Part shown: one piece after another, positions 1 through 61,379 of the stretch | How positions within the stretch are numbered: the first letter of the stretch is position 1 | Layout: the number at the start of each line of letters is the position of its first letter | Virus record (IMG/VR): IMGVR_UViG_3300036846_000573 | Location: 1 to 61,379 of that record | DNA length: 61,379 nucleotides | From: a virus | Lineage: Duplodnaviria > Caudoviricetes | Direction: 5' to 3' (one strand) | Notes under the pieces: model-generated | Database searches by the model: none | What the model was told of the DNA's origin: nothing | What the model saw: only the letters and a program-made list of their open reading frames with translations | Translations under genes and position numbers: made by a program

Positions 1-146
1 TTATTCATGGCACCCCTCCCAGAAAACTACGTTTTCTGGTTGCAAGCCATAGGCCAACTCAAGAACCCAGAGGCATCCTGGGTTTTTTAAAAGTCAAGAT
101 TTTTTAGTGTAAAATATTTAGGAAAGCCGTAAAATTTCTCGACGGT

Positions 147-175
147 TTGACACTGATTCCCGACCGACCCATATT
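147..175 (+). promoter_or_regulatory. Sigma70-type promoter for putative ncRNA
   Basis: TTGACA(147-152)-17 nt-CATATT(170-175); the second copy keeps TGGACA-17-CATATT (61142-61170). Confidence 0.65.
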
Positions 176-179
176 TAAA

Positions 180-330
180 CCAACCGCAAGGTTGGGATTA
201 GACGGGCCGTGCCCTAAAACCCCGTCCGACTGTGGAGTGGTTTCGTTCAAGCTCCATTACCGCTCGCGACAGTTCTCCCTTTAGGTGAAGGTTAAACTCG
301 CCGCCCTGTCCCCAGGGCGGCGATTTTTTT
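180..330 (+). ncRNA. Putative structured small RNA, unknown family (allele 1)
   Basis: Lies between promoter and terminator; stems CCAACC-GCAA-GGTTGG, GACGGG/CCCGTC, ACTGT/ACAGT, GAGTGGT/ACCGCTC; compensatory changes in allele 2. Confidence 0.6.
294..330. terminator. Intrinsic terminator, possibly bidirectional
   Basis: TCGCCGCCCTG-tccc-CAGGGCGGCGA followed by T7, with AAA upstream. Confidence 0.85.
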
Positions 331-368
331 GCGCTCGGCTAACGCGGTTCTCTCAATCCGCCCGGCTA
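331..368 (-). ncRNA. Solitary TIGR-like guide unit
   Basis: Reverse complement reads AGCCG-ggcggatt-GAGAGAACCG-cgttagcc-GAGCG; TATAAT about 5 nt upstream, hairpin directly downstream. Confidence 0.8.
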
Positions 369-573
369 GAATATTATATTTTAGTGAAGTTAATTTTAGA
401 AGAAGTAATTTTTGGTGAAGTAGGTTTTTTGTCACTTGCGTCTACGGGGTTCAGGTGGCGGCGGGCCATGCCCGGGGGGGCTTGGACAGGCCCGGCCCCG
501 GGTGCGAGAACCACGACGGCAGTGAATTTAGACGGCCCACCTTAGGTGAAGGCCAACCCAATGGAGCAACGCA

Positions 574-1425
574 ATGAGTGAAGTTGTACAGACAATCCCG
601 ATGGTCGATCAAGTCCGTAACGCGGTGACAGGCGTGCTCGCCACGTATAACGCGGCGCAGACGGCGGCCAATGAGGCTCGCGATTTCGCCCGCAACGAGA
701 ACGATGCGGCGTTCGGCTCACGCGAAGATATCCTTCGCAAGCTCGCGGAGATCTCGCGTGACCAGCAATTTGAAACCGGCGATATCGAGGCCGGTGTTGA
801 GCTTGCGTGTGACGCCTACGCGGAACGCAAAGACGTCGCGAAGAACACGCTGAAGACGTTTCGCGACGAAATGGCTCGCGCGATGCGGCCGGCGGTTCGC
901 TCGTTTGTCGCGGATTTCTTCGCTCTGGCGCGCACCATGTGGGAGGAGGAGAACGCTGCCGAAAAAGAAATCCCCAAGCCGATCCACGCGGAGTTCAAAC
1001 GCATGTATTTCGCGGTGGTGAACAAGGATGGCGGCTTGTTCGGCGAGGCTGAGAACGGGCGGGTTATCACCACCGGGAGCGAACTCACGCAACACGCTGC
1101 CTCACGCATCCTGATGCACTCGCAAAGCGCGAAGGAGGCGGCTGAACGTTTAGCGAAACTCAAAAAGATGCTGGCCGCGATGTACCAGGAGTTCGGCCAC
1201 GCAGATCTGAACACGATGCTTAAGTTTATCTCACGCAAGGGTCTCGCAGACGAACTCACAGAGGCGCGCAAGATCATGCACCACGCGCTGGCCGCTGGCG
1301 ACGCGAACCCGTTGCCGGGCGCAACCGTCACGCCATTGCCGGGCGCGACCGTGACGCCCAACGCCGCGCCTACCCACGGCAGCGTGAGCGACGCGGTGGA
1401 TGACCTGCTAGGTGAAGCAGCCTAG
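574..1425 (+). CDS. Hypothetical early protein, 283 aa
   Basis: Long ORF with GGAG RBS; PLPGATVT duplication; acidic tail DDLLGEAA. Confidence 0.85.
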   Translation: MSEVVQTIPMVDQVRNAVTGVLATYNAAQTAANEARDFARNENDAAFGSREDILRKLAEISRDQQFETGDIEAGVELACDAYAERKDVAKNTLKTFRDEMARAMRPAVRSFVADFFALARTMWEEENAAEKEIPKPIHAEFKRMYFAVVNKDGGLFGEAENGRVITTGSELTQHAASRILMHSQSAKEAAERLAKLKKMLAAMYQEFGHADLNTMLKFISRKGLADELTEARKIMHHALAAGDANPLPGATVTPLPGATVTPNAAPTHGSVSDAVDDLLGEAA

Positions 1426-1428
1426 CAG

Positions 1429-1458
1429 CCTACACCTACACCTACACCTACACCTACA
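1429..1458. repeat. (CCTACA)5 tandem repeat
   Basis: Direct reading. Confidence 0.95.
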
Positions 1459-1462
1459 CTCG

Positions 1463-1492
1463 CCCCCACGCGCTTAGCGCGTGGGGGTTTTT
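1463..1492 (+). terminator. Intrinsic terminator
   Basis: CCCCCACGCGC-tta-GCGCGTGGGGG-TTTTT. Confidence 0.85.
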
Positions 1493-1526
1493 CATGCCTA
1501 CGTGATAGGTTATTTAATAACCCATT

Positions 1527-1557
1527 AAAAAACCTCACTACGGTAGTGGGGTTTTTT
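1527..1557. terminator. Bidirectional terminator-like hairpin built around a CACTAC-G-GTAGTG palindrome
   Basis: AAAAAACCTCACTAC-g-GTAGTGGGGTTTTTT. Confidence 0.5.
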
Positions 1558-1581
1558 AATGTGTTGTAGTATCAAAAAACG

Positions 1582-1945
1582 GCAGAAACGCTGCATAGGC
1601 GCAGATTTGGCTTGCATAGGCGCTCCATAGGCGCACTCGACAAATTATTAATTTTTGCAGATTTTCAGCCAGTTTTCCTTTGTTTTCAATAATTTAATTA
1701 AATTTATAATATATATATATATATATAGACGACATAGGCGACATAAACGACGTGTTACAAACGATAAGCTTACGTGCGCGCGGGATTTTGTACCTATAAT
1801 ATATTATTTTACCACTTAGATAGCCCTATAGAAAAAAACGTGCGCCTTGTTGGTCGCGACCTACGCCTATGGCGCCTATGTAGCGTTTCTGCGGCGTTTA
1901 TGGAGCGCCTATGGAGCACCTATGAGTGCGTTTATGAGCCTATAA
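1582..1945. other. Putative replication origin: inverted iterons around an AT-rich core
   Basis: CATAGGCG x4 on the left, CGCCTATG x3 plus variants on the right, 21-bp inverted repeat 1582-1602/1872-1892, (AT)n at ~1709-1727. Confidence 0.55.
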
Positions 1946-2099
1946 TGTCGCAACGTTAGTTTTACGGGTTTTTAGAGCTTTGTATGTAGATGATAGTTTC
2001 ACTATTTCGTGGTCCACTCGCGTCTCCTATGCGAGCCCTCGCGAGCCCGGTTTGTACGGCATTTTATGATTTTCTATCCACTACTGTAGTGAGAATAGC

Positions 2100-2255
2100 A
2101 TGAACCAGAAAAAACGGGATAAAGCTAAAATCCCAGGTCGTGAAAAATACCGCCCCCGCAAGGGATTTCGGTCATACATACCCGCTGCCGCGCCAGGAGC
2201 GGGCATCCTGAACTATGACGCGCTGGGCTGGCGCAAGCGCTTATGGAAGGTGTAG
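2100..2255 (+). CDS. Small hypothetical protein, 51 aa
   Basis: ATG..TAG read by eye; packs against the next ORF. Confidence 0.4.
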   Translation: MNQKKRDKAKIPGREKYRPRKGFRSYIPAAAPGAGILNYDALGWRKRLWKV

Positions 2256-2257
2256 TA

Positions 2258-2356
2258 ATGCGTGAACTGGACGATATGATGTTCACCGCAGCCTATTGGC
2301 TTGTCGGGATCATCATGGGCATCGTGCCCGTGTTGCTGATCTTATGGAGCAAGTGA
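2258..2356 (+). CDS. Small membrane peptide, 32 aa
   Basis: MRELDDMMFTAAYWLVGIIMGIVPVLLILWSK, one hydrophobic segment. Confidence 0.5.
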   Translation: MRELDDMMFTAAYWLVGIIMGIVPVLLILWSK

Positions 2357-2357
2357 A

Positions 2358-2567
2358 ATGAAGAGAACCTATTACATCAAGCGCAAGGGCGCGCTGGTAT
2401 TCTGGCGCGTCGGGCGTATCGGCGGCTCGTTTTATCTAGCAAAATCAAAGCATAAGGAGTTTAACCGAGCTTGCGAGGCAATGCAGGTAGTGAGCCATGG
2501 TAGTGAATTTAGAGGGTCTTACTACACTAGTAGTGAAGCGACTAATCAACCCTCACTACTGTCGTGA
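2358..2567 (+). CDS. Hypothetical protein
   Basis: ORF with GGAG RBS in a tightly packed operon. Confidence 0.6.
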   Translation: MKRTYYIKRKGALVFWRVGRIGGSFYLAKSKHKEFNRACEAMQVVSHGSEFRGSYYTSSEATNQPSLLS

Positions 2568-2776
2568 ACAACCATCAGTCGAGAGCAACAGCGATGAGCG
2601 ACAACTTGCATCCCCATTTCATGGCCGCCTTCGAGCATTGGACGGCCGTCGGGTACACGTACAACAGCGCGTGGAACTTGGCGCGCGCCATGTGGGCGAA
2701 GACGCGAGAGGAGCGCGCCGTGGCACTGAAATACGTGCTGGCAAACACCAATCAGCGTGAGGAGGATCTGGTATGA
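2564..2776 (+). CDS. Hypothetical protein
   Basis: Coupled ORF. Confidence 0.6.
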   Translation: MNNHQSRATAMSDNLHPHFMAAFEHWTAVGYTYNSAWNLARAMWAKTREERAVALKYVLANTNQREEDLV

Positions 2777-3144
2777 CAGTGCGACAGGTTGGATTTGGCG
2801 CTGCCGTGTGCGCATTAGGCGTAATATGCGTGTCGCATATGCCCTATGCTTATACCGCGACCGCACGAGCTTGCGAGGCACGCATGAGCTACGAGCAGTC
2901 GAGCGCGATCAAGCGCGAGCTAGTCGCGAAGCAGGGCGGCCAGATGCGGGACTACGAGCTAGATCATTGCATTCCGCTCTGTCTTGACGGTAGCAACGAC
3001 CGCTCGAACCTTCAGCTACAACCCTGGTCCCAAGCCAGGATCAAGGACGACGACGAGCTTAGATTATGCAAAGCCGTGTCGTCGGGAAGCATGTCGCGGA
3101 GTTCTGCGATATTAGAGTTACAAACCAGATGGGGCTGCAAATGA
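2773..3144 (+). CDS. HNH-endonuclease-like protein with hydrophobic N-terminus
   Basis: ELDHCIPLCLDGSNDRSNLQLQPW HNH-type motif; GGAGG RBS. Confidence 0.65.
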   Translation: MTVRQVGFGAAVCALGVICVSHMPYAYTATARACEARMSYEQSSAIKRELVAKQGGQMRDYELDHCIPLCLDGSNDRSNLQLQPWSQARIKDDDELRLCKAVSSGSMSRSSAILELQTRWGCK

Positions 3145-3404
3145 GACAGACAAAGCGACCGCACGAGCTTGCGAGGCAAGAGAAGGTCGAGGACAAGCTG
3201 ATTGATCGGGTTTACCGCGAGCGATGCAGTGGGATGCAGATCTCGGTCATGCGCATCCCCGAGCTATTCAGGCTAGCGCGGCTGATGCTGCGCGAAGACC
3301 CGAGCTTGCGAGGCTCGTGCACGACCGTGGGGGGCACTCACTATACCACCGAACAGATGCTTGGTGACTTCATGGTGAAATTTGTCGAGAGGGAGAAGCT
3401 GTAA
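3141..3404 (+). CDS. Hypothetical protein
   Basis: ATGA overlap with the previous stop. Confidence 0.6.
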   Translation: MRQTKRPHELARQEKVEDKLIDRVYRERCSGMQISVMRIPELFRLARLMLREDPSLRGSCTTVGGTHYTTEQMLGDFMVKFVEREKL

Positions 3405-3484
3405 TGGACAATAACGATAAGTGGTTTTTGAGCGGCGTATTGTTCGCTCTCTTTATCATTTGTGCGTTTTTAGCAGGCTGGTGA
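3404..3484 (+). CDS. Small membrane peptide, 26 aa
   Basis: MDNNDKWFLSGVLFALFIICAFLAGW; TAATG coupling. Confidence 0.45.
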   Translation: MDNNDKWFLSGVLFALFIICAFLAGW

Positions 3485-3495
3485 GGAGCAAGACG

Positions 3496-3774
3496 ATGGC
3501 TGATGTAAATTACGATCTGTACCACAAGGTGTTAAAATTGGTCGAGAGCATCGCAGACACGATCGTGCGCGGCGACAAGGTGTACCAGTGCCCGGTATGC
3601 TACCACAGGAACACCCAGCGCGACTGCAACGAGCAAGGCGTGATCGAGGGTACTACGCTCACATGCACCGAGTGCGGCGAGGAGGTCGAGTGCGAGACGT
3701 TTATCGCCGAAGAGGACGAGGACGCTGGCGACGCATTGCAGTTCTTCGTGCACGAAGCCCGGCAAATCCTCTAA
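3496..3774 (+). CDS. Zinc-ribbon protein
   Basis: CPVC...CTEC; GGAG RBS before ATG 3496. Confidence 0.65.
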   Translation: MADVNYDLYHKVLKLVESIADTIVRGDKVYQCPVCYHRNTQRDCNEQGVIEGTTLTCTECGEEVECETFIAEEDEDAGDALQFFVHEARQIL

Positions 3775-3800
3775 TTCACTACAGGTAGTGGAGAGGTACT

Positions 3801-4058
3801 ATGGAGATCAAAACTAAGCACAAGCACGCCCGCCTTGCGATTGGCATCGACGAAAGCATGGAGGATGAGAAGTTCTCTCCGATGCTACTCGTCGTGCCGG
3901 ACGTGCGCGAGGCCGATCACGAGCACATCGAGCTAACGTGGGAGGGGGCGCGCGCCTTGCATCAATATCTCGGGCGGGTGATCGACATGGAGGCAAAAAT
4001 CTCCGGGTTCACCTGGGAGGATGCTCTGAATTTTAATAAGGAGGAGGATAGACAATGA
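3801..4058 (+). CDS. Hypothetical protein
   Basis: ORF with RBS. Confidence 0.7.
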   Translation: MEIKTKHKHARLAIGIDESMEDEKFSPMLLVVPDVREADHEHIELTWEGARALHQYLGRVIDMEAKISGFTWEDALNFNKEEDRQ

Positions 4059-4708
4059 GCCACGCAACCTATTGCTTTCTAATAAATATCTCAGATCCCG
4101 AAGCCACAGACCAGGAGATCGCCAGTGACGTAGTGGACACCATCGCGATGTGGGCCGAGCGCCATTGCGACGAAAATAACTGGTATCAGGAGGAAGCAGT
4201 CGTACTTGCCAACCCGGACCCTGCCCGGGCCGGCCGCGTCGTCGGGTTCGCGCCAGTGCCGGGTTATCGCAACGAGATGGGGGCACGTATTAGCCTTATA
4301 CCGCAGCAGGACCGCTGGGAGTGGGCACGCCTATTGTCGCTCCAATGCGTCGCAAGCAATTTCGAGCTAGGCGGCCGGTCATCTTATAGCTTTCTCGATG
4401 ACAAACCCGAAGAGTCGTTCTGGAACAATTTCGACGATCTTAAAAAACAGATCCTCGACGAGATGCCACCCCGGCTCGCGGCATTATGGGCTAGAGGCGC
4501 GCTGGAGAACGACGACAACAACCGGCAAAACTTCCTGGACGCGCACCACCGCAACAAGTGGTCGCGCGAAATGGGGTTGTTCCTCGGTAGTATAAGATGG
4601 GGCACCGTGCCGTTTGCCACCGATGGCACGCCATACGACTATCGCGCCTTCGATCTCACGAATGGTCATGAGGGTACGGCAATCGTGTTTGTCGATATCC
4701 ACACTTAA
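4055..4708 (+). CDS. Hypothetical protein, 217 aa
   Basis: GGAGG RBS; ends VFVDIHT. Confidence 0.8.
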   Translation: MSHATYCFLINISDPEATDQEIASDVVDTIAMWAERHCDENNWYQEEAVVLANPDPARAGRVVGFAPVPGYRNEMGARISLIPQQDRWEWARLLSLQCVASNFELGGRSSYSFLDDKPEESFWNNFDDLKKQILDEMPPRLAALWARGALENDDNNRQNFLDAHHRNKWSREMGLFLGSIRWGTVPFATDGTPYDYRAFDLTNGHEGTAIVFVDIHT

Positions 4709-4726
4709 ACGAAAGGAGCATGAGAA

Positions 4727-4921
4727 ATGGAAGATTCGAGTTTACGAGGCGTCACCTGCGCAAAATGCGTCGCGCCAATCGACGTTCGCACGATGGAGGA
4801 CTGCATCGAGTGTCCGGAGTGCAGCATGACGTTCTGCGATAATTGTTATAACACCGAACTCGGCGACGGGTGCCACTGCCATGCTAATTCTAACTCACTA
4901 CCGGTAGTGGGAGTAATTTAG
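4727..4921 (+). CDS. Cys-rich zinc-finger-like protein
   Basis: CAKC, CPEC, CDNC, CHC. Confidence 0.6.
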   Translation: MEDSSLRGVTCAKCVAPIDVRTMEDCIECPECSMTFCDNCYNTELGDGCHCHANSNSLPVVGVI

Positions 4922-5125
4922 ATGACTGCTAGATATAAGGACCTTGATCTGTACCGCACAAGCGTGCACCAGCGAGCCAAGATTGCTGAGGAAGCTACTG
5001 ACGCAGTGAGGTATGTGTTTAAGTTCGCTGGGGTTACACTCGAAACCTCAGAACTGTCCCGTGTTACCAACCTGTTGATGAAACTTCTAACCGAGAGAAT
5101 GGAGCACACAGATGAACCTAAATGA
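4922..5125 (+). CDS. Hypothetical protein
   Basis: ORF with RBS. Confidence 0.6.
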   Translation: MTARYKDLDLYRTSVHQRAKIAEEATDAVRYVFKFAGVTLETSELSRVTNLLMKLLTERMEHTDEPK

Positions 5126-6287
5126 CGCGATGCATGTAATGCTAGACACGCATCTAGCAGCCATACAGGACGGCGAGAGGGCCGTCGGCATTGTCATGGA
5201 GAGCCCGCCGGGTATCGGCAAGACGGCGAACGTGTTTGTTTATTGCCACAACCTCGCCGTCGCGCTCAACGAGCCGGTCGCGCTGGTGCAGCAGATGTTC
5301 GCCACGTTCACCGGGCCTGACGTCAGGGGGTTCATGATCCCGGTCAAGTCGCAGGTGCCGGGCGAGCTACCGCAGACTGTTTTCAGTCTACCGCCCTGGT
5401 ATCCGACACATCAGAATATATGGGTGGTCGAGCCTTCCGGCGTGTGGTGGAAGCCCGGCACCTGGAAAGGCGAGATGCCCGATGTGGGCGTGCTGTTCCT
5501 CGACGAGTGGGGGCAGGCGGACGACGAAGTTAAGAAGCCGAGTGCCGAACTAATATATAACGCCACGGTGGGCACCGTCGAGCTACCGCCGCGCTGGCGG
5601 GTCTGCGCCGCGACAAACAGGACGGTGGATCGCTCGGGCGTCATGCGGGAGATGATGTTTATCGTCAATCGCAGGTTATTGGTTAAAATCTCGGGCGAGG
5701 TCAAGCCGTGGATCGAGTGGAACGACAATCTGCCGGAGGCGCGGCGGTGTCACGAGATGATCGTCACTTTCGTGCAGCAACATCCGTCTGTCGTGTTTCG
5801 CGACACGGTGCCGGACGGGACCGATCCATATTGCACGCCGCGCTCGCTGGTTATGACGGACCGCGTGCTTAAATCTATGCGCAGCGACGACGATAAAAAG
5901 GCCGGCCGGTTGCCGACCACCGACCTTGCACGCGAGGCGGCGGCGGGACTGATAGGCGAGGGCGCGGCGGCGCAGTTCTTTGTGCATATGCGGTTCTTTA
6001 ACGAGATCCCGATGCTAGCGGATATCGAGACCGATCCGCGTAACGCCATCTTACCTAAGGGCAAGGACGGGCAGATGGTGTGCTGCTATATGCTGGCCCG
6101 GCAGATCACCGAGAAGAACTGTTCGGCTTTGGTGACTTATATCTCGCGCATGAACGACGAGATGCAGATCATGGCGTGTGGGGTTTTTAATTCAACCGCG
6201 CCCGCACAAAAAATCCTGCTCGCGACCAAGGAGTATCAAGCGCTGCTGTTCAAACATAAGAACGTGCTGCGCGCTAGCGAGAGCTAA
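5112..6287 (+). CDS. MoxR-like AAA+ ATPase
   Basis: Walker A SPPGIGKT, Walker B LFLDEW, AATNR sensor, TPRS. Confidence 0.85.
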   Translation: MNLNDAMHVMLDTHLAAIQDGERAVGIVMESPPGIGKTANVFVYCHNLAVALNEPVALVQQMFATFTGPDVRGFMIPVKSQVPGELPQTVFSLPPWYPTHQNIWVVEPSGVWWKPGTWKGEMPDVGVLFLDEWGQADDEVKKPSAELIYNATVGTVELPPRWRVCAATNRTVDRSGVMREMMFIVNRRLLVKISGEVKPWIEWNDNLPEARRCHEMIVTFVQQHPSVVFRDTVPDGTDPYCTPRSLVMTDRVLKSMRSDDDKKAGRLPTTDLAREAAAGLIGEGAAAQFFVHMRFFNEIPMLADIETDPRNAILPKGKDGQMVCCYMLARQITEKNCSALVTYISRMNDEMQIMACGVFNSTAPAQKILLATKEYQALLFKHKNVLRASES

Positions 6288-6316
6288 GCATGCTTAGCTA
6301 TCGCTAAGCAATAAAG

Positions 6317-6346
6317 TTAGGGCGGGTGTTTACGATCCGCCCTAAC
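6317..6346. terminator. Intergenic hairpin
   Basis: GTTAGGGCGG...CCGCCCTAAC; no U-tract. Confidence 0.4.
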
Positions 6347-6384
6347 GATACTACACTACAGTAGTGGAGCTAGAGAGGTGACCA

Positions 6385-7149
6385 ATGCCCAAACGCGCGG
6401 CGGCGTTGAAATACAACCCGCATCGAACCAAACAAGGATTACCTACATTCGAGCTTAAATCAGTCTACCAGCGTGGGAGCGGCGCGGTTCAGCGCACGAT
6501 GAATGTGCGATGCGCCGAGTGCTTAGAGACAACATATCTGCCTTGGACCAGCGTGCTCAACACGCCGGAGATTGTCACTAAAAAGTTTCAAAGTTTAGGG
6601 TGGGAGTTCGATGCGTATAAATCACGCTCGTGCATCTGCCCGAAATGTCTGTCGGACAGCAAGCCGAAGCCTGAACCCTCGCAGGCTCGTGCTGATGCGA
6701 AGCTTGAACCCAAGCGCCTCGTCATACAGGCGCAGACGTTCATGAATAGTATAACACCACCACCACCACCACCACCACCACCACCGATGGAGCAACCGAT
6801 GGCGACAAACCAAACACCACCACCAACCGCACCGGCCCTAAAGCTCCCAAGAGCGATCACGGCCGACGAGCGGGCAAAGGTACGCGCGCTGCTGGATATT
6901 AATTTCGACGACACCAAGGGCATGTATATCGACGGATATTCCGACATGCGGATCGGTGCGGAGGTCAACGTGCCGTGGGCAACGGTCGCGATTATCCGCG
7001 AGGCGGCGTACGGACCCATACGGGAAGACCAGCGGGTTACCGAGATCCGCGCCGAGATTGCCAGACTACGTTCTGATATGTTATTGTTTAATAACAGGAT
7101 CGAGCAGGTCGAGGCTAAGATCAACAATCTTCTAAAGGACCCTAAATAG
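6385..7149 (+). CDS. Hypothetical protein with Zn-binding motif and poly-Pro linker
   Basis: CAEC...CPKC; (CCA)n run at ~6756-6786. Confidence 0.75.
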   Translation: MPKRAAALKYNPHRTKQGLPTFELKSVYQRGSGAVQRTMNVRCAECLETTYLPWTSVLNTPEIVTKKFQSLGWEFDAYKSRSCICPKCLSDSKPKPEPSQARADAKLEPKRLVIQAQTFMNSITPPPPPPPPPPMEQPMATNQTPPPTAPALKLPRAITADERAKVRALLDINFDDTKGMYIDGYSDMRIGAEVNVPWATVAIIREAAYGPIREDQRVTEIRAEIARLRSDMLLFNNRIEQVEAKINNLLKDPK

Positions 7150-7332
7150 ATGGCAACCGCACGAGCTTGCGAGGAATTACAACTTATCGCAGAATGCGAG
7201 AAGCTGATCTTCGCCATCCGGCAGATTGTCGCTAGCTGGGAAAGCGGCAACCTTGCTGCCTCTGTGAACGAGGCCCGAATATGTGCCGACGAGGTCGAGG
7301 ATTTTATCGTCAACCACTGTGACGACAACTAA
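7150..7332 (+). CDS. Hypothetical protein
   Basis: Abutting ORF. Confidence 0.55.
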   Translation: MATARACEELQLIAECEKLIFAIRQIVASWESGNLAASVNEARICADEVEDFIVNHCDDN

Positions 7333-7350
7333 CAACTAGGAGCAACCACC

Positions 7351-8280
7351 ATGCAAGCCAACCAAGTACAATCTAATATCTTAGATAACACCACGATGAT
7401 CGACGCGATTCGCGAGACAGCCGTGCTCGCGAATGTGAGTATCTCGATGTGGGGCGGCACGAGTACCGATAATAACCTGTTGTCGGAAGTTAAAAAACAA
7501 CACAACGCGACAGGGGATGTCGGGAGGGTTATTAAAAATAAACTCGCCGGGGCGGACGAGAAGCTTAAAATCACTCGCAGCGCGCACGCGGCGGTGCGTA
7601 CCAAGTTCTACGAACTCACGCTATCATGGGTAAGCGACCCGCACGCGTTGCGCCAGACCGGCCCGCGCCTGCTGCCGCACGCGTTATTTAACACGTTCAT
7701 GACCGAGATGGGGAGACTAAAGCGCGAGGCCGAGGCCGCGCTGGAGGACTTCCTGGCGGACTATCCGTCGCTGGTAACCAAGGCCAAGGCCAATCTCGGG
7801 ACGATGGCGGACACGAATTACCCGGACGTGGACGAGTTGCGCGGGTTGTTCCGTATCAGTTTCGACTGGGAGCCGATACCCGACGGCTCGCAGTTCAGGG
7901 GTCTGGAGAGCAACGTGCTCGGTAAATTGTCAAACCACTTGCATAAGAAGCAACAGCGGCAGATTGCCGGCGCGCAGGCGGAGATGTGGGCCGAGGCGCG
8001 GCAGCGCGTCGAGCACATGGTCGAGAGGCTGGCAACCACGACGGGTAGTGACGCGCCAAAGTTCAAGTCGGCGACGATCGACGCGGTGCGTTCGCTGATA
8101 ACCCTGATGCCCGGGTGGAATATCACCGGCGACCCAAAGGTGGCGGAGATCACCCAGGATCTGGAGAGACTTTTACTTGGCGTCGACGCGCAGGAATTAC
8201 GTAAGGACGAGCGGATGCGCAACGACGTGGCGCAGCAGGCCCGCAGCGTCGCGGACAAGATGAAAAGCTGGGGCGTGTGA
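7351..8280 (+). CDS. Helical phage protein in the MoxR/VWA neighbourhood (DUF3150-like, tentative)
   Basis: 309 aa ORF with strong RBS; context. Confidence 0.55.
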   Translation: MQANQVQSNILDNTTMIDAIRETAVLANVSISMWGGTSTDNNLLSEVKKQHNATGDVGRVIKNKLAGADEKLKITRSAHAAVRTKFYELTLSWVSDPHALRQTGPRLLPHALFNTFMTEMGRLKREAEAALEDFLADYPSLVTKAKANLGTMADTNYPDVDELRGLFRISFDWEPIPDGSQFRGLESNVLGKLSNHLHKKQQRQIAGAQAEMWAEARQRVEHMVERLATTTGSDAPKFKSATIDAVRSLITLMPGWNITGDPKVAEITQDLERLLLGVDAQELRKDERMRNDVAQQARSVADKMKSWGV

Positions 8281-8281
8281 G

Positions 8282-8818
8282 GTGGCAGAGAAAATTCAAA
8301 AGAAAGTATTGCATAGCTGGGATGGTATGTGGTGCCGTCATTGCGGCTGGAGGTACGACCGCGTCCCGTCAGTATGGTGTCATATTGTCACCCACGACAT
8401 GCCGCGCTTCCATGTATTTTTAACCATGGCGGCGCGGCACAGCGTGAATTATCGCTATGTCAACGTCGTTGAACTAAAGCCACGGAGCAAGCATCTTCCC
8501 GTTAGCATTAGGTCAAGAGAGGTGAAGCAGGTATTATGGCGCTCGATCACGCCGTTGCGTATCACTGCGAGCACGGTCGAGTATGGGTATCTAGACCTAA
8601 GCTCAGCCGGTCCCGCTATCGAGATGTTCGCGCACGCTAAGAACGTGATCGAGAAACTCGACAGGATGAACCTGTCACTACAGGTAGCGGATTTAGAGGA
8701 CGAGCTAGGGTTAGAAGGTAAAGGCGACCGCACGAGCTTGCGAGGTGTCGCCGAGTTATTCAACCATCTATGGAGCGAGGAACTAAATGTCCAGTCATCG
8801 GATGTCTCTGCCGCGTAA
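8282..8818 (+). CDS. Hypothetical protein
   Basis: ORF in operon. Confidence 0.6.
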   Translation: MAEKIQKKVLHSWDGMWCRHCGWRYDRVPSVWCHIVTHDMPRFHVFLTMAARHSVNYRYVNVVELKPRSKHLPVSIRSREVKQVLWRSITPLRITASTVEYGYLDLSSAGPAIEMFAHAKNVIEKLDRMNLSLQVADLEDELGLEGKGDRTSLRGVAELFNHLWSEELNVQSSDVSAA

Positions 8819-10232
8819 GGTCGTCCTTACCCGGGAGCAGGAAGAGACGCGGCTTGCGGCGCACGCTGCGTTTATGAAATACGCGGCGTTCTTTGCGTAT
8901 TTTTACTATGATCAGGTCGAGGAATATCCCACGCTGGGAGTGCCGACGGCGGCGACCGACGGCAAGCGGCACTTTTTCAATCCGGAATATTATTCTAAAC
9001 TAAAACCCTTGGAGCGCTGTTTCGCCAAGGCGCACGAGGTCTGGCATATAATTTATAAACATCCCCAGCGCATGAAGTTCTATGCGCAGCAGGGGAACCT
9101 CGATGGGTTGCCGTTCATCCCCGCGTTATTTAATACTGCAGCGGATTACGTTATTAATGCAGACCTGATTGCCAGCAAGATAGGCACCTGCAACCCGAAC
9201 TGGTTGTACGACCCGAGATTCACAGGCGATATGCTGGCGGAGGATGTGTATAAGATATTATACAACGAGTTGCCCAAGCCGCCGCCACAACCGCCGGGTC
9301 GAGGCAAAGGTCCAGAGGGTTACCCCGGCCCCGGTGGTAAGCCGGGCGACGAGAAAGGTCCGGGGGGTTATCCTGGCCCCACGACTGGTAGTGGGGACGA
9401 GCCCAACGACGAACCCCAACCCGGCGAACCAACCATAACCGGGTTCAAGCCAAAGACCTATGGCGGCAAGAACTCCCCGCCGGATAAGGTGGCCGAAGCC
9501 AACAACGGCATGATGGACGAGATCCTGCCGCCGATGACCGACCCGGATACCGGCAAAGACGACGTGGCGTCGGAGATGGAGTTCAAGGAAGCCATCGCGC
9601 GAGCGGTCGACGAGGTGGAGAAATCCCACGGCACATTGCCCGGAAGTATCAAGCGGGTGGTGAAAGATATCCTGGAGCCGCAGGTCGAGTGGCGCGAGAA
9701 GATCCGCATGGAGGTGACCGGCAAGATCGGGTGGCGCGGCGAGACGTGGGAGCGGCCCAACCGCAGGCGATTGGTTTTATCTGCGATGGGCAGCGGGCTG
9801 CCGGTGTACATGCCGGGGCGCTCGCGGTTCGGTGCCGAGCTTGTGGTCTGCGTCGTGGATAACTCCGGCAGTATCAGCGAGCGGGAGCTAAGCGCGTTCT
9901 TTGGCGAGATGAACGGGATACTCTCGGATTGCAGGCCCAAGAACATCATGGTGATCTGGTGCGACGCTAAAATTCATCGGGTTGCCGAGGCGTCGAGCCT
10001 GGACGAGCTAAGCGACATCAGGGTGAAGGGATCGACAGGCGGCGGCGGCACCGACTTCAAGCCGCCATTCGAGTATCTGTCGGAGAAGAACCTTAAGCCC
10101 GACACGCTGGTGTATCTCACCGATATGGAGCCGGGTTATGGCTGGCCCGCCGACCCGGGTTATCCAACAATCTGGTGCGCGACGACGGATCGCGTGGGTC
10201 CGTTCGGCGAGACCGTGCGCGTTAAGGTGTAA
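8787..10232 (+). CDS. DUF2201-type metallopeptidase-VWA protein
   Basis: TAATDG, HEVWH (HExxH), MIDAS DNSGS, GGGTDF, YLTD. Confidence 0.85.
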   Translation: MSSHRMSLPRKVVLTREQEETRLAAHAAFMKYAAFFAYFYYDQVEEYPTLGVPTAATDGKRHFFNPEYYSKLKPLERCFAKAHEVWHIIYKHPQRMKFYAQQGNLDGLPFIPALFNTAADYVINADLIASKIGTCNPNWLYDPRFTGDMLAEDVYKILYNELPKPPPQPPGRGKGPEGYPGPGGKPGDEKGPGGYPGPTTGSGDEPNDEPQPGEPTITGFKPKTYGGKNSPPDKVAEANNGMMDEILPPMTDPDTGKDDVASEMEFKEAIARAVDEVEKSHGTLPGSIKRVVKDILEPQVEWREKIRMEVTGKIGWRGETWERPNRRRLVLSAMGSGLPVYMPGRSRFGAELVVCVVDNSGSISERELSAFFGEMNGILSDCRPKNIMVIWCDAKIHRVAEASSLDELSDIRVKGSTGGGGTDFKPPFEYLSEKNLKPDTLVYLTDMEPGYGWPADPGYPTIWCATTDRVGPFGETVRVKV

Positions 10233-10256
10233 TAAGTTAACCAATGGAGCAAGACG

Positions 10257-10460
10257 ATGAGCGAGTATGCGTTTGATATAAAATTATGGGCCGTTGTTCG
10301 CATCACCGCTAACAGCGAGGCGGAGGCGCGCAAGCTGCTAAGCAAGATCGACTGCATCGGCCTCGCCTACCACGACAACGATATCGTGCTGACCGAGGCT
10401 AGCATCGAGGACGATGGCGGCCAGAGCGAGCTATTCGAGATCGACAGCGAGCCGGTATGA
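10257..10460 (+). CDS. Hypothetical protein
   Basis: GGAG RBS. Confidence 0.7.
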   Translation: MSEYAFDIKLWAVVRITANSEAEARKLLSKIDCIGLAYHDNDIVLTEASIEDDGGQSELFEIDSEPV

Positions 10461-10789
10461 GCGACGATGATAAGCCGGGAAGGATAACTCTGCGCCCGGT
10501 GACACTCCCGGTGTTGACACCGGGGGTGCACAACCCCGAAGATGCACCGTGGTGGGAGTTCACCTGCGACGAAGTGGACCCCACGACGGTCGTGACACAG
10601 TGGATGGGGCAGGCCGCTCAGGTTTTTGGGCAGCGGCTTGCCAACCGTGCGGCGAGCGGCAGCGTCATCGTCGAGTGTATGTATATGTCGCTCGATGGAG
10701 CGAGCGGACTATACAGGGTAATAGCCCACGGTCGTCGAGTTCATAACTACATCGTGATCAGTCGCGGTGACATGGTCGAGAAACCTTAA
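10457..10789 (+). CDS. Hypothetical protein
   Basis: ATGA coupling. Confidence 0.65.
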   Translation: MSDDDKPGRITLRPVTLPVLTPGVHNPEDAPWWEFTCDEVDPTTVVTQWMGQAAQVFGQRLANRAASGSVIVECMYMSLDGASGLYRVIAHGRRVHNYIVISRGDMVEKP

Positions 10790-10804
10790 AATGGAGCTAC
10801 CACA

Positions 10805-11569
10805 ATGCCTAACTGGAAAATCACGGATAATCTTAAGTGGGAGGTCAAGCGTGAGGTAACTCGCCTGATGGAGCTGCGCGTCAAGGCGGTGTATCAGGAC
10901 TTCCCGCTGAGCCACAACGACATTGAGCGGGCGACGACACCGGAGTGGGCGCGCAGGAATTTAGCGGAGTTAAAGAAAGCCGGGGCCGAGTCGATCACGC
11001 GGACCGATAGGATTAATGCCAGACTTAGCGGCGAGGGTATCACGCGGGCAGCATTGGTGGGTATGCACTCGGATAAACAATTATATTATATGTACGAAGC
11101 GCAAGCCCACTGGCGCTACGCCAGGGATGAGTTCAAGAAACATGACACCGGCAAGCTGCCGTTCGATCTTAGCGTGCTAGACCCGGAGACCAGGGCTAAG
11201 CTTGTCACCTGGGTCAACACCGCTGTTCGAGAGCGGCGCATCTGTTCTGGCACCGAGAACTTGGCGGGGGTGTTCCTATCCTCCTATTGCCCGACACTGG
11301 CGCATATGAATGCGCGCTGGCCGGACCTGAAGGTGGTATTCGGCAAGCTCGACGGTAACTGGCCGCAACGTATACGTAACCTGCCGATGCGCGAGTTGTC
11401 ACGCTGGCAGTGGCCGGAGCAGTATAATTCTGAGCGCGACTGGTTCGAGTCGAACAAGCTGCGCCTGGAAGCAGCGGGGCAAGTCCTGGCCGGGGCATTA
11501 TTCCTCGACCGTAAGGTGGAGTACCCAAAGACCAGCACGTCGGGTATCATCGATAGTTGGGAGGGGTGA
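10805..11569 (+). CDS. Hypothetical protein, 254 aa
   Basis: GGAGCTACCACA RBS. Confidence 0.8.
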   Translation: MPNWKITDNLKWEVKREVTRLMELRVKAVYQDFPLSHNDIERATTPEWARRNLAELKKAGAESITRTDRINARLSGEGITRAALVGMHSDKQLYYMYEAQAHWRYARDEFKKHDTGKLPFDLSVLDPETRAKLVTWVNTAVRERRICSGTENLAGVFLSSYCPTLAHMNARWPDLKVVFGKLDGNWPQRIRNLPMRELSRWQWPEQYNSERDWFESNKLRLEAAGQVLAGALFLDRKVEYPKTSTSGIIDSWEG

Positions 11570-11570
11570 G

Positions 11571-13487
11571 GTGATAATTTCGGGGGATTTCGAGACATAC
11601 TGGTCCAAGGATTATTCCCTAACCAAGCTGTCAGAGGTCGAGTACGTCCTCGACCCGAGGTTCCAGGTCATCATGCTCGCCCTCAAGCTGGGTGACCAAC
11701 CTAGTAAGGTATATGTCGGATACGACGCTATCGCCCGCCGCCTCCAGTCCATCGACTGGGGGCGCGCGGCGTGGCTGAGCCATAACACCCGCTTTGATGG
11801 AAGTATTCTAAGCTGGCACTTTGGCTATGTGCCGAAGCTTTATCTCGACACGCTGAGCATGGCCCGCGCGACGACGCACTGGGTCACCGGGCGTTCGTCG
11901 CTGGCGAAAATCTCCGAGTACCTCAAGCTCCCGCCTAAAGGCGACGAGGTCGTGCGTGCTATGGACAAGCGCCTGGAGGATTTTACCTATGAAGAATTAG
12001 AAAATTATAAAACCTACTGCATGCGGGACAATGATAACTGTTATGAGATATTTAAAAAACTCAGGCCCATATTCTCGGCCAGTGAGCTACAAATAATAGA
12101 TTTAATTTTGCGCATGTTCATCCAGCCGCAAGTGGTTCTCGATACGAGCGTGCTGTCGAGATACCTACAAAATGTGCAGGCCGAGAAGGCTGAGATCCTT
12201 GACCGGGTTCTCGGTGGTATCGACAAGGGCGTGTTTAGCTCGAATCAAAAGTTTGCTAGACTGCTGGAAGACTACGGCGTCGATGTGCCGATGAAACTAT
12301 CCCCGACCACGGGCAAGCTTATCCCTGCCACCGCGCGCAACGACCGTGCGTTTAAACTACTATGCGCCGACGAGGAGCAGCCGCCCGAGGTGCAGGCGCT
12401 GCTGCATGCCCGAGTCAGCGTCAAATCGACGATCGAGGAGACCCGCACCGCAAACCTGCTGCGCCTGTCCTGTTGCAACTGGCCCGATAAGACCAAGGGC
12501 TGGGGGCCGGTGCCGCTCAAATACTCTGGCGCGCGCACGCATCGGCTATCAGGTGACGGCGGCACCAACTGGCAGAACTTCAAACGCGGGTCGCCGATAC
12601 GCGAGGCCATCATGGCCCCGCCGGGCTACCGGGTGGTGCACCGGGACGCATCGCAGATCGAGGCGCGCATGGTGGCATGGCTGGCGCAGTGCCATAGCCT
12701 TACCTCCGCCTTTGCCATGGGCCGGGATGTCTACTCCGAGTTTGCCACCGCGATATATGGGCGCGGGATAACCAAGGCCAACACGCTGGAAAGATTTGTC
12801 GGCAAGACTGCAATCCTGGGTCTCGGTTATGGCTGCGGCGTTGAGAAGTTTCAGCATATGTTATTCATTGGCAATGGCGGCCTGAGCCTCAACGTGACGC
12901 CGGAGTTTGCCAAGTCTACAGTTTACCAATATCGCAATACATACTACGAGATCCCCGCATTGTGGGCGCATGTCGAACATTTGCTGGCGGATCTGGTGCA
13001 GCTAGCGCGCCGCCCCCGCCAGTTCTCGTTCTTCGAGTCACTACACACAGCGATGCCCTCGCTCTCACTACCAGTCGTGACAGGGTTCGATGCATTATGG
13101 TTACCCAACGGATTATGTATTAACTATCCAAACATCAGGTGGTATCGCGACGACCAGACCGGCAAGTGGGAGTTGTGCTACGACGACCCGCAGGGCGTGC
13201 GTAAGATTTATGGCGCCAAAGGCGTCGAGAATATCTCGCAGGCGCTAGCCCGGATCGTCGTGACCGACGCGATGGTACGTACGTACCAAGCAACGGGTTA
13301 CCGGCCGTTTCTGTCGACGCATGATAGTTTGGATTACTGCGTGCCGGAGGACAAGGCCGAGGAAATCGACGCCATGTTATCGAGCCAGTTCGGTATCACG
13401 CCGGACTGGGCAGAGGGCTTGCCCTTGGCAAGCGAAGGCGGCTGGGGGCGCACGCTGCTGGAGGCAGAGCGGGGAGTGAACGCATGA
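11571..13487 (+). CDS. Family A DNA polymerase with 3'-5' exonuclease
   Basis: Exo DFET, HNTRFD, YCMRD; Pol motif A DASQIEAR, motif B RFVGKTAILGLGYG, motif C HDS. Confidence 0.93.
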   Translation: MIISGDFETYWSKDYSLTKLSEVEYVLDPRFQVIMLALKLGDQPSKVYVGYDAIARRLQSIDWGRAAWLSHNTRFDGSILSWHFGYVPKLYLDTLSMARATTHWVTGRSSLAKISEYLKLPPKGDEVVRAMDKRLEDFTYEELENYKTYCMRDNDNCYEIFKKLRPIFSASELQIIDLILRMFIQPQVVLDTSVLSRYLQNVQAEKAEILDRVLGGIDKGVFSSNQKFARLLEDYGVDVPMKLSPTTGKLIPATARNDRAFKLLCADEEQPPEVQALLHARVSVKSTIEETRTANLLRLSCCNWPDKTKGWGPVPLKYSGARTHRLSGDGGTNWQNFKRGSPIREAIMAPPGYRVVHRDASQIEARMVAWLAQCHSLTSAFAMGRDVYSEFATAIYGRGITKANTLERFVGKTAILGLGYGCGVEKFQHMLFIGNGGLSLNVTPEFAKSTVYQYRNTYYEIPALWAHVEHLLADLVQLARRPRQFSFFESLHTAMPSLSLPVVTGFDALWLPNGLCINYPNIRWYRDDQTGKWELCYDDPQGVRKIYGAKGVENISQALARIVVTDAMVRTYQATGYRPFLSTHDSLDYCVPEDKAEEIDAMLSSQFGITPDWAEGLPLASEGGWGRTLLEAERGVNA

Positions 13488-13807
13488 GCGTGTGGCATTA
13501 TACCCCGACGCCGTCGACTGCCGCCGCGATGGCGGTGCTGCGGGCACACCGCGCGGCTCAGATCGCCATTGCCCAGCAGGTTGCGGTGCATCTTATCAGG
13601 CGGAAGGGCAAGACCAACAGCCGCGAGGTGTGGGAGGTCATGCGCCTGACCGGCGTGCTCGACACGACGGTCAAGGACCACTGGCTGGGGGCGGTGTTTC
13701 GCGACAAGGCGGTGTTTAAATGGACCGGCACCTACGTGATACCGACGCTGCCCAATGGCACGCTGATCCACCAGCAGCGTCACGTAAAGGAATGGACATT
13801 AATATGA
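13484..13807 (+). CDS. Hypothetical protein
   Basis: Coupled ORF. Confidence 0.65.
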   Translation: MSVWHYTPTPSTAAAMAVLRAHRAAQIAIAQQVAVHLIRRKGKTNSREVWEVMRLTGVLDTTVKDHWLGAVFRDKAVFKWTGTYVIPTLPNGTLIHQQRHVKEWTLI

Positions 13808-14481
13808 ATGGTATGAGAGAATTTGCGTGGAGCTACTCCAGGCTCAAATCGTTCGAGACCTGCCCGAAGCGACACCTTCATTACGATATATTGAAAGATA
13901 TAAAAGAACCTGAGACCGGGCAGATGGCCGAGGGCAACGCTGTCCATAAGGCGTTAGAACTTAGAATAAAGACGAAGCAAAAACTCCCCCTCGGGATGGG
14001 GCAGTACGAGGAGATTGCCTCCAAGCTCGAAACCCTGCCGGGTGAGATCTACACCGAGCAGAAACTCGCGCTGACCGAGGAGTTCAAACCCGTCGCGTTT
14101 TTTGGCAAGGGCGTGTGGTTCAGGACCGTCGTGGATTTTTGTAATGTGGAGGGGGAACGCGCGGCTGTCATCGACTACAAGACCGGCAAGCCGGCCGAGG
14201 ACAGGACGCAACTGCAATTATTATCGGCGACGGTGTTTCACCACCAGCCCGATGTCCAGCGCATCAGCGCCCGGCTGTTGTTTTTAAACCACGACCACGC
14301 GGAGCGTGCGCTGTTTATGCGCAATGATTTATCGGGGATATGGTCGAGCATGCTGCCGAGGGTGAAGAGATTACGCAAGGCTATGGAGGATCAGGAGTAC
14401 CCGCCTAAACCCAGCGGGTTGTGCCGGCGATACTGTGCCGTGGTCAGTTGCCCGTATCACGGAGTAGGATCAGCGCCATGA
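13804..14481 (+). CDS. PD-(D/E)XK (RecB/Cas4-like) exonuclease
   Basis: WSYSRLKSFETCP, GNAVH, IDYKTGK, C-terminal CRRYC...CPY; start taken at ATG 13804. Confidence 0.88.
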   Translation: MNGMREFAWSYSRLKSFETCPKRHLHYDILKDIKEPETGQMAEGNAVHKALELRIKTKQKLPLGMGQYEEIASKLETLPGEIYTEQKLALTEEFKPVAFFGKGVWFRTVVDFCNVEGERAAVIDYKTGKPAEDRTQLQLLSATVFHHQPDVQRISARLLFLNHDHAERALFMRNDLSGIWSSMLPRVKRLRKAMEDQEYPPKPSGLCRRYCAVVSCPYHGVGSAP

Positions 14482-14759
14482 GTGTTATTAATAACAATGT
14501 TATTAGCAACAACGCCTATGCCGGTCAGTATTTCGATACCATCATCGCCAGCCAGCTTCCCGGTGATTTATTAAAACGTTTAGATCTTACAGCAGAAGTG
14601 ACGTCCGATCCGTATTTTCTAAAGACCGTACTAAGATTAACCAGTAAAAACCATGGTATAGACTTGACAATTGATCTCGAACCCTTACGTACTGGCAGCC
14701 GGGAGGCATGCCTTAAGGTGCCGGAGTTAATCATCACGCATCTGTGTGCCGTGAGATGA
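14478..14759 (+). CDS. Hypothetical protein
   Basis: Coupled ORF, ATG 14478. Confidence 0.6.
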   Translation: MSVINNNVISNNAYAGQYFDTIIASQLPGDLLKRLDLTAEVTSDPYFLKTVLRLTSKNHGIDLTIDLEPLRTGSREACLKVPELIITHLCAVR

Positions 14760-15067
14760 CACCCGAGAGTAAAATCAAGCGTGTCATCAGCACGCTGTTA
14801 AAATCTTATGGTCACGAGGTGTTTTATTATATGCCGGTGCCGACCGGGTACGGTGGGACCATCGTGGATTACGTAGGATTTTGCTGCGGGTTGGGGTTCG
14901 CCATCGAGGCCAAGGCGCCGGGTAGGAAGCCGACTGTCCGTCAGAAAGCGACGATGGAGAAAATCTCCGAGGCCGGCGCAAAAACTTTTATCATCGATGG
15001 ACCAAAGGGTGTCGGTGAGTTAGACGAGTGGCTGACCACTACCTGTCGTGAAAGCCGTAAATCGTGA
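14756..15067 (+). CDS. VRR-NUC domain nuclease / Holliday junction resolvase
   Basis: TPESKIK, D...AIEAKAPGRKPTVRQ. Confidence 0.85.
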   Translation: MTPESKIKRVISTLLKSYGHEVFYYMPVPTGYGGTIVDYVGFCCGLGFAIEAKAPGRKPTVRQKATMEKISEAGAKTFIIDGPKGVGELDEWLTTTCRESRKS

Positions 15068-15938
15068 GAGCACCGAGATAAGGGAGCGAGCCGTAAGTCG
15101 TGAGAGTACCGATGTGGATGAGTGAGCCGAACGATGTGAGAGTACCGACCAAAGGGAGCGAGCCGCACCACAAGAGAGAACCGTCGAGATGAAGCGAGCC
15201 GCGAACGAAGAGAGAACCGTCTCTCGGGAGCGAACCGAGTTATGTGAGAGGACCGAGAGGTGCGAGTGAGCCGTGCGATATGAGAGAACCGTCGCTTGTG
15301 AGCGCAGCCGTACTGGCTGAGAGAACCGAGGTGAATGAGCGAGCCGTTGGTCACGAGAGTACCGAGCAAGAGGAGTGAGCCGAAGGTCGCGAGAGTACCG
15401 AGTAAGTCGAGTGAGCCGTGCTACCCGAGAGAACCGTGATGAACGAGCGAGCCGACGGTCACGAGAGTACCGAGGAAATCGAGCGGCTACTCGCTTGGGT
15501 GGCTGGTATTTGGCCCAGTCTGGAGGCGCAACTGCGCGCAGCCATAAGCCGAGTGTTACAAGAGAACCGAGATAGATGAGCGAGCCGGAACTGCTGAGAG
15601 TACCGTGTTGCCCGAGTGAGCCGAATGTATCGAGAGAGCCGTGAACCAAGAGCGAACCGAGTGCTGCGAGAGGACCGAAAATACGGAGTGAGCCGCATCA
15701 TCAGAGAGAACCGAAAGTTCTGAGTAAGCCGTGTACCAGGAGAGAACCGAAACCGCTGAGCGAGCCGTACGTCGTGAGAGAACCGAAAGTTCTGAGCGAG
15801 CCGTCCGTGATGAAAGAACCGAGGAATGCGAGCCGAGTGTCACGAGAGAACCGAGATCGTTGAGTGAGCCGACTACTAAGAGAGAACCGCACCGTATGAG
15901 TGAGCCGAGTTCACTGAGAGCACCGAAAGCGCTGAGCG
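15053..15938 (+). repeat. TIGR-like array 1: 23 units of 36 nt, with one interruption
   Basis: Alternating GAGYGAGCCG and GAGAGWACCG repeats separated by variable 8-nt spacers; 12 units, ~60-nt insert at 15486-15546, then 11 units. Confidence 0.92.
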
Positions 15939-15949
15939 TAATTTAACCA

Positions 15950-17536
15950 ATGGAGCCCCCTAAAATGTACGTCACGCAGGACACTCTGCATGTCGTTGTG
16001 CCATGGCGCGCCGACCTGCAGCAAGTCATCCCTCATGCGCGATCGTTTGTGTATAACAACGAGCGCATGCTGCTCGTACCCAACCGGCATGAGGAAGCCA
16101 AGGTCGCGAGAAATCTAGGCGTCCCGATACCAGCGCCCATACTTACACGTTACGACTGGCGCGGCGGCACGCCGTGGGATACTCAAAAAACCACGTCGGC
16201 AATGCTGACCGAATCACCCCGCGCCTATGTGCTCAACGAGTTTGGCACGGGTAAGACGCGGAGCGTGATATGGGCGGCCGACTATCTGCGGCGCAACCAA
16301 GCCATCGGCAAGGTCTTGATCGCCGCGCCGTTGAGCACACTCACACCGGTGTGGGAGACTGAGTTATTTAGGGTGATCCCCAATGCGCGGGTAAAAGTTT
16401 TACACGGCAACAAGGAGACGCGCCTCGAACGTCTGAACACTGATGCCGATTGGTTTATTATAAATCATCATGGGTTGGCATTGATCAAGGACGAACTGAT
16501 CAAGCGTGGTTTTGATGTGGTTGTGTTCGACGAGTTGGCGACGTTTCGTAATCGGTCGACCCAACTCTGGAAGACCGCCAATGAGATCATTCAAGGCGGC
16601 CCGGCTTACGCCAACAACCCTAAACCAAAATATGTCTGGGGATTGACCGGATCACCGACACCCAAGGCGCCGACCGATGCCTGGGGGCAAGTGAGATTGC
16701 TAACCCCGGAAAGAACCACGAAAAGCCTTACTCGGTTTCGCGATTTAACCATGCGCCAGATCACGAGCTTTAAATGGATCAAGCGCCCGGGAGCGATGGA
16801 CATCGTGCAGGAGGCGATGCAACCATCCGTTCGCTTCGCGTTGTCTGATGTTGTCGAGCTACCCGACACAACGTACCAGACGCGGGTGGTGGAGTTGGAG
16901 AGCGAAGCGCGTCGAGCCTATAAAATTATGTTCGATAAGATGAGAGTCCTAACCAATAACGGCGAGACAATCACCGCTGTCAACGAGGGTGTGCTGCAAT
17001 CTAAGTTACTACAGCTAGCGCTGGGTTATATCTACACCGATAAGCGTGGCGTCATGAAGCTTCCGAACGCGACGCGGTTGGAGGTAGTGAAAGAAATCGT
17101 CGAGGCGACATCGCGCAAGGTTATATGTTTTGTGCCATTCATTCACGCGCTCGAAGGCGTGGCGGAGTACTTACAGAAATACACGACGGTTGCGGTGGTG
17201 CACGGACAGACACCGGTGGGTGCGCGCAATAAAATTTTCCGCAGTTTTATGGAGCAATCAGAACCACATACGATCGTGGCGCATCCCGGGTGTATGTCAC
17301 ACGGCTTGACACTCACAGCGGCCAATACCATTGTGTGGGTTGGACCGACCAATTCATATGAAACGTACGAACAGGCTAACGCCAGGATCGTAAGGCCGGG
17401 TCAGGTGTCGAAGACGCTGATCGTGCATGTCGTTGCGACGCCTGTCGAGAAGCTGGCTTACAAGCGCCTGCAAGAGCGTGGGACATTTCAGGGCATGTTG
17501 TTGGAATTGTTCCGGCAACAGGAGTTAGAGTTTTAG
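15950..17536 (+). CDS. SNF2-family (SF2) helicase
   Basis: GTGKT, APLS, FDELA, LTGSP, HGLTLT, QANARIVRPGQ. Confidence 0.92.
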   Translation: MEPPKMYVTQDTLHVVVPWRADLQQVIPHARSFVYNNERMLLVPNRHEEAKVARNLGVPIPAPILTRYDWRGGTPWDTQKTTSAMLTESPRAYVLNEFGTGKTRSVIWAADYLRRNQAIGKVLIAAPLSTLTPVWETELFRVIPNARVKVLHGNKETRLERLNTDADWFIINHHGLALIKDELIKRGFDVVVFDELATFRNRSTQLWKTANEIIQGGPAYANNPKPKYVWGLTGSPTPKAPTDAWGQVRLLTPERTTKSLTRFRDLTMRQITSFKWIKRPGAMDIVQEAMQPSVRFALSDVVELPDTTYQTRVVELESEARRAYKIMFDKMRVLTNNGETITAVNEGVLQSKLLQLALGYIYTDKRGVMKLPNATRLEVVKEIVEATSRKVICFVPFIHALEGVAEYLQKYTTVAVVHGQTPVGARNKIFRSFMEQSEPHTIVAHPGCMSHGLTLTAANTIVWVGPTNSYETYEQANARIVRPGQVSKTLIVHVVATPVEKLAYKRLQERGTFQGMLLELFRQQELEF

Positions 17537-18310
17537 CCGCTTTGTCGGAGAGTGCCGAGTACCGTGAGCGAGCGAGCCGTTCCAAAGGAGAGGGCCGTAT
17601 GGGATGAGCGAGCCGTCAGGGCATGAGAGTACCGGATAGAATGAGCGGGCCGATTGTGATGTGAGCACCGTCAGTATCGAGCGAGCCGTTTGGTCTGAGA
17701 GTACCGAGAGTTGTGAGCGAGCCGGCAGCGAGGAGAGGACCGATCGTCTAGAGCGAGCCGTGCCGGAAGAGAGCGCCGTCTACGAGGAGTGAGCCGCCCA
17801 TCATGAGAGAACCGAGTAGCACGAGCGAGCCGGGCTGTGTGAGAGCACCGATTTGAGGAGTGAGCCGAGAAACAGGAGAGAACCGAAGTAGATGAGTGAG
17901 CCGAAGAACCGGAGAGAACCGGTGAGCAAGAGCGAGCCGAAGAACAAGAGAGAACCGCGCCCGTTGAGTGAGCCGAAGTGCATGAGAGTACCGCGTCCGA
18001 CGAGCGAGCCGCTCGACCTGAGAGAACCGTGGACGAAGAGTGAGAGGCGAGCCGAAACTAGCGAGAGAGCCGAGAGAGTTGAGCAAATGAGTGAGCCGGT
18101 CAACGTGAGAGAACCGTATGAAGTGAGCGAGCCGGCCCGTATGAGAGAACCGTAGGCGGGGAGCGAGCCGAGGAAGATGGAGAGAACCGCACAGCTAGAG
18201 CGAGCCGCCCGCCATGAGAGAACCATCCGCCAAGAGTGAGCCGCCAAGTATGAGAGTACCGTGATGCGTGAGCGAGCCGTTTGATATGAGAGTACCGTCT
18301 CGCCTGAGTG
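17535..18310 (+). repeat. TIGR-like array 2: 21 units
   Basis: Same dual-repeat/dual-spacer 36-nt unit, with a few 7- or 9-nt spacers and short insertions. Confidence 0.92.
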
Positions 18311-18350
18311 TAAATTTTAACTTATCAATCTTAACTTAGGAGCTACCACA

Positions 18351-19346
18351 ATGAGCGACGATGTTACGCCGAGCACATCAACCACACCCACGCCGATCAC
18401 GATGCGCGAGGCGCTCGACGAGCTAACGTTTATCGAGAGATTGACCAAGCGCGACATGGACGCGGCCAAGCTGCTGGGCGAGGCCGAGGTCAGATATCTC
18501 GTAGACGCGTACTATATAGCACAAGAGGATCGAAAGCGCACCGCTGCCCAGGTCCGCGCGCTGACGACGATCACCGAGGCGCACCCCCACGCCGAGCCGA
18601 GCATCATCGTCAACTGGCTGCGCAGCCAGAACGACACGATCGAGGGGCAGATCAAGCGAGTTCTCGATGCGTATACACAACAGCATATCATGGGGCCGTG
18701 GATGCGCGACGTGTTTGGCATCGGCCCGGTGCTGAGCGCGGGTCTTCTCGCGCATATCTATATGGGCCTATGGTGCGCCGTCTGTCACGGTCACGACGAA
18801 GAAGACTGCCAGCGTCGGCAGAATAACCCTAAGCTTAAGCTATCAGAACATACGTACCAGCCGGTCGAGAGCCTCCCGACAGTCGGTCATATCTGGGCAT
18901 TTGCGGGAATTGCCGGCAAGGATCAGAAGCCTTGGGGCAAGAACCAAAAGCGGCCCTACAATGCCAAGCTGAAAGTCTTGCAGTGGAAGGTCGGGCAGTC
19001 GTTTATGTGGTTCAGCTATAACGGCAAGTGCTACTATGGTCAGGAGTACCGCCGCCGCAAAGAGTACGAGATCGCGCGCAACGTGCCCGGCGGCTGGAAC
19101 GCAGCGGAAGTCGAGCGCCGGCTGAACGACAAGATGCGTAAGCCGACAGAGGATGCGATGAAGTATTTATCCCAGGGCATCCTGCCACCAGCGGCGATGG
19201 ATGGCAGGGCCAGACGTTACGCCACTAAGAAGTTCCTAGCGCATATGCATAATGTGTGGTTCGAGAAAAAGTTTGGCCGTCCTGCGCCGCTGCCCTACCC
19301 GATCGATATACTCGGCCACGCGCATTACGAGCCACCGCCTGTCTAA
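18351..19346 (+). CDS. tasA: Nop-domain / IS110 C-terminal-like RNA-binding protein, TasA-like, no nuclease domain
   Basis: Coiled coil, FGIGPVLSAGLLA, IWAFAG, YNAKLK, RARRYATKKFLAH; no RuvC/DEDD or HNH motif; lies directly after array 2. Confidence 0.8.
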   Translation: MSDDVTPSTSTTPTPITMREALDELTFIERLTKRDMDAAKLLGEAEVRYLVDAYYIAQEDRKRTAAQVRALTTITEAHPHAEPSIIVNWLRSQNDTIEGQIKRVLDAYTQQHIMGPWMRDVFGIGPVLSAGLLAHIYMGLWCAVCHGHDEEDCQRRQNNPKLKLSEHTYQPVESLPTVGHIWAFAGIAGKDQKPWGKNQKRPYNAKLKVLQWKVGQSFMWFSYNGKCYYGQEYRRRKEYEIARNVPGGWNAAEVERRLNDKMRKPTEDAMKYLSQGILPPAAMDGRARRYATKKFLAHMHNVWFEKKFGRPAPLPYPIDILGHAHYEPPPV

Positions 19347-19379
19347 ACTCCTTACCACCCTTACCCTAATGGAGCTACC

Positions 19380-19769
19380 GTGCCAATGTCACCAAGCGAG
19401 ATGATCGACAAGTACATTAAATTAAGAAACGTTATAAATAAGATCAAGGACGATCACAAGACACAACTAGAGCCCTACACCAATGTGATGAACCAACTCG
19501 AAACTGAGATCCTGCGCCACCTCGACGATACTAACTTACAATCTATCAGCAGTCCGAGCGGCACGGCGTTCAAGCAGATTGCTACGAGCGTTGTCGTGAA
19601 GGACTGGCCGCAAACCCTGGGTTATATCCAGCAATACGAACTATGGGATCTGCTCGAAGCGCGGGTCTCGAAGACAGCGGCGCTCGAAGTCGTCGAGGAA
19701 ACTAAAAAACCAATCCCGGGCGTGCAAATATCCCAGGCGGTGGTTGTGCGAGTGCGCGTATCATCGTGA
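19380..19769 (+). CDS. Hypothetical replication-module protein
   Basis: RBS; helical N-terminus. Confidence 0.75.
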   Translation: MPMSPSEMIDKYIKLRNVINKIKDDHKTQLEPYTNVMNQLETEILRHLDDTNLQSISSPSGTAFKQIATSVVVKDWPQTLGYIQQYELWDLLEARVSKTAALEVVEETKKPIPGVQISQAVVVRVRVSS

Positions 19770-19797
19770 AGCTACCACAGTTCAACAGGAGACAGCT

Positions 19798-20853
19798 ATG
19801 TCACTAATACCATTAGACTCCAACCGCATACCGGCGGCGTTCGCCGGGCGTCGGTCGACGATGCTCGACAATGCCCGTGCGGGCGTGCAGAGTTCGTTTG
19901 CCGTAATCAGTGTTAAAGGCCGCGTGTGGAGGACCAAGCACCGAGGGGAGGAAACGCCTGTGCTGGATGCGCGCGGCCAACCGGTAGCAACACTCGAAGT
20001 TGTTATCGTTGGCGTCGCGCCCAATGTCAGCAAGACGTTTTATCAAAAGGGTTTTGTCGAGGGCAGCGACGACTCACCGGATTGTTTCTCGCTCGACGGG
20101 ATCGCGCCCGACGCAACTGCGCCTAAGAAGCAGAACGAGACCTGCGCTACGTGTCCGCAGAATATGTGGGGTTCGCGTGTCACCGACAACGGCAAGCGGG
20201 CCAAAGCCTGTTCCGACCAGCGGCGCATCGCGGTAGTGCCGACGGGCGACATCCTTAATAAGAACATGGGCGGGCCGATGTTGCTGCGTCTGCCACCGAC
20301 CTCGCTTCCCAACCTCGCTTCCTACAGCGATTTTTTGGAGCGCAAGGGCGCCGACTTCCCCTACGTCGCAACGAGGTTGGGGTTCGATTACGACGTCGCG
20401 TATCCGAAGGTCAGCTTCGACGCGCTGGGATATCTCGACGATGCGCAAGCCGCGCAAGTCGTCGAGGTGATGAGCAACCCGCTGATCGACAGGATGCTCT
20501 ACGAAGCAGCCCCTACCGAGTTGGGAGCCGCAGTGGCGGCGGGCGTTAAGCCGGGCGGGCAGGTTGTCCCGATGGCGCGTCCGGCGATAGGTCCAGCAAC
20601 GGTGCCGGCGGCTCCCCCGGTAGCGACGCCTCAGAAGGTGCCGTACAATCCGTTCGCGACGGCTGCGCCAGCAGAGCCTGCACCTACATCGCCACCGCCG
20701 GCCCCGGTCATCGAACAGCCACCCACAGAAACTGTCGAGGCAACCCCGGCTCGGGCTTCCAACAGACGGCGGCAGCCGTTACCTTCGCCGATCACCGCGC
20801 CGCCCGATCTGGCGGGGGCAATCGACGACCTGCTCGACGAGCAGTCGGCATAG
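19798..20853 (+). CDS. Putative ssDNA-binding/annealing protein
   Basis: PDCFSLDG..CATCPQN..KAC; Pro-rich linker; acidic tail; start ATG 19798. Confidence 0.6.
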   Translation: MSLIPLDSNRIPAAFAGRRSTMLDNARAGVQSSFAVISVKGRVWRTKHRGEETPVLDARGQPVATLEVVIVGVAPNVSKTFYQKGFVEGSDDSPDCFSLDGIAPDATAPKKQNETCATCPQNMWGSRVTDNGKRAKACSDQRRIAVVPTGDILNKNMGGPMLLRLPPTSLPNLASYSDFLERKGADFPYVATRLGFDYDVAYPKVSFDALGYLDDAQAAQVVEVMSNPLIDRMLYEAAPTELGAAVAAGVKPGGQVVPMARPAIGPATVPAAPPVATPQKVPYNPFATAAPAEPAPTSPPPAPVIEQPPTETVEATPARASNRRRQPLPSPITAPPDLAGAIDDLLDEQSA

Positions 20854-20889
20854 AGCCGCTACTCCAGAGAGAACCGCAAGCAATGAGCG
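20853..20889 (+). ncRNA. Solitary TIGR-like guide unit
   Basis: GAGCCG-ctactcca-GAGAGAACCG-caagcaat-GAGCG. Confidence 0.85.
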
Positions 20890-20902
20890 CTAGATAAAAA
20901 AT

Positions 20903-20941
20903 CGGCGGGTTCGAGCTACCACCCTCGAACCCGCCGCATTT
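20903..20941 (+). terminator. Terminator-like hairpin after the solitary guide
   Basis: CGGCGGGTTCGAG-8 nt-CTCGAACCCGCCG then CATTT. Confidence 0.65.
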
Positions 20942-20975
20942 GATCCACCCCGGTGGCCTGTGGAGCAGGCCCGTG

Positions 20976-23858
20976 ATGAACCTAGAACAATTCCTCGACC
21001 GCCTTGTTGCACCGGGAAACTTCCTGGTCGTCGCCACAAAAGTGCCCAGTGGCATCGCCCATAGATTTATCCCGCGCAGTGACGTAGCCGGTGCGAGTAA
21101 CTTCATTAAGCACGTTTCGAGTAAAAATCAAGAGGTTTGGATAGCCTTAGCCAGCTACGTAACGAAGCGTAACCGGACTCAAGACAATGTCGAAGGTCTT
21201 AAGGTATTCTGGATGGATGCCGACATCCAGCGTATTGGCGATGGCAAAGATCCCTCAAAAGTATTCGCTGATCGTCGCGAAGTTTTAACCTGGGTAAAAC
21301 ATTTCTGTAATACGACTGGCATTCCCCGGCCCAATTTATGGGTCTGCAGCGGCTATGGACTGCACCTTTATTGGACATTCGAGAACGCGCTGACCAAGGA
21401 TGATTGGCAGCCTTATGCCGACGCGTTGAAGACTGCGCTCATACAGGACAGAGCGAAGGGCGACACCAGCATCGTCGCCGACAGTGCACGCATCCTGCGC
21501 CCGATCGAGAGTTTTAACTTCAAGGACCCGGCCAATCCTGCGCCGACCTATGAGTTTTATCCCGACCGGCTGACACAGCCCGACTATCCGAACGGCAAGC
21601 TGCTCGGTGCGTTGGCGGCGTTGCCTCACTACGGTAGTGGGGTTACCCGCCTTCCGCTTCCCAACCGCGCCTCACCCGGGCAGACACCGATGACCGCCGC
21701 CGCGAAGGCCGGCCTCGCGAAGCGCCCGTATAGTTTTGAGATCGTCGCATCTAAGTGCGCGCAGGTACGGAAGTCGTTGGACGAAGGCGGCGCTCACGAC
21801 GGGCGACAGATCTGGTGGAGGATGGTAGGGCTCGCATGGTTCTGCCAGGACGGACGGGAGTTCGCGCACCGGGTCGGTAACCAGCACAAGGACTATACCC
21901 AGGCCGGCACCGACAAGGAGTTTGACCGGCTTAGTGGTGAGCATGCTGCGAAAAAATTTGGTGCGCCAACCTGCAAGGCGTTCGATGCAGAGCGGCCCGG
22001 CATCTGCCCTGGCTGCGAGTATTACAATACGATCGACTCCCCGTATACGCTGGGGGTTGTCGAGAATACGACACCGGACGCTATACCCAGAGGATGGCAG
22101 CGTCATAATGGACACATCGAGCGTAAAAACAAAGATGGCAACTGGGTCACGCTCATACAGGGCGATGTCAGGAACGCCTTTCTCGAACGCATTAAGGACC
22201 ATTACCGCATCACCTTTGACTATCTTAGTAATCAGGGGAGCAAGACCATTCAGGTTGAGGCTCCCGATATCGAGCAGCGCACAGCCAAGCTATTATTCAC
22301 GCTGCGCGGTGTGCCGCTCACCGTCGATAACTCACCGCATTTCGTGAGGCTGATCATGGCCTGGATAGACCTGCTGCGCAGTACGACGGCGACGATCCCC
22401 TATGCCGAGCCGATCCATCCCTTTGGCTGGGTTAACGATGCCGGTGGTGCGCCGCAAGGTCTCGCGGTCGGCGGCACTTATTACAAGACCGATGGCAGCG
22501 AAGAGGCTATCAGTGGCGGCGATGTGGGGATCACCGAGCGTTACCAGCCCACCGGCGTCCTGGCAAAATGGAAAGAGGCAGCGGAACTGGTGATCGGCGT
22601 CGCGCCGGAATTTCAAGTGGCGTTCTCGGTGGCGTTTGGCGCGCCGCTGATGGAGTTCTCCGGCGAGATGTGCCTGTGCCTGTCGTTTGTCGGCCAGTCC
22701 GGCCGTGGCAAGACGTCGGCTTTCCGGGCTGGCGCGTCGGTGTGGGGCGACCCGCGCAAGACGATGGGGCAACTCGACGACACCGAGAATTATATCTCCA
22801 AGCAAATAGGCAGCGTGCGCTCGTTCCCGGTCTACTGGGACGAGGTAAAGATCAACGACCGGCACAAGGCCCAGGATCTAAAGACCCTACTGCACAAGCT
22901 CACGCAAGGCCGGGATCGCGGCCGGCTGCAGCCGGACATCCAGGTGCGAGCGATGGGCGACTGGAAGACACTGTTTCCGTTTGCGTCCAACGACAGCCTG
23001 ATCTCTGCCCTCTCTAATACCCCGGGAGATAACAGCGCTACGTTGTTACGTCTCCTGGAGATCCCCGTCGATAGCGCGCCGCGCATCGTGCCCGACGTCG
23101 CCAAGGCGATGACCGTGTCGCAACTGGACAACCACTACGGCCACGCCGGGCGGGTTTTTATCAAGTGGCTGGTTGCCAACACCACGCTGGCGGCAAAGAT
23201 AGTCGAGCGCTGCAAAGTCGATTTAATCAAGATTACCCGGGCGACAAACGAGGAGCGGTTCTATATCGCCGGCGGCGCGGCTATCCTGGCCGGCGCCGGC
23301 ATCGCGCGCAAACTAAAGCTCGTAGATAATTTAGACATCGCGGCGATGCAGCGGGTCATCGTCGCGGCGATCCGGCGCGCCAAGGATCTGCGCACCGAGC
23401 ACGCGCCGACCGACCCGCGCGAGATCGCCGCGCAATGGCTGGAGAGGTTCTGCGATATTTATACGGGCGAGCGCATCGTGACCCGCTCGATCCCGACCAG
23501 CGGTGCGGCCAGCCTTGCCGCCGGGCAGGCGAAGTTTACAGTCTACCCGCCACTGTCAAATCGCCCATTGGCATTTCAAATAGGTGCCGACGACAAGATC
23601 ATGCGGATCAACAAAAATCTCTGGCGCGATTGGATATTATCCAAGGGCGGGTCACCCGACCGGCTGGAGGAGACCATGGAGAAATCCGGCTGGATGCTGC
23701 ACAGGCTAGCTCGCGGGCGCGGCAAGCTAGGTGCTAACACGCTGTTCCAGTCGCAGCAAATTCCCGTGATAGAGTTAAACCTGCAGCACCCCGACCTGAT
23801 GGGGTTTGCCCAGGATGGGGTTACGGCAACCAGTAACGTTATACAGATGCGACCTTAG
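20976..23858 (+). CDS. Primase-helicase (AEP/RepB-like primase, Cys cluster, DUF927/SF3-type ATPase)
   Basis: WMDAD, SGYGLHLYW, DSARILR, CPGC, Walker A GQSGRGKT, WDE; start uncertain (20940-20976). Confidence 0.85.
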   Translation: MNLEQFLDRLVAPGNFLVVATKVPSGIAHRFIPRSDVAGASNFIKHVSSKNQEVWIALASYVTKRNRTQDNVEGLKVFWMDADIQRIGDGKDPSKVFADRREVLTWVKHFCNTTGIPRPNLWVCSGYGLHLYWTFENALTKDDWQPYADALKTALIQDRAKGDTSIVADSARILRPIESFNFKDPANPAPTYEFYPDRLTQPDYPNGKLLGALAALPHYGSGVTRLPLPNRASPGQTPMTAAAKAGLAKRPYSFEIVASKCAQVRKSLDEGGAHDGRQIWWRMVGLAWFCQDGREFAHRVGNQHKDYTQAGTDKEFDRLSGEHAAKKFGAPTCKAFDAERPGICPGCEYYNTIDSPYTLGVVENTTPDAIPRGWQRHNGHIERKNKDGNWVTLIQGDVRNAFLERIKDHYRITFDYLSNQGSKTIQVEAPDIEQRTAKLLFTLRGVPLTVDNSPHFVRLIMAWIDLLRSTTATIPYAEPIHPFGWVNDAGGAPQGLAVGGTYYKTDGSEEAISGGDVGITERYQPTGVLAKWKEAAELVIGVAPEFQVAFSVAFGAPLMEFSGEMCLCLSFVGQSGRGKTSAFRAGASVWGDPRKTMGQLDDTENYISKQIGSVRSFPVYWDEVKINDRHKAQDLKTLLHKLTQGRDRGRLQPDIQVRAMGDWKTLFPFASNDSLISALSNTPGDNSATLLRLLEIPVDSAPRIVPDVAKAMTVSQLDNHYGHAGRVFIKWLVANTTLAAKIVERCKVDLIKITRATNEERFYIAGGAAILAGAGIARKLKLVDNLDIAAMQRVIVAAIRRAKDLRTEHAPTDPREIAAQWLERFCDIYTGERIVTRSIPTSGAASLAAGQAKFTVYPPLSNRPLAFQIGADDKIMRINKNLWRDWILSKGGSPDRLEETMEKSGWMLHRLARGRGKLGANTLFQSQQIPVIELNLQHPDLMGFAQDGVTATSNVIQMRP

Positions 23859-24061
23859 TACAACCTGGGGATAAACCTGTGAATGCCGGGGATAGAGTTC
23901 ACGCCGATGGCACCGCGTGCCCGCATCGACTTTAAAAAGTTGTTCGGGTTTGTCTCGTATTCTAACAACATGCGGGAGATCGTGCTGCAGTAGGCACGCT
24001 CTTCCTCGTCCGTTGTCGGGACTACAGGAAAACCCTTAAGGGTGTTGGCTGGCGGGTACAT
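23855..24061 (-). CDS. Hypothetical protein
   Basis: Last ORF of the late operon. Confidence 0.55.
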   Translation of the reverse strand: MYPPANTLKGFPVVPTTDEEERAYCSTISRMLLEYETNPNNFLKSMRARGAIGVNSIPGIHRFIPRLY

Positions 24062-24234
24062 TACCTGAGTTTAGATAACGTCTGGGCAAACCGCGCCCGC
24101 TGACCAACCTTGCCGCCTTTGGCGGCAGCCGCCCTTAGTTTGGATTTCGGGATCGGCTCGCCCTGCGGCACGCCGAGATCCTTGTGCAGTTGCCCGGGTT
24201 TCTTGATTGCCTTCTGGATGAAATTTTTTGCCAT
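24061..24234 (-). CDS. Small basic protein
   Basis: MAKNFIQKAIKKPGQLHKDLGVP...; RBS AAGGGG. Confidence 0.7.
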   Translation of the reverse strand: MAKNFIQKAIKKPGQLHKDLGVPQGEPIPKSKLRAAAAKGGKVGQRARFAQTLSKLR

Positions 24235-24374
24235 TACTTTTTCCCCTTTCTCGACTTGCCGGCTGTAGACATTGCGATAGCTATGGCTTGTTTCTGCGGA
24301 CGCCCGGCAGCCATCTCGGTTTTTATATTTTCCGATATGGTTTTTCTGGAGGAGCCTTTCTTTAAGGGCATAGC

Positions 24375-24605
24375 TCACCTCTCATTAAGCAACCGCCGAA
24401 CCTCGGCGCAGGTCTCGATCACCGCAAAAAACTTATGGTCGGACAGATGCACCAGACAGCGCGCATCAGGATGGGATGTTCTGCCGGGATCGCTGCCATG
24501 GCGTGGCTGGACCAAAGTCGTAATCTCTGCCGGGTTCACATAAACCTCACCCCCATCGAGCCGGTGCAGCATAATAAGCTGCAACGCCGCAAGGAGTTCG
24601 ATCAT
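24375..24605 (-). CDS. FlbD-like small protein
   Basis: LIMLHRLDGGEVYVNPAEITTL...VIETCAEV resembles the FlbD family pattern. Confidence 0.5.
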   Translation of the reverse strand: MIELLAALQLIMLHRLDGGEVYVNPAEITTLVQPRHGSDPGRTSHPDARCLVHLSDHKFFAVIETCAEVRRLLNER

Positions 24606-24769
24606 CTAATCGCGGCACCAAACACCGCCCACCCGAGAATAAAAAACAGGACAAAAGGCAGCGGCCAGATAGCGTAGGCCGGCGCTGGCACACTGGGCCA
24701 CCAATGCCACCAGAACAGGAATATCACCCACAGCAACATCAGTATCCAGAACACCAGCGCGAGTGTCAT
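24602..24769 (-). CDS. Two-TM membrane protein, holin candidate (55 aa, absent from the ORF track)
   Basis: MTLALVFWILMLLWVIFLFWWHWWPSVPAPAYAIWPLPFVLFFILGWAVFGAAIR; GGAGG RBS. Confidence 0.55.
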   Translation of the reverse strand: MTLALVFWILMLLWVIFLFWWHWWPSVPAPAYAIWPLPFVLFFILGWAVFGAAIR

Positions 24770-24779
24770 CACCACCCTC

Positions 24780-27700
24780 CTAAAATCGCATCGAATCTTC
24801 CATGAAGCGGCGCTGTTTCGGGCTGACCTTCAGACCATAATCCTCTGGCTTGCGAAGCTGATCGCGCTGTTGTTTCTGTGCCTTGTATAACTCTGAGTAA
24901 TTTATTCTCTCGCCCTCGTGCTGGTTGTCGGCGTTGAATTGATCGACTGCCGTCCTGTCGCCCGAGCGCAACCACGCATCGATCGCGTGTTGTCGGTCTT
25001 CTTGGAGGTAGTTGCGGGCCTGTATGCCGGCATTACGTCTGTCGTAGAAGTACGCGTTGGGGTTAAGCCCGATCGCGGTGCCGACCGTACCGGCGACGGT
25101 TGTCTCGCCCGGCTCCCGGATCACCGCGCCGCGACTGTCGGTGAGACCGGTCGCGCGCTCGTTGTAGGCACGGAAGATGTCACGCGTAACGCGCGGCTGC
25201 AGTTGATCCACGGCCTTGGCGTAATTGCCGTTGATCAGATTGTGCAAACCGGCCTGAACCTGGGTTGCCGCCGCCATTGCTGGACCGCCAACGGCATTAC
25301 CAACCATCATGCCAAAGCCTTTAGCATCAAAGCTCTCCGGCCCTTTGATACCGCCCATGTTTGACAACCCGATATTTGTGTGCACGTCGAACCCGGCGAG
25401 ACCTGCCGCGCCGCGCGACAGGAACAAACTCATTGGCTCGCCCCAGCGCTCAGCCATCCACCGCCGCACCTCAGGCTCGCGGTCGCGCGGCTTATCGCGC
25501 CCTTCGATCCAGTCGAGCAGCCCGAACATGCCCGACACGCCGACGCCGAATACGTTACCGGTGACACCGCCGACCAGCGCGCTGTTCATCGCAATCAGCC
25601 CGGTGATCGCCTTGACCGCCTCGCGGCCTTCCGGGGTTTTAAAACTCATCTCTTTGGCGATGGCAGCCATCGTCGAGTAAAGCTGCATCGCGGTGACCTT
25701 GTACTGCATGATCGGCCCGGTCCAGCCTCCGAACGGACCTTGCTGCGTCGCCATGCGCGGGATGTTCCACGGCGCGACGCTGGGCGCGATGCGCCCCATC
25801 ATCTCCCGTGCGTGGTCCAACGACTCCGAGACGTTACCCTTGGTGTCGCGCATCGCCATATCGAACGCCGCCTTGGCAGCGGCAGACCGGTTCATGACAT
25901 CGACGGTGTGCTCGGCGACGGTAAACAGATCCATCATGTTATTGGCGAGGCGGCGTGCAACGCCGCCGGCTCCACCACCGGTCGTGTCGAACCCGCCGGG
26001 CTGTGCGAGGCGGCGCATCTCCAGCGTGATCGAGTGCGTGAAGGCGCCTTCGCGGTCCATCATGTCGACCAATGCCTGGGCATGCGCCGGGTCGCCCATC
26101 GATGCCTGTAGGCGTTTTAACATGACGCCGCGCATGTCCCAGTTCGACGTCTTCATGTCGCTGTGCATGACCGTCGCCATGTTGTGCAGACCCTGGCGCC
26201 ACGCGGTCGGTGCGACATCCAACAGCGACTTGGTCAGCATCACAGCGGTGCGGCCATAGCCAAACCGCGCTCCGAGATAAGCCATCGCGCGGATGTTGGT
26301 CTCGACCGCTTGCAATACCGGGTGCGCCACGCGCATCAACTGCATGGTAAAAGCCAGCCGGCTGACGCCGCGCCCCAGCTTGGCTGCGAGCGACATCGAC
26401 CGGTCGCCATCTATGGGTGTCGCCCGCTGCGTCATCTCGTGCAGCGCGTCGTTGCCCCGCTCGTACTCGGCCTGACGCGTCAGACCCTGGTTACGCAGCG
26501 ACGTAACCTCGCGGCGCATCGCCGACAACGCGGTCGTTTCCTCGCCGCCATGCAGCAGATGCCCGACACGCGAGGCGGAGCTAAGCGTGTCCATGTAGAG
26601 GACTTTGGCGGCGTCGGTCGTCGCGCCCTTGATGCCTTGGCGGCGCGCGCGGGTGCGCGCCTGCTGCGAACTGGTGGCGTTGCGCAGGCGCAGCCCTACC
26701 ATTTCATCCCTGACCGCCTTGATCTGGTCGGTATCGAGGCGGTAGCGCTGCATCTGGTTGATGGCTTTGTCGGAGACCCCGCTGTCCTTTAAGTCCTGCA
26801 CCTCCTGGGGTGATAGCTTGGTGCGGGACTGCAGGGCTTTATCGAGGTTCTCGATGGTCCCTTCGGGCAAAGCATTCCTGGCGTTATAGGCTTCCTTGCG
26901 CGCAACGCCGTGCACGTCGCTCGCCCCTTCGTCTTCGAGTTGCCGGGCACGCGCCATGGCTTCGCCGCGCCGCTCGAACATCTCGACGCCGTAGCTCTCC
27001 GGGTGCTCCTTGTCGCCCCAGCTTACGATGTAGTCGCCGTAGCGGCGCTGCGGGAAGTAATCCCCCTCGATCCACCCGTTGCGCCATTCCTTGGCGAGCG
27101 CCTGGGCAAACGCCCTGCTGTTCTGCCAGCGCTCACCGACCGCATCGGCGATCGGGCTGGCGTCGGGGTTGCTGATAAAGTCTTCCAGCGCGCGGCGGCT
27201 CTTGAACGTATTTTCTAAAATGCCGCGCTCGGCTGGGGTCCAGTCGGCGAATGTCCGGTCGGCGATGGATTTAAAGACCGCCTGCTTCTCCTCGACATCC
27301 ATCGCGCGATGCATGTCTTGCAGTTCTTTGTATAACCCACGCTCGGGCGCCGGCAGGTTGTCGTAAGTTTTCTGTAAGTTCTCAGCGACCTTTAGCTGCT
27401 CAGAATTAAGATGCGCGTTGTCGGCCAGAAAATCTTTACCGCCTAGTCTAGCTGCGACACCATAGGTCGCGCCGCGCTTGGTCGGCAGCACGCCGACATC
27501 GACGATAAGCTGTCTGAAATCGTCACTCGCTTGCTGGATGCGGTGGCCCATGTCTTGGACCTTGTCGCCCCAGCGGCGCATGAACTCCTCGGTCTCGTGA
27601 AACGCGTTCTTCTGCGCCTCGTGCACCTTCTCGATGCTCGGCGTGACGTCCTTGTTTGCCTCGACCAGATCCTTGGTGGACCGGAACGGGCTGACCGTGC

Positions 27701-30700
27701 GGCGGACGGCGCTGCTGACGCCGCCCTTGCGGTCGGCGACGTATTGCACGGCCTTGCCGACACCGCGCTCCACCGCCGCCGGCGACCCCATAAACCCCGT
27801 CCGCATCGCCTCGCCCATCGGGCGCGCAGCTTCGCGTGTCGGTTCGTCGGGCAGTGCGTCGGTTGGAATGTCGTGAGACATATCCGGCGCTGCGCGGTCC
27901 TCGAACAGCGCAGGCTTGTCGATCGATGCTGTCCTCCGATTGAAATATCGGTTTGTCCCAAAAAATTCACGCGCCTCGCGGTCGAGCGCGCCACCGGCCT
28001 CGGTTATATCGGTCAGCGGGCGCAGCATCGCTTCGAGCGTGCTCTTGCCGTCGCGCCCTAAATGGAACACTTGCCGCATGATCTCGACAAACGAGTGCCA
28101 CAAGGACGGCTGCGGCGTGTCGTAACCCAGACGCGTCATCTCCTGACGAAATGCTAGGCTAGGTTCTTTACGAGCTAAAATTGCCTGAAACCTTGACTTC
28201 GTCATGACCAATGTCGGGATCTCATGACCCTGGCTGGCTGCGGCGTAGTCGAGGAGAAACCTATCGTCGTCAGTCAGCGTTGCGTCGCTGTTCTTAATTT
28301 TTGAAAGTTCTTTTTGCATCGCCCGTATGGCGTCGTAATGCCGCTGTTCTTCGGGCTCTAAAGGCTCGCCATATTCGACCTTCTCGAACAGGGTTCGGAA
28401 ATAACGCCGCGTCGTTGCGTGCAACGCTTCGTGGACAAGGGTCTCGACGGGTCGTGGAGCTTTCTCGTTTATGCCGATGATATCGTGATGTGACTCAAAT
28501 GCACCCAAAGAACCACTATCGATAGCCTCTTGCCACGCGTTTCTAAAACCTTCGTTGTGAGCTAGATTCCGCATCAGCCGGTAGCTTCCGACCGGCACGT
28601 CGGCAGAACCGAGAAGCCGCTGTATTTGTTTGGACAACTCGACAAGATGCGGCGCCAGCGCCTGCGCCGGCCTATTATCGATGACGTCTTCTTGCAGGAC
28701 TTTGTGCAGCGAGACGGTTCTGCCGGCTTTGTTGGACGCGTTCAACCGCTCGCGTATCGGCCGGCTAAGAGCGCGGTCTGCCAAGTTGCTGGCAACCTTA
28801 GTCCGTGCGTCTATCGCCTTAGAAGACTGCGCCGGCCTATCCTCGCTGAGATCCGGGTTGTCGCGCAGCGCCTGGAATCTTGCCATCGACTCTTCGTCGG
28901 TGGGTAGTTTGATCTCCTTGGCTTGTTCTCGCGCGCGTGCCCGAGGCTCGGCCTTAGGGGCTATCGTGCTGTCGATATGCGCCTTGGCCTGCGCCTGGAT
29001 CTCGCCCAACCGGTCGAGCGCGTTGACTTGTTTCATCTCACCGGCAAGCTCGGTGATCTTACCCTCGATGCGGGTAAGCTTGTCCGAGGAGGTTTTACCT
29101 TCGGACTTAAGTCTTGCTTGCTCAGTGTTGTACTGCTCGCGCAGTCTATCAGCCTGCGCCGCACCCTTGTCGCCGGCTTCCTTAACCGCCTCGATGTGAC
29201 GGCCCATAAAGTCGGCGAAATTATTGGCGACGCTCGGACGCCCCCGCCCGCCCACCCGTCTGCCGTACAGGTCGGCGGCTGTCTCAACGTCGTGGTGATT
29301 ATTTAAGATATCCTGGACCAGCGCCTTGCCGATCGTTGTCTTGTTGGTCGTCGTCGAGGCAAGGCGCATCGCTTGGCCTTGCTGCTCGCGCGGGATATTC
29401 AATTCATCGCCCAGCGTGCGCCCGCCTGCGACACCTTCTCGGGCGGCGCCGCGCCGCAGCGGTTGTTGGGTAACCTGTTCGGCAACCGGCTCGGTGCTGA
29501 CCGGACGTTCCTGCGCCGCGCGCAGTTGCTCGGCTCGGGCTGCCACCGCCTGCTCGACCGCGCCACGTTTTTGTAACGTTAGCGTAGTAGTTGGTTTAGG
29601 TTGAGTTGGTTTAGGTTGATTCACAGGTTCTGCCTTTGGTTCCAAAGGCTTAGCCTGCTCGCTCGCAGCCCGTCGTTTGACCTTCTCGACCGTGAAACTT
29701 GGCTTCTCGCCAACACCCTCGGCTTTAGCCTGGGCCAGCGCTTCTCCTACTGTCTTAGGAGGAGCTACCTCACGACCGGTAGTGGGAATAATAGGGGCGG
29801 TTTTTTCAGTAATATCGGACGGTGTTTCGGCCCGCGCCGCCAATGGCTTAGCAATCTCGCTCGCAGCCGGTGGTTTAATTCCAGAGGGTATTTCAGGGGG
29901 TATTTCGGGGGGTGCTGTCGTCCCCGTTGTGGGTGGTGGTTCTTCCGGATAAACCGCGCCGCCGCGCACCCGCGCATCGGCGGTCGCCGCCTCGATCGTC
30001 GGACCTTTGCCGATGACATCGCCGTCGATGTTCTTGGCGACGACCTGCCCCTTATTCACATCATCCGGTTCGGTGCGTATCTCAGAAGATGGTGCCGCTC
30101 GCTCGACTGTCGGTCGTGCTGGCGCTGTCGGCTCTGTCGTGGGCGCTGGCCGTAGTTCTGGTGGTGGCGCTGGTGGTTCTAGCGCGGGAGGCTCTGCGCG
30201 CGCTGGTGTTAGCGTCGGTGTGGTAGGTCGTTCCTGTGGTGGCCCAGCCGCTGCTCCGCCTTCAGGCGGCTGGGCCATTGATCTTTCGAGTTCCTGTATG
30301 CGCTCTTCTGAATAGCCGCGTCTCGCCAACTCCGTGCGTTGCTGCGGGGCAAACCTAGCAGTCGGCGCTAAAGCGGCTGCGACTTCCGGCGCGACACCCT
30401 CGCCCGGTGCGCCTTCCGCGCCGCCCTCGCCAGCCGGCGGTGGCGCGCCTAGCGTGCCCTCGACGGTATCTCTGGCTACATCTCTGGTTACGGCTTTAAC
30501 GCGTGCGGCGATGCCGCCCGGCTCACCTTCCGGTGCTGCGCCGGGTGCGCCCGGTGGTGCGCCTGGAGGTGCGCCGGGTGGAGCGCCTCCTGGCTCTGGA
30601 GGAAGCCCGCCCAGCGGGGTTTCGCTAGGAGGCGGTAACGCTGGCCTCGGCGGCGGCAAGGCCAACCGGATGGCCGCAGCCTCGGCGGCTGGCACTCCTG

Positions 30701-31901
30701 GTGTCGCCGCCGGTGGTGGTGTTGCCCTAGCCGCCGGTGCCGGCCGCGCACCGCCGCCGGTCAATCCGACGATCCCAACCAGACCCGTGTTGTTTACTAA
30801 ACTTGCAACCCGCTGCCCGGCGGTCGGCTGCTCGTAGGGTTTACCGCCGGCTGTGTCGATAACCGGGCCGAGTTCGGTCTGTGCCGCACCCAAGGCTTCG
30901 AGACCGGCCGCTTTACCGAGCAGCCCCGGCGCAGCGAGGGTCGGCGCGGCGGCAGCCTCCCCTGCTTTACCCGCGACATTGTCGACGACGCTCTTGACCC
31001 AGCCACCTAACATCTCCTGACCGGGTCTGGTCATGATCAGCGCCGTCTGCGCCCCCCCAACGGCAGCACCGACGATGACGCCCATCGCTGTCGCTGCCGG
31101 GTCGCCGCCGGATTTGACGTTGGCGTCGATCCCGCCCAGCGTACCCAGCAAGGCTGCCGCTCTTGGGATCGTGGCAAACCCGCCCGTCGCGGCGCCGGCC
31201 AGGATGGTCGGCACGATCTCCAATGCCGCGCTGGCGGACTGGCTGAGGACCGCCGACACCGAATGGTATTTGTGCCATGCCTCGACGGGGTCGTTGGTAT
31301 CCGGCGCCCAGTCCTTGGTGAATTGCTCCCAACCTTTAAGCTGAGATTCCAACGCGTCTTTGATGGCTGGCGAATCGATATCAAACTGTCTGGCGATAAA
31401 GTCGGCGCCGCGTGTCGCGACGATGCCGATCTTGCGCGCTTCGCCGACGGAGCCGCGAACCAGGGCTTTTCCCGATTCCGCTAAAAAACCCGGCGGCGGC
31501 GCTTCCGGTACATTCGCTTCTGCCGGGCTGGCGTTAAAGGCTTCACCGCCAATGGTGCCCCACGGCGTCTTCATGCCGACAACGGATTTCTCGGGCTTCT
31601 CGGGTTTTGTCGGTTCGGCGGCTGTCGTCGACGGTTCAAGGTCGCCGGCGCCGGGCGGCAAGGGCGCCGGCGCGCTGCTGGTGCCATAGACATCCGGGGC
31701 GTAGCCGATCGCCGGTGGGACTTCGGTGTCGGTCGGGCTGCCGGTAGGCGCCGGTGTTGCCAGAGGTGACGGTGTTACGACGGCGCCGCCGGCCGGCGCC
31801 GGTTCGGGCGACGGCCTGACAGATAGTTGCTCGGTGTCCAGGGCCGGGTCTTGTTCCCCGGTGTCCAAGTAAGGGTCGGTGGGATCGTAAGGGGCGGCCA
31901 T
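24780..31901 (-). CDS. Large virion/ejection (polyvalent) protein, 2373 aa
   Basis: Size and position; zincin-like HEALH motif. Confidence 0.75.
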   Translation of the reverse strand: MAAPYDPTDPYLDTGEQDPALDTEQLSVRPSPEPAPAGGAVVTPSPLATPAPTGSPTDTEVPPAIGYAPDVYGTSSAPAPLPPGAGDLEPSTTAAEPTKPEKPEKSVVGMKTPWGTIGGEAFNASPAEANVPEAPPPGFLAESGKALVRGSVGEARKIGIVATRGADFIARQFDIDSPAIKDALESQLKGWEQFTKDWAPDTNDPVEAWHKYHSVSAVLSQSASAALEIVPTILAGAATGGFATIPRAAALLGTLGGIDANVKSGGDPAATAMGVIVGAAVGGAQTALIMTRPGQEMLGGWVKSVVDNVAGKAGEAAAAPTLAAPGLLGKAAGLEALGAAQTELGPVIDTAGGKPYEQPTAGQRVASLVNNTGLVGIVGLTGGGARPAPAARATPPPAATPGVPAAEAAAIRLALPPPRPALPPPSETPLGGLPPEPGGAPPGAPPGAPPGAPGAAPEGEPGGIAARVKAVTRDVARDTVEGTLGAPPPAGEGGAEGAPGEGVAPEVAAALAPTARFAPQQRTELARRGYSEERIQELERSMAQPPEGGAAAGPPQERPTTPTLTPARAEPPALEPPAPPPELRPAPTTEPTAPARPTVERAAPSSEIRTEPDDVNKGQVVAKNIDGDVIGKGPTIEAATADARVRGGAVYPEEPPPTTGTTAPPEIPPEIPSGIKPPAASEIAKPLAARAETPSDITEKTAPIIPTTGREVAPPKTVGEALAQAKAEGVGEKPSFTVEKVKRRAASEQAKPLEPKAEPVNQPKPTQPKPTTTLTLQKRGAVEQAVAARAEQLRAAQERPVSTEPVAEQVTQQPLRRGAAREGVAGGRTLGDELNIPREQQGQAMRLASTTTNKTTIGKALVQDILNNHHDVETAADLYGRRVGGRGRPSVANNFADFMGRHIEAVKEAGDKGAAQADRLREQYNTEQARLKSEGKTSSDKLTRIEGKITELAGEMKQVNALDRLGEIQAQAKAHIDSTIAPKAEPRARAREQAKEIKLPTDEESMARFQALRDNPDLSEDRPAQSSKAIDARTKVASNLADRALSRPIRERLNASNKAGRTVSLHKVLQEDVIDNRPAQALAPHLVELSKQIQRLLGSADVPVGSYRLMRNLAHNEGFRNAWQEAIDSGSLGAFESHHDIIGINEKAPRPVETLVHEALHATTRRYFRTLFEKVEYGEPLEPEEQRHYDAIRAMQKELSKIKNSDATLTDDDRFLLDYAAASQGHEIPTLVMTKSRFQAILARKEPSLAFRQEMTRLGYDTPQPSLWHSFVEIMRQVFHLGRDGKSTLEAMLRPLTDITEAGGALDREAREFFGTNRYFNRRTASIDKPALFEDRAAPDMSHDIPTDALPDEPTREAARPMGEAMRTGFMGSPAAVERGVGKAVQYVADRKGGVSSAVRRTVSPFRSTKDLVEANKDVTPSIEKVHEAQKNAFHETEEFMRRWGDKVQDMGHRIQQASDDFRQLIVDVGVLPTKRGATYGVAARLGGKDFLADNAHLNSEQLKVAENLQKTYDNLPAPERGLYKELQDMHRAMDVEEKQAVFKSIADRTFADWTPAERGILENTFKSRRALEDFISNPDASPIADAVGERWQNSRAFAQALAKEWRNGWIEGDYFPQRRYGDYIVSWGDKEHPESYGVEMFERRGEAMARARQLEDEGASDVHGVARKEAYNARNALPEGTIENLDKALQSRTKLSPQEVQDLKDSGVSDKAINQMQRYRLDTDQIKAVRDEMVGLRLRNATSSQQARTRARRQGIKGATTDAAKVLYMDTLSSASRVGHLLHGGEETTALSAMRREVTSLRNQGLTRQAEYERGNDALHEMTQRATPIDGDRSMSLAAKLGRGVSRLAFTMQLMRVAHPVLQAVETNIRAMAYLGARFGYGRTAVMLTKSLLDVAPTAWRQGLHNMATVMHSDMKTSNWDMRGVMLKRLQASMGDPAHAQALVDMMDREGAFTHSITLEMRRLAQPGGFDTTGGGAGGVARRLANNMMDLFTVAEHTVDVMNRSAAAKAAFDMAMRDTKGNVSESLDHAREMMGRIAPSVAPWNIPRMATQQGPFGGWTGPIMQYKVTAMQLYSTMAAIAKEMSFKTPEGREAVKAITGLIAMNSALVGGVTGNVFGVGVSGMFGLLDWIEGRDKPRDREPEVRRWMAERWGEPMSLFLSRGAAGLAGFDVHTNIGLSNMGGIKGPESFDAKGFGMMVGNAVGGPAMAAATQVQAGLHNLINGNYAKAVDQLQPRVTRDIFRAYNERATGLTDSRGAVIREPGETTVAGTVGTAIGLNPNAYFYDRRNAGIQARNYLQEDRQHAIDAWLRSGDRTAVDQFNADNQHEGERINYSELYKAQKQQRDQLRKPEDYGLKVSPKQRRFMEDSMRF

Positions 31902-31902
31902 G

Positions 31903-34900
31903 TCAGCGTGCCTGCAGTTGGTCGCGCGTGACGCGCCGTGGCATGCCGATGGCTGGTGGGTTGAACACGACCGGCGCCTGCGGCTGAACCACCGGGCGCT
32001 GCGGCATCTGGATGTTGGGAACCTGACGCGGGCCGGTCGGCGGCGGGTTCGCCGCTAAAGCCCTCTCGACCTCTGGGATAGCGGTGCCACGCAGCGACTG
32101 CGGTGACAGATAAGCGCGCGGATGACCACTTGGGTCGAGCACGGTAAAGCCTGTCGTCCTGCCCTGAGCATCAACCAAGGGCGCCAGCTTCATCGTCGTA
32201 ACAGGATTACCCGGTGTCGACTCCTTGGTCTGGGACACGAGACCCTTAGTCAATGTCTTGGCCTGATCCACCGTTTGCTCGGTGTTGTTCATGCGCAGTG
32301 CTTTATAGATCTGCTTGGAGCGGTCTAGCTGCTCCTGGTCCCAGGTAGATCCATTCTCGTTGGTGAGCGGGTTCTTCGAGCTAGGATCGAAAATACCCTG
32401 CTCCAGTATTTCTTTGTCGGCAGCCGCAGCGGCGCGCGCCTGGGTCTCTTGCTGCGCCCCCAGCCGGGCATTTGTTGTCTCGATGTTTGCCTGTACCCGC
32501 TGCGCTGCGTCATAGAGCGAGATTTGATGCTGCTCTGCGGCACGCCGATTGGCTTCGGTTTGCTGCACGCCGACCCGCTGCGCTTCGGCTTGCACCGTCT
32601 GATTGGCGTGAGCCGTCTCGAACTCCAGCTTCTGCCGCGCCTGGGCTTCCAGCATCTGGTTGTGGACGATCTCTTCGTTGGTCTTTTTCTCCTTGTCGAC
32701 CATTTCGGCCCACTTCACCGGATCGGCGACGATCCGCATATTGTCCATCAGGTTTTGCTGAGTGACTTGAAACGGCCCGCCCATCGGCTGATGGGTCACT
32801 TCGCTGTAGCGCTGCCCATATACTTTGTCGTCCGAGACACCGAACTTGATAAAGGCGCCGTCCTCGACAAAGGCATGGCTGCGCGCCAGGAAGTAGGTCG
32901 CGGCGCTCCAGTCCTTGGCGCCCATCGCGCCATAAGCACGCTTCAAATCGTCAAAGCTTCCGGCGTGCTGCTCGCGCGTCAGCAACTCGATGGCGGCGCC
33001 GGCTGCCCCCCAGTTGTCGGTCAACGCCGCCTTGCGGTAGATCGCCAGCCTAAGCGCGGCAAAGCCGTTGCTGGGTGTCGTGTTCGACGGCGCGGCGTCA
33101 TAGGTGACGTAGCTCAGAAGCCCGACCGGGCCACCGGCTTTGGTCGCCGCCATGGCGGCGTCCGGGTCGGCGGTGCCGGGCTTGCTGTTATTATCCAGCG
33201 AGTTCGTTGGGCCGGCTGGCGCCGGCGCTGGCGCGCCGGGAACGACCGATGTACCAGGACCGGGCACGCCACCCGGTGGCGGCGGCACGGCTTCTGCCGG
33301 TGTCCCCGCTGCCGCGCGCGGCGCTGGGGGCGTGCCGGGCGGTGGTGTCGGCGGCGGCGCGGTTGGCGCTGTCGCTTCGGCTGGCGTCCGTGCCTGCGGT
33401 GTCGTCTCACTACCGGTAGTGACCGGTTTTGCTGGCGGAATGACCGTTGGCGGAACGACAAGACCTTCTTGTATATTTCGCGCGCCTTCAGCCGCAGCCT
33501 GTGCTGCCTGCGCCCCCGGCAAACCTTCGGGCTGCACCGTGATAGCTGGCAGCGCATTACCGATAGCTCGACCGATGGCTCGACCAAGCGAGCCATACTC
33601 AGGCGCCGGTGTGCCGGTTGGTTGGAGCCCGCCCGGAGGCTCAGGCTCGCCGGTCTCAGGATTGACGACTGTACCGGGTGGGTAAGCGCGCGCCCGGCCT
33701 TGCCCTTGCAGAACCGGCGGTGGTCCCGGTAAAGGCGGTGGCACTGCCGGCGCAGCTTGCGGCGGCACGACAGTCGGCGGCACGACCAGTTCGCGAGCGC
33801 CGCCGGGGCCACTGACAGGACCGCGAACCCCGCCTAGATCCGGCGGCGGTGGCGGCGACACGGTGTACGGCACCGTCGGTGGAACAACAACGTCACGCGC
33901 ACCGCCGGGGCCGCTGACAGGACCACGAACACCGCCCTGATCCACTGGCGGTGGCGGCGACACGGTGTACGGCACCGTCGGCGGTACAGTCAGTTCACGC
34001 GCATCGGCGCGGGCGCCGATAATGCCGCCGCCTTCCTGCGGTGTTCCGGTAACCGTCGGCAGACCGGCGCTTGTCACCGCGCCTTCGGGCGGCGGCTCCT
34101 CTTCTTCCGGCTTGCGCCCCATAAACGCATCGATGAATTTCCACACCCCCGGCGCGTTGGCGAGGGCGATCTCGTGCGACGCGTCGGGCCGCTGCAGCAT
34201 GCGCTTGACCACATCGGGTCCGGCATAAAATGCCGCGACGGCATTTTTAGAACCGCGCCCGAACTCGTCTTCCGCCTCCTTCCACTTGAGCGCCCCCATG
34301 TAGAGGTTCTGAATGGGGTTATTAATATCTAACGTTTGTTTAGGGTCGATGCGCTTCTGCTCGTCGGGGCTGATCGCAAAGTAACCAACCCGACCGTCCT
34401 CGTCTTTGTAGCTAGGGTCGGTATCGCTAGATAATTTTATAAGCTGCGCCAAATCGATCGGCGACACGCCGACATCGGTACCAACTTTATTCAGCGCGTC
34501 GTACAATGCCGGGTCGTTGCTGCGTAAATCCTTATAGGTTTCCGCCGGCACCGGGATGCGGGGTTGCTTTATCGGGAACGGCGCCTGCTCGCCGATCGCC
34601 GAGCGCGAACCGGGTGTGCCACGAAACACCACCGGCGGCGCCGGCGCTGGCTCGCCGGGAGGTTTCTCCTCGGGAGCCTGCATCTCCCGCGTCATCGGTG
34701 TCGTCGGCGGCATCGCCGCAGGCGATGGCTGATCGCCAACTTCATCGGGTTTTACCGAGCCGGTCAGCGACGTCGCACCGATAGCCGGTTGAGGTTGAGC
34801 CGGTATCTGCGACGGGGTCAGGACCGGCGCCTCAGTAGTTGGCTCTGGCGTCGCTGGCGTCGCTGGCGCGCTGGGGCCGCTTACGGCTGTATCTTCAGTA

Positions 34901-35898
34901 TCGTCGTATGGGGGCATCTGGAACTCCGGATACCCGGTATTCGGGTTGATGTTCTGGCTTGGCGATCCTGCAGTATAAGCTGAAACGTCTTGATTCTGTT
35001 GTTGAAACGCGCTGCCGATAGCGCCCATGACTTCGGGAGTCTGAGCTTGTCGAGGCACGACGACATCGCCCGGAGTCAGATGTCCGGTGATCGTGTCGGA
35101 GCCGCGCCCCTCCTGGTCCGCAGAAGCTTTATACTGCTGAAATTGCTGCATGCCGTACGGAGCGCGGTCTTCGTACTCGTTATGAAATCTATCTCCGGGA
35201 CCGCCTGGGCGATACACCGTGGGCGTCTCAGCCATGCCCGGCGTTAGCTCAGGATGCTCGGGGTTCTGATAATACCGACCGTAGTCAAGCGGGTTGATCC
35301 CGCTATAAGTTCCAGGTTGGACGCCGCCACGTACTGCTAATGCGCGCCGATTAAAGTCCCCAGCACTATCATATCGCTCGACGGTATCTGGCGGTCCTGG
35401 CACACGCGATGATCCAGAGTATCGATAGTTAGTAAAATCACTCTGCGCAGCATCCGGTAAATCCTGTTTTTGTCTTATATAGTCGGCAACGTCTCGGGTC
35501 GCGATCGGGTGTACCGCCGCCTCGTAAGAATAATCAGCTTCTTTGGGAGAATGATAAGCCGGCCAAGAACCCCAGCCTTCTTTAGCAGCCCGTCTAGTCG
35601 CCTGCTCTACCGGTAAAATCTTACCGTCCCATACTGTTGGAATATTATAATACGCAGGAGCGCCGCCAATATTTGGCCCCTTAACAACTGCCTGATAAAG
35701 TGTCGATATGCTACCGTCTGAATGCTCGACCTTGCCGTTGCCGTACAGGTTTGCCCTATGATGGTTGTAAAGATTAAGCTCCTGCGGCGACAAATCCTCT
35801 AGCTCACGGTTCTGGCTCGCCGCAGGGCGATAAGACTGCCAAAGCCGGTCAGTTTCCGCCGGTATCGGTGTCAGATCCTGTTGGCTATTGTCGCTCAT
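31903..35898 (-). CDS. Internal virion protein with degenerate SLT-like domain, 1331 aa
   Basis: GRVGYFAI...NPIQNLYMGA...AVAAFYAGP; Pro-rich repeats. Confidence 0.65.
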   Translation of the reverse strand: MSDNSQQDLTPIPAETDRLWQSYRPAASQNRELEDLSPQELNLYNHHRANLYGNGKVEHSDGSISTLYQAVVKGPNIGGAPAYYNIPTVWDGKILPVEQATRRAAKEGWGSWPAYHSPKEADYSYEAAVHPIATRDVADYIRQKQDLPDAAQSDFTNYRYSGSSRVPGPPDTVERYDSAGDFNRRALAVRGGVQPGTYSGINPLDYGRYYQNPEHPELTPGMAETPTVYRPGGPGDRFHNEYEDRAPYGMQQFQQYKASADQEGRGSDTITGHLTPGDVVVPRQAQTPEVMGAIGSAFQQQNQDVSAYTAGSPSQNINPNTGYPEFQMPPYDDTEDTAVSGPSAPATPATPEPTTEAPVLTPSQIPAQPQPAIGATSLTGSVKPDEVGDQPSPAAMPPTTPMTREMQAPEEKPPGEPAPAPPVVFRGTPGSRSAIGEQAPFPIKQPRIPVPAETYKDLRSNDPALYDALNKVGTDVGVSPIDLAQLIKLSSDTDPSYKDEDGRVGYFAISPDEQKRIDPKQTLDINNPIQNLYMGALKWKEAEDEFGRGSKNAVAAFYAGPDVVKRMLQRPDASHEIALANAPGVWKFIDAFMGRKPEEEEPPPEGAVTSAGLPTVTGTPQEGGGIIGARADARELTVPPTVPYTVSPPPPVDQGGVRGPVSGPGGARDVVVPPTVPYTVSPPPPPDLGGVRGPVSGPGGARELVVPPTVVPPQAAPAVPPPLPGPPPVLQGQGRARAYPPGTVVNPETGEPEPPGGLQPTGTPAPEYGSLGRAIGRAIGNALPAITVQPEGLPGAQAAQAAAEGARNIQEGLVVPPTVIPPAKPVTTGSETTPQARTPAEATAPTAPPPTPPPGTPPAPRAAAGTPAEAVPPPPGGVPGPGTSVVPGAPAPAPAGPTNSLDNNSKPGTADPDAAMAATKAGGPVGLLSYVTYDAAPSNTTPSNGFAALRLAIYRKAALTDNWGAAGAAIELLTREQHAGSFDDLKRAYGAMGAKDWSAATYFLARSHAFVEDGAFIKFGVSDDKVYGQRYSEVTHQPMGGPFQVTQQNLMDNMRIVADPVKWAEMVDKEKKTNEEIVHNQMLEAQARQKLEFETAHANQTVQAEAQRVGVQQTEANRRAAEQHQISLYDAAQRVQANIETTNARLGAQQETQARAAAAADKEILEQGIFDPSSKNPLTNENGSTWDQEQLDRSKQIYKALRMNNTEQTVDQAKTLTKGLVSQTKESTPGNPVTTMKLAPLVDAQGRTTGFTVLDPSGHPRAYLSPQSLRGTAIPEVERALAANPPPTGPRQVPNIQMPQRPVVQPQAPVVFNPPAIGMPRRVTRDQLQAR

Positions 35899-35901
35899 GA
35901 C

Positions 35902-37203
35902 TTATCCCGTCGGATAAATGCCGGGATAAAGACCGCTGGCAACCTGCATCGGCACCAGCAGCGTGCGCGGCCCGATCGCGCCGGGCTGTGACTGCACGTA
36001 ATTCGTCTGACCAGCTTGGCTGAGCGGCACACCTTGCGCGTTGACCAGCACGTTACCCTGAGGGCCGCCCCAATAAATCGGCGACTGTCCTGGCGCAGCA
36101 ATGTTTGCCGACGCCAGCGCCGGCGCACCGGCTTGTCCTTGCGGCGCTTGCGGAGCGCCACCATAAGCGGGACGCAATGCCGGCCCTTGATGCGGCGCTG
36201 TCACCGAGGGCTGCGCCGCCGCCGCAGCTTGCGCCATAATAGGTGGCGGCGCGGCAGGCACAGCACCGATCGCGCCCGGCGGCGCCATAGGTCCGCCCGG
36301 GGATAAACTAAACGGCACTAGCGCTGCAGTCTTGGTGACGTTAGGCGTCAGGGCCGAGAACTCATCCGGTGGTGGTGGTGGGGCCGTAGTCCCTTCCTGC
36401 CCGCCACCGGTTAACGGTGCCGGCGCTGGCGCCTGCTCGGGTAGCGGCACGGGTTTTGCTGCAGGCTCCGGCGTTGGCACTGCTGCTACTGGTGGTGGTG
36501 GCGGCGGCGGTATCGCTGCCGGTGCCGGTGTCCTTGCAACGTTAGCGCTGGCAGGCGGTAGTAAGTTTAACTGCTGCCGGGTGATGTTTGCCTGTTCTTT
36601 TATCCGACTGTTAAAATTCTCCCACGGACGCAGACCTTCTGCCCCGTAAGCCGCGTCGAACACCTTGCGCTGCGACTCCGGTGAGAAATCATCGACACCG
36701 GCGATCTCGGCATATTTTTTATAAGTGTCTGGTTGAAATTGAAAATCACCAGCGGCGTGGCTGACAAAGGTCTTACCGTCGGGTCCGGTAAAGGTCTTAC
36801 CCTCCCAATCCGGAAACCCGTGATACCCCGGTTTTGCCGGGTAACCCGACAAGTCTTTACCACCGACACCCGTGTTAGGATTACCACCAGGATTTTCCAG
36901 CGGTGAGATAACACCCGCTGCGATGTCGCTCGTCCAAGGCTGGTTCCAGTTTAACCCCGGGGTGCCACCCGGCTCGCCTTTTGTGCTGACCCCCGACATC
37001 GATTGATTAAGCGTCTGGGTTTGTTTCGCTGCATCCTGCTCCTTCATTTGCTGAGTTATTCTATCTTGTACATCGTATGAAGCTTGATGCGACTTGATCG
37101 AGAACTCCAGGTCTTCGGCTTTCTGCAGAAAATTCTGCATAAAGGTGGCGCCGTTTTGGAGCCCGGTGATAAAAGCCAACCCTGGCGAATACGGCTCAAC
37201 CAT
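35902..37203 (-). CDS. Internal virion protein with lysozyme-fold domain
   Basis: LENPGG...AAGDFQFQPDTY...DFSPESQ...GLRPW. Confidence 0.7.
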   Translation of the reverse strand: MVEPYSPGLAFITGLQNGATFMQNFLQKAEDLEFSIKSHQASYDVQDRITQQMKEQDAAKQTQTLNQSMSGVSTKGEPGGTPGLNWNQPWTSDIAAGVISPLENPGGNPNTGVGGKDLSGYPAKPGYHGFPDWEGKTFTGPDGKTFVSHAAGDFQFQPDTYKKYAEIAGVDDFSPESQRKVFDAAYGAEGLRPWENFNSRIKEQANITRQQLNLLPPASANVARTPAPAAIPPPPPPPVAAVPTPEPAAKPVPLPEQAPAPAPLTGGGQEGTTAPPPPPDEFSALTPNVTKTAALVPFSLSPGGPMAPPGAIGAVPAAPPPIMAQAAAAAQPSVTAPHQGPALRPAYGGAPQAPQGQAGAPALASANIAAPGQSPIYWGGPQGNVLVNAQGVPLSQAGQTNYVQSQPGAIGPRTLLVPMQVASGLYPGIYPTG

Positions 37204-38476
37204 GGCTGTCTCCTACGGCGATCTCATAGTCGACGTATTTATAACCTTGCGGGTCAGTCACGACGGCGTTGGGGTGCAGCTTCTCGACCTCGTCGGCCAT
37301 CAGTCCGATCTGGAACGCCGGGCTGCCGACATAACGGTAGACGTAGACCGGCAGCCCATTGTCGAGCGTGCCGACCCGCTCGATGTCGGTCTTAAACCGC
37401 CTGTCGGACGGCATCCCAAATCTCCCGAGAGCCATGCCGGCGACGTTGCCGAGGATCTGGAACGGTGCGATCGCATTGGCGGATTGCTGCCGGTAGACAT
37501 CCATCTGGTTGGAGAAACCAGCATTCAAAACGTTACCGGCACCGATGATTGCCTGCCCGGCATTCCCCAAGGCCTGATTTCCCTGACCGTATAAGTTAAC
37601 CCCCTGCGAGCCGTAGGCCCCAGCCAACTGCGTGTAGGGGTTGCTCAAGCTTGCATAGGAAGTCGGTGAGCCGGTCGCCGCCGTCGTCGCATACATATTC
37701 TGGTTTGCCGCACCGATACCGCCACCGCCGATCGCCGCGCCGCCGAGACCCGAGGCGGTTTGTTGCAGGCTTAAACCGGCTTGGCCGATGGCTTGCGCCG
37801 GCAAGCGCTGCCCGACTTCGAGCCCCGCCAACTCATATTGCCTGCCCTGCTCTTCGGTTTGGGTGCGCGCCATCGTCCCGGCAGCGGCGCCGGCGGCAGC
37901 CTGGGCGATGTTCGAGGCTTGCAAGGTTCGCGCGAATGCGCCCTGCGTCGGATCGAGTCCATAGCCTTGCATCGTGCGTAACGCGTTGTCGCGCGCTGCG
38001 CCAAAAGCGGTCGACACATCGGCCCGCGCCGCCCCTGCCCGCTCATCCATGCGGGCCGGTGTCGCGTAGCCAAAAGCCTCGTTGACAAACTGGGTTTCCC
38101 TCGGCGCAAAATTAGTGGCGTAGCGGTTATAAGTCTCTGTCGCTTGCCGCCGGCTCTCGGCAGCCGCTGAGGTCTGCTCCTGTAAATTACTCAGCGACGC
38201 TGTCGTAAAGTCTTTTTGCTGGTTCAGGTAATCGGTAAGAAAAGGTCGTATGTCGTTGTATTGTTGTCGACCAAAGGCTAACTGGTCCTGCGCCGTCTGT
38301 GCGTATTTATCGGCGACATCGGCAGAGCGCCCGGCATAGACATTTTGCTGTGCTAGTTGCTCGCGCGCCGTCTCCTGCTGGATACGCGCAACCTCGGCAT
38401 CCGAGGCGGCCGTCGCCTGCGCTGCCTGAACAGTCGGCCCGAGGTCGGGCGGTTGCGGCGGATCTGGTTTACCCAT
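37196..38476 (-). CDS. Ejection/pilot protein with C-terminal S74-like domain
   Basis: Ala/Gln/Gly-rich; SDRRFKTDI...GLMADEV. Confidence 0.7.
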   Translation of the reverse strand: MGKPDPPQPPDLGPTVQAAQATAASDAEVARIQQETAREQLAQQNVYAGRSADVADKYAQTAQDQLAFGRQQYNDIRPFLTDYLNQQKDFTTASLSNLQEQTSAAAESRRQATETYNRYATNFAPRETQFVNEAFGYATPARMDERAGAARADVSTAFGAARDNALRTMQGYGLDPTQGAFARTLQASNIAQAAAGAAAGTMARTQTEEQGRQYELAGLEVGQRLPAQAIGQAGLSLQQTASGLGGAAIGGGGIGAANQNMYATTAATGSPTSYASLSNPYTQLAGAYGSQGVNLYGQGNQALGNAGQAIIGAGNVLNAGFSNQMDVYRQQSANAIAPFQILGNVAGMALGRFGMPSDRRFKTDIERVGTLDNGLPVYVYRYVGSPAFQIGLMADEVEKLHPNAVVTDPQGYKYVDYEIAVGDSHG

Positions 38477-38934
38477 CAGGCGGCTTCCTTATGACCGACA
38501 CGCCATTCCTTTGGTTGGTAATTCAACCAAGGGCAGGCATCCTTAACCATCGTCAAAACCATCATGTGCACGCCGAGTGCGTAAGCGTCTGTCAGGACTG
38601 TTTCCAGCGCCCACCCGGCTCGCAGCCACATCGCCATCTTGCGGTCGTCATCCGAGCGCAACGGCGCGAACAGCTTGATGCAATTAAGCTGGACAAACGC
38701 GTAGTAAAACACCACCCACAGGAGTTCCCGGTTGCACCAGTGCTTATCGTCGCCGGCGCAATGCACCGCCATGCTGGCGCCGAGATACTGGCACAGCACA
38801 AAGCCGCCCCGGATCGAGCCGTCACGACGGTCGTGACGGGTAAACGAGTGGTCATAGACCGGCATAAAGACCCCACCGGCGCGGTCCATGACCCACTGCC
38901 CCGCACCCGGTGCGTCGATGCGGATATCGGTCAT
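38476..38934 (-). CDS. GNAT-like podovirus virion-module protein
   Basis: FYYAFVQLNC...GW...E pattern; position. Confidence 0.55.
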   Translation of the reverse strand: MTDIRIDAPGAGQWVMDRAGGVFMPVYDHSFTRHDRRDGSIRGGFVLCQYLGASMAVHCAGDDKHWCNRELLWVVFYYAFVQLNCIKLFAPLRSDDDRKMAMWLRAGWALETVLTDAYALGVHMMVLTMVKDACPWLNYQPKEWRVGHKEAA

Positions 38935-40301
38935 TGCTTCAACTCGCGAACTTCAGCGGCGAGTTCTTGCACGGCGCGCCAAAGCACCGCGACAAGCTCG
39001 GGATAGGCGATGCCTTCGTGACCGTCCTTGCTCTTGTCGTAGCCACCAAAGTCTTTGCCAAATACCGATGCGACCTCGTCGGCGATAAACCCGGTGTGCA
39101 GTTTACGCTTGACGCGCTCACCCCCGGTTAAGGTGCCTTCCTCTTTCCAGTAAAAAGTCTGCGGCGACAACGCCAAGACGTTGTCGAGCGCACCCGCGCC
39201 GAGGGGCGCGATATCGCTCTTGAGGGCTCGCGCGGATACAGTGTTGAACCAGTAACTGGCGACTTGCGCCCACGCGATGCCGCTGAGACCGCTGCTACTC
39301 TCATTGTCCCAACGCGGCTCCATACCGGCAGCGCGGACACAACTATTACTCTGCATGTAGCCGCCATTGTTGTACCAAAGCGGCCCCCCCGTGCCACCGA
39401 CATTGAATTGACCGGCGGTAGCAAGGTTTTGCGGCGTATACATAAACCCGCCATTGTTCTGCCAGTAAGGACCACCCCAACCGCCCGTGTACACAACTCC
39501 GTTTGCAACAACAGCGTTATTGGCGATGACGCTGGAAGCTACTGTAAAGCTGCCGCCCGTATCGAAGTAGCCATACCAAGGGCCGGTGTAATTGCCGCCG
39601 CCGTCCATATTGCCAAAATATAGCACTTGGTTACCGGCGAACATGCCCGCCGCCCAGCTAGCGCTTGTATTCCAGCAACAGAAACCTGCGTTATTCCCGG
39701 CATTGACTGAAATAAAGCGTCCATTACTCGATCTTGATATGCCATCCGCCGCGACCTCGCCAGTCGAATGGAGATACGTGCCCTGGATCGTGTTGCCGTA
39801 TAAGTTATGGGCAAGATGTAGATCGCCACCACCATAGACGTTAAAGACGGTTGTGCTGCCGCTATCGTCATAGAGCGTAAAATACCCGCTATTGTCGCAA
39901 CCTAGCCACCACTGCCGAACATTACTCACCGTATAATAGGCGATGGCGTAGCTGCCTTGCGGCGCAGTGAGGCGCAACGGACTTGGTGTCGAAATGGTGA
40001 GCACGCCGGTCAACGTGCCGCCGGTCAACGGCAAATACAGCGCGACCCTGGTATCGGTATAGGCTCGCGCCGCTGTATCCCCGGTATCGACATAGAGCTT
40101 GGTCGCAGCTTGCAGGTTGATCGTTGGCGCTCCAGAGAGCACCAATGGCCCGGTCATCGTCCCGCCCGATACCGGAACATAAGGCCCAGCTAAACTACTA
40201 TTAACAACGTTGATCCACTTCGCGGCGTCCCATCTCCACGTACTGCCGTCGGGCGCGGCGTAGGTCTGGTTGACAGCCGGAGAGTTTGGAAAATTTAGCA
40301 T
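38931..40301 (-). CDS. Tail fibre/spike with S74 chaperone
   Basis: GGTMTGPL repeats; SARALKSDI...GFIADEV...LWRAVQEL. Confidence 0.85.
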   Translation of the reverse strand: MLNFPNSPAVNQTYAAPDGSTWRWDAAKWINVVNSSLAGPYVPVSGGTMTGPLVLSGAPTINLQAATKLYVDTGDTAARAYTDTRVALYLPLTGGTLTGVLTISTPSPLRLTAPQGSYAIAYYTVSNVRQWWLGCDNSGYFTLYDDSGSTTVFNVYGGGDLHLAHNLYGNTIQGTYLHSTGEVAADGISRSSNGRFISVNAGNNAGFCCWNTSASWAAGMFAGNQVLYFGNMDGGGNYTGPWYGYFDTGGSFTVASSVIANNAVVANGVVYTGGWGGPYWQNNGGFMYTPQNLATAGQFNVGGTGGPLWYNNGGYMQSNSCVRAAGMEPRWDNESSSGLSGIAWAQVASYWFNTVSARALKSDIAPLGAGALDNVLALSPQTFYWKEEGTLTGGERVKRKLHTGFIADEVASVFGKDFGGYDKSKDGHEGIAYPELVAVLWRAVQELAAEVRELKQ

Positions 40302-41405
40302 TCAGAAATCCGCCGATAGAGTGAAAGAAACGGCAAAGGAACCTGTGCCGGTTGCGACAATATTTGCGTTGAGAGTAACCTGAGCAGCACTAGGGCCTAC
40401 GACTTGACCGCTTATATTATTGGCTGAAGTAAAGTTCAGATTCCCGACAGTCGGGCTAGCTCGCATCTTAACCGGCAGGAGTGTCGTATAACCAATAGGC
40501 CAATTAGTAGCGCCGTAGGCCCAAAAGGTTATATTGTCAGAACCTAGATATGACTGATAAAACCGCTGGCAGCGTCGCAGATCTTCACCCGGATCGACTT
40601 TTTCTAAAGGCGAAGGTTGCGTCTGGCCGGGCTGAACGATCTCTAGCTGGATGCCCCAAAACAAAAACGTGCCGCTCTGAAAACCGATGCTTCCCGCGCG
40701 GCTCGCGCTATAGGTTGAACCGGCAGACATCCATAAATTAACTTCGGTAAGATCAGTGCCAGCAGTGGTTCCAAACGTTTTCCCCGCAACACTGGGCATC
40801 GTAAAAGTCACACTATACCGCGTCGGCGTCGTGCTGATCGTGATCGGTGTCATGCCAATCCCGTTCACATTAGCAGATGGTGAACCACCTGTACCAAATT
40901 GCTGTGCAAACTCGACGCAAACCTTAGGGGTACCGCTGGCGCACCACGCCCAGAACGACAAGGTCATCTGCTTGCCGGCAAAGCGGCGCACATTTTCCAT
41001 AAACTGGCGCAGGATAATAAAATCCCCCGCGCCCGTGCCCGCCGTAATCCCAAATTGTATATTGTATTGTGCCGCCTCGTCATTAAACGCCGCAGCAGTG
41101 GCCGCAGTCATTGCGCCGATCTGTGCCGAACCCGAGCCACCGCCAGTCACTTGAATAGCGCACACCCAACGATCAGGACCGTAAAGGGTGCTTGTCCACG
41201 GCCCTGCCCCACGCTGCTGGATATTGAAGAGTGCATTTTGCAGGGTATTGCGCCCAACATTATTTAACCCCGACCCGGTGCTGGCAGGTACGTACGCGCC
41301 GCTGCCCGCGACGTTGAGCCACTTAACGCTATCCCATTTCCACTGCGACCCATCGGGCGCAGTGAAGGCTTGATTTAACGTGGGCGAGTTGGGGAAGTTA
41401 AGCAT
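40302..41405 (-). CDS. Tail fibre/receptor-binding protein
   Basis: Shared N-terminus LNFPNSP; NALFNIQQRG, DRW, ED..RCQRFY. Confidence 0.8.
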   Translation of the reverse strand: MLNFPNSPTLNQAFTAPDGSQWKWDSVKWLNVAGSGAYVPASTGSGLNNVGRNTLQNALFNIQQRGAGPWTSTLYGPDRWVCAIQVTGGGSGSAQIGAMTAATAAAFNDEAAQYNIQFGITAGTGAGDFIILRQFMENVRRFAGKQMTLSFWAWCASGTPKVCVEFAQQFGTGGSPSANVNGIGMTPITISTTPTRYSVTFTMPSVAGKTFGTTAGTDLTEVNLWMSAGSTYSASRAGSIGFQSGTFLFWGIQLEIVQPGQTQPSPLEKVDPGEDLRRCQRFYQSYLGSDNITFWAYGATNWPIGYTTLLPVKMRASPTVGNLNFTSANNISGQVVGPSAAQVTLNANIVATGTGSFAVSFTLSADF

Positions 41406-42684
41406 TTTTCAGCGCCTCGACCTCGGCGCTCAATTCGGTCACCGCTTGCCACAGCACCGCGAGCAATTCGTGATAGGCCAATCCTTCGCTATGATTTTCG
41501 TCGTCCCCTACGATATATCCGCCAAAATCATGCCCAGCCTTTTGCATCGCCTCACCGACGTGCTGCGCGATAAAGCCCCAATGCGTGCGATCTTGATCTA
41601 CCCCCTCGCGCCAGCGGTAGCGATGCGGCACGATCGTTTTTACCAAATCGAGGCAGTCGTCTGGCAAGGATTCAACGTCGGTCTTCTCGCGAATGTCGCT
41701 GGCGTTTGCGAAGGCATACGAGGAGACATTATTCCAGGCTAGCCCGCCCCAACCGCACGAAAGCGCGTTGTTAGTCGTTGGGGCAGTGCTAGCGGGGAAA
41801 CGTGAACTTCCGTCAGAATAGCCTTGAAAAAAATCAGTGGCGAGCCAGAAACGCATAATACCACCGGTAATATAAATAGCGCCATTCTGCGAACCGTCGC
41901 GCTGCGTACACCACAGATCTTTGCCGGTGACACTTCCTCCAGCATTAAGCGTACCGCTACCAAGGATGGTCACAACGCCACTAGGCGCGATAACTAGCCG
42001 AGTTGCCGGGGCGCCGGGACCGGTGCCGGTGACAAAATAAATGCTTCCGCCTGTTTCTGCGCCAATGCCCGCCCAATTTGTCGAGCCGTTATTGTACAAA
42101 AGCACATTGGTATTGGTTAGTGTTGGCGCGTTTATATTTCCCGCCGGAGTGCCAAACAGGTTTCCGGGTGCAGTTGTATTCAAAGTGCCAAAGAAGGTCG
42201 CATTACCGCTAGTATCAAGACTTAATACGATCCGACTCCCAGTAAAATCACTTATTCCATAACCGCCGGTATCTGCTCTAACCCCAGCACCCCAAGATCG
42301 AAGGCCGTTTGTTGTAGTGACTCGGTTCCAACTACTACCAGAAGTAGTGATGCTTAACGGATCAGCGGTTGCTGATACACTCAACGGCCCCGTCAGCGTT
42401 CCGCCGGTCAGCGGCAGGTAATTCCCGCCAAGCGCGTCGGTACTTATGGCCGGCACCCACTGCGCGCTGTCCTGGTCTGTATAGCGAATATAAAGATCCG
42501 CCTGCGTCGTATCAAACCACAATGCCCCAGACGGCGGGGAAGAAGGCGGCGTATCGGCCATGACGATAAACGTCATCGCCCCGGTGCCGTTGCTCCACTT
42601 GACTCCGTCCCACTTCCACTGCGAGCCGTCGGGCGCAGCGAACAAACTGTTAAGGGTGGGAGAGTTGGGAAAGTTAAGTGCCAA
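41398..42684 (-). CDS. Tail fibre/spike with S74 chaperone
   Basis: TTG start after GGAGG; SDIREKTDV...GFIAQHV. Confidence 0.85.
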
Positions 42685-45217
42685 GTCTCGCCTCCATCGC
42701 TTCGAGGCGCACATTGATCTCCTTGACGGCGTTGATCAGCGCAAAGGTCAGATCGGTCGGCGAATAGCTTTTGAGCGTCATCGCCTCATCCTGCCGTGCG
42801 AGCGGCGTGTGCTCGATCTCGTGGATCAGTTCCGGCAGATGCTCCTCGACCTGTTGCGCGGATAAGCCGTAATGCAACTCGCCATCATCGGTCGTGCCGC
42901 CTTTGCCGTTCCAACAAAACATGATCGGTTCCAGCGGCAGTAGGTCAGAAAGACCACGCGCGTATGATTCTACGTCGCGCTTTAGCCGCATGTCGGAAAT
43001 AACACTCCAAGTTGTGGCGGCATTACAGCTACCTATGCTGGCACCAGAACCTCGATTGATTTGGATCGCAGGATTACCTACGGTGTACGCATCGTTCAGG
43101 GCTCGGATTACAAAGGCCGACGAAGCACTATCATTTAGCAACTCCCATCGGCGTTGATCGGCTGGCGCACCCAGGCGCTCAAGCATTATCGCGGACTGAG
43201 CCCCACCAGCGCTTTGACAATAAAATCCATCGGAACTGTTCGTGTTAACCAAAAGCGAGCCGCTAGGGCTGAGCGACATCGTCTGCGTCAGCGGTGCCGT
43301 CGCACCTGCTGTACCGGAGGAGACCGTATACCAAGTAAATGCTCCGGCTGAAGGCTGAAAAAGACTGGCGGCACCGTTAGCGAGATATATCCAAGCGCTC
43401 GCCGTTGCGTTAAGTAGGAGATTAGAAGTGATGGAACAGCCAACAGTTACAGCACCGAAAAACTGTGCCGGATAAGAGTTAGCCGGGATGGTTTGATTAT
43501 TAGTCGAAATAGCCCCAGCGGTTTGTAAGTTACCCGCACCGGGATCGGTCGTGCCGCCGATATTGACGCCACCATTTGCTGCGATGAACATACGTGTGTT
43601 CGCCGCAGTCGCGTTCTGAAAATAAAAACCTCCGTTTCCAGTCGGTGTTCTGATTGCGATATTACCCATGTCGGCTGATATGTTACCTAGCGTCGATGGA
43701 TTTGGACCCACCAGAATCATACCGGGATTGCTGCCACCGGTTCCGGCGACCGTCAAATTACCGCTGAGAGTTCCACCGGTCAGCGGCAGGAACACCCCCG
43801 ACCCGAAATCATTGTTAACTGCCAATACCCACTGCGATGAGTCCGCATCCTGGTAGCGGATGTAGAGATCGCCGCCAACGCTGTCCCACCACATATTACC
43901 AGGAGAGGGCGAAGCAGGCGGCGTATCGCTGATCGTTACCGACGCGCCACCGGAAGCCGGATGCACATGGTCGGCTCGCGCATAATTAGCACTCGTACCG
44001 ATCGTGCCGGTGCCGCTCTCGACCAGCGGTATCATCGCAGAGGCTGATGGCACCAACCCCTGCACAAACGCCGTTGTTGCTATCGAGGTATCGTTATCAG
44101 TGAGTACGGGGGTCGGTGCTTGCGGATCGCCTGTGAACACCGGCGACGCCAGTGGCGCACCGCCTACCCCCGTCACATCGGCGGTGGTCAGCGTGACTGC
44201 GCCGGTGCGGGTATTAAAGCTCGTCACGCCGCCAGCGATGCCGCTGGAGGCGGCGGTAACCCGCCCCTTACTGTCTACGGTGATGCTCGCATTGGTATAA
44301 GATCCCGCCGTAACTCCGCTCACTACCAGTAGTGGGTTGGGATAGTTACCCGTTAAGTCTCCGCCTGCCACGCCAGAGATCAATATTCCGTCCAAGCTAA
44401 AAGCAGGCACCCACTGCGTGCTGTCGGGGTCGACGTAGTTGATGTAAAGGTCGCCCTCGACACTGTCGAACCAGAGGGCGCCCGGCGGCTGCGATACCGG
44501 CGCAGTATCCGAGACAATGACCGACGCCGCGCCACCAGCCCCGCCAGCGGCGGGATGTACATGATCCGCCCGCGCCCAGGTCGTGCCCGTACCAACCGTC
44601 GCGATACCCTCGATCAAAGGCAGGGTCGTGGACGCAACCGGGATCTGAGTAGCCAACGCCCCGCCGGCACCGGTGATATCGCCAGAGACCAGCGTAACCG
44701 CGCCGGTGCGGGTATTAAAACTGGAAACCCCCGTCGTCAGCCCTGCAACGACGCTCTTTACAAATGCTGTCGTCGCTACCGACGTGTCGTTGTCGGTCGT
44801 CGGCGGTGTCGGCGCGTGCGGGTCGCCGGTAAAAACCGGAGACGCAAGTAACGCGTAAGGCGCCAGCGTCGTAATCCAATCGTCGATATCGGTGTGGATT
44901 AGCCGAACAACGCCAACCTTGCCAGCCACTGAGATAACTACGCCACCGCCGCTGCCGCCACCCCCAACAAAACTTCCGCGCGGACTGGTAACAGCGCTTT
45001 GGTCCAGGATGCCGTACTGCACCAGATCCTTGAACGTAACCGCCCGGTTATTTGCCTCGCCACGCTGCCCGGTCAGGCTCTCGACGCCGGCTTTTAGCGC
45101 GACCAGACAGGCCAGCATATTCTCGTTGTTCTGCGCCGGCTGCGGGATCGGCGGCGTAAACAGATTACCGATCGGCTGCGTCGTCGATAAGCGCGGGGGG
45201 CCGACTGACTGCGCCAT
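42674..45217 (-). CDS. Long tail fibre with S74 chaperone
   Basis: Duplicated [25 protein letters not shown] modules; SDMRLKRDV. Confidence 0.85.
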
Positions 45218-46953
45218 CAGACACCCTTAAGCTCGGATAATGTCGTCGCTAGCTGGATCGACGAGACCGGCACCCTAGCGATAATTTCAACCTGATGATC
45301 GAAACACTTAAATCCCTTCGGAAGCCTAAAGATCTCCTGCTGCATGGTTAGGTTACGGGTCATAATCAGGGCGAGCTTTGGCCCGGCAAAATAATTAAAA
45401 ACCGCGTTGACCCCATCTGGTAATGTCACATCGCCGTTATCCAACGGGATAAGCGTCGTTGGCGGCGGGGCCGGGTCTAGGATCTCCGGGTCGATGTCGA
45501 TCTGCACCGCGCCCAGGCTTATCGGTAACGGTGTGTTAAAATTCTTCGAGCGCCAGCGATAAACCTGGGGATCTGTATAGGGGTTGTCCCACTCGTAAAT
45601 TATTTTATCGGCGCAGACCAGCGTGTCGCCCTCTTCCTCGTCGTTCCAGATAGAAACCGCGTCCTTGAGGGTGGTCAGATCTTCGATGCCAAGACGCTGC
45701 TCGCGGTAGTCGATCAAAAACCCTTGGTCAGTCTCATTGATCGCAATGTATTGCTGGCGATGCCGCGCCGCGATGATCGACTTTGCGTGGTAATATTTCA
45801 GCCACTCATTCTTCTCGATCAGCATCAAGGTCTGGTTGGTAATCTGATAGCCCGTGTACAGCATCAGGCCATTCTGCGAGGCGTAGAACACCCCGCCAGG
45901 GTCGACCACGATCGAGCCGCGCGCAATGCACGGCTCGGCGACCTGCGTTTGAACCAGCAAAAAATTACTCGGGGTATTACCTGAGCCCGCCGAGGGATAA
46001 CCGTTCGTCAGGACCATTAAGTACTGCTGCCACGCCACCATTCCGACAATGTCGTAATGCACGGATTGGTCGTAGATGCTCGGCCATGTGTGCGGGTGGT
46101 TAGGCTCGGTCATATGCACCGTGTTGTTGGTAAACCCCGCCAGCATGCCGCCGGTCAGCGCGACAAGGCCGTCCAGATTATCCGGCGGGTTCTCCCAGCC
46201 GACAGTCTCCAAGACGTCGTTAAGCGCAGCAAGGCTATCATTGATTGTGTCGACATACGTGCCGGATGTCGGAAACGGCAACTCGACGACAAAGTAAAAC
46301 TGCGCGCCGGACGATTGGCTGGTGATCGTGCGGTATAACCTTAAGCTCGTAATCGGCGGGTAGGCTCGGCCCGTTACCGTCGGTGCGTTTGTCGGAAAAC
46401 CGGTGATTGTCCAGGTCGCGTCAGGCGGACCCGACATCAGATTAGACACCGGCGACGGCGAGCTTTCTTCGCCAAACGAATTTACCAGCGTGTAGAGATA
46501 CACACGGTCGATCGCCGGCACTGTCGTGTCGCCACCCGTCACCGTAGTAATCACCGGCGCTGTCAACGGCTGGACAGTACCCAGATCGTAGGCCGGCTGT
46601 CCGGCCTTGATCCTGGCACGCGTATTAAAGTGCGGCGTCACATCGCCGGGGTTTGTCCAGTAGACCCTGTGCTGGTCGTCATTCGCCAGTGGCGAGCGCA
46701 CGACCGAGCTATAACGTGACGGTAGCGGCAGCCATACGGTGTCGCCAACAGAGTCGGGGAGAAAGCGGTAAGCCTTCTCCACCGGCCCCACGACGGTAGT
46801 GAAGTCCATCAGCAGCTTTACTTGCGGCAGAGAAATAAGACTGCCGCTCGTAAAGTCGCAGTTGGCGGCTGCGGCGGCGAGATTGTCGCCGATAAGCCGC
46901 GCATCCACGCGGGGGATCACACCCCCCATGCCCTGGATTACCCACGCAACCAC
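45217..46953 (-). CDS. Tail nozzle / tubular protein B-like
   Basis: 578 aa beta-rich; [11 protein letters not shown]; position. Confidence 0.7.
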
Positions 46954-46974
46954 CGCACCCCCCCAGAAATATAC

Positions 46975-47781
46975 TTAGCGACGCGTCGGCACGCGCGGCG
47001 TCGGCGGCTGACCCGGCTGCGTCGGCTGCGGCGGAGTCACGGTCTCGTGAGCCGGATGCGGCTGCGGATGCTGCTCGTCCGCACGCTGATCGACCTGCCG
47101 GTTATGCGCGCCCTGCTGACGCCGGTCGGCCTCGGCTTGGTCGATCGGCGGGTTGATGTTGTCGCGCACTGGCGTTGCCCGAGGCTGCGGCTGAGAGCTA
47201 TCGCCCTGCTGCTCGTGCAGATGCCGCGCATCGTCCGCCTGCGTCTGGGTCCATACCCCGGCTTCTGGCGGACGCTCGGCCATCGCCTTGGCATGCTCCT
47301 CACGCAGCTTACGATCCTCCTCGGACAGCGGGCGGTAGGCGTCCGACCGCTGGTCGCGCGCCGGTGAGTGCGAAGCGTCTGTCGCGACCGGCGGCGGCGT
47401 AAAAATGTCGGCGCGGTGCGGTATCCGCCGAGGCTCTTCGACAGGTGGCGGCATGTCGAGTTCGCGCACGCTGGGGATCATCGAGCCAACCGCCGACTGG
47501 TTGTCTTCGAGCTTGATCTCGACCCCGCCATCGTCGGGCGACAAAAATGGATCGGGGTTATTGTCCGGCGACTCTTCGAGCCACTTGACGTACTCGTACC
47601 AGTCGGGATTGCCTGCCTCGGCGGGTATCCACTTGCCGTCGCTGCGGATCACGCCGGAACGCGCCGTGCCGTCAAAACCGTCCGACGGAAGTTGATATTT
47701 ACCCGAGCCGCCGCCCCCGCCCTGACGCGGGCGCGGAGTTGGCCCGCCGGGATAGGGGTTGTCTGAGTGCGATACTGCCAT
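46975..47781 (-). CDS. Hypothetical; N-terminal tail-fibre-assembly-like motif
   Basis: VIRSDGKWIP..GNPDWYEYVKWL. Confidence 0.6.
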   Translation of the reverse strand: MAVSHSDNPYPGGPTPRPRQGGGGGSGKYQLPSDGFDGTARSGVIRSDGKWIPAEAGNPDWYEYVKWLEESPDNNPDPFLSPDDGGVEIKLEDNQSAVGSMIPSVRELDMPPPVEEPRRIPHRADIFTPPPVATDASHSPARDQRSDAYRPLSEEDRKLREEHAKAMAERPPEAGVWTQTQADDARHLHEQQGDSSQPQPRATPVRDNINPPIDQAEADRRQQGAHNRQVDQRADEQHPQPHPAHETVTPPQPTQPGQPPTPRVPTRR

Positions 47782-47795
47782 GACTTCCTCCTTGA

Positions 47796-48002
47796 TCAGC
47801 GCACTGAGCCGGGGGCGCTGGTGCCCTTATTGGGTAAACCGACGCCCGTGCCGGTTGGCAGCGTCTTGTTTGCCAGCGCCTTGCGCATGCTGGCCGGCGG
47901 CCCCGGGTTCTCCGGCCCTTTGAATGGTTGCGCCGGCTCGCTCTTATTTCCGTCGCCGCCCCGGCGATAGTTTTTCTTTGGGTCTTCGTAAGTCCCGTTC
48001 AT
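47796..48002 (-). CDS. Hypothetical protein
   Basis: AAGGAG RBS before ATG 48002. Confidence 0.6.
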   Translation of the reverse strand: MNGTYEDPKKNYRRGGDGNKSEPAQPFKGPENPGPPASMRKALANKTLPTGTGVGLPNKGTSAPGSVR

Positions 48003-48012
48003 GTCAATCTCC

Positions 48013-48219
48013 TTAAGCAGCAGCGCGAGGATGATCGTCGTGACCATTCAAAGGCAGCGACGGCTGCGACGCGCCGCTCTGCGCCTGCTGCGTGATCGAT
48101 GTCATTAAGGGCGCGACGATATTGTAAGGACCCTGCGCCAACACAGTCAGTAGCTGGTTCCACTCCTGCGCCTGAAGAGTGATCGTGATGCTGGCAGTCG
48201 GCGCGATAGGCTCGGGCAT
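48013..48219 (-). CDS. Hypothetical protein
   Basis: RBS; abuts the upstream gene. Confidence 0.65.
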   Translation of the reverse strand: MPEPIAPTASITITLQAQEWNQLLTVLAQGPYNIVAPLMTSITQQAQSGASQPSLPLNGHDDHPRAAA

Positions 48220-49869
48220 TTACTTAACTCCTTCCAGAGTGCGAAGACGTGCGTCGAGTTCTTGCATCGCTTTAACGAGGGCTGCGGTAATCGCCCCCTC
48301 ATTGATGCCTAGGGTTGGATCGGAACTTTCGATACCGCCAGTGCCGTCCGGTAACTCAACTCCTATCGCGACCACCGCTTCAGGCAGGATATCTTTAACG
48401 TCCTGAGCAATAAAACCGAGTTCAACGGAAGGCGATGGCCCAGAGGCTTGTGGCAAACGTCGAAACTTGACCGGCTTTAATTGTAAAATTGCGTCCAGCC
48501 CTTTAGTCGCTGGAACAATCGCGTCTTCCTGCTTAAACCGCCGATCGGATGTATTGACAAAACCTTGCCCGCCAACATAACCCGCACTGACGCAAAACGC
48601 ATCACTGGCACGCATTATCCAAATTGTTTGATTCGGTACAGTGTAACCCAAATTACCACTACTCGTGTCCCAAACCAAATAATACCCTCCTTGAAAATTA
48701 AAGATCTTGCCTAATCCGCCCTGATAATAAAATCCAAAAGAGCTATCATTGGAAGCGTAGACACCAGCAGCAGATTGAATAGGGCCGTTGTTGCTAACGA
48801 GGTTGCCTCCCGTAATAGCGCCGGTAGCAGAGATAGTGCTAGAAGCAGAAAGAGTAGATACCCCTATATTAGTGGCCGAGAAACTATTATTATCGTCAGC
48901 AATCTGGATATGCCCTAGTCGACTACGATCGACATAGACCTGTACGCGCCCATCCCACATATAGGCGATCTGATGTGCATTGCCGAAATACTCGATGCCG
49001 TTGCCGCCCGCATGTACTTGATTGTTAGAGAAATACCCATCACCGGAGGCGAAAAGAGAACCGCCAAAGCTGACATTGGCCGACGCGTCAACAGTTAGCA
49101 TATCGCCGTTAAGCCAGAGATGCGCCCCGCCGTTGTTCGCATACCAGAGCCAACTCTGGGCGGCAGTATTCTGGCGGTTGGTAAAACTGAAGCCGGCACC
49201 GGCGCCAAATGACTGAACGACATTGTTGACGGTCAGCGCGCCTATCGTGCCGCCGGATAAGGGTAGATACCCGGTTAGCGCGTTCTGTACGTAAGCCGTC
49301 GTCGCAAGCGACGTATCGTTGGAACTCGGCGGCGGTGTTATAACAGTAATCGTCGATTGGTCGATCTTATATGTATTGTTGACTATATCGACCGCTGCGA
49401 TCTTAACCCATTCACTCGCGACGTATCCGTTAGACGCCACCGGCACCGTGCACATGCGCAGCGTTGCCGGGCTCGTACTCGTGTCAATCCACTCTGCGTA
49501 CTGACGCGCGTTACCGCCATTGCCGACCGGCGGCAGAGATCCTGAGTTTAGCTGGAAGGCGTGATTGAGACCGTCATGAACGAGGCGGTCATTCAACGCA
49601 AAGGGGTACGCCGCTGGCGGTGTCGGCACCGCAGCCAGAGGCTCTGTACTGATCGTCGCCGCAACCTCGGTGTGCGGTGCCGGCACGCCGATCGGACGCA
49701 CAGTCAGCGTAATGTCGTTATAGCCAAGAAACGTAAAGCGAGTGTTGGTCTGTAAAAAAGTAGCTGTGATAACGTAAGTAACCCCAACCTCAAGACTGGT
49801 AAAATCTGCGATATGCGCAATCTGGTTGGCCGGCTCCAGAGTTATCTGAGTATTTAAGACAACAGCCAT
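48220..49869 (-). CDS. Tail fibre with S74 chaperone
   Basis: LATTAYV, SDRRFK...GFIAQDV...LVKAMQEL. Confidence 0.85.
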   Translation of the reverse strand: MAVVLNTQITLEPANQIAHIADFTSLEVGVTYVITATFLQTNTRFTFLGYNDITLTVRPIGVPAPHTEVAATISTEPLAAVPTPPAAYPFALNDRLVHDGLNHAFQLNSGSLPPVGNGGNARQYAEWIDTSTSPATLRMCTVPVASNGYVASEWVKIAAVDIVNNTYKIDQSTITVITPPPSSNDTSLATTAYVQNALTGYLPLSGGTIGALTVNNVVQSFGAGAGFSFTNRQNTAAQSWLWYANNGGAHLWLNGDMLTVDASANVSFGGSLFASGDGYFSNNQVHAGGNGIEYFGNAHQIAYMWDGRVQVYVDRSRLGHIQIADDNNSFSATNIGVSTLSASSTISATGAITGGNLVSNNGPIQSAAGVYASNDSSFGFYYQGGLGKIFNFQGGYYLVWDTSSGNLGYTVPNQTIWIMRASDAFCVSAGYVGGQGFVNTSDRRFKQEDAIVPATKGLDAILQLKPVKFRRLPQASGPSPSVELGFIAQDVKDILPEAVVAIGVELPDGTGGIESSDPTLGINEGAITAALVKAMQELDARLRTLEGVK

Positions 49870-49873
49870 CGCT

Positions 49874-50680
49874 TTATCCTAGGAAATCAAAGCGGGTTGC
49901 CATCAAGTGCCAGTTAGCACCGGTCCACTTCCACCGCAGGCAATCGTAGTTGATCGAGCTAACGAAAACCAACCGCCCATCGCCGTCTATCGGCACATCC
50001 CCGTCACCGCGAAACGTCACTGGATAAGTTCCGTCCGTGCCATAGGCGTCGATAAACTCGACCATCTGGCCGAGTATCGGATTGGGTGGCAATGTTATGA
50101 CGATATTCGACGTCGTAGCATTTTGCAGGATCACGACCCCGTCGAACCCCATCGGCAATGCCGTTGAATCACTGATAATAACCGGCGGCACGACGTCGGG
50201 ATTGAGATCGCCCGGCCCAATCATCATGGGGTTCAGCGGCTGGTCGATCCATATCAGCGTATCGACCTGTTTGCGCCGCAGCGTCGTGCCGCCGACCGTG
50301 ACAAAACCAAGAACATAGGTCAGACCGGGCGTACCGGCATTGACTTTTACCTGGATGGATTTACCCGCATCGGCAATCGCCTCGGAAACCACCTTTAGCG
50401 GGTATGTATCTGGCGGTATTTCAGTCGCTGCCGGTGGAGGACAGTCTGGACGGTAGTCGGTTCGCCAGTTCTGATTGACCGGCGTTGTCGATGGTGCGAC
50501 AGCAATAGTCGGAAACTGAACCTCCTGCACAACCTCGTCGGTTTCCAGATAACAACTAAAATCATAGGTCATACGGATGACGTCGAGATTTTCCTTCCCG
50601 ATCGGGCCATACGGTGTGAGATCGTCCGGAAAAACAGTAAACCGGTAATCTTTATTGACAATGGTAGCGCTACCGTCCAC
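49874..50680 (-). CDS. Virion structural protein (fibre adaptor-like)
   Basis: ITLPPNP..G..VEFIDAYG motif; GTG 50680 start preferred over 50737. Confidence 0.6.
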   Translation of the reverse strand: MDGSATIVNKDYRFTVFPDDLTPYGPIGKENLDVIRMTYDFSCYLETDEVVQEVQFPTIAVAPSTTPVNQNWRTDYRPDCPPPAATEIPPDTYPLKVVSEAIADAGKSIQVKVNAGTPGLTYVLGFVTVGGTTLRRKQVDTLIWIDQPLNPMMIGPGDLNPDVVPPVIISDSTALPMGFDGVVILQNATTSNIVITLPPNPILGQMVEFIDAYGTDGTYPVTFRGDGDVPIDGDGRLVFVSSINYDCLRWKWTGANWHLMATRFDFLG

Positions 50681-51296
50681 TGGCGTGTCCCCCCATGGCA
50701 AAATAAGGAAACTGCCAGCTAGACCCCTCGCGGACATGCCCGGCCTGCGCCTCGGCCCGCGCCGAGGCTACGCCACGGCGATACTGCGCCGCGCACAATG
50801 CCATCGCCTTGACGTCGCTCCACGGCTTACCCGGCTGGTAAAACAGCCGTTCCATCGCGCCGTTAAGCAATGTCTCGAAATGGTTTGTCCACACATCGTA
50901 GGGCAGCAGCGTGTTGAGGTTGTTTGGCTTTAATGCCAACAGCGCCTCGCCCTCGCGCAGAGTCTCCGGACATGGGCAGGTCAGGTCGAAGACCTGACCG
51001 GGTGGCACAAACTTGACGTTGCTCAACCCCCTAAACCCCAAAAACCGGCAAACCCGCCAGTCCTTGTCGTAGGGGTCGAACTGCAGCGTATATTCGAGGG
51101 GGTTAAGCTGCCAGTAGACATGCTCCCGGCGGTAGGTCGAGCGCTGGTAGAAATCCTCGATCGTGTTCCAGATAACCAGCGACACGACGTCGGTCGTCAC
51201 GCCGGGAATGAGCGCTTGAAGATTATCAAATAACCGCGTGATATCGGTCGCGGTCTGAAAATAGGTATCTGGCCGGATGCAGGTATTGTCGCTCAT
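50670..51296 (-). CDS. Head-tail adaptor / tail tubular A-like protein
   Basis: LLNGAMERLFYQPGKPWSD; position. Confidence 0.65.
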   Translation of the reverse strand: MSDNTCIRPDTYFQTATDITRLFDNLQALIPGVTTDVVSLVIWNTIEDFYQRSTYRREHVYWQLNPLEYTLQFDPYDKDWRVCRFLGFRGLSNVKFVPPGQVFDLTCPCPETLREGEALLALKPNNLNTLLPYDVWTNHFETLLNGAMERLFYQPGKPWSDVKAMALCAAQYRRGVASARAEAQAGHVREGSSWQFPYFAMGGHASGR

Positions 51297-51658
51297 GACG
51301 CCACCCGCAATAATTGCGCGACAAACTTGTTAAGCATCGCCACGGCGCGCCCATCATCCGAGTAGGTATCCTCGGTCAACTCCGAACGCCCGACCACGTA
51401 GTTCAGCAAAGGCGCATAAAATATATCGTCAAACGGCAACAACGTAGCCTCGTCGCCGGGAAAGCTGTAGACCGGCACCGACTTGCGTAAACCAAATCTC
51501 AGAAATGCATCCGGACGCTTGGTGCGGATCTGCGCCACGCCGTCGTTGACCGCCGTGACGAGGTCGTCGTCGGGGAACCGGGGCGCCCCGGTTATCGGCG
51601 TCTCGTCGTTGAGGATCTGACGCGCTTCCGTCACAAGATATCCGACGGTTCTCGACAT
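51293..51658 (-). CDS. Head-tail adaptor protein
   Basis: ARQILND....RF.DDDL...NDG......RPD. Confidence 0.65.
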   Translation of the reverse strand: MSRTVGYLVTEARQILNDETPITGAPRFPDDDLVTAVNDGVAQIRTKRPDAFLRFGLRKSVPVYSFPGDEATLLPFDDIFYAPLLNYVVGRSELTEDTYSDDGRAVAMLNKFVAQLLRVAS

Positions 51659-51688
51659 CTAGTCCGTACCTCGTTTACATTGCGTGTC

Positions 51689-51723
51689 GCCGTGTTTTCG
51701 GAGCGAACCGCACCGCGTGAGCT
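51689..51723 (+). ncRNA. Candidate solitary TIGR-like guide unit, antisense to the late operon
   Basis: GCCG-tgttttcg-GAGCGAACCG-caccgcgt-GAGC; TCGACA-18-TACATT upstream; hairpin downstream. Confidence 0.6.
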
Positions 51724-51736
51724 ATCGACCACTATG

Positions 51737-51776
51737 AGGCGGCGGGGTGGCCGCTCGGAATATTTCCCCGCCGCCT
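51737..51776. terminator. Hairpin downstream of the major capsid gene
   Basis: AGGCGGCGGGG...CCCCGCCGCCT. Confidence 0.6.
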
Positions 51777-51790
51777 GTGGTGGTAGCCCG

Positions 51791-52744
51791 TTACACCGGT
51801 GCCGCGTACAGCGCTGTCAGCGACGTCCCGTCCAGGACTTTGTATCCGTAGACCTGCAGCCCGCGCAGCAGCGTGCCGAACGTCGACTCGCTTCGCAGCG
51901 TCTCCATCTCGGAGATCTGCGACGCGAATGTCAGGCCGTTCATCGACCCGGCAAAAATATACGTCACGGTGTGGGTCGTGTCGGTAGCCGTCGGCAGCAG
52001 ATTGCTCGAATACAAGGTAAACCGGTCGATCATGCCGAGGCGCCCATTTCTCACAAGAGAAATGCCGTCACCAGAAATGGAAGCATTTCTGAGGTCGGAC
52101 TTCTTGATCATGCTGCCGATCCAGGGCGGGATGACAAGCCAACGTCCCGTCTCGGGGATGTTCTGCTCGTCGAGCACTTGGCCCATGTTGACGATATGAT
52201 CGAGGATCGTCGTCGGTGTCGGGATGACCGGCGCGCCGGTAGCGCCTAGATTGATATTTCCCGACTTGACCCCGGCAGCGACGCCTTTGTTGGCAGCGGC
52301 GATACCCGCATAGATGCCGGCAAGCACACCGGTGTCGATCGTGATCTTCAACTGCTCCGATGCGTCGTCCGCCCACATGGAAAGCAGGTTCATGTCGCTC
52401 TGCCGCTCCATGATATCGTCAAGCACCAAGTTGAAATACTTGGCATAGTCGATCGTCAGTTCGACCGGGGTCGATGACGGGCGATCGACAGTCAGCACTT
52501 GATCGATTTGATAGTCGCGGATCGTGATCGTCGGCTTGGTGCGGATCTTGACCTTGTCGCCAAACGACTTGATCTCGCCTTCGTAGTCGGTGTTGGCGAT
52601 AGCGGCCAATACCGTCGCGGCGTAGAACTTCTCGATCAGTTTGCCCGACCAGATTTCGGGAATGAATACGCCACCAGCCGGTGCCCCAGAATAGGCAGGA
52701 TTGGCGGCTGCCCCCAGATATGGGGTTCCTTGCGTGACAGCCAT
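51791..52744 (-). CDS. Major capsid protein (P22 coat/N4-gp56-like)
   Basis: FIPEIWSGKL, NTDYEGEI..FGDKVKI, RGLQVYGYKV. Confidence 0.92.
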   Translation of the reverse strand: MAVTQGTPYLGAAANPAYSGAPAGGVFIPEIWSGKLIEKFYAATVLAAIANTDYEGEIKSFGDKVKIRTKPTITIRDYQIDQVLTVDRPSSTPVELTIDYAKYFNLVLDDIMERQSDMNLLSMWADDASEQLKITIDTGVLAGIYAGIAAANKGVAAGVKSGNINLGATGAPVIPTPTTILDHIVNMGQVLDEQNIPETGRWLVIPPWIGSMIKKSDLRNASISGDGISLVRNGRLGMIDRFTLYSSNLLPTATDTTHTVTYIFAGSMNGLTFASQISEMETLRSESTFGTLLRGLQVYGYKVLDGTSLTALYAAPV

Positions 52745-52774
52745 TTTGTCGCCTCCAAAAACCCCGTAGGGTTG

Positions 52775-53902
52775 TTACTGGATGCGCCCTTCTCGTGCTG
52801 CCGCGATGATGTCCGCTTCGAGCCGGTTGGACTCCTCCTCACGGCCCCGATAGCGCCCAGTCGTGCGGTCACGATAAAAGGCGGTGATTTCGGGTCTCGA
52901 CCAGATGCGAGTCTGAGGAGCGCCGTTGCTTCCCTGGGACCGGCCAGCGGCACGGCCCGGAGACGCGAAATCCTCCAGTTGAGCCATACCCGTCGTCGCG
53001 GCGTGTCCGTTGCCAGACCCGTTCCTCGGGGGCTGGTAAGCGGGCGCAGCGGCGGTGTGGGTGCTCTGTGGGGGCGGGGGGACGGTATGCTCAGCCATAT
53101 ACCGCTTAAAGAACCTACCCGTACGTATGGCATCGCCGTTCGCGTAGGCGTGTTGGAGCATGTCGTTGCGCGACAGCCCCGACATTTCGTCGATCTGTGA
53201 CAACCAGAGCGAAAATTCGCGGCTGGTATTGAGCGGGCGCCAGCGCCCGGCCAATTCGGGGTCCTGGTCCAGCGCGTCGAACACGCGGTCCTGAAGCTGC
53301 TGGCCGGCAAGGTTGTTCTGGCCGCCTTCGAGGCGGGCGAGCTTTGCTTCGAGCGCGTCGATGTAAGGCCGCGAGCGCGCCTCGGCGGTGCGCGCCATCG
53401 CCTGCAGGAGATCCTCGCCGTAGAGGTCCTTGTCTTCCTGGGAGAACTCCAAAGGCGGCGGCGCGATGCGCGGCTGCGGCTGCGGCGCTGGCGCCTGCAG
53501 TGTCGAGAGCAACCGTTCGAGACTGGTGACCTGCGACCGCAGCCCGGCGATCTCGCTGTCGTATTTACCCTGCAACGTGCGATAGCGCTGCTCCCACTCG
53601 TTGAAGCCGCGCGCCGCCTGTTCCTCAGGCGTCGGTGGCTCCGGGCGCGGCTCGGGTGGCGGCTGTGGGTGTGGCTCTGGGCGGGGTTCCGGCCGTTGAT
53701 CTGGTCGGGGGGTCGGCAGCGGCTCCGGTGGCTCGGGGGTCTCCGACGGCGCCTCGCTCGCAGCATTTTGCTGCGCCATAAGCTCGTCGGCGCGCCGCGC
53801 CGCGCGCCGCACCGCCTCCGGCACAAAGACCGGCGGTGGCGTATAAGGCTGCTCACTACCGGTAGTGCCGGTAGTGGAAGCATTTGGCGCAGCGTCAGAC
53901 AT
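52775..53902 (-). CDS. Scaffolding protein
   Basis: WEQRYRTLQGKYDSEI coiled coil; IIAAAREGRI terminus; upstream of the capsid gene. Confidence 0.75.
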   Translation of the reverse strand: MSDAAPNASTTGTTGSEQPYTPPPVFVPEAVRRAARRADELMAQQNAASEAPSETPEPPEPLPTPRPDQRPEPRPEPHPQPPPEPRPEPPTPEEQAARGFNEWEQRYRTLQGKYDSEIAGLRSQVTSLERLLSTLQAPAPQPQPRIAPPPLEFSQEDKDLYGEDLLQAMARTAEARSRPYIDALEAKLARLEGGQNNLAGQQLQDRVFDALDQDPELAGRWRPLNTSREFSLWLSQIDEMSGLSRNDMLQHAYANGDAIRTGRFFKRYMAEHTVPPPPQSTHTAAAPAYQPPRNGSGNGHAATTGMAQLEDFASPGRAAGRSQGSNGAPQTRIWSRPEITAFYRDRTTGRYRGREEESNRLEADIIAAAREGRIQ

Positions 53903-54167
53903 TTTCCTTCTCTCTCATGCGGACTTGCGGACGCGGCATGTGACCGGGCTTTGCCAATTCCATCTGCGCGATTGTCGCCACGACATCGCGCAAGGCGCGG
54001 GCGTAACCCGTCGCGTCCTGACGGTTCTCGACGGGGCACTCGATGGCAGTGTGCATCATCGCCGACATCTGCCCCTGCAGCGCGTCGGTAAAAGCCCGCC
54101 AGTCGTTGTTGTTGCGCAGCGACTGCACGGCTTCAAAAGCTTGCGGGCCAAGGTTAAGAGCCACCAC
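53895..54167 (-). CDS. Hypothetical protein
   Basis: Between portal and scaffold. Confidence 0.65.
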   Translation of the reverse strand: MVALNLGPQAFEAVQSLRNNNDWRAFTDALQGQMSAMMHTAIECPVENRQDATGYARALRDVVATIAQMELAKPGHMPRPQVRMREKENV

Positions 54168-54504
54168 TCCCCCCGATCAGCCCGGGCAAGCCGCCTTTGC
54201 CGTAGTGCCCCAAGCTGTGCGCGGTCTGGTCGCCGCCGGTGATCTGCGACAGGCCGGCGCCGCGCCGCCCGACGACACTGCCCATCTCTTGGCGACGAAT
54301 GCCCTTGCCGACACTGGCCGGCTCGGCGTCCATGCCCATCCCCATCCCCTGCGCCGGCAGATAGCTTGCCCGGCTCGGCGCCTTCTGAATACTCGTGGGC
54401 AGCCCGGGGGTAATCAGGCGCTGCCGTGGCGTCATGCCGACCGGAGTGGTGTCGACGCGCGGCGCCGCGAAGGACGACCGGGTCGTAGTCCCGCTTCTCG
54501 CCAT
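54154..54504 (-). CDS. Hypothetical protein
   Basis: Packed ORF. Confidence 0.6.
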   Translation of the reverse strand: MARSGTTTRSSFAAPRVDTTPVGMTPRQRLITPGLPTSIQKAPSRASYLPAQGMGMGMDAEPASVGKGIRRQEMGSVVGRRGAGLSQITGGDQTAHSLGHYGKGGLPGLIGGSGGS

Positions 54505-54506
54505 GG

Positions 54507-54719
54507 TCAGATCCCGCCAACGTATTTTGACGTCGCCGAGACTTTCTGCGGGTTGAACGGCGCGTTGTCGGTGGTTCCCGGCAATGAATTACTCTTGGGA
54601 TAAGAGCGCGAACTGCCGCCCCGACTGTCCGCCGAGGCGCCGCCGCCGGTCATTGGCATGGTCTTGACCGGAGTGATGCTCTTGGAGGTCTCGCCGTTGA
54701 CGCCGGAATAAACAGCCAT
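54507..54719 (-). CDS. Hypothetical protein
   Basis: GGAG RBS. Confidence 0.6.
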   Translation of the reverse strand: MAVYSGVNGETSKSITPVKTMPMTGGGASADSRGGSSRSYPKSNSLPGTTDNAPFNPQKVSATSKYVGGI

Positions 54720-54730
54720 GGTGTTTTCTC

Positions 54731-56929
54731 CTAGTAAGTTCGGGGGCTGACGGTGTTGACCGGCGGCGCCATTGTCGCCAGCGACGGCGCCACCGGCGTC
54801 GGTGCTTGGTTGCCCTGCGCCTGCGCCGCAGGCGAGGCGGGACCACCCGGCGCAGCGACAGCAGGCGCTGCACCGGGGGCCGCCGACGGCCCGCCGGGCG
54901 GTGACGCACCCGGTGCCCCAGCCTGCTTCATCATCGCCATCTGCTGCATCGCGGCAGCCTGCTGCTTGTCCTCGGCATCTAACTTTTGCAAGTCGTCGTC
55001 GCTCGGCACGACGTCCTCGTCTTTAATTAAGTCCGTGGCGATAGACCTTAAGACTTTGCCCCGGCCGATCTTGCCGATAATACTAAAATCCATCGGGTTA
55101 GCAGTGATCTGCAAGAACTGTAGCTGTTTCTGGTGCTCGGTGTCTTTCTGAATGGCAACCGTCACGCCGTTGACCTGGATCTGCTCTTCCCCGGACAGTA
55201 ATCCGGACTGGTCTGTCAGCATGATCATATCGTAGAGCGCGCTCAGCAATCCCCTGATAACGTCAATATCGATGTTGGCCGCCACGGTCTGAAGTACTTT
55301 CTGGGCGTTGCCCATCAACATACTCAGCCCGGAGGCTGTCCGGCCGGCACCCCCCGACAGACTCTCGCCTGTAACATATCGCGGGATCGCGCTGACGTCA
55401 TCTGATAAGTTGTTAATGGCTTGGTAGATCGCGATTAACTCTTGGGCGTTGGACTGCGGCTGAAAAAAACTCACCGGGTCACGGTTGGACCCCAGGGGGT
55501 CCGACATGACTTTCCAGCGTTTCCAGGGATATAACTGGTCTTCATTGACTGTGGGATCTAATAGCTCGGTATTTATAACAACTTGCGGCCCGGACGCGAT
55601 GGATAGATTATTAACCAATGCCCGCAGCGTGGCATTCGAGACTTCTTGTAAATCTTCTAAAATATCAGGTAACCCGTGCCCGGCTATCGTTCCCGGCACC
55701 TTCTCGAAACTGGTAATATAATACGGATGACGCTGCCGAGGGCTCGGAGAGAGTTGAGTTTTGATAGTATGCCGACCAACAATCCAAGTTTGTACCAAGT
55801 AATCTTTGTCCGGATCAGGTACCTGCCGCGCATCGACGCCATTATCTAAAAGGACCTTGCCCTGGATATTACCATGGTACTCGATAGCATCTATTTTTTG
55901 GGATTGATTCTGCTGAGGAGACTCACGACCGGCGTTGAGGGCTGACTCGGTGTCGGGGGAGTCCATCCAGTCCCGTAATCCCCGTTGGTAATCCTCCAGA
56001 GCACCACGAATAGCGTCATCGTTATATCCCGGGAGTCCCAAGACATCGTTCAGATCCCCCCGGGTTAGTCTTTTGCGTTCGATTAGCTCGGCATGCTCGA
56101 CATCGGTCGCGCCGGGGTCCCAGTAAAGGTTAAAAGGATCGACTCTTTCCCAGAAAAGCTGTGGGACGACCTGGACCGAGGGTTGCTTTTGTATCCAGGT
56201 CAGCTTTGGAACCATTCTAACGACGGGACCCTTGATGCACGCGAACGGATATAGACTTATATCCATCAGAAATTCGGCCAGCGCGTCGTAGAACCCGCCA
56301 GCCTCCAGGATATCGTCCATCTTGTCGGACGCGGCCTCGGCCTGCTGGATAGCCACCCTCTCGGCGCGCTGCTGCGCCTGCCTGACGAGTTCCACGTAGG
56401 TCTGGCGGGCCTGCTCCATCGGCGGCATCGGCATGCCGGCCTGCTGCATCTGCGCGGCGGTCGAGGCCATCAACGTGGTTATCGACGTCATGACTTCCGG
56501 CGGCACCGGCGGGTCCGCCTGCGGATCTAGGCTCCACGGCCGCTCGACCCCTAAATAAACACTACGCAGCAACGACGTCGCGCCGCGACACTTCACGGCA
56601 ACCGTGCGGGCGTAAACCTCGCTGCCGCCGAATTTGCGGATCTCGACCAGTTTCTCCGGCTCGTACTGGCCCTCGAACATGCGTTGCGCCCGGAGTAGTC
56701 TCATATTTAGAGGATTATGCCCGGTGTTCCTGTGGTTGCGCATGGCGTCCCACCGCCCGCGCACGAAATGGGCGAGGTCGTAATTGACCGGCGGACGATT
56801 GACGGCCGAGCGTTGGGCGAGGTCCGCCGCATCCCGGGCGTTTAGGTCTGCGGGGCTGACGACGCGTAAAAACCCCGGCGCCATCTCGGTATTGCGCTGC
56901 GGTCCCGGGATGGGCAGAGCCGGCGGCAA
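54731..56929 (-). CDS. Portal protein
   Basis: GRTASGLSMLMGNA, LRALVNNLSIASGPQ; size and position. Confidence 0.88.
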   Translation of the reverse strand: MPPALPIPGPQRNTEMAPGFLRVVSPADLNARDAADLAQRSAVNRPPVNYDLAHFVRGRWDAMRNHRNTGHNPLNMRLLRAQRMFEGQYEPEKLVEIRKFGGSEVYARTVAVKCRGATSLLRSVYLGVERPWSLDPQADPPVPPEVMTSITTLMASTAAQMQQAGMPMPPMEQARQTYVELVRQAQQRAERVAIQQAEAASDKMDDILEAGGFYDALAEFLMDISLYPFACIKGPVVRMVPKLTWIQKQPSVQVVPQLFWERVDPFNLYWDPGATDVEHAELIERKRLTRGDLNDVLGLPGYNDDAIRGALEDYQRGLRDWMDSPDTESALNAGRESPQQNQSQKIDAIEYHGNIQGKVLLDNGVDARQVPDPDKDYLVQTWIVGRHTIKTQLSPSPRQRHPYYITSFEKVPGTIAGHGLPDILEDLQEVSNATLRALVNNLSIASGPQVVINTELLDPTVNEDQLYPWKRWKVMSDPLGSNRDPVSFFQPQSNAQELIAIYQAINNLSDDVSAIPRYVTGESLSGGAGRTASGLSMLMGNAQKVLQTVAANIDIDVIRGLLSALYDMIMLTDQSGLLSGEEQIQVNGVTVAIQKDTEHQKQLQFLQITANPMDFSIIGKIGRGKVLRSIATDLIKDEDVVPSDDDLQKLDAEDKQQAAAMQQMAMMKQAGAPGASPPGGPSAAPGAAPAVAAPGGPASPAAQAQGNQAPTPVAPSLATMAPPVNTVSPRTY

Positions 56930-57016
56930 ATCTCAGATCCCCCCGAGTTTGTAACTGTGTTAAAGATATATTAATCCGACTAATAGACAGACGCAAGCAG
57001 CCAGGACCCTACCCCT

Positions 57017-57634
57017 ATGATCAACCTGCCCGAGCCGCCGACAAGCCCGGAAGATCTTATTATCGACAACGTCGTCGATCAGGTATTAGTCTTAGACAGT
57101 AACCCACAAATAGACGATGCGTTGATCCAGCGTCTTAAATATGACCTTGCCACTAAGACTCATAACTATGAAGTCATAGCTAAAAGATATGGGTTAAGCG
57201 GCGTCCCGGAATTATTTGAGTATTTAAGATCTCATCCGGCGGTCACTGAAGACGCTAAAAAATTACGGGCATTGTTTCAGTCCGACGAGAGTATCGAAGC
57301 CAGGGTGCGGATGAGGTTTTTAGTCGCGACCGAAAGCCTGATTGCGCCGATGCACAATCTAGTGGCCGACCCAAACACCCCGACCAATGCGCGCATCGAC
57401 GGATTTAAACAAATTCAGCGGGGCGCCGGGGTCGACGGCGTTCCCGCTGCGTCGCGTGGCGAAGGGGGTTCCCCCGGAGGGGGAACCCCCTTCGTTTTGA
57501 ATATAAATTTTAAGAACGGAGAGAGAACGACGATCAGCGGCACGACCGTGGTGGATGCCAATGAAATTCCTGGGCCGGACGATCAGGCTACTTTACCGGG
57601 GTTGGAAGAAGCGGAGTACGACGAGGATGTCTGA
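57017..57634 (+). CDS. Putative terminase small subunit
   Basis: HTH-like YEVIAKRYGL; FVLNINF tail; upstream of TerL. Confidence 0.55.
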   Translation: MINLPEPPTSPEDLIIDNVVDQVLVLDSNPQIDDALIQRLKYDLATKTHNYEVIAKRYGLSGVPELFEYLRSHPAVTEDAKKLRALFQSDESIEARVRMRFLVATESLIAPMHNLVADPNTPTNARIDGFKQIQRGAGVDGVPAASRGEGGSPGGGTPFVLNINFKNGERTTISGTTVVDANEIPGPDDQATLPGLEEAEYDEDV

Positions 57635-58040
57635 CGAACCTAATGGTTGTGTCCACGTTTTTGCGCCGGAAGATTTCAACCTGACGACGGCGTGGGACGC
57701 CTTCGCCGGCGACATGGAGCGCCACGGCACCCCCGAGGCGCGCGTCACGCCGTCTTTCCGCAAGGCGTTCAAGACCGGCGCCGAGATCATGGTCGTGCAC
57801 GGGCTGACACATGGTTACCAGGAGTTGATCCGGATGCACCACGACCAGGACCACGCGTACCGCGTCCTGGCAGCGACGGCAGCCTTGCAGCACACCAAGC
57901 ATCCCGACTGGGGCGACCTGCACGACCATGCATATATCGCCGGCGGGTTTGCGATACTGGCGATGATCTTTGTCGGCGGGCGCACACCCGACCGGGTGTG
58001 CGAGGATATTTCAGAGTTTGTTGTTCCTACTTTGAATTAG
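57627..58040 (+). CDS. Hypothetical protein
   Basis: ATG 57627 overlapping the previous gene. Confidence 0.6.
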   Translation: MSDEPNGCVHVFAPEDFNLTTAWDAFAGDMERHGTPEARVTPSFRKAFKTGAEIMVVHGLTHGYQELIRMHHDQDHAYRVLAATAALQHTKHPDWGDLHDHAYIAGGFAILAMIFVGGRTPDRVCEDISEFVVPTLN

Positions 58041-58049
58041 GTTTTACTT

Positions 58050-59468
58050 ATGGAATACGACGCGCCAAAGATCATCCAGAGTTTTATGCTGGATGATATC
58101 CATCGTATTAGGGTTTTAGTGGGACCCCTCGGGTCCGGCAAGACGATGTCTTGTATTATGGAGTTATTAAAGCGCGCCTGCAAGCAGGTACCGACATCTA
58201 AAGGAATTAGATACACCCGGTTCGCGCTTATCCGTAATACTTTACAACAACTGCGGCAGACCATTTTGGCTGATGCGCAGCAATATCTGGGGCACTGTGC
58301 ACACTATTATGTCACAGATTCTACATTACAGATAAGATTGCACCTGCCCGACCGGACGAGCGTGCACTCGGACTGGATGTTATTACCCTTGGATTCAAAA
58401 GAGGACGTCAGGAGATTATTATCTTTACAACTTACCGGCGCGTGGATCAACGAACTAAGAGAAGTACCCATAGATATTATTAGACCACTTTTAGGTAGAT
58501 GCGGACGCTATCCCAGTAAAGCCCTAGGGGGCGCGACGTGGCGCGGGGTCATCGCCGACACCAACCCGTGGGACACGGATAGCCCTTATCACGACCGCAT
58601 GGTGCTCAACCCGCACCCGTCGTGGAAGCTCTACCACCAGCCCAGCGGGTTGTCGGCGGAGGCCGAGAATATCGAAAATCTGCCGGAAGGTTATTACGAA
58701 GAATTGATGAGCGACAAAGATCCCGACTGGAGCGCGGTGCACGTCGAGTCCGAGTGGGGCACGAGCAATGCCGGGCAGGCGGTGTTCCGCCGGACGTTCC
58801 ATGCGCCGACGCACGTCAAGGACATGCATGTCACGGTCAACCCGAACAAGCCGGTCATGGTCGGTCTCGACTTTGGCCGCACGCCCTGCGCGGTCATCGG
58901 CCAGCACGACAACTTTGGGCGCGCAATTATTTTTCAGGAAATCATCACCGAGGGCATGGGGCTGATCCAGATGATCGAAGAGCATCTGAAACCCGTATTA
59001 TTAAACCCGCCTTTTATTGGTAAGCGGGTGTTTATCGTGGCCGACCCGGCGGGCCGGGCCAAATCCCAGGTCACCGAAGAGACGCCGTTTGATATTTTAA
59101 AAGATCAGGGATTTTTAGCTTACCCCGCCTCGACGAATAGTATCGAGCCCAGACTCCTGGCGGTCGAAAGACTGCTGCGAACGACACTCATCGGTCAACC
59201 TGCCTTACAAATTAATAGGTCCGGCTGCCCTGTGCTTATTTCCTCATTAGGAAACAAGTACAGATACCGCCGCCGGCGGGATGGGCAGATCGACGACATT
59301 CCCGAAAAGCTGCATCCGTGGAGCGATATCTCTGACGCCTTACAGTATTTTTGTTTAGGTACTCAAGCTAACCTCACGGGCCGCGTCATGGCCCGCGAGA
59401 GAAGATTCTTTGCCGGCGTCGCGCCGCCGGGGGCCGAGACGCGGGTGTCGTCCCTCGGCTGGACCTAA
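58050..59468 (+). CDS. terL: Terminase large subunit
   Basis: GPLGSGKT, WINE, DTNP, GLDFGRTP, ADPAG, SDISDALQY. Confidence 0.93.
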   Translation: MEYDAPKIIQSFMLDDIHRIRVLVGPLGSGKTMSCIMELLKRACKQVPTSKGIRYTRFALIRNTLQQLRQTILADAQQYLGHCAHYYVTDSTLQIRLHLPDRTSVHSDWMLLPLDSKEDVRRLLSLQLTGAWINELREVPIDIIRPLLGRCGRYPSKALGGATWRGVIADTNPWDTDSPYHDRMVLNPHPSWKLYHQPSGLSAEAENIENLPEGYYEELMSDKDPDWSAVHVESEWGTSNAGQAVFRRTFHAPTHVKDMHVTVNPNKPVMVGLDFGRTPCAVIGQHDNFGRAIIFQEIITEGMGLIQMIEEHLKPVLLNPPFIGKRVFIVADPAGRAKSQVTEETPFDILKDQGFLAYPASTNSIEPRLLAVERLLRTTLIGQPALQINRSGCPVLISSLGNKYRYRRRRDGQIDDIPEKLHPWSDISDALQYFCLGTQANLTGRVMARERRFFAGVAPPGAETRVSSLGWT

Positions 59469-59617
59469 CGTCGACGCTAGGGCGGTTGCGGAGCCCGCTG
59501 GAGGGGCGGAAGCTTTTTTGGCTACCCCCCTACCAGCCTACCTCGTTCACCCCTGTTCTAGGCCATAGGCTGCCGTCCTACGTTGATGTTTGGCGACAGG
59601 GTCTTCCCAGATCAGGC

Positions 59618-60151
59618 TTAGCCCGGTACGGCCGGCGGCATTTCCGGCCCGCCACCACCACTACCCGAGCCCGGCGTATGTTCCGGCGGCGCCACGACGA
59701 CCGGCCCGATTCCGGGGTACATGACGATGATGTAAGGTGGCGGCTGGATTGGCTGCACCGGGAAGTTTCCCGGCACTGTCGTTGTCGGGTCGCCGGGCTG
59801 CGGCGGATCTGGCGGCTGGAGATCCGGCGGCACGTTGGGCGGGTAGATCGGCCCTCCACCAACAGTTGGCGGGATTGGGTGCTCCGGATGGCCGGGCCAC
59901 CAGGGCGGCTGCTGGCCTCCGCCTCCGCCTCCACCGGGTGGTTGCGGCCAGACCGTCGGCGGGATGGGATGCTCCGGGTGCCCCGGATACCATGGCGGCT
60001 GACCGCCACCGCCACCTTGACCTGGGGGCATCGGGCCGCCGCCGACCTGGAGGCCGGTGATCGTGGCTTCGCCGAACAGCACGACGTTTTGCTGAGTGCG
60101 ATTATATTTATCGTAAAGTACGCCTGAGATCGTGATTTCTACTGCGGCCAT
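59618..60151 (-). CDS. Pro/Gly-rich protein
   Basis: QPPWxPGHPEHPIPPTV x2. Confidence 0.7.
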   Translation of the reverse strand: MAAVEITISGVLYDKYNRTQQNVVLFGEATITGLQVGGGPMPPGQGGGGGQPPWYPGHPEHPIPPTVWPQPPGGGGGGGQQPPWWPGHPEHPIPPTVGGGPIYPPNVPPDLQPPDPPQPGDPTTTVPGNFPVQPIQPPPYIIVMYPGIGPVVVAPPEHTPGSGSGGGGPEMPPAVPG

Positions 60152-60183
60152 GGTCACCCCCTGATTGAGATTTGTAGGTTATA

Positions 60184-60900
60184 CTAACTCCGGCGCCGCC
60201 GCCATGCGACAAATCCCAGCGATGCCAGCATCGTCCCGAGCATTCCCAGTGTACCCGGCTCCGGCACGGGTTGCTGAAATTTGATTTCGGTCTGGCCGCG
60301 ATTGACCAGGGAACCACCGTTGGTCAACAAACCGCTGGCCTCTTCGGTCATGCTGAATAATGCCGGGTCGGTGATCGGCCCGGTGTTGTTGTGCGAGAAC
60401 GAGTCTGCGACGAGGGTCGCGGTGTGCGCAAAGCTATCGATCAGCGCGCCGGGGTGATCGCCGACGCCGCTATCCGCGCCCTGACCATTCGCCGGGTCAT
60501 TCCAAAACTGTAATAAAATATTCGACCCGACGGCAACCTCGAAAGTACCGCTGCCGGATGTATTGAAAGCGTTCACGGGACCGACAAAGTTTGTCGCGCT
60601 GACCGTGAAAGCCACTTGCTTATTGCTGCCTGAATTGTTGATGATCTGCAAAGATGACGTATCCAAGATGTTGGCCGAGCCCATCGTGGCGATGGATACA
60701 TTTCCGTTGACATTAACTCCGTTGATGACCTGATTCGGCAGGGCCAGCGTGCCGACCGCCGGGTTTGAATCGCACGCGGCGTTGTCGATGCAGGTGCCGG
60801 TCGTGCCGCCTATGTCGAAGGAAATTATCAGGGTCGCCTGAGCTTGTTGACTTATTGCCAGCAGCGCTACGGCGGCAACCCCTAACAAAAATTTATTCAT
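60184..60900 (-). CDS. PEP-CTERM sorting-domain surface protein
   Basis: Signal peptide (AQA) and VPEPGTLGMLGTMLASLGFVAWRRRRS. Confidence 0.9.
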   Translation of the reverse strand: MNKFLLGVAAVALLAISQQAQATLIISFDIGGTTGTCIDNAACDSNPAVGTLALPNQVINGVNVNGNVSIATMGSANILDTSSLQIINNSGSNKQVAFTVSATNFVGPVNAFNTSGSGTFEVAVGSNILLQFWNDPANGQGADSGVGDHPGALIDSFAHTATLVADSFSHNNTGPITDPALFSMTEEASGLLTNGGSLVNRGQTEIKFQQPVPEPGTLGMLGTMLASLGFVAWRRRRS

Positions 60901-61090
60901 GGCACCCCTCCCAGAAAACTACGTTTTCTGGTTGCAAGCCATAGGCCAACTCAAGAACCCAGAGGCATCCTGGGTTTTTTAAAAGTCAAGATTTTTTAGT
61001 GTAAAATATTTAGGAAAGCTGTAAGATTTCTCGACGTTTTTTTGATGGGTTTGGGGCGCGACGACGCCGGGTGCACTCCGGCGCCGTCGC

Positions 61091-61126
61091 CACTCTTTAC
61101 ATTCGGTACTCTCATATTTAACGGCT
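61091..61126 (-). ncRNA. Solitary TIGR-like guide unit specific to the right-end allele
   Basis: Reverse complement reads AGCCG-ttaaatat-GAGAGTACCG-aatgtaaa-GAGTG, followed by GC hairpin 61058-61090. Confidence 0.85.
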
Positions 61127-61174
61127 GTTTTTATCTCTAACTGGACATTGACACTCGATCAATCCATATTCCGA

Positions 61175-61339
61175 ACCAACCTTGTGTCTGCATTCACAAG
61201 GCCGGGATCAGACGGGTCGTGCCCTAAAACCCCGTCCGACTGTGGAACGGTTTGTGTTTAAGCTCCATTACCGTTCGCGACAGTTACTCCCTTTAAGCAA
61301 AGAAACTCGCCGCCCTGTCCCCAGGGCGGCGATTTTTTT
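61175..61339 (+). ncRNA. Putative structured small RNA (allele 2)
   Basis: Homologue of 180-330 with covarying stems. Confidence 0.6.
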
Positions 61340-61377
61340 GCGCTCGGCTAACGCGGTTCTCTCAATCCGCCCGGCTA
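61340..61377 (-). ncRNA. Duplicate of solitary guide 331-368
   Basis: Identical sequence. Confidence 0.8.
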
Positions 61378-61379
61378 GA

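Follow-up and report, generated by a model that had tools for sequence, protein, structure and literature searches.

Positions 147–330 of the viral record analyzed here (61,379 bp, the window) form, as judged from sequence, a stand-alone gene for a structured non-coding RNA of ~150 nt that runs from a predicted promoter to a predicted terminator. Sequence comparison solidly places the putative RNA, in diverged form, in a sister branch of Proteo-phage-1 (Rfam RF03044), within the superfamily named after that family, and the window carries two alleles of its single locus. The reading we lean toward is that it acts as a discrete accessory RNA that binds a protein or ligand. Its kinship with Proteo-phage-1 makes the find only partly new; the sister branch, a pseudoknot and a bulged 3′ hairpin are additions to a known family.

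The predicted RNA gene and its two alleles

The gene begins with a σ70-type promoter at 147–175 on the plus strand (TTGACA at 147–152, 17 nt and CATATT at 170–175), which matches 10 of 12 consensus positions, with 0.4 such sites expected in shuffles of 1–700, and would start transcription near 182. It is followed on the same strand by a 5′ hairpin at 180–195 (CCAACC-GCAA-GGTTGG, −10.1 kcal/mol; none of 200 shuffles folded as well), an element that differs between the alleles and across the family. Helix Pa (194–214) pairs GGG at 194–196 with CCC at 212–214 around a loop made of AUUA, the 5′ strand of helix Pb and CCGUG, and Pb (201–226) pairs GACGGG at 201–206 with CCCGUC at 221–226. Pa and Pb probably form an H-type pseudoknot, the third loop of which is A-rich (UAAAAC, 215–220). 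A long hairpin, P3 (228–274), directly follows and comprises a lower stem (228–233/269–274), an upper stem (235–241/259–265) and a loop (242–258), with the pair G234–C267 predicted to lie between bulged G266 and bulged G268. A single-stranded linker, CUCCCUUUAGGUGAAGGUUAAAC (275–297), the most allele-variable part of the RNA, leads to an intrinsic terminator at 298–330 with an 11-bp G+C-rich stem (298–323), a UCCC loop and U7. Both alleles folded with better energies than all of their 200 shuffles (z of −3.6 and −4.4). A preliminary description of this stretch had reported the promoter, the ~150 nt and the terminator, all of which are in place and recur at 61142–61339. Its three-way junction was wrong in one helix: the GGG of a GGGA/TCCC closure more likely pairs with the CCC of the hairpin loop, giving the pseudoknot. 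Among public runs, those listed as containing the window DNA comprised one DNA run and no RNA sequencing run.

The window spans an entire IMG/VR virus record, classed as linear with a CheckV completeness of 100, and its DNA comes from a tailed phage from soil with a genome of ~60.9 kb. PHROG matches over its genes are those of a tailed phage, with a rightward block on the plus strand from 574 to ~24,500 (DNA polymerase, helicase, primase and nucleases), a leftward block on the minus strand (portal, internal virion protein and tail fibre genes) and a large terminase subunit (TerL) gene at 58050–59468. The nearest TerL of cultured phages, from 60.9-kb Rhizobium phages, is 38.7% identical, and TerL proteins at 69–81% identity are encoded on 29 uncultured viral contigs.

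Positions 1–379 align to 60894–61379 with near-identical flanks and a diverged centre. The allele structure was read from the contigs of that one public DNA run, the sole run holding the window DNA and probably its source, which form a simple bubble between common flanks with branch depths of 20 and 6.9. On the left, a common contig covers 1–127; the allele A branch (depth 20) is identical to window 98–323; the allele B branch (depth 6.9) carries the allele B differences plus 156 letters replacing 38; on the right, one contig runs unbroken from 294 to 1422. Since both branches join one unique right-hand sequence, there is a single RNA locus, and 147–330 and 61142–61339 are two alleles of it rather than two loci. 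We infer a genome of ~60.9 kb, circular in the assembly, with one RNA locus whose variants occur at ~3:1. The imperfect end repeat is an assembly artefact in which the strain bubble was walked twice. The preliminary title had spoken of two alleles, as the bubble shows, while its text had spoken of copies, a wording that the bubble corrects.

Allele B (61142–61339, plus strand) has its promoter at 61142–61170 (TGGACA, 17 nt, CATATT), its 5′ hairpin at 61181–61202, its core at 61200–61287 and its terminator at 61307–61339, identical to that of allele A over 61307–61332. Immediately 5′ of the promoter lies the insert found in allele B only (61041–61141, plus strand; the 156 letters for 38), with a G+C-rich hairpin at ~61058–61092. 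As first described, the GNRA-capped 5′ hairpin of allele A is replaced by CCTTGTG...CACAAGG, of 7 bp, and the GACGGG/CCCGTC stem with its loop CGTGCCCTAAAAC is kept in both alleles, within a 26-nt core at 201–226 and 61211–61236 that has one mismatch (0 such repeats expected in 100 shuffles). In the upper stem of P3, GAGTGGT/ACCGCTC becomes GAACGGT/ACCGTTC, so that G237–C263 changes to A-U and U238·G262 to C-G, again as reported. The linker differs at 284, 287 and 290 and has deletions at 286 and 292. No pair is broken by a substitution between the alleles, and the two co-occurring alleles amount to a ready natural compensatory-mutation experiment. The single-base indels between them exclude a shared reading frame and thereby rule out a protein-coding reading of ORF 147–284 (45 aa).

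Several further features of the window were observed. Downstream of the RNA terminator but ahead of the first gene of the rightward operon, three direct 15-bp repeats with the consensus ATTTTAGTGAAGTAA (378–422) resemble iterons or operators; the words TTAGGTGAAGG at 281–291 and 542–552 are related to them. The second of these belongs to a partial repeat of the RNA flanks, TTAGACGGCCC ... TTAGGTGAAGG, at 527–552 on the plus strand in the 5′ leader of ORF 574–1425, which may be a relic of a second RNA copy. The sequence CCTACA is repeated 5.2 times at 1429–1459, immediately after the stop of that ORF, and a dense cluster of direct and inverted GCGCCTATG-type repeats at 1575–1925 may be regulatory or an origin. 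On the minus strand, 60184–60900 encodes a phage-borne secreted protein of 238 aa with a C-terminal PEP-CTERM sorting motif (PF07589, 24 bits), hinting at a host exosortase system. Two giant ORFs of 2373 and 1331 aa (24780–35898, minus strand), whose sole PHROG match is a family of unknown function, are probably virion or ejection proteins; neither had a Pfam match, and the 2373-aa ORF had no PDB match.

Relationship to Proteo-phage-1

Rfam gave no gathering hits over the whole window, and a scan at E ≤ 10 of 1–700 and both window ends returned terminator-like noise and no RF03044, whose gathering cut-off is 42 bits. Likewise, neither the window RNA nor three representatives of the family had a blastn match among 50,697 cultured phage records, and an exact 19-mer scan of viral contigs was also empty. 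A two-sequence model (R1) picked up two related contigs, each with a weak match 3′ of terL; in common they had AGACGG-NNN-GUGC...AAC-CCCGUC and a hairpin after it. A degenerate word pattern then matched 41 loci in viral contigs, from which two (L044 and L056) were dropped as chance and one (L051) had the pseudoknot words without the hairpin, leaving 38 with the hairpin, or 32 distinct sequences. The same pattern matched 41 loci in genomes, where ~35 chance matches were estimated from database size; family features were present in 20 and missing from the other 21. The hosts of the 20 genuine loci were 19 Alphaproteobacteria and one unclassified Pseudomonadota MAG. The RNAs of this form, which we term the A-U branch after the third pair of Pb, are found in prophages of Alphaproteobacteria and in phage contigs of soil and marine origin.

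The A-U branch of the Proteo-phage-1-like superfamily is defined here by a covariance model built from 47 A-U-type sequences with the window left out (R2). R2 scored allele A at 53.5 bits and allele B at 52.6, with E-values of ~6e-12 and ~9e-12 that are rough owing to a short calibration; the next match in the 61 kb scored 13.9. Four further terL relatives matched at 34–36 bits. R2 also matched RF03044-type RNAs, at 17–33 bits, and in the other direction one A-U-type locus (L042) passed RF03044 at 56 bits, the sole pass among 20 A-U loci scanned, with three more below threshold. None of three further relatives of the window's phage passed, so that the Rfam model finds 1 of the 23 A-U-branch loci scanned. 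A scan for the RF03044 form, AGCCGG...CCGGC, found at least 120 viral loci, and 16 of 17 such sources passed RF03044 at 55–82 bits. The window RNA had been presented as belonging to no recognised family: it indeed matches no Rfam family directly, while R2 and L042 reveal its kinship with RF03044. RF03044 itself is the branch of the superfamily found in lambdoid phages of Gammaproteobacteria.

The two branches have the same order of parts, namely a variable 5′ hairpin, a loop hairpin and an A-rich stretch complementary to the loop, and both occur in phages or prophages; the window is a phage record with its hairpin directly upstream (180–195). The RF03044 loop, GAU-N-AG(A/C)CGG-NNN-GUGC, recurs in the window, in the form GAU-N-AGNCGG-NNA-GUGC, as GGG-AUUAGACGGGCCGUG-CCC, except that C or U-C stands where the GAGUGC of the family has an A that is at least 90% conserved in 50 relatives. 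The RF03044 tail, AAC-N-CCG(U/G)C-AG, was compared as AAC-N-CCGGC-AG and reads AAAAC-C-CCGUC-CG in the window, where the G-to-U change in the tail is matched by C-to-A in the loop. As in the A-U branch generally, the window's P3 begins one base after Pb and has the 3′ strand C-G-Y-G, in which Y is paired and both Gs are bulged. The branches differ in the third Pb pair, A-U in the A-U branch and C-G in the RF03044 type, and in the P3 bulge, a double G-N-G in the former but a single G or CG in the latter. Their hosts also differ: the A-U branch has Alphaproteobacteria, whereas the RF03044 type matched one cultured phage, of Pseudomonas. So do their neighbours: portal, capsid and terminase genes in the A-U branch and the nin/Q region in the RF03044 type.

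RF03044 is described as a candidate sRNA from comparative genomics, and its Rfam model ends before P3 and shows no pseudoknot; the hairpin drawn in its consensus is Pa. Neither 'Proteo-phage-1' nor 'RF03044' appeared in the full texts searched. In the main-text passages on 'phage' and 'Proteo' of PMC5737381, which is probably the source paper of the motif, Proteo-phage-1 goes unmentioned. Proteo-phage-1 is thus an orphan family, and one far wider than the Rfam model detects.

Covariation across the family

Pairs were counted over 50 distinct relative sequences. In P3, 94.8% of cells were paired and 10 of the 11 pairs were altered on both sides, whereas sliding the partner by 1–3 columns left 29–46% paired; the pairing of the lower stem is partly built in, as the trimming script demanded a complementary stem next to GYG, while the upper stem and pair 50–122 played no part in sequence selection. 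That pair, equivalent to G234–C267 of the window, was G-C in 39 sequences, A-U in nine and G·U in two, and is flanked by the two conserved bulged Gs. Pa is only 2–5 bp long in the family; its pair 7–23 was G-C in 47 of 50, and its pair 6–24 was G-C in 27, C-G in 17 and other in six.

Because Pb was set by the search pattern, it was checked separately by word scans for pairing and mispairing forms of its third pair, a natural two-by-two test in which the A-U pattern is slightly narrower than the other three. The pairing forms were found at 41 loci (A-U) and at least 120 loci (C-G), against 10 and 16 loci for the mispairing forms, among which one and two were family-like by eye and the rest unrelated sequence. 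One locus (L030) has a G·U form of this pair and a longer Pb. G·U pairs are confined to one strand, which identifies the plus strand as the RNA strand and rules out an element acting at the DNA level. The fuller architecture of the family would be an H-type pseudoknot backed by this test plus a bulged hairpin outside the Rfam model.

The earlier proposal of a structured non-coding RNA with covariation was borne out, first by the compensatory changes between the alleles and then massively by the 50 relatives. Among the checks that had been suggested, Rfam yielded no known family for the window, and in the homologues collected P3 and Pa covary. The GGGA/TCCC closure fared less well, being present in both alleles but unsupported in relatives, where GGGA/UCCC-like pairing occurs in 24 of 50 members compared to 46% when partners are mismatched between sequences. 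The closure is not conserved in the family and is possibly an alternative pairing in the window. Conservation across the family extends to the pseudoknot but to neither the linker nor the P3 loop.

Possible roles and comparison with known systems

The A-U motif usually lies ~50 nt past the stop codon of a large gene on the same strand, which means that the 5′ hairpin begins right after the stop. The preceding gene encodes a portal protein (PF04860 above the cut-off at eight loci and below it at two, with a strong PHROG portal match at L066), a major capsid protein (two loci), TerL (two loci) or, in a group of Rhodobacterales prophages, tail proteins. These 350–480-aa genes are not integrases, which led us to reject an attP site or a host gene fragment left by an integrase. 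In the window's own clade the RNA lies 0.35–2.5 kb beyond terL, mostly on the opposite strand, with the window and L068 having it on the same strand; its strand relative to terL varies among close relatives. A metagenome scan for P3 loops of the window type found one locus, probably the same record as L068. The RNA is present at six of the 29 terL-relative loci. It is carried, always in a single copy, by three of five related phage records and is absent from two, one of them 100% complete. Searches with the neighbouring 283-aa and 238-aa proteins found relatives with no RNA beside them. One related phage (L032) has, antisense within an endolysin-like gene (5273–5299, minus strand), a hairpin with the window's P3 loop (UGUUCAAGCUCCAUU) on another stem, for which the window has no counterpart.

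In the reading we lean toward, host-type RNA polymerase would start at the σ70-like promoter, make the ~150-nt RNA and stop at the intrinsic terminator. The 85-nt core (190–276) would fold into a compact pseudoknot followed by P3 with its two bulged Gs around one covarying pair. The near-invariant pseudoknot may serve as the module that a conserved protein or a small ligand binds, while the variable 5′ hairpin, P3 loop and linker may tune the RNA or give it specificity. The RNA would be released as a discrete, terminator-ended molecule and act as an accessory, 'moron'-like factor, non-essential for the phage. Such a role is suggested by its own promoter, by a terminator-like hairpin within 130 nt 3′ of the RNA in 26 of 51 members (21 with at least five T), by the roughly one-third of members that face a convergent gene, by the patchy presence and by the variable bubble between identical flanks. 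The constant association with terminators and with late or packaging operons suggests a partner in the termination or RNA-turnover machinery. Phages whose virion and replication modules are unrelated still conserve the structure, which implies a molecular partner that they have in common, in the host or in transcription. Against a discrete RNA, the window deviates at a near-invariant family position and is not scored by the Rfam model. A σ70-like promoter precedes the RNA in three of 51 members (both window alleles and L041), and most members, located ~50 nt past a portal, capsid or terminase stop, would be co-transcribed, a layout that fits a cis element as well as a 3′-UTR-derived RNA.

Its main rival, which we rate as unlikely, is a cis-acting leader like put of phage HK022, in which the nascent pseudoknot and bulged hairpin would bind RNA polymerase or recruit a phage or Nus factor, allowing read-through of the terminator at 298–330 and of later ones. 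The window has the order expected of such a leader, with a promoter, the RNA, a strong terminator and a 24-kb operon on the same strand, and no other plus-strand σ70-like promoter was found between the RNA terminator and that operon (330–574), which favours a leader and counts against a discrete RNA. About two-thirds of A-U-type members belong to late operons, where a hairpin follows the RNA and further genes on its strand come next. The RF03044-type RNAs are likewise found at the junction between the nin/Q region and the late genes of lambdoid phages: they follow the nin region and a gene in the Q position and precede the lysis and late genes, and 52 of 72 such loci have a same-strand Q-position-type gene upstream, within 500 nt in 25. 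In Pseudomonas phage phiAH14a (L239, KU708004), the RF03044 RNA (82 bits; locus 5001–5194) is flanked by two terminators and has NinG-p54 on one side and the lysis and terminase genes on the other. However, the third of members that face a convergent gene would have nothing to antiterminate; they include the closest relatives of the window (L026 and L032), in which the RNA and the terL operon use one bidirectional terminator. The complete close relative lacking the RNA further argues that it is not required for early or late transcription, and there is only one copy per genome.

Two side observations concern RF03044-type loci. At 4770–5300 of phiAH14a, a minus-strand hypothetical CDS (p55), probably a mis-annotation, overlies the RF03044 RNA and a small plus-strand ORF. 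In one viral contig (L128), two tRNA genes lie directly 3′ of the RNA (1657–1803).

The remaining roles are less likely than the put-like leader. It is improbable that the RNA is a base-pairing sRNA in which the pseudoknot acts as a scaffold or stabiliser and the linker (275–297) or the P3 loop (242–258) as a seed for phage or host mRNAs. Both segments are unpaired in the fold and variable between alleles, the P3 loop contains GCUCCAUU, whose complementary partner AAUGGAGC lies across the ribosome-binding site of ORF 574, and the linker carries CUCCC, an anti-Shine-Dalgarno-like word. Nevertheless, neither segment formed better duplexes with the 58 translation-start regions of the phage than shuffled seeds did (−18.9 for the allele A linker versus a shuffled median of −19.4; −18.6 for the allele A loop versus a 5% tail of −17.9), and it is the pseudoknot, not these candidate seeds, that the family conserves.

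An H-type pseudoknot that is conserved and has an A-rich third loop is an architecture familiar from aptamers, and the resemblance, together with the hairpins that follow about half of the members, would suit a riboswitch that responds to a metabolite or signalling nucleotide by setting termination at the next hairpin. We regard this as quite improbable, given that the genes downstream have no function in common and a third of them are convergent, that no Rfam riboswitch matched, that half of the members have no terminator-like site and that P3 and the terminator are separated by a spacer of varying length and sequence, leaving no conserved switching partner visible. Least probable, to the point of being hardly credible, is a processing or stability element, either a self-cleaving ribozyme or a block to 3′-end exonucleases on abundant portal, capsid or terminase mRNAs; the compact pseudoknot core and the position directly after the stops of highly expressed structural genes in many members would suit it, whereas the window RNA is joined to no mRNA, no Rfam ribozyme matched and a terminator hairpin is normally enough to protect 3′ ends. 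We also considered N4-type hairpin promoters for a virion RNA polymerase and rejected them, as the 2373-aa protein has no PDB or Pfam match and there is no sign of such an enzyme.

Among known systems, the late leader of lambda (pR′-6S RNA-tR′) occupies the place equivalent to that of the RF03044-type RNAs, after a Q-position gene, before the lysis and late genes and ending in a terminator. We know of no conserved pseudoknot in the 6S leader, and the window RNA, unlike that leader, sits away from any Q-late junction.

The likeness to HK022 putL and putR is one of layout and general build: like the window RNA, they are short two-arm RNAs located after a promoter and before terminators. According to the passages on put in PMC9378689, this RNA is ~70 nt long and has two helical arms; it contains a minor-groove triplex, an A-rich third strand belongs to one arm, and bulges that matter for function belong to the other. 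Binding to the β′ zinc-binding domain has been shown for put, whereas the window RNA is known from its sequence, and put acts in cis only, at operon heads, whereas a third of the Proteo-phage-1-like family sits at operon ends. By this analogy we would only tentatively, and with considerable doubt, propose the Proteo-phage-1 superfamily as a second widespread class of phage RNAs that, like put, bind the polymerase or a termination factor. If so, a pseudoknot and a double-G-bulged hairpin would reprogramme termination in phage operons of Alpha- and Gammaproteobacteria, and the two alleles would show the fold being kept while the parts that confer specificity are swapped. Finding the partner of the RNA would explain a recurrent piece of phage genomes.

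What the first reader, a model, noticed from the sequence alone, without database searches (positions are those of the whole stretch)
331..368. Solitary guide mini-gene at the genome end
Seen: one perfect unit on the - strand (spacers ggcggatt / cgttagcc), 15 kb from the arrays. TATAAT lies about 5 nt upstream and the 298-323 hairpin lies immediately downstream, convergent with the structured ncRNA. Inference: an independently expressed single guide. I found no target for GGCGGATTGGCTAACG in the window by eye.
Basis: partly seen in the sequence, partly recalled or inferred. Interest (0 to 1): 0.75.

Follow-up and report, generated by a model that had tools for sequence, protein, structure and literature searches.

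The report
Stand-alone TIGR guide RNA gene
A soil phage that carries long TIGR guide-RNA arrays also carries a complete single 36-base guide unit, with its own promoter-like box and hairpin, far from the arrays, which suggests that these newly discovered guides can also be encoded as single genes.

Summary
Window 367→332 (- strand) reads AGCCG-GGCGGATT-GAGAGAACCG-CGTTAGCC-GAGCG. This is one complete 36-nt unit of the dual-repeat TIGR arrays at 15053-15938 and 17548-18310, and it scores 35.1 of 35.14 bits. [quoted passage not shown] A perfect TATAAT ends 5 nt upstream, and an 11-bp GC hairpin starts 9 nt downstream. ORF 18351-19346 is a nuclease-less Tas (TasA-like) protein.

Two parts of the description need correction:
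- **Not a physical genome end.** The two window ends are alternative versions of one locus, at contig depth 20 versus 6.9.
- **Not the only solo unit.** There is an identical copy at 61341-61376 and two other solo units at 61091-61126(-) and 20854-20889(+).

Nine distinct solo units of the same repeat type occur in other viral contigs.

No target for this guide was found in the window, in viral contigs or in 401 Rhizobiales-like genomes; every hit was at chance level. Expression and loading on Tas remain untested.

Verdict: a real single-unit tigRNA gene, and a new variant of a known kind.

The parts
332..367 (-). Solo tigRNA unit. 5' half edge AGCCG (367-363), spacer A GGCGGATT (362-355), loop repeat GAGAGAACCG (354-345), spacer B CGTTAGCC (344-337), 3' half edge GAGCG (336-332).
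   Evidence: PWM 35.1 of 35.14 bits. Covered without differences by a contig of depth 52.5.
373..378 (-). Perfect -10 hexamer TATAAT, 5 nt upstream of the unit. The predicted start is at A367 or G366 (inferred).
   Evidence: 19 TATAAT in the window. The scan found no -35 partner.
378..422 (+). 2.9 copies of a 15-nt direct repeat (ATTTTAGTGAAGTAA-like) across the -10 to -50 region of the putative promoter. They may be operator or UP-like sites (inferred).
   Evidence: The motif is local only.
298..330 (.). 11-bp GC hairpin (298-323) with T7 on the + strand. It is the terminator of the + strand ncRNA and the hairpin directly behind the solo unit on the - strand.
   Evidence: Fold of 372-285(-) gives z -2.8. 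Fold of the 60 nt downstream of the unit gives z -7.3.
180..331 (+). Structured ncRNA of about 150 nt, convergent with the solo unit. Promoter-like site TTGACA-17-CATATT at 147-175.
   Evidence: Fold z -4.1 for the left arm and z -6.5 for the right arm. G237A with C263T between the arms keeps a pair. No Rfam family at or above gathering score.
61341..61376 (-). Identical copy of the solo unit in the right-end arm of the record. It is the same locus in the minor variant.
61091..61126 (-). Second solo unit, AGCCG TTAAATAT GAGAGTACCG AATGTAAA GAGTG. It is present only in the minor variant, inside a 156-nt replacement, and is followed by a 13-bp GC hairpin.
   Evidence: 33.8 bits.. Downstream fold z -4.7.
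20854..20889 (+). Third solo unit, AGCCG CTACTCCA GAGAGAACCG CAAGCAAT GAGCG. It starts on the base after the stop codon of ORF 19744-20853, at the end of the tas operon, and is followed by hairpin 20902-20936.
   Evidence: 35.1 bits.. Downstream fold z -7.0.
15053..15938 (+). TIGR array 1, dual repeat. Edge GAG[C/T]GAGCCG, loop GAGAGNACCG, 8-nt spacers, 36-nt period.
17548..18310 (+). TIGR array 2, same repeats. It runs straight into the tas gene.
18351..19346 (+). tas gene, 331 aa. Nop-domain protein with no nuclease domain found (TasA-like). C-terminal PLPY316-PIDILGH323.
   Evidence: Profile against PDB: TasR entry 9mty E 4e-10, TasH 2.3e-5. Model pLDDT 82.4. The top 10 Foldseek hits are all TasH or TasR chains. 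phrog_4285. Motif.
106..121 (-). Candidate target of the 61091 unit, not of the 332 unit. CTAAATATTTTACACT matches 14 of 16, or 1 mismatch plus 1 rU:dG wobble. It overlaps the -10 (TAAAAT, 110-115) of a predicted + strand promoter. The same site lies at 60998-61013.

Best explanation
Window 332-367(-) is a one-unit TIGR array, that is, a single tigRNA gene of this phage's own TIGR-TasA system. The proposed steps are:
1. Host RNA polymerase starts at the TATAAT box (378-373), at or within a base of A367. The primary transcript would then already carry the mature 5' end, the half edge AGCCG with box C = CCG.
2. Transcription runs through spacer A, the loop repeat, spacer B and the 3' half edge GAGCG (box D = GAG). 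It pauses or ends at the GC hairpin 323-298, giving a precursor of roughly 70-75 nt.
3. The Tas dimer from ORF 18351-19346 binds the loop repeat and the two half edges. Its conserved Tyr/His loop (Y316, H323), or a host RNase, trims the 3' side after GAGCG and leaves the 36-nt guide.
4. This Tas has no nuclease domain, so the complex would bind a 16-bp site that reads GGCGGATT then GGCTAACG on one strand, and would block transcription or replication there rather than cut.

The target lies outside this genome, in a host or a rival element, and is not identified.

Shown here: the unit, its perfect grammar, the -10 box, the hairpin, the Tas protein and its motif, and recurrence of solo units. Inferred: the transcription start, termination, processing, loading and mode of action.
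For: - **Unit.** It matches 20 of 20 fixed positions and scores 35.1 of 35.14 bits. Of the five hits of 14 bits or more outside the arrays, four are full units and one is a weak 15.9-bit hit at 51688-51723.
- **Grammar.** Faure et al. [quoted passage not shown] They also state that mature tigRNAs run from mid-edge to mid-edge (section 5). The solo unit is exactly that, and the window's own arrays begin with AGCCG and end with GAGCG or GAGTG.
- **Box motifs.** Edge and loop repeats both start GAG and end CCG. This is the box C/D covariation described in section 8 of that paper.
- **Sharp boundaries.** In the 9 distinct solo units of other viral contigs and the 3 of the window, conservation starts and stops exactly at the 36-nt borders.
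- **Promoter.** TATAAT lies 5 nt upstream. Over 48 distinct first array units plus 13 solo units, -10-like hexamers fall 17 times at offsets 0-7 and 12 times at offsets 8-34, with a peak at offset 5.
- **Hairpins.** All three window solo units are followed by strong hairpins, z -7.3, -4.7 and -7.0.
- **Tas.**. The Y..LGH motif has the same Y+7=H spacing as the catalytic Y289/H296 of SpTasH. Y316 and H323 are invariant in 26 homologues.
- **Conservation among strains.** The unit lies in a contig shared by both variant arms with 0 differences. The neighbouring 137 nt of ncRNA differ at 12 letters and 5 gaps.
- **Mode of action.** TasA proteins act as RNA-guided repressors in reporter assays (Xu et al., 10.64898/2026.09.09.750476, section 12).
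Against: - **No expression data.** No RNA run is held for this sequence, so neither expression nor loading was observed.
- **Weak promoter and terminator calls.** The promoter scan lists no - strand promoter here because no -35 was found. On the - strand of the left arm the hairpin has no U-run and was not called a terminator.
[quoted passage not shown] This unit has only half edges, so processing is not assured.
- **No target above chance.** The best site in the window has 3 mismatches, or 1 mismatch plus 2 wobbles, and 66 of 1000 shuffled guides do as well. The exact 16-mer gives 9 hits (5 distinct, unrelated) in viral contigs. It gives scattered hits over many phyla in genome contigs. In 401 genomes of one order it gives 33 places at up to 1 mismatch, against about 40 for the reversed control by my count.
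- **No independent comparison.** The exact unit was not found in metagenome contigs, so the guide has no comparative support beyond the co-occurring strains.
- **Not a general pattern.** Hairpins behind solo units are not general in other contigs. In 5 other whole records with related Tas, units cluster near tas, with at most one distant candidate.
Confidence: 0.65

Rival explanations
1. The unit is functional but is not an independent mini-gene. It would be cut by Tas out of a longer leftward transcript that crosses the control region. That transcript could be a leader of the leftward PEP-CTERM gene (start codon at window 8 = 60900) or an antisense RNA to the + strand ncRNA.
For: The solo unit at 20854-20889 is clearly of this embedded kind. 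It starts right after a stop codon and has no promoter of its own, as does the solo unit in L081. No -35 box was found for the 332 unit. The - strand tail of the hairpin is weak in the left arm.
Against: A perfect TATAAT lies at the spacing expected for a start at the mature 5' end. The 11-bp, 9-GC hairpin directly behind the unit would impede read-through. No edge-repeat sequence lies upstream to direct a 5' cut.
Confidence: 0.15
2. The unit is a silent relic or a by-product of recombination. It could be a unit detached from an array, or the seed of a new array, with no present function.
For: The TIGR-tas module moves between unrelated phages: the closest Tas (67% identity, L161) shares no other gene with the window. 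One solo unit is present or absent between co-occurring strains. No target was found.
Against: The unit is perfect at all 20 fixed positions, whereas many array units are not. It is unchanged between variants whose neighbouring ncRNA differs at 12 letters and 5 gaps. It has a -10 box and a hairpin in the right places. Three solo units in one genome all carry the same unit-plus-hairpin design with unrelated hairpin sequences.
Confidence: 0.12
3. The unit is a decoy rather than a guide. It would be an RNA that soaks up the Tas protein of a competing element, in the way phage-borne solitary CRISPR repeat units act as RNA anti-CRISPRs, or it would tune the phage's own Tas level.
For: By analogy only. 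PMC10651486 describes viral solitary repeat units that mimic CRISPR repeats (search listing and start of abstract only). In 4 of 5 other viral records that hold a solo unit, no tas was found on the same record, but those four are 16-70% complete.
Against: This phage encodes its own Tas and arrays with the same repeats. The unit keeps two full 8-nt spacers and the exact guide geometry, which a decoy would not need.
Confidence: 0.05

Closest known systems
Dual-repeat TIGR arrays with Tas proteins (Faure et al. 2025, PMC12045711; sections 4-8, 10 and 49 read, plus part 1 of 400 of Table S1)
   Same: Same alternating edge and loop repeats with box C/D ends. Same 36-nt unit, running from half edge to half edge. 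Terminator-like hairpin behind the last unit. Tas Nop-domain protein in the genome. The 16 nt of variable sequence match the figure given for the Salicola phage system.
   Different: It has one unit instead of the usual 5-15. It lies 14.7 kb from the nearest array and 18 kb from tas, on the opposite strand, with its own -10 box. The smallest natural array I saw in that paper's data is the two-unit upstream array next to TaTasR.
Stem-loop tigRNAs 'expressed from flexible genomic positions' (Xu et al. 2026, bioRxiv 10.64898/2026.09.09.750476; sections 5 and 10-13 read)
   Same: Guide units can sit upstream of, downstream of, or inside tas. The authors raise, without settling it, whether units have promoters of their own. 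TasA acts as an RNA-guided repressor.
   Different: Those are stem-loop units near or within tas. This is a dual-repeat unit far from tas. Their survey looked only around tas loci, so distant solo units would not have been seen.
Virus-borne mini-CRISPR arrays, solitary repeat units and cr-like RNAs (PMC6858448, PMC10651486, 10.1101/2023.03.03.530964; search listing and start of abstracts only)
   Same: Phage- or locus-borne arrays of minimal size that supply one guide or one repeat to an effector encoded elsewhere. Some act in regulation or in conflicts between viruses.
   Different: A different RNA family and a different effector. A CRISPR guide pairs with one strand, while a tigRNA splits its guide over both strands.
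Box C/D small RNA genes of archaea and eukaryotes (as discussed in PMC12045711, sections 8 and 10)
   Same: [quoted passage not shown]
   Different: No K-turn or L7Ae partner, and no methylase. The target is DNA. The unit is 36 nt long.

Membership tests
TIGR-Tas, dual-repeat type | Two different short repeats (edge, loop) alternating with two short spacers, in a unit of about 36 nt | tested here: met
   Arrays have period 36 and an 18-nt register of A/B repeats. The solo unit has half edge, 8, loop 10, 8, half edge = 36 nt.
TIGR-Tas, dual-repeat type | Box D at the start and box C at the end of both repeats, covarying between edge and loop | tested here: met
   Edge GAG[C/T]GAGCCG and loop GAGAGNACCG both start GAG and end CCG. 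The criterion is from PMC12045711, section 8.
TIGR-Tas, dual-repeat type | A Tas protein with a Nop domain encoded in the same element | tested here: met
   ORF 18351-19346. Profile hits TasR entry 9mty at E 4e-10 and TasH at 2.3e-5. The top 10 Foldseek hits for the model (pLDDT 82.4) are TasH or TasR chains.
TIGR-Tas, dual-repeat type | An array begins with a 5'-truncated edge and ends with a 3'-truncated edge followed by a terminator | tested here: met
   The solo unit runs from AGCCG to GAGCG, then A7 and an 11-bp hairpin. Flanks outside the 36 nt show no repeat sequence.
TIGR-Tas, dual-repeat type | C-terminal Tyr/His processing loop in Tas | tested here: inconclusive
   Window Tas has PLPY316PIDILGH323 and SpTasH has RPLY289VQEKLGH296, with the same spacing and a shared LGH. 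Y316 and H323 are invariant in 26 homologues. The match was made by eye, because the BLASTP alignment does not reach the C-terminus, and the model is of low confidence at 317-326.
TIGR-Tas, dual-repeat type | The unit is transcribed, processed to 36 nt and bound by Tas | not testable with these tools
   No RNA run is listed for the sequence. This needs small-RNA sequencing and a pull-down.
TIGR-Tas, dual-repeat type | A DNA target with spacer A matching one strand and spacer B the other, adjacent | tested here: inconclusive
   No site with 2 or fewer mismatches lies in the window. Hits elsewhere are at chance level. The host is unknown.
Independent gene (own promoter and terminator) | A -10 box at start-site distance from the mature 5' end | tested here: met
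   TATAAT at 378-373(-), 5 nt before A367.
Independent gene (own promoter and terminator) | A -35 box at 16-18 nt | tested here: not met
   The scan lists no - strand promoter ending at 373. By eye the best hexamers match 3 of 6.
Independent gene (own promoter and terminator) | An intrinsic terminator on the unit's own strand | tested here: inconclusive
   The hairpin is present. The - strand tail is called terminator-like in the right arm but not in the left arm.

The most novel reading that the evidence does not exclude
Phage TIGR-TasA systems may keep part of their guides as dispersed single-guide genes, each with its own transcription signals. These would be gained and lost as small cassettes between co-circulating strains, and would act as regulators of the phage's own control region rather than as weapons.

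The case rests on the minor variant's extra unit (61091-61126). Its two spacers match, in the published both-strand geometry, a site 77 nt away that overlaps the -10 box of a predicted promoter, with 1 mismatch plus 1 wobble. Only 2 of 5000 shuffled guides do as well locally.

If true, this would be a first natural target of a phage TIGR guide and a glimpse of how new units arise. It would also offer a guide source for the 'arrayless' Tas branch that Xu et al. mention.
Probability: 0.2. Interest if true: 0.8.

Novelty: new variant of a known kind. Interest (0 to 1): 0.55.

Why it matters
TIGR-Tas was described only in 2025, and its natural targets, expression units and means of gaining guides are all open questions (PMC12045711, section 10; Xu et al., section 13).

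Published surveys look for arrays around tas genes. A complete guide unit 15-18 kb from tas, on the other strand and with its own promoter-like box and hairpin, shows three things:
- Annotation restricted to tas neighbourhoods can miss guides.
- A guide may be expressed on a different schedule from the arrays.
- Single units exist as separable cassettes; one of them is present in one strain variant and absent in the other.

It also gives a small, well-defined construct of under 120 nt. With it one could test whether half edge repeats suffice for loading and 3' trimming.

Tried and rejected
- **Known RNA genes.** Rfam at gathering score over the whole window gave no family. Rfam at E up to 1 on 1-600 gave only weak hits far below gathering score, which I judge hairpin-driven. 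No tRNA was found.
- **Self-targets of all 44 array units plus 3 solo units.** With 2 or fewer mismatches there were 3 hits in the published geometry, 1 in the opposite order, and 0-4 in four control geometries. There is no enrichment, so I do not claim the arrays target this genome.
- **The 332 unit's best site.** 31233-31248 has 1 mismatch plus 2 wobbles, and 66 of 1000 shuffled guides reach that quality. Rejected as evidence.
- **16-mer GGCGGATTGGCTAACG in public collections.**
  - Viral contigs gave 9 stretches, which are 5 distinct sequences unrelated to each other's families and to the window.
I expect about 280 by chance from 596 billion bases.
  - In 401 genomes of the order around an Agrobacterium-titled genome there were 33 places in 32 genomes at up to 1 mismatch. 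I counted about 40 places by hand for the reversed control. The only exact match is the centre genome, which I had chosen because it had that match.
- **Relatives of this locus.**
  - The exact unit was not found in metagenome contigs.
  - Neighbour ORF 574-1425 has 1 weak relative in viral contigs and none in metagenome contigs.
  - The ncRNA core has none in viral contigs.
  - Tas as a single query found none in viral contigs, but the alignment found 472.
  - Tas has no tblastn match in cultured-phage records.
- **Self-targets of solo units elsewhere.** Four solo units in other records have no site with 2 or fewer mismatches in their own, partly incomplete, records.
- **Survey near tas.** Of 80 tas loci with up to 10 kb of flank, 21 hold 3 or more units by my window-derived PWM. 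The 4 'solo' calls there (L164, L173) sit in degenerate arrays by my reading. Loci with other repeat types were not scored.
- **RNA evidence.** No RNA holder is listed, and run X2 covers next to nothing of the stretch.
- **Literature not seen.** Supplements of the bioRxiv preprints are closed, and the PDF supplement of PMC12045711 could not be read. Figures S4-S6 and TIGRSafari may list single-unit arrays that I could not see.

Full report
**What is there.**
On the - strand, window 367 to 332 reads AGCCG GGCGGATT GAGAGAACCG CGTTAGCC GAGCG. The window holds two long arrays on the + strand, at 15053-15938 and about 17548-18310. They have a 36-nt period. Two 10-nt repeats, GAGAGNACCG and GAG[C/T]GAGCCG, alternate every 18 nt and are separated by 8-nt variable stretches. 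GAGAGAACCG with up to one mismatch occurs 50 times, against 3.72 +/- 2.09 in 100 shuffles.

I built a weight matrix from 40 array units, using only the 20 non-spacer positions. The finding scores 35.1 of a possible 35.14 bits. Outside the arrays only five places reach 14 bits:
- 332-367(-);
- an identical unit at 61341-61376(-);
- 61091-61126(-), at 33.8 bits;
- 20854-20889(+), at 35.1 bits;
- a weak 15.9-bit hit inside an ORF at 51688-51723, which I take as chance.

The unit is therefore real and not a chance match, but it is not the only solo unit.

**What system it belongs to.**
The arrays match the dual-repeat TIGR arrays of Faure et al. (PMC12045711; I read sections 4-8, 10 and 49). [quoted passage not shown] Mature 36-nt tigRNAs run from mid-edge to mid-edge. 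[quoted passage not shown] Here the edge is GAG[C/T]GAGCCG and the loop is GAGAGNACCG. Both start GAG and end CCG, as the box D/box C covariation rule requires.

ORF 18351-19346 (331 aa) follows array 2 directly.
- Pfam finds nothing in it. It has 2501 homologues.
- A profile of 26 of these hits the solved TasR entry 9mty at E 4e-10, TasH at 2.3e-5 and an IS110-family recombinase at 0.002.
- Its AlphaFold model (pLDDT 82.4) has TasH and TasR chains as all ten best Foldseek matches.
- The Nop and coiled-coil part starts near residue 22, and the model is almost wholly helical. I find no nuclease domain, so it is TasA-like, with a Cys-rich insertion at 141-152.
- Its C-terminus, PLPY316PIDILGH323, has the same Tyr-to-His spacing and LGH as RPLY289VQEKLGH296 of SpTasH. 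Y289 and H296 are that protein's catalytic residues for guide processing (PMC13421893, passages).
- Y316 and H323 are invariant in the 26 homologues. Other dual-repeat Tas sequences in Table S1 of Faure et al. carry the same Y..LGH motif (part 1 of 400 read).

**Anatomy of the solo unit.**
The unit is an array reduced to one unit. Conservation begins at AGCCG and ends at GAGCG, and the flanks (ATTCT upstream, CAAAAAAA downstream) are not repeat sequence.
- A perfect TATAAT lies at 378-373(-), five bases before A367. It is one of 19 TATAAT in the window on both strands. A start at A367 or G366 would make the mature 5' end by initiation alone; this is inferred.
- The promoter scan reports no - strand promoter there, because no -35 box fits.
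- The upstream region holds 2.9 copies of a 15-nt repeat at 378-422, found nowhere else in the window.
- Nine bases after the unit comes an 11-bp hairpin with 9 G-C pairs, at 323-298. Its T7 run lies on the + strand, where it ends a convergent, well-folded ncRNA of about 150 nt.
- On the - strand the hairpin's tail is GTTTAACC in the left arm, which was not called a terminator. In the right arm it is GTTTCTTTGC, which was.

All three solo units of the window are followed by strong hairpins of unrelated sequence, with z -7.3, -4.7 and -7.0 against shuffles.

**The 'genome end'.**
The window is a whole IMG/VR record classed as linear. Its ends repeat each other imperfectly. Window 1-148 matches 60893-61040 at 98% identity, and 187-370 matches 61197-61379 at 91%. 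The last 75-odd bases are identical, and the right arm carries extra sequence.

I laid the contigs of the one run that holds the sequence, a soil metagenome that may be the source sample. They show:
- a shared piece over 1-127 at depth 31.3;
- two alternative pieces over 98-323, the left version at depth 20 and the right version at depth 6.9, the latter with 156 letters in place of 38 and 12 other letters;
- both rejoining one piece over 294-1422 at depth 52.5, which has no differences.

Two copies in one molecule should have equal depth. Depths of 20 and 6.9, summing to about the flank's depth, fit two co-occurring variants of one locus that the assembler walked through twice. So the record is most likely a circle, or a permuted or terminally redundant genome, of about 60.9 kb opened inside this locus. 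The unit then sits in the divergent control region between the leftward PEP-CTERM gene (start at 8 = 60900) and the rightward early genes (ORF 574-1425 onward). The depth of 52.5 on the piece that holds the unit is not explained by two variants alone. It may mean that further strains share it.

**Solo units elsewhere.**
I scanned viral contigs for the unit pattern with free spacers. I then applied a strict test: no other repeat-like 10-mer within 120 nt upstream or 156 nt downstream, and enough flank held. Twelve loci, or nine distinct sequences, are solo units. The pattern fixes 19 bases plus one Y, so I expect few if any of these by chance.
- One of them (L051) lies about 570 nt from arrays in a 92%-complete record that has tas.
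- Four others lie on fragments (16-70% complete) with no tas and no other unit.
- Some have a -10-like box 5-7 nt upstream (L051, L054, and weakly L082). Others sit between two ORFs with no room for a promoter (L081), as does the window's 20854 unit.

Over 48 distinct first units of arrays and 13 solo units, -10-like hexamers fall 17 times at offsets 0-7 and 12 times at offsets 8-34, with a peak at offset 5. Overlapping hexamers in one sequence count twice, so this is a modest signal.

Against generality:
- Near 80 related tas genes I found no convincing solo unit.
- In five whole related records, units cluster by tas, with at most one distant candidate.
- Hairpins behind solo units are mostly absent outside this phage.

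**Targets.**
Faure et al. show that spacer A pairs with one DNA strand and spacer B with the other, adjacent or with a gap of up to 2 bp. The two sections word the cut side differently, so I tested both orders.

For the 332 unit:
- The window has no site with 2 or fewer mismatches. Its best site, 31233-31248, is no better than 66 of 1000 shuffled guides achieve.
- The exact 16-mer occurs at chance level in viral contigs and in genome contigs.
- The closest cultured phages by portal protein (54% identity) infect Rhizobium. I therefore searched 401 genomes of the order around an Agrobacterium-titled genome. There were 33 places at up to 1 mismatch, against about 40 for the reversed control by my hand count.

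The target is unknown, and a 16-nt guide cannot be placed without the host genome.

**A lead from the second solo unit.**
The unit at 61091-61126 is present only in the minor variant. Its spacers are TTAAATAT and AATGTAAA. In the published geometry they match CTAAATATTTTACACT at 106-121(-) and 60998-61013(-), 77 nt from the unit. The match is 14 of 16, or one A.C mismatch plus one rU:dG wobble. The site overlaps the TAAAAT -10 box of a predicted + strand promoter.

Composition-preserving shuffles of the two spacers reach this quality within the 487-nt arm in 2 of 5000 trials, and anywhere in the window in 41 of 500. The 'local' frame was chosen after I saw the hit. With 18 implicit tests (3 units, 2 orders, 3 gaps) the corrected figure is near 0.007. 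The arrays as a whole show no excess of self-matches, and four solo units in other records have none. I therefore record this as a lead, not a result.

**Literature.**
I found no mention of orphan, solitary or single-unit dual-repeat tigRNA genes in the main texts of Faure et al. or Xu et al. (term searches). A library search combining TIGR terms with such words also found none. Xu et al. surveyed arrays 'surrounding tas loci' and note a Tas branch without detectable arrays. The smallest natural array I saw is the two-unit array upstream of TaTasR. The supplementary PDF of Faure et al. and the supplements of the preprints could not be read and may bear on this.

**Verdict.**
The finding is a genuine, complete, single-unit tigRNA gene belonging to a TasA-type TIGR system. 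It has sequence signals for its own transcription that are suggestive but incomplete. Its target is unknown, and the setting first described as a genome end is an assembly artefact.

Noticed in passing
window 1-370 and 60893-61379: The two record ends are variants of one locus, at contig depths 20 and 6.9, that rejoin the same flanking contigs. The 'linear' record is probably a circle, or a permuted genome, of about 60.9 kb opened in its control region. The piece 294-1422 has depth 52.5, about twice that of its neighbours, which is unexplained.
   Followed up: partly
window 61091-61126(-), target 106-121 and 60998-61013: An extra solo tigRNA unit, present only in the minor variant, lies inside a 156-nt replacement. 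Its spacers match a site 77 nt away over the -10 box of a predicted promoter, with 1 mismatch plus 1 wobble. Only 2 of 5000 shuffled guides do as well locally.
   Followed up: partly
window 20854-20889(+): A perfect solo unit starts on the base after the stop codon of ORF 19744-20853, at the end of the array-tas operon. It comes just before a strong hairpin (20902-20936) and the DUF927 primase gene.
   Followed up: partly
window 180-331(+), also 61175-61340(+): A structured ncRNA of about 150 nt with a TTGACA-17-CATATT promoter and a strong terminator; fold z -4.1 and -6.5. Between the two variants the first hairpin is replaced by a different hairpin, and G237A pairs with C263T. No Rfam family matches.
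   Followed up: partly
window 378-422(+): Three tandem 15-nt repeats (ATTTTAGTGAAGTAA-like) lie between the solo unit's -10 box and ORF 574-1425. A related TTTTAGTGTAAAAT lies at 101-114. These may be operator sites.
   Followed up: no
window 15950-17536(+): An SNF2-family helicase gene sits between the two TIGR arrays. Array 1 begins inside the end of a 107-aa ORF (14744-15067) that resembles part of an endonuclease family (phrog_93).
   Followed up: no
window 18351-19346(+), residues 141-167: The Tas protein has a Cys-rich insertion (C141, C144, C152, with conserved W-C-x2-C-x-G-x5-C in homologues) inside the Nop domain. It may be a zinc knuckle at the wedge-loop position.
   Followed up: no
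L161 (IMG/VR contig, Tas 67% identical): The closest Tas homologue lies in a phage contig that shares no other tested gene with the window (8 window proteins tried, only tas hit). The array-tas module therefore moves between unrelated phages.
   Followed up: partly
window 37196-49869(-), 24780-31901(-), 60184-60900(-): Five ORFs carry the endosialidase-chaperone (Peptidase_S74) domain, which suggests many tail fibres. There is also a 2373-aa ORF of unknown function and a phage-borne PEP-CTERM protein. The portal is 54% identical to those of 60.9-kb Rhizobium phages (RHph_TM27A group), which lack a Tas match.
   Followed up: no
G410 (record of L163) 91805-91836(-): A single unit-like match with 1 mismatch lies about 70 kb from that record's arrays. 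It may be another distant solo unit or a chance hit.
   Followed up: no

Follow-up and report, generated by a model that had tools for sequence, protein, structure and literature searches.

Dual-repeat TIGR arrays flank the replication helicase gene of a soil phage encoding a nuclease-less TasA

The window analysed here, a whole soil phage contig of 61.4 kb, carries one tasA gene and two dual-repeat TIGR arrays on a common strand, and the arrays flank an SNF2-family helicase gene on its upstream (15048-15938) and downstream (17535-18310) sides. The system is a genuine member of the published TIGR-TasA family and not a new kind of system; its layout, embedded in an operon and dispersed, is unusual. 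We think it probable, with some reserve, that the arrays were inserted in two junctions of the replication operon (nuclease/helicase and helicase/next gene) and that their guides derive from one precursor. The features of the locus are listed in Table 1.

Table 1. Features of the TIGR-TasA locus and of the solo units in the window
Feature	Positions	Strand	Remarks
Near-identical copy of the 61341-61376 unit	332-367	-	
Small endonuclease-like gene	14756..15067	+	103 aa; ATG 14756 in frame with GTG 14744
TIGR array 1a	15048..15485	+	Degenerate 5' edge repeat; 12 units, 36 nt each except one of 37 nt
Non-repeat linker between arrays 1a and 1b	15486..15546	+	61 nt
TIGR array 1b	15547..15938	+	11 units; ends GAGCG
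Helicase leader	15939..15964	+	TAATTTAACCAATGGAGC + 8 nt, then ATG
SNF2-family helicase	15965..17536	+	523 aa; native C-terminus and stop kept
TIGR array 2	17535..18310	+	21 units; ends GAGTG
tasA leader	18311..18350	+	TAAATTTTAAC...GGAGCTACCACA, then ATG
tasA	18351..19346	+	Nuclease-less Nop-domain Tas protein, 331 aa
Gam-like protein / PHROG 13900	19380..19769	+	Same block, downstream of tasA
orf369	19744..20853	+	Same block, downstream of Gam-like gene
Solo tigRNA unit	20854..20889	+	36 nt; AGCCG-N8-GAGAGAACCG-N8-GAGCG, directly after orf369 TAG
Hairpin after solo unit	20903..20936	+	13 bp, GC-rich; A-tract before, weak U-tail after
Candidate degenerate solo unit	51688..51723	+	One-mismatch pattern match
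Solo tigRNA unit	61091..61126	-	Followed by GC-rich hairpin
Solo tigRNA unit	61341..61376	-	Followed by A-tract and 11-bp hairpin terminator (61307-61332)

Both arrays consist of two alternating 10-nt repeats, an edge repeat (GAGYGAGCCG) and a loop repeat (GAGAGWACCG), with 8-nt variable stretches as spacers, so that repeats recur every 18 and 36 nt, which is the dual-repeat design of two alternating 8-12-nt repeats in a 36-nt unit. A total of 44 units was counted over arrays 1a, 1b and 2 (12 + 11 + 21). The 5' half repeat, loop repeat and 3' half repeat all match the consensus in 38 of them; the remaining six depart from it by a base change in their loop repeat or by the altered length of a spacer or edge repeat. 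Searching the window for the pattern of one unit, with at most one mismatch, returned 74 matches compared with 0.03 expected from 100 shuffles; no Rfam family matched anywhere in the window. The arrays open with ...AGCCG (15053, 17535) and close with GAGCG (15938) or GAGTG (18310), and the solo units are bounded alike; array 1a also terminates in GAGCG, an edge repeat truncated at its 3' side. Array 2 has irregular edge repeats at 17566, 18038 and 18081, and the one at 15830 in array 1b is short by 4 nt. The array 1 linker had no unusual fold (z -0.23), and nothing resembling it was found in the rest of the window or among loci L001-L090. The irregular stretch of array 2 had no clear relative elsewhere either. 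On the transcribed strand, the G-over-C skew reaches +0.21 and +0.25 in the arrays compared with +0.02 to +0.08 in the neighbouring genes.

The tasA gene is present as a single copy, and its product carries a CxxC...C...H insertion and a C-terminal PLPYPIDILGHAH loop. The single TasA sequence had no match among PDB sequences and no close relatives in viral or metagenome contigs, and a tblastn search of GenBank phages was negative both at E 1e-5 and at E 10; all tasA relative loci described below came from a profile search only. A profile of 34 homologues matched the PDB sequences of TasR (9mty, E 3.4e-10), TasH (E 9.7e-6, spanning only profile positions 148-242) and IS621 (E 0.025), and TasA also belongs to PHROG 4285 (E 1.1e-35). 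The AlphaFold2 model (pLDDT 82, pTM 0.78) is almost all helix, its sole strands being two short ones in the insertion at residues 136-176. With this model, the first ten Foldseek ranks in the PDB were all TasH or TasR chains (E 2e-6 to 1e-4), followed by IS110-family recombinases, at 15-19% sequence identity in the alignments with TasH. The RNA-binding domain of TasA is of the Nop type, with relatives in TasR, TasH and IS110 recombinases, and no nuclease domain was found in Pfam, as expected of the TasA subtype, which has neither HNH nor RuvC. The best structural matches were to SpTIGR-TasH of Salicola phage CGphi29 (PDB 9W02-9W04, 21KL; PMC13421893). Unlike this HNH-free TasA, TasH carries an HNH nuclease at its N-terminus and cuts DNA. 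Dual-repeat TasH also cuts its own pre-tigRNA, by means of Y289 and H296 on a C-terminal loop that is flexible (PMC13421893; 10.64898/2026.09.09.750476). Our TasA has a tyrosine and a histidine 7 residues apart in its C-terminal loop (Y316 and H323, invariant in the 34 homologues), which are candidate counterparts by spacing; they lie in or beside the stretch 317-326, where pLDDT falls below 50, and the Y-to-H spacing differs in the TasA of the related phage G001.

The borders of the arrays coincide with genes. It had been noted from the letters alone that array 1 starts in the 3' end of a nuclease gene, with a TGA made of spacer plus repeat, and that array 2 starts at the helicase stop codon. 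Both observations hold: the TGA at 15065-15067 joins the last T of a spacer to the GA of a loop repeat, and the AG of the TAG at 17534-17536 opens the first AGCCG. The final seven or so codons of the small nuclease and its TGA fall inside the first partial unit, the degenerate edge repeat GTGAAAGCCG (15048-15057) lies within these last codons, and the C-terminal tail diverges from relatives past a WLTT motif. The composite stop is real, yet it is what any reading frame entering the array would meet, since T precedes GAG in about half of the units and each frame holds 9-21 stop codons within the arrays. This nuclease had been named VRR-NUC from the letters alone. The Pfam VRR_NUC model had no match to it at E <= 5, and its label goes back to PHROG 93 'endonuclease' (E 3.9e-10). 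The helicase is well defined (Pfam SNF2-rel_dom 1e-15, Helicase_C 1.4e-13; PHROG 62, 2.4e-95) and its C-terminal ...LELFRQQELEF* is common to relatives. Judging from the sequence, its start is most likely ATG 15965 rather than 15950, because GGAG stands at 15953 and the alignment with relatives begins at residue 1.

At their far ends, the arrays run into the next gene within 26 nt (array 1) and 40 nt (array 2), counted from the last repeat base to the start codon. The sequence-only reading had pointed to similar tails at these ends, and they are indeed similar, with GAGCG followed by TAATTTAAC (15934-15947) and GAGTG followed by TAAATTTTAAC (18306-18321). Their likeness is largely that of a generic translation-initiation leader of this phage: the 14-nt TTAACCAATGGAGC has an exact second copy at 10237-10250, ahead of an array-less gene at 10257, and GGAGCTACCACAATG recurs at 10793-10807, ahead of gene 10805.

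That the arrays belong to one transcription unit, with guides made from polycistronic RNA as had been proposed, is probable on indirect grounds, namely co-orientation, borders and a coupled junction. The arrays are co-oriented with the genes and start at the stop codons of the upstream genes, and neither a sigma-70-like promoter nor an intrinsic terminator was found at any array border in our scan. On the + strand between 13823 and 24120, only two weak 9-of-12 promoter-like sites were seen, both in the helicase gene (16434-16461 and 17207-17235), and the full scan of 8000-24500 gave seven sites compared with 8.8 expected from shuffles, using a sigma-70-type consensus that may not fit the host of this phage. 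Arrays typically end in a rho-independent terminator (Faure et al., PMC12045711); here, no terminator-like site follows 15938 or 18310 on the + strand, and a ribosome-binding leader and a gene stand there instead. These absent terminators were counted against the operon-precursor model. Array-less sister phages reveal the ancestral state of the first junction: in three of them the stop codon of the nuclease gene either overlaps the helicase start codon or directly adjoins it (TAATG in L083, TAGGAATG in L084, TAAATG in L086), and this coupled junction is filled in our phage by the 0.9-kb array 1. The only listed sequencing run with this sequence is recorded as DNA and may come from the source sample. 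In published experiments, arrays behind a promoter-driven tas were expressed, and processing to 36 nt occurred only when Tas was present (PMC12045711). We infer that RNA polymerase would transcribe the + strand block into one precursor with the nuclease, array 1, the helicase, array 2, tasA and the next two genes. TasA itself would bind each 36-nt unit and cleave every full edge repeat midway, yielding up to 44 guides. Such cutting would necessarily divide the message into three: the portion upstream, the helicase portion, and tasA together with the downstream genes. This may affect helicase and tasA expression. The first and last units, which have only a half edge repeat on one side, may remain on the end of the upstream message and on the fronts of the helicase and tasA messages. 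Loaded with these guides, TasA, which binds DNA but lacks a nuclease, would then be directed to DNA outside the phage.

A new finding is that single guide units of 36 nt also occur outside the arrays. Hairpins come after three of them (20854, near the end of the tasA gene block, 61376 and 61126), and the 116-nt region at the 20903-20936 hairpin folds with a z-score of -3.3. The unit at 332-367 (-) has a perfect TATAAT 5 nt upstream, at 373-378 (-). These free-standing units, one with a TATAAT, make independent transcription of guides an option in this genome, and they allow single guides to be compared with arrays in the same phage. The candidate at 51688-51723 follows the major capsid gene, in an intergenic gap, and is oriented against the late genes. 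Arrays and single units, bounded at presumed processing sites, sit at gene 3' ends and intergenic junctions.

The self-contained look of the solo units is also an argument for a different reading, by which each array, or each block of array 1, would have its own unrecognised promoter, guides would come from transcripts other than the replication message, and the arrays would sit where space was available. The weak promoter-like sites within the helicase gene point the same way, the host promoter type may differ from the one scanned, the array 1 linker could hide a promoter of unrecognised type even though our scan gave no match there, and Xu et al. hold that sequence alone cannot settle co-transcription versus separate promoters (10.64898/2026.09.09.750476). 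We nevertheless regard this reading as unlikely. Promoter-like sites are absent at every array border, with counts at shuffle level. Arrays that begin at stop codons and finish just before start codons do not look independent, the genes flanking array 1 overlap or abut in the three array-less relatives, and without read-through the helicase and tasA would require new promoters within the arrays.

The sequence-only reading had also suggested that the helicase, the small nuclease or the Cas4-like nuclease (of PD-(D/E)XK type) might be a partner of the nuclease-less TasA. In this view one of them would work with guide-loaded TasA, and the arrays would flank the helicase for that reason. In its favour, tasA is frequent in phage replication modules: within 7 kb of tasA (E < 1e-5) the small-nuclease homologue was found in 9 of 80 tasA loci, PolA in 5, PD-(D/E)XK in 5 and SNF2 in 3. 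G001, whose helicase is 69% identical, also has a TIGR array (6 units) that begins at the helicase stop codon, with a different repeat type and a TasA only 39% identical. The relatives make this partnership very improbable, because linkage of arrays or tasA to these genes is not conserved. SNF2 adjoined an array or tasA in 0 of the 80 tasA loci; in L019, L036 and L072 the helicase is 3-6 kb from tasA and the order varies, and in G001 it is some 10.5 kb away. Conversely, only 1 of 18 distinct helicase-relative contigs had an array at the helicase stop and none had one before the helicase; tasA was present in one of five related phage records searched, and three relatives at least 99% complete with the replication module in common had no tasA. 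Gam-like gene and orf369 also follow the helicase in this order in relatives, and the helicase/Gam-like junction of other relatives holds unrelated ParB-like, sigma-factor-like and small ORFs; such junctions are hot spots for unrelated accessory genes. In L064, the gene enclosed by arrays is RecT and not a helicase. Another possibility, that the arrays no longer serve any function and are decaying or selfish repeats, would account for the irregular edge repeats, the 61-nt interruption, the shortened unit and the lack of a target in the phage's own genome. Self-targets were sought over the whole window with the two spacers of each of 47 units, placed in four geometries and 0-12 nt apart, at most two mismatches being allowed; no perfect match was found and no target was called, with three one-mismatch and 81 two-mismatch matches compared with 1-2 and 56-65 in five mispaired-spacer controls. 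We consider decay very improbable given the 38 units that fully fit the consensus, a tasA gene that is intact with a confident fold and all 43 family-invariant residues, and a single repeated 8-mer among 88 spacers, which speaks against recent slippage.

Close contact between arrays and coding sequence is common among tasA relatives. A unit-like motif was detected on the tasA strand in 59 of 80, in three of these also on the opposite strand (L057, L058, L064) and never on the opposite strand only, the repeats of the other 21 relatives not fitting the unit motif. Where an array lay downstream of tasA (71 relatives), the 36-nt periodicity started within 20 nt of the tasA stop in 53 and at or before it in 28. 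The last repeat was at most 40 nt from the tasA start in 15 of the 19 upstream junctions listed, and L006, L007, L056 and L059 have a truncated edge repeat GGAGCG at Shine-Dalgarno distance from this start. The periodicity detector misses degenerate arrays (that of L036 was seen by eye only), hence counts of array-less loci are upper bounds.

Among known systems, the FpTIGR-type dual-repeat TIGR-TasA (PMC12045711) shares the nuclease-less Nop-domain Tas, the phage origin, the alternating edge and loop repeats of 8-12 nt and the 36-nt unit. Its arrays typically have 5-15 units beside tas and then a terminator, whereas our phage carries its 44 units in two arrays, both upstream of tasA and on either side of the helicase gene. 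Neither array is followed by a terminator, no array lies directly downstream of tasA, and extra single units occur 1.5 kb to about 42 kb away. As in SpTIGR, each guide has 16 variable nt (2 x 8; SpTIGR value from PMC12045711). [quoted passage not shown] Units that overlap coding sequence are likewise known as intragenic tigRNAs (Xu et al. 2026, 10.64898/2026.09.09.750476), whose guide maturation is possibly linked to mRNA; those lie inside tas, mostly in stem-loop systems, whereas here dual-repeat arrays overlap the 3' ends of other genes. Polycistronic box C/D snoRNA clusters (compared in PMC12045711) are similar in that Nop-bound guides are cut from a longer transcript, and differ in proteins, targets (RNA methylation) and organisms, so that our system is not a member. 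A 17-residue TasA peptide and the words 'helicase' and 'SNF2' were absent from the supplementary text of PMC12045711 in a possibly incomplete version.

Array expression in the native host, the role of nuclease-free TasA in phages and the origin of arrays are open questions in PMC12045711 and 10.64898/2026.09.09.750476. The locus is a clean natural case in which guide production is hard to uncouple from expression of an essential replication helicase, and it is suited to the study of co-transcription, Tas-dependent mRNA cutting and feedback on tasA. More speculatively, and with little confidence on our part, TIGR units might serve to punctuate operons in this phage lineage and might spread in it as modules the size of a guide. 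If so, the limits of the replication messages (helicase and tasA), and perhaps how stable these are, would be determined by TasA cutting, and the solo units would be snapshots of array seeding. Units were located in at least five places in this genome and in at least six in G001, up to tens of kb from tasA. The two phages have different Tas lineages, and both have an array at the helicase stop codon.

Tightly packed genes occupy the + strand from approximately 2.5 to 24.5 kb of this virus, whose entire record (61,379 nt, 58% G+C, completeness rating of 100%) is listed for one DNA run, from a soil metagenome, and for no RNA run. The structural genes are carried by the - strand. Gaps of more than 100 nt interrupt the + strand block only at the two arrays and near 24.1 kb, where 122 nt lie between genes.

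Genes, arrays and solo repeat units located in the window
Feature	Position	Strand	Context
Metallopeptidase/VWA protein	8787-10232	+	
Family A DNA polymerase	11571-13487	+	
PD-(D/E)XK 'Cas4-like' nuclease	13720-14481	+	
orf112	14421-14759	+	
Small PHROG-93 endonuclease-like gene	14756-15067	+	
Array 1	15048-15938	+	
SNF2 helicase	15965-17536	+	
Array 2	17535-18310	+	
tasA	18351-19346	+	
Gam-like gene	19380-19769	+	
orf369	19744-20853	+	
Solo unit	20854-20889	+	directly after orf369 TAG; A-tract, then 13-bp GC-rich hairpin (to 20936)
Primase/helicase	20940-23858	+	
Degenerate candidate unit	51688-51723	+	beside hairpin, in gap after major capsid gene, opposite strand to late genes
Solo unit	61091-61126	-	then hairpin
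Solo unit	61341-61376	-	then terminator hairpin
Copy of 61341-61376 unit	332-367	-	perfect TATAAT 5 nt upstream

The arrays consist of two 10-nt sequences, GAGYGAGCCG and GAGAGWACCG, which alternate with a period of 18 nt and are separated by 8-nt variable stretches. The one-unit pattern matched the window 74 times, against 0.03 matches expected from shuffles. Parsing gave 12 units of 36 nt (15053-15485) and 11 further units (15547-15938) for array 1, with a 61-nt linker free of repeats (15486-15546) between them, and 21 units of 36 nt for array 2. Every block opens with AGCCG, the 3' half of GAGYGAGCCG, and closes with GAGCG or GAGTG, the 5' half. This identifies GAGYGAGCCG as the edge repeat and GAGAGWACCG as the loop repeat, as these terms are used in section 4 of Faure et al. 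(PMC12045711). The sequence-only reading was right about the anatomy, the starts of both arrays included: the small nuclease ORF enters the first partial unit of array 1, where its TGA (15065-15067) is made of a spacer T and the GA of a repeat, and the AG of the helicase TAG (17534-17536) is shared with the first AGCCG of array 2. Since a T precedes GAG in about half of all units and each array holds 9 to 21 stop codons per frame, such a composite stop is expected for any frame entering an array.

Homologues of the tasA product number more than 2,500; their sources name them only as 'hypothetical protein' and, once, 'putative transcriptional regulator', and PF02371, a Pfam domain of the IS110 type, is present in some. 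A profile of 34 homologues matched solved TasR and TasH chains, and IS621 weakly. The ten best PDB matches of the AlphaFold model (pLDDT 82) were TasH and TasR, and no nuclease domain was present in the protein. The product is thus a TasA, and the locus a genuine, intact dual-repeat TIGR-TasA system of a kind already published. Sections 12 and 13 of the preprint by Xu et al. (10.64898/2026.09.09.750476) lately showed TasA proteins to be RNA-guided transcriptional repressors. Neither that preprint nor PMC12045711, both from the Zhang lab, uses the word 'helicase' in its main text. A CxxC...C...H insertion at residues ~136-176, also found in many relatives and missing from shorter family members, looks like a zinc ribbon.

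That the arrays are woven into the replication operon, as had been proposed, appears well supported at the sequence level by the junctions in sister phages, the lack of border signals and the habit of the family. The helicase query returned seven viral and 14 metagenome loci, representing 18 distinct contigs, all with the gene order of the window as far as they reach. In three of these loci, the stop codon of the nuclease gene overlaps the helicase start codon or directly adjoins it (L083, TAATG; L084, TAGGAATG; L086, TAAATG), and the last helicase residue is that of the window helicase. None of the 18 contigs carried an array 5' of the helicase, which marks array 1 as an insertion into this gene pair. 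Scanning the array borders revealed no sigma-70-like promoter and no intrinsic terminator, site counts being equal to those in shuffles. The last repeat base lies 26 nt (array 1) and 40 nt (array 2) from the next start codon. These stretches are the ordinary leader of this phage: TTAACCAATGGAGC has an exact second copy ahead of gene 10257, and GGAGCTACCACAATG recurs ahead of gene 10805. Similar tails do follow both arrays, as first noticed, but they are not array-specific, each combining a truncated edge repeat with a generic cassette for ribosome binding.

We confirmed 232 of 300 candidate tasA loci from IMG/VR and examined the best 80 of the 232, in which arrays lay on the tasA strand. Of the 71 loci with a downstream array, 53 show the onset of the 36-nt periodicity no more than 20 nt from the tasA stop; of the 19 upstream junctions read, 15 have an array that ends no more than 40 nt from the tasA start (L047, L053, L061 and L063 being ambiguous). 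The periodicity detector placed arrays solely downstream of tasA in 53 of 81 loci (window included), solely upstream in six, and both upstream and downstream in 17. An array abutting the adjacent gene is therefore the norm in the TasA family; what is unusual in the window is that the genes adjoining the arrays are not tasA. In four of the 19 upstream junctions, the last half repeat also serves as Shine-Dalgarno sequence; in L006, L007, L056 and L059, and in L036 (7020-7042), the final edge repeat of the array, cut short at its 3' end to (G)GAGCG, has Shine-Dalgarno spacing to the tasA start codon. If this last unit were bound by TasA, the protein could mask its own ribosome-binding site.

The suggestion that the helicase or the nucleases are partners of TasA was not supported, as their linkage is conserved neither among tasA loci nor in sister phages. 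SNF2 genes occurred within 7 kb of tasA in only three of the best 80 loci, adjacent in none, and tasA was absent from three sister phages, each at least 99% complete. The helicase/Gam-like junction, where array 2 and tasA lie in the window, holds a sigma-factor-like gene in L081, small ORFs in other relatives, and a ParB-like gene (PHROG 1033, E 1.7e-7; 5572-6456) in L082, a sister phage with neither array nor tasA, and is a cargo hot spot. The methods of Faure et al. (PMC12045711, section 44) describe tasParB and tasA with arrays between them. In L036 the array-tasA cassette of the same replication module lies between the polymerase gene and the small-nuclease gene, and in L064 (3968-8324) a YqaJ-type exonuclease, an array, RecT, an array, tasA and an array follow each other on one strand, so that arrays and recombination genes are interleaved, an independent instance of the window's sandwich made of different genes.

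A single finding favours linkage. The related phage G001, whose helicase is 69% identical to that of the window, has a 6-unit array that begins at the helicase TAA. The G001 repeats are of a different type (GCGCGAGCCC and GCGAGAACCC), and its intact TasA, encoded ~10.5 kb upstream of the helicase and accompanied by separate arrays, shares only 39% identity with the window TasA. We read the arrays at both helicase stops as pointing to a common insertion hot spot, but arrays may have a true preference for this site.

According to section 5 of Faure et al. (PMC12045711), 36-nt tigRNAs start and end in the middle of the edge repeat and need the Tas protein. For dual-repeat systems, later work traces the cut to a Tyr and a His residue within a flexible loop at the C-terminus, Y289 and H296 of SpTasH (PMC13421893; 10.64898/2026.09.09.750476, section 10). 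Y316 and H323 of the window TasA are invariant, lie in or beside a low-confidence C-terminal stretch of the model and show the same 7-residue spacing; each may be the equivalent of its SpTasH counterpart. TasA would then cut the edge repeats through Y316/H323, and cutting every full edge repeat would split the operon RNA at both arrays. Because full edge repeats were necessary for processing in minimal arrays (Faure et al., PMC12045711), the terminal units, which have none, may stay on the flanking messages. Such cutting might influence helicase or tasA expression.

The one-unit pattern also matched single 36-nt units elsewhere in the window. The unit after orf369 and its hairpin (20854-20936) may attenuate the replication transcription unit or mark its 3' boundary. 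In G001 (61.9 kb), TIGR units of the other repeat type occur in at least six places on both strands: they follow the helicase, lie between the polymerase gene and orf254, flank tasA, recur ~7 kb upstream of there and are found near 53.9 kb on the opposite strand. Solo units in the window are bounded exactly at the expected ends of mature guides; in formal terms, an array thus strings together modules of guide size, which may bear on how arrays arose. Read on the + strand, the hairpin at 298-323 and 61307-61332 looks like a strong terminator with seven T; read on the - strand, it looks like a weaker one. In IMG/VR, the record has the class linear. The window ends (1-370 and 60893-61379) are alike, not identical, with base differences and ~120 nt including one solo unit at one end only; they represent either a pair of paralogous copies or a terminal redundancy that strain mixture has made imperfect.
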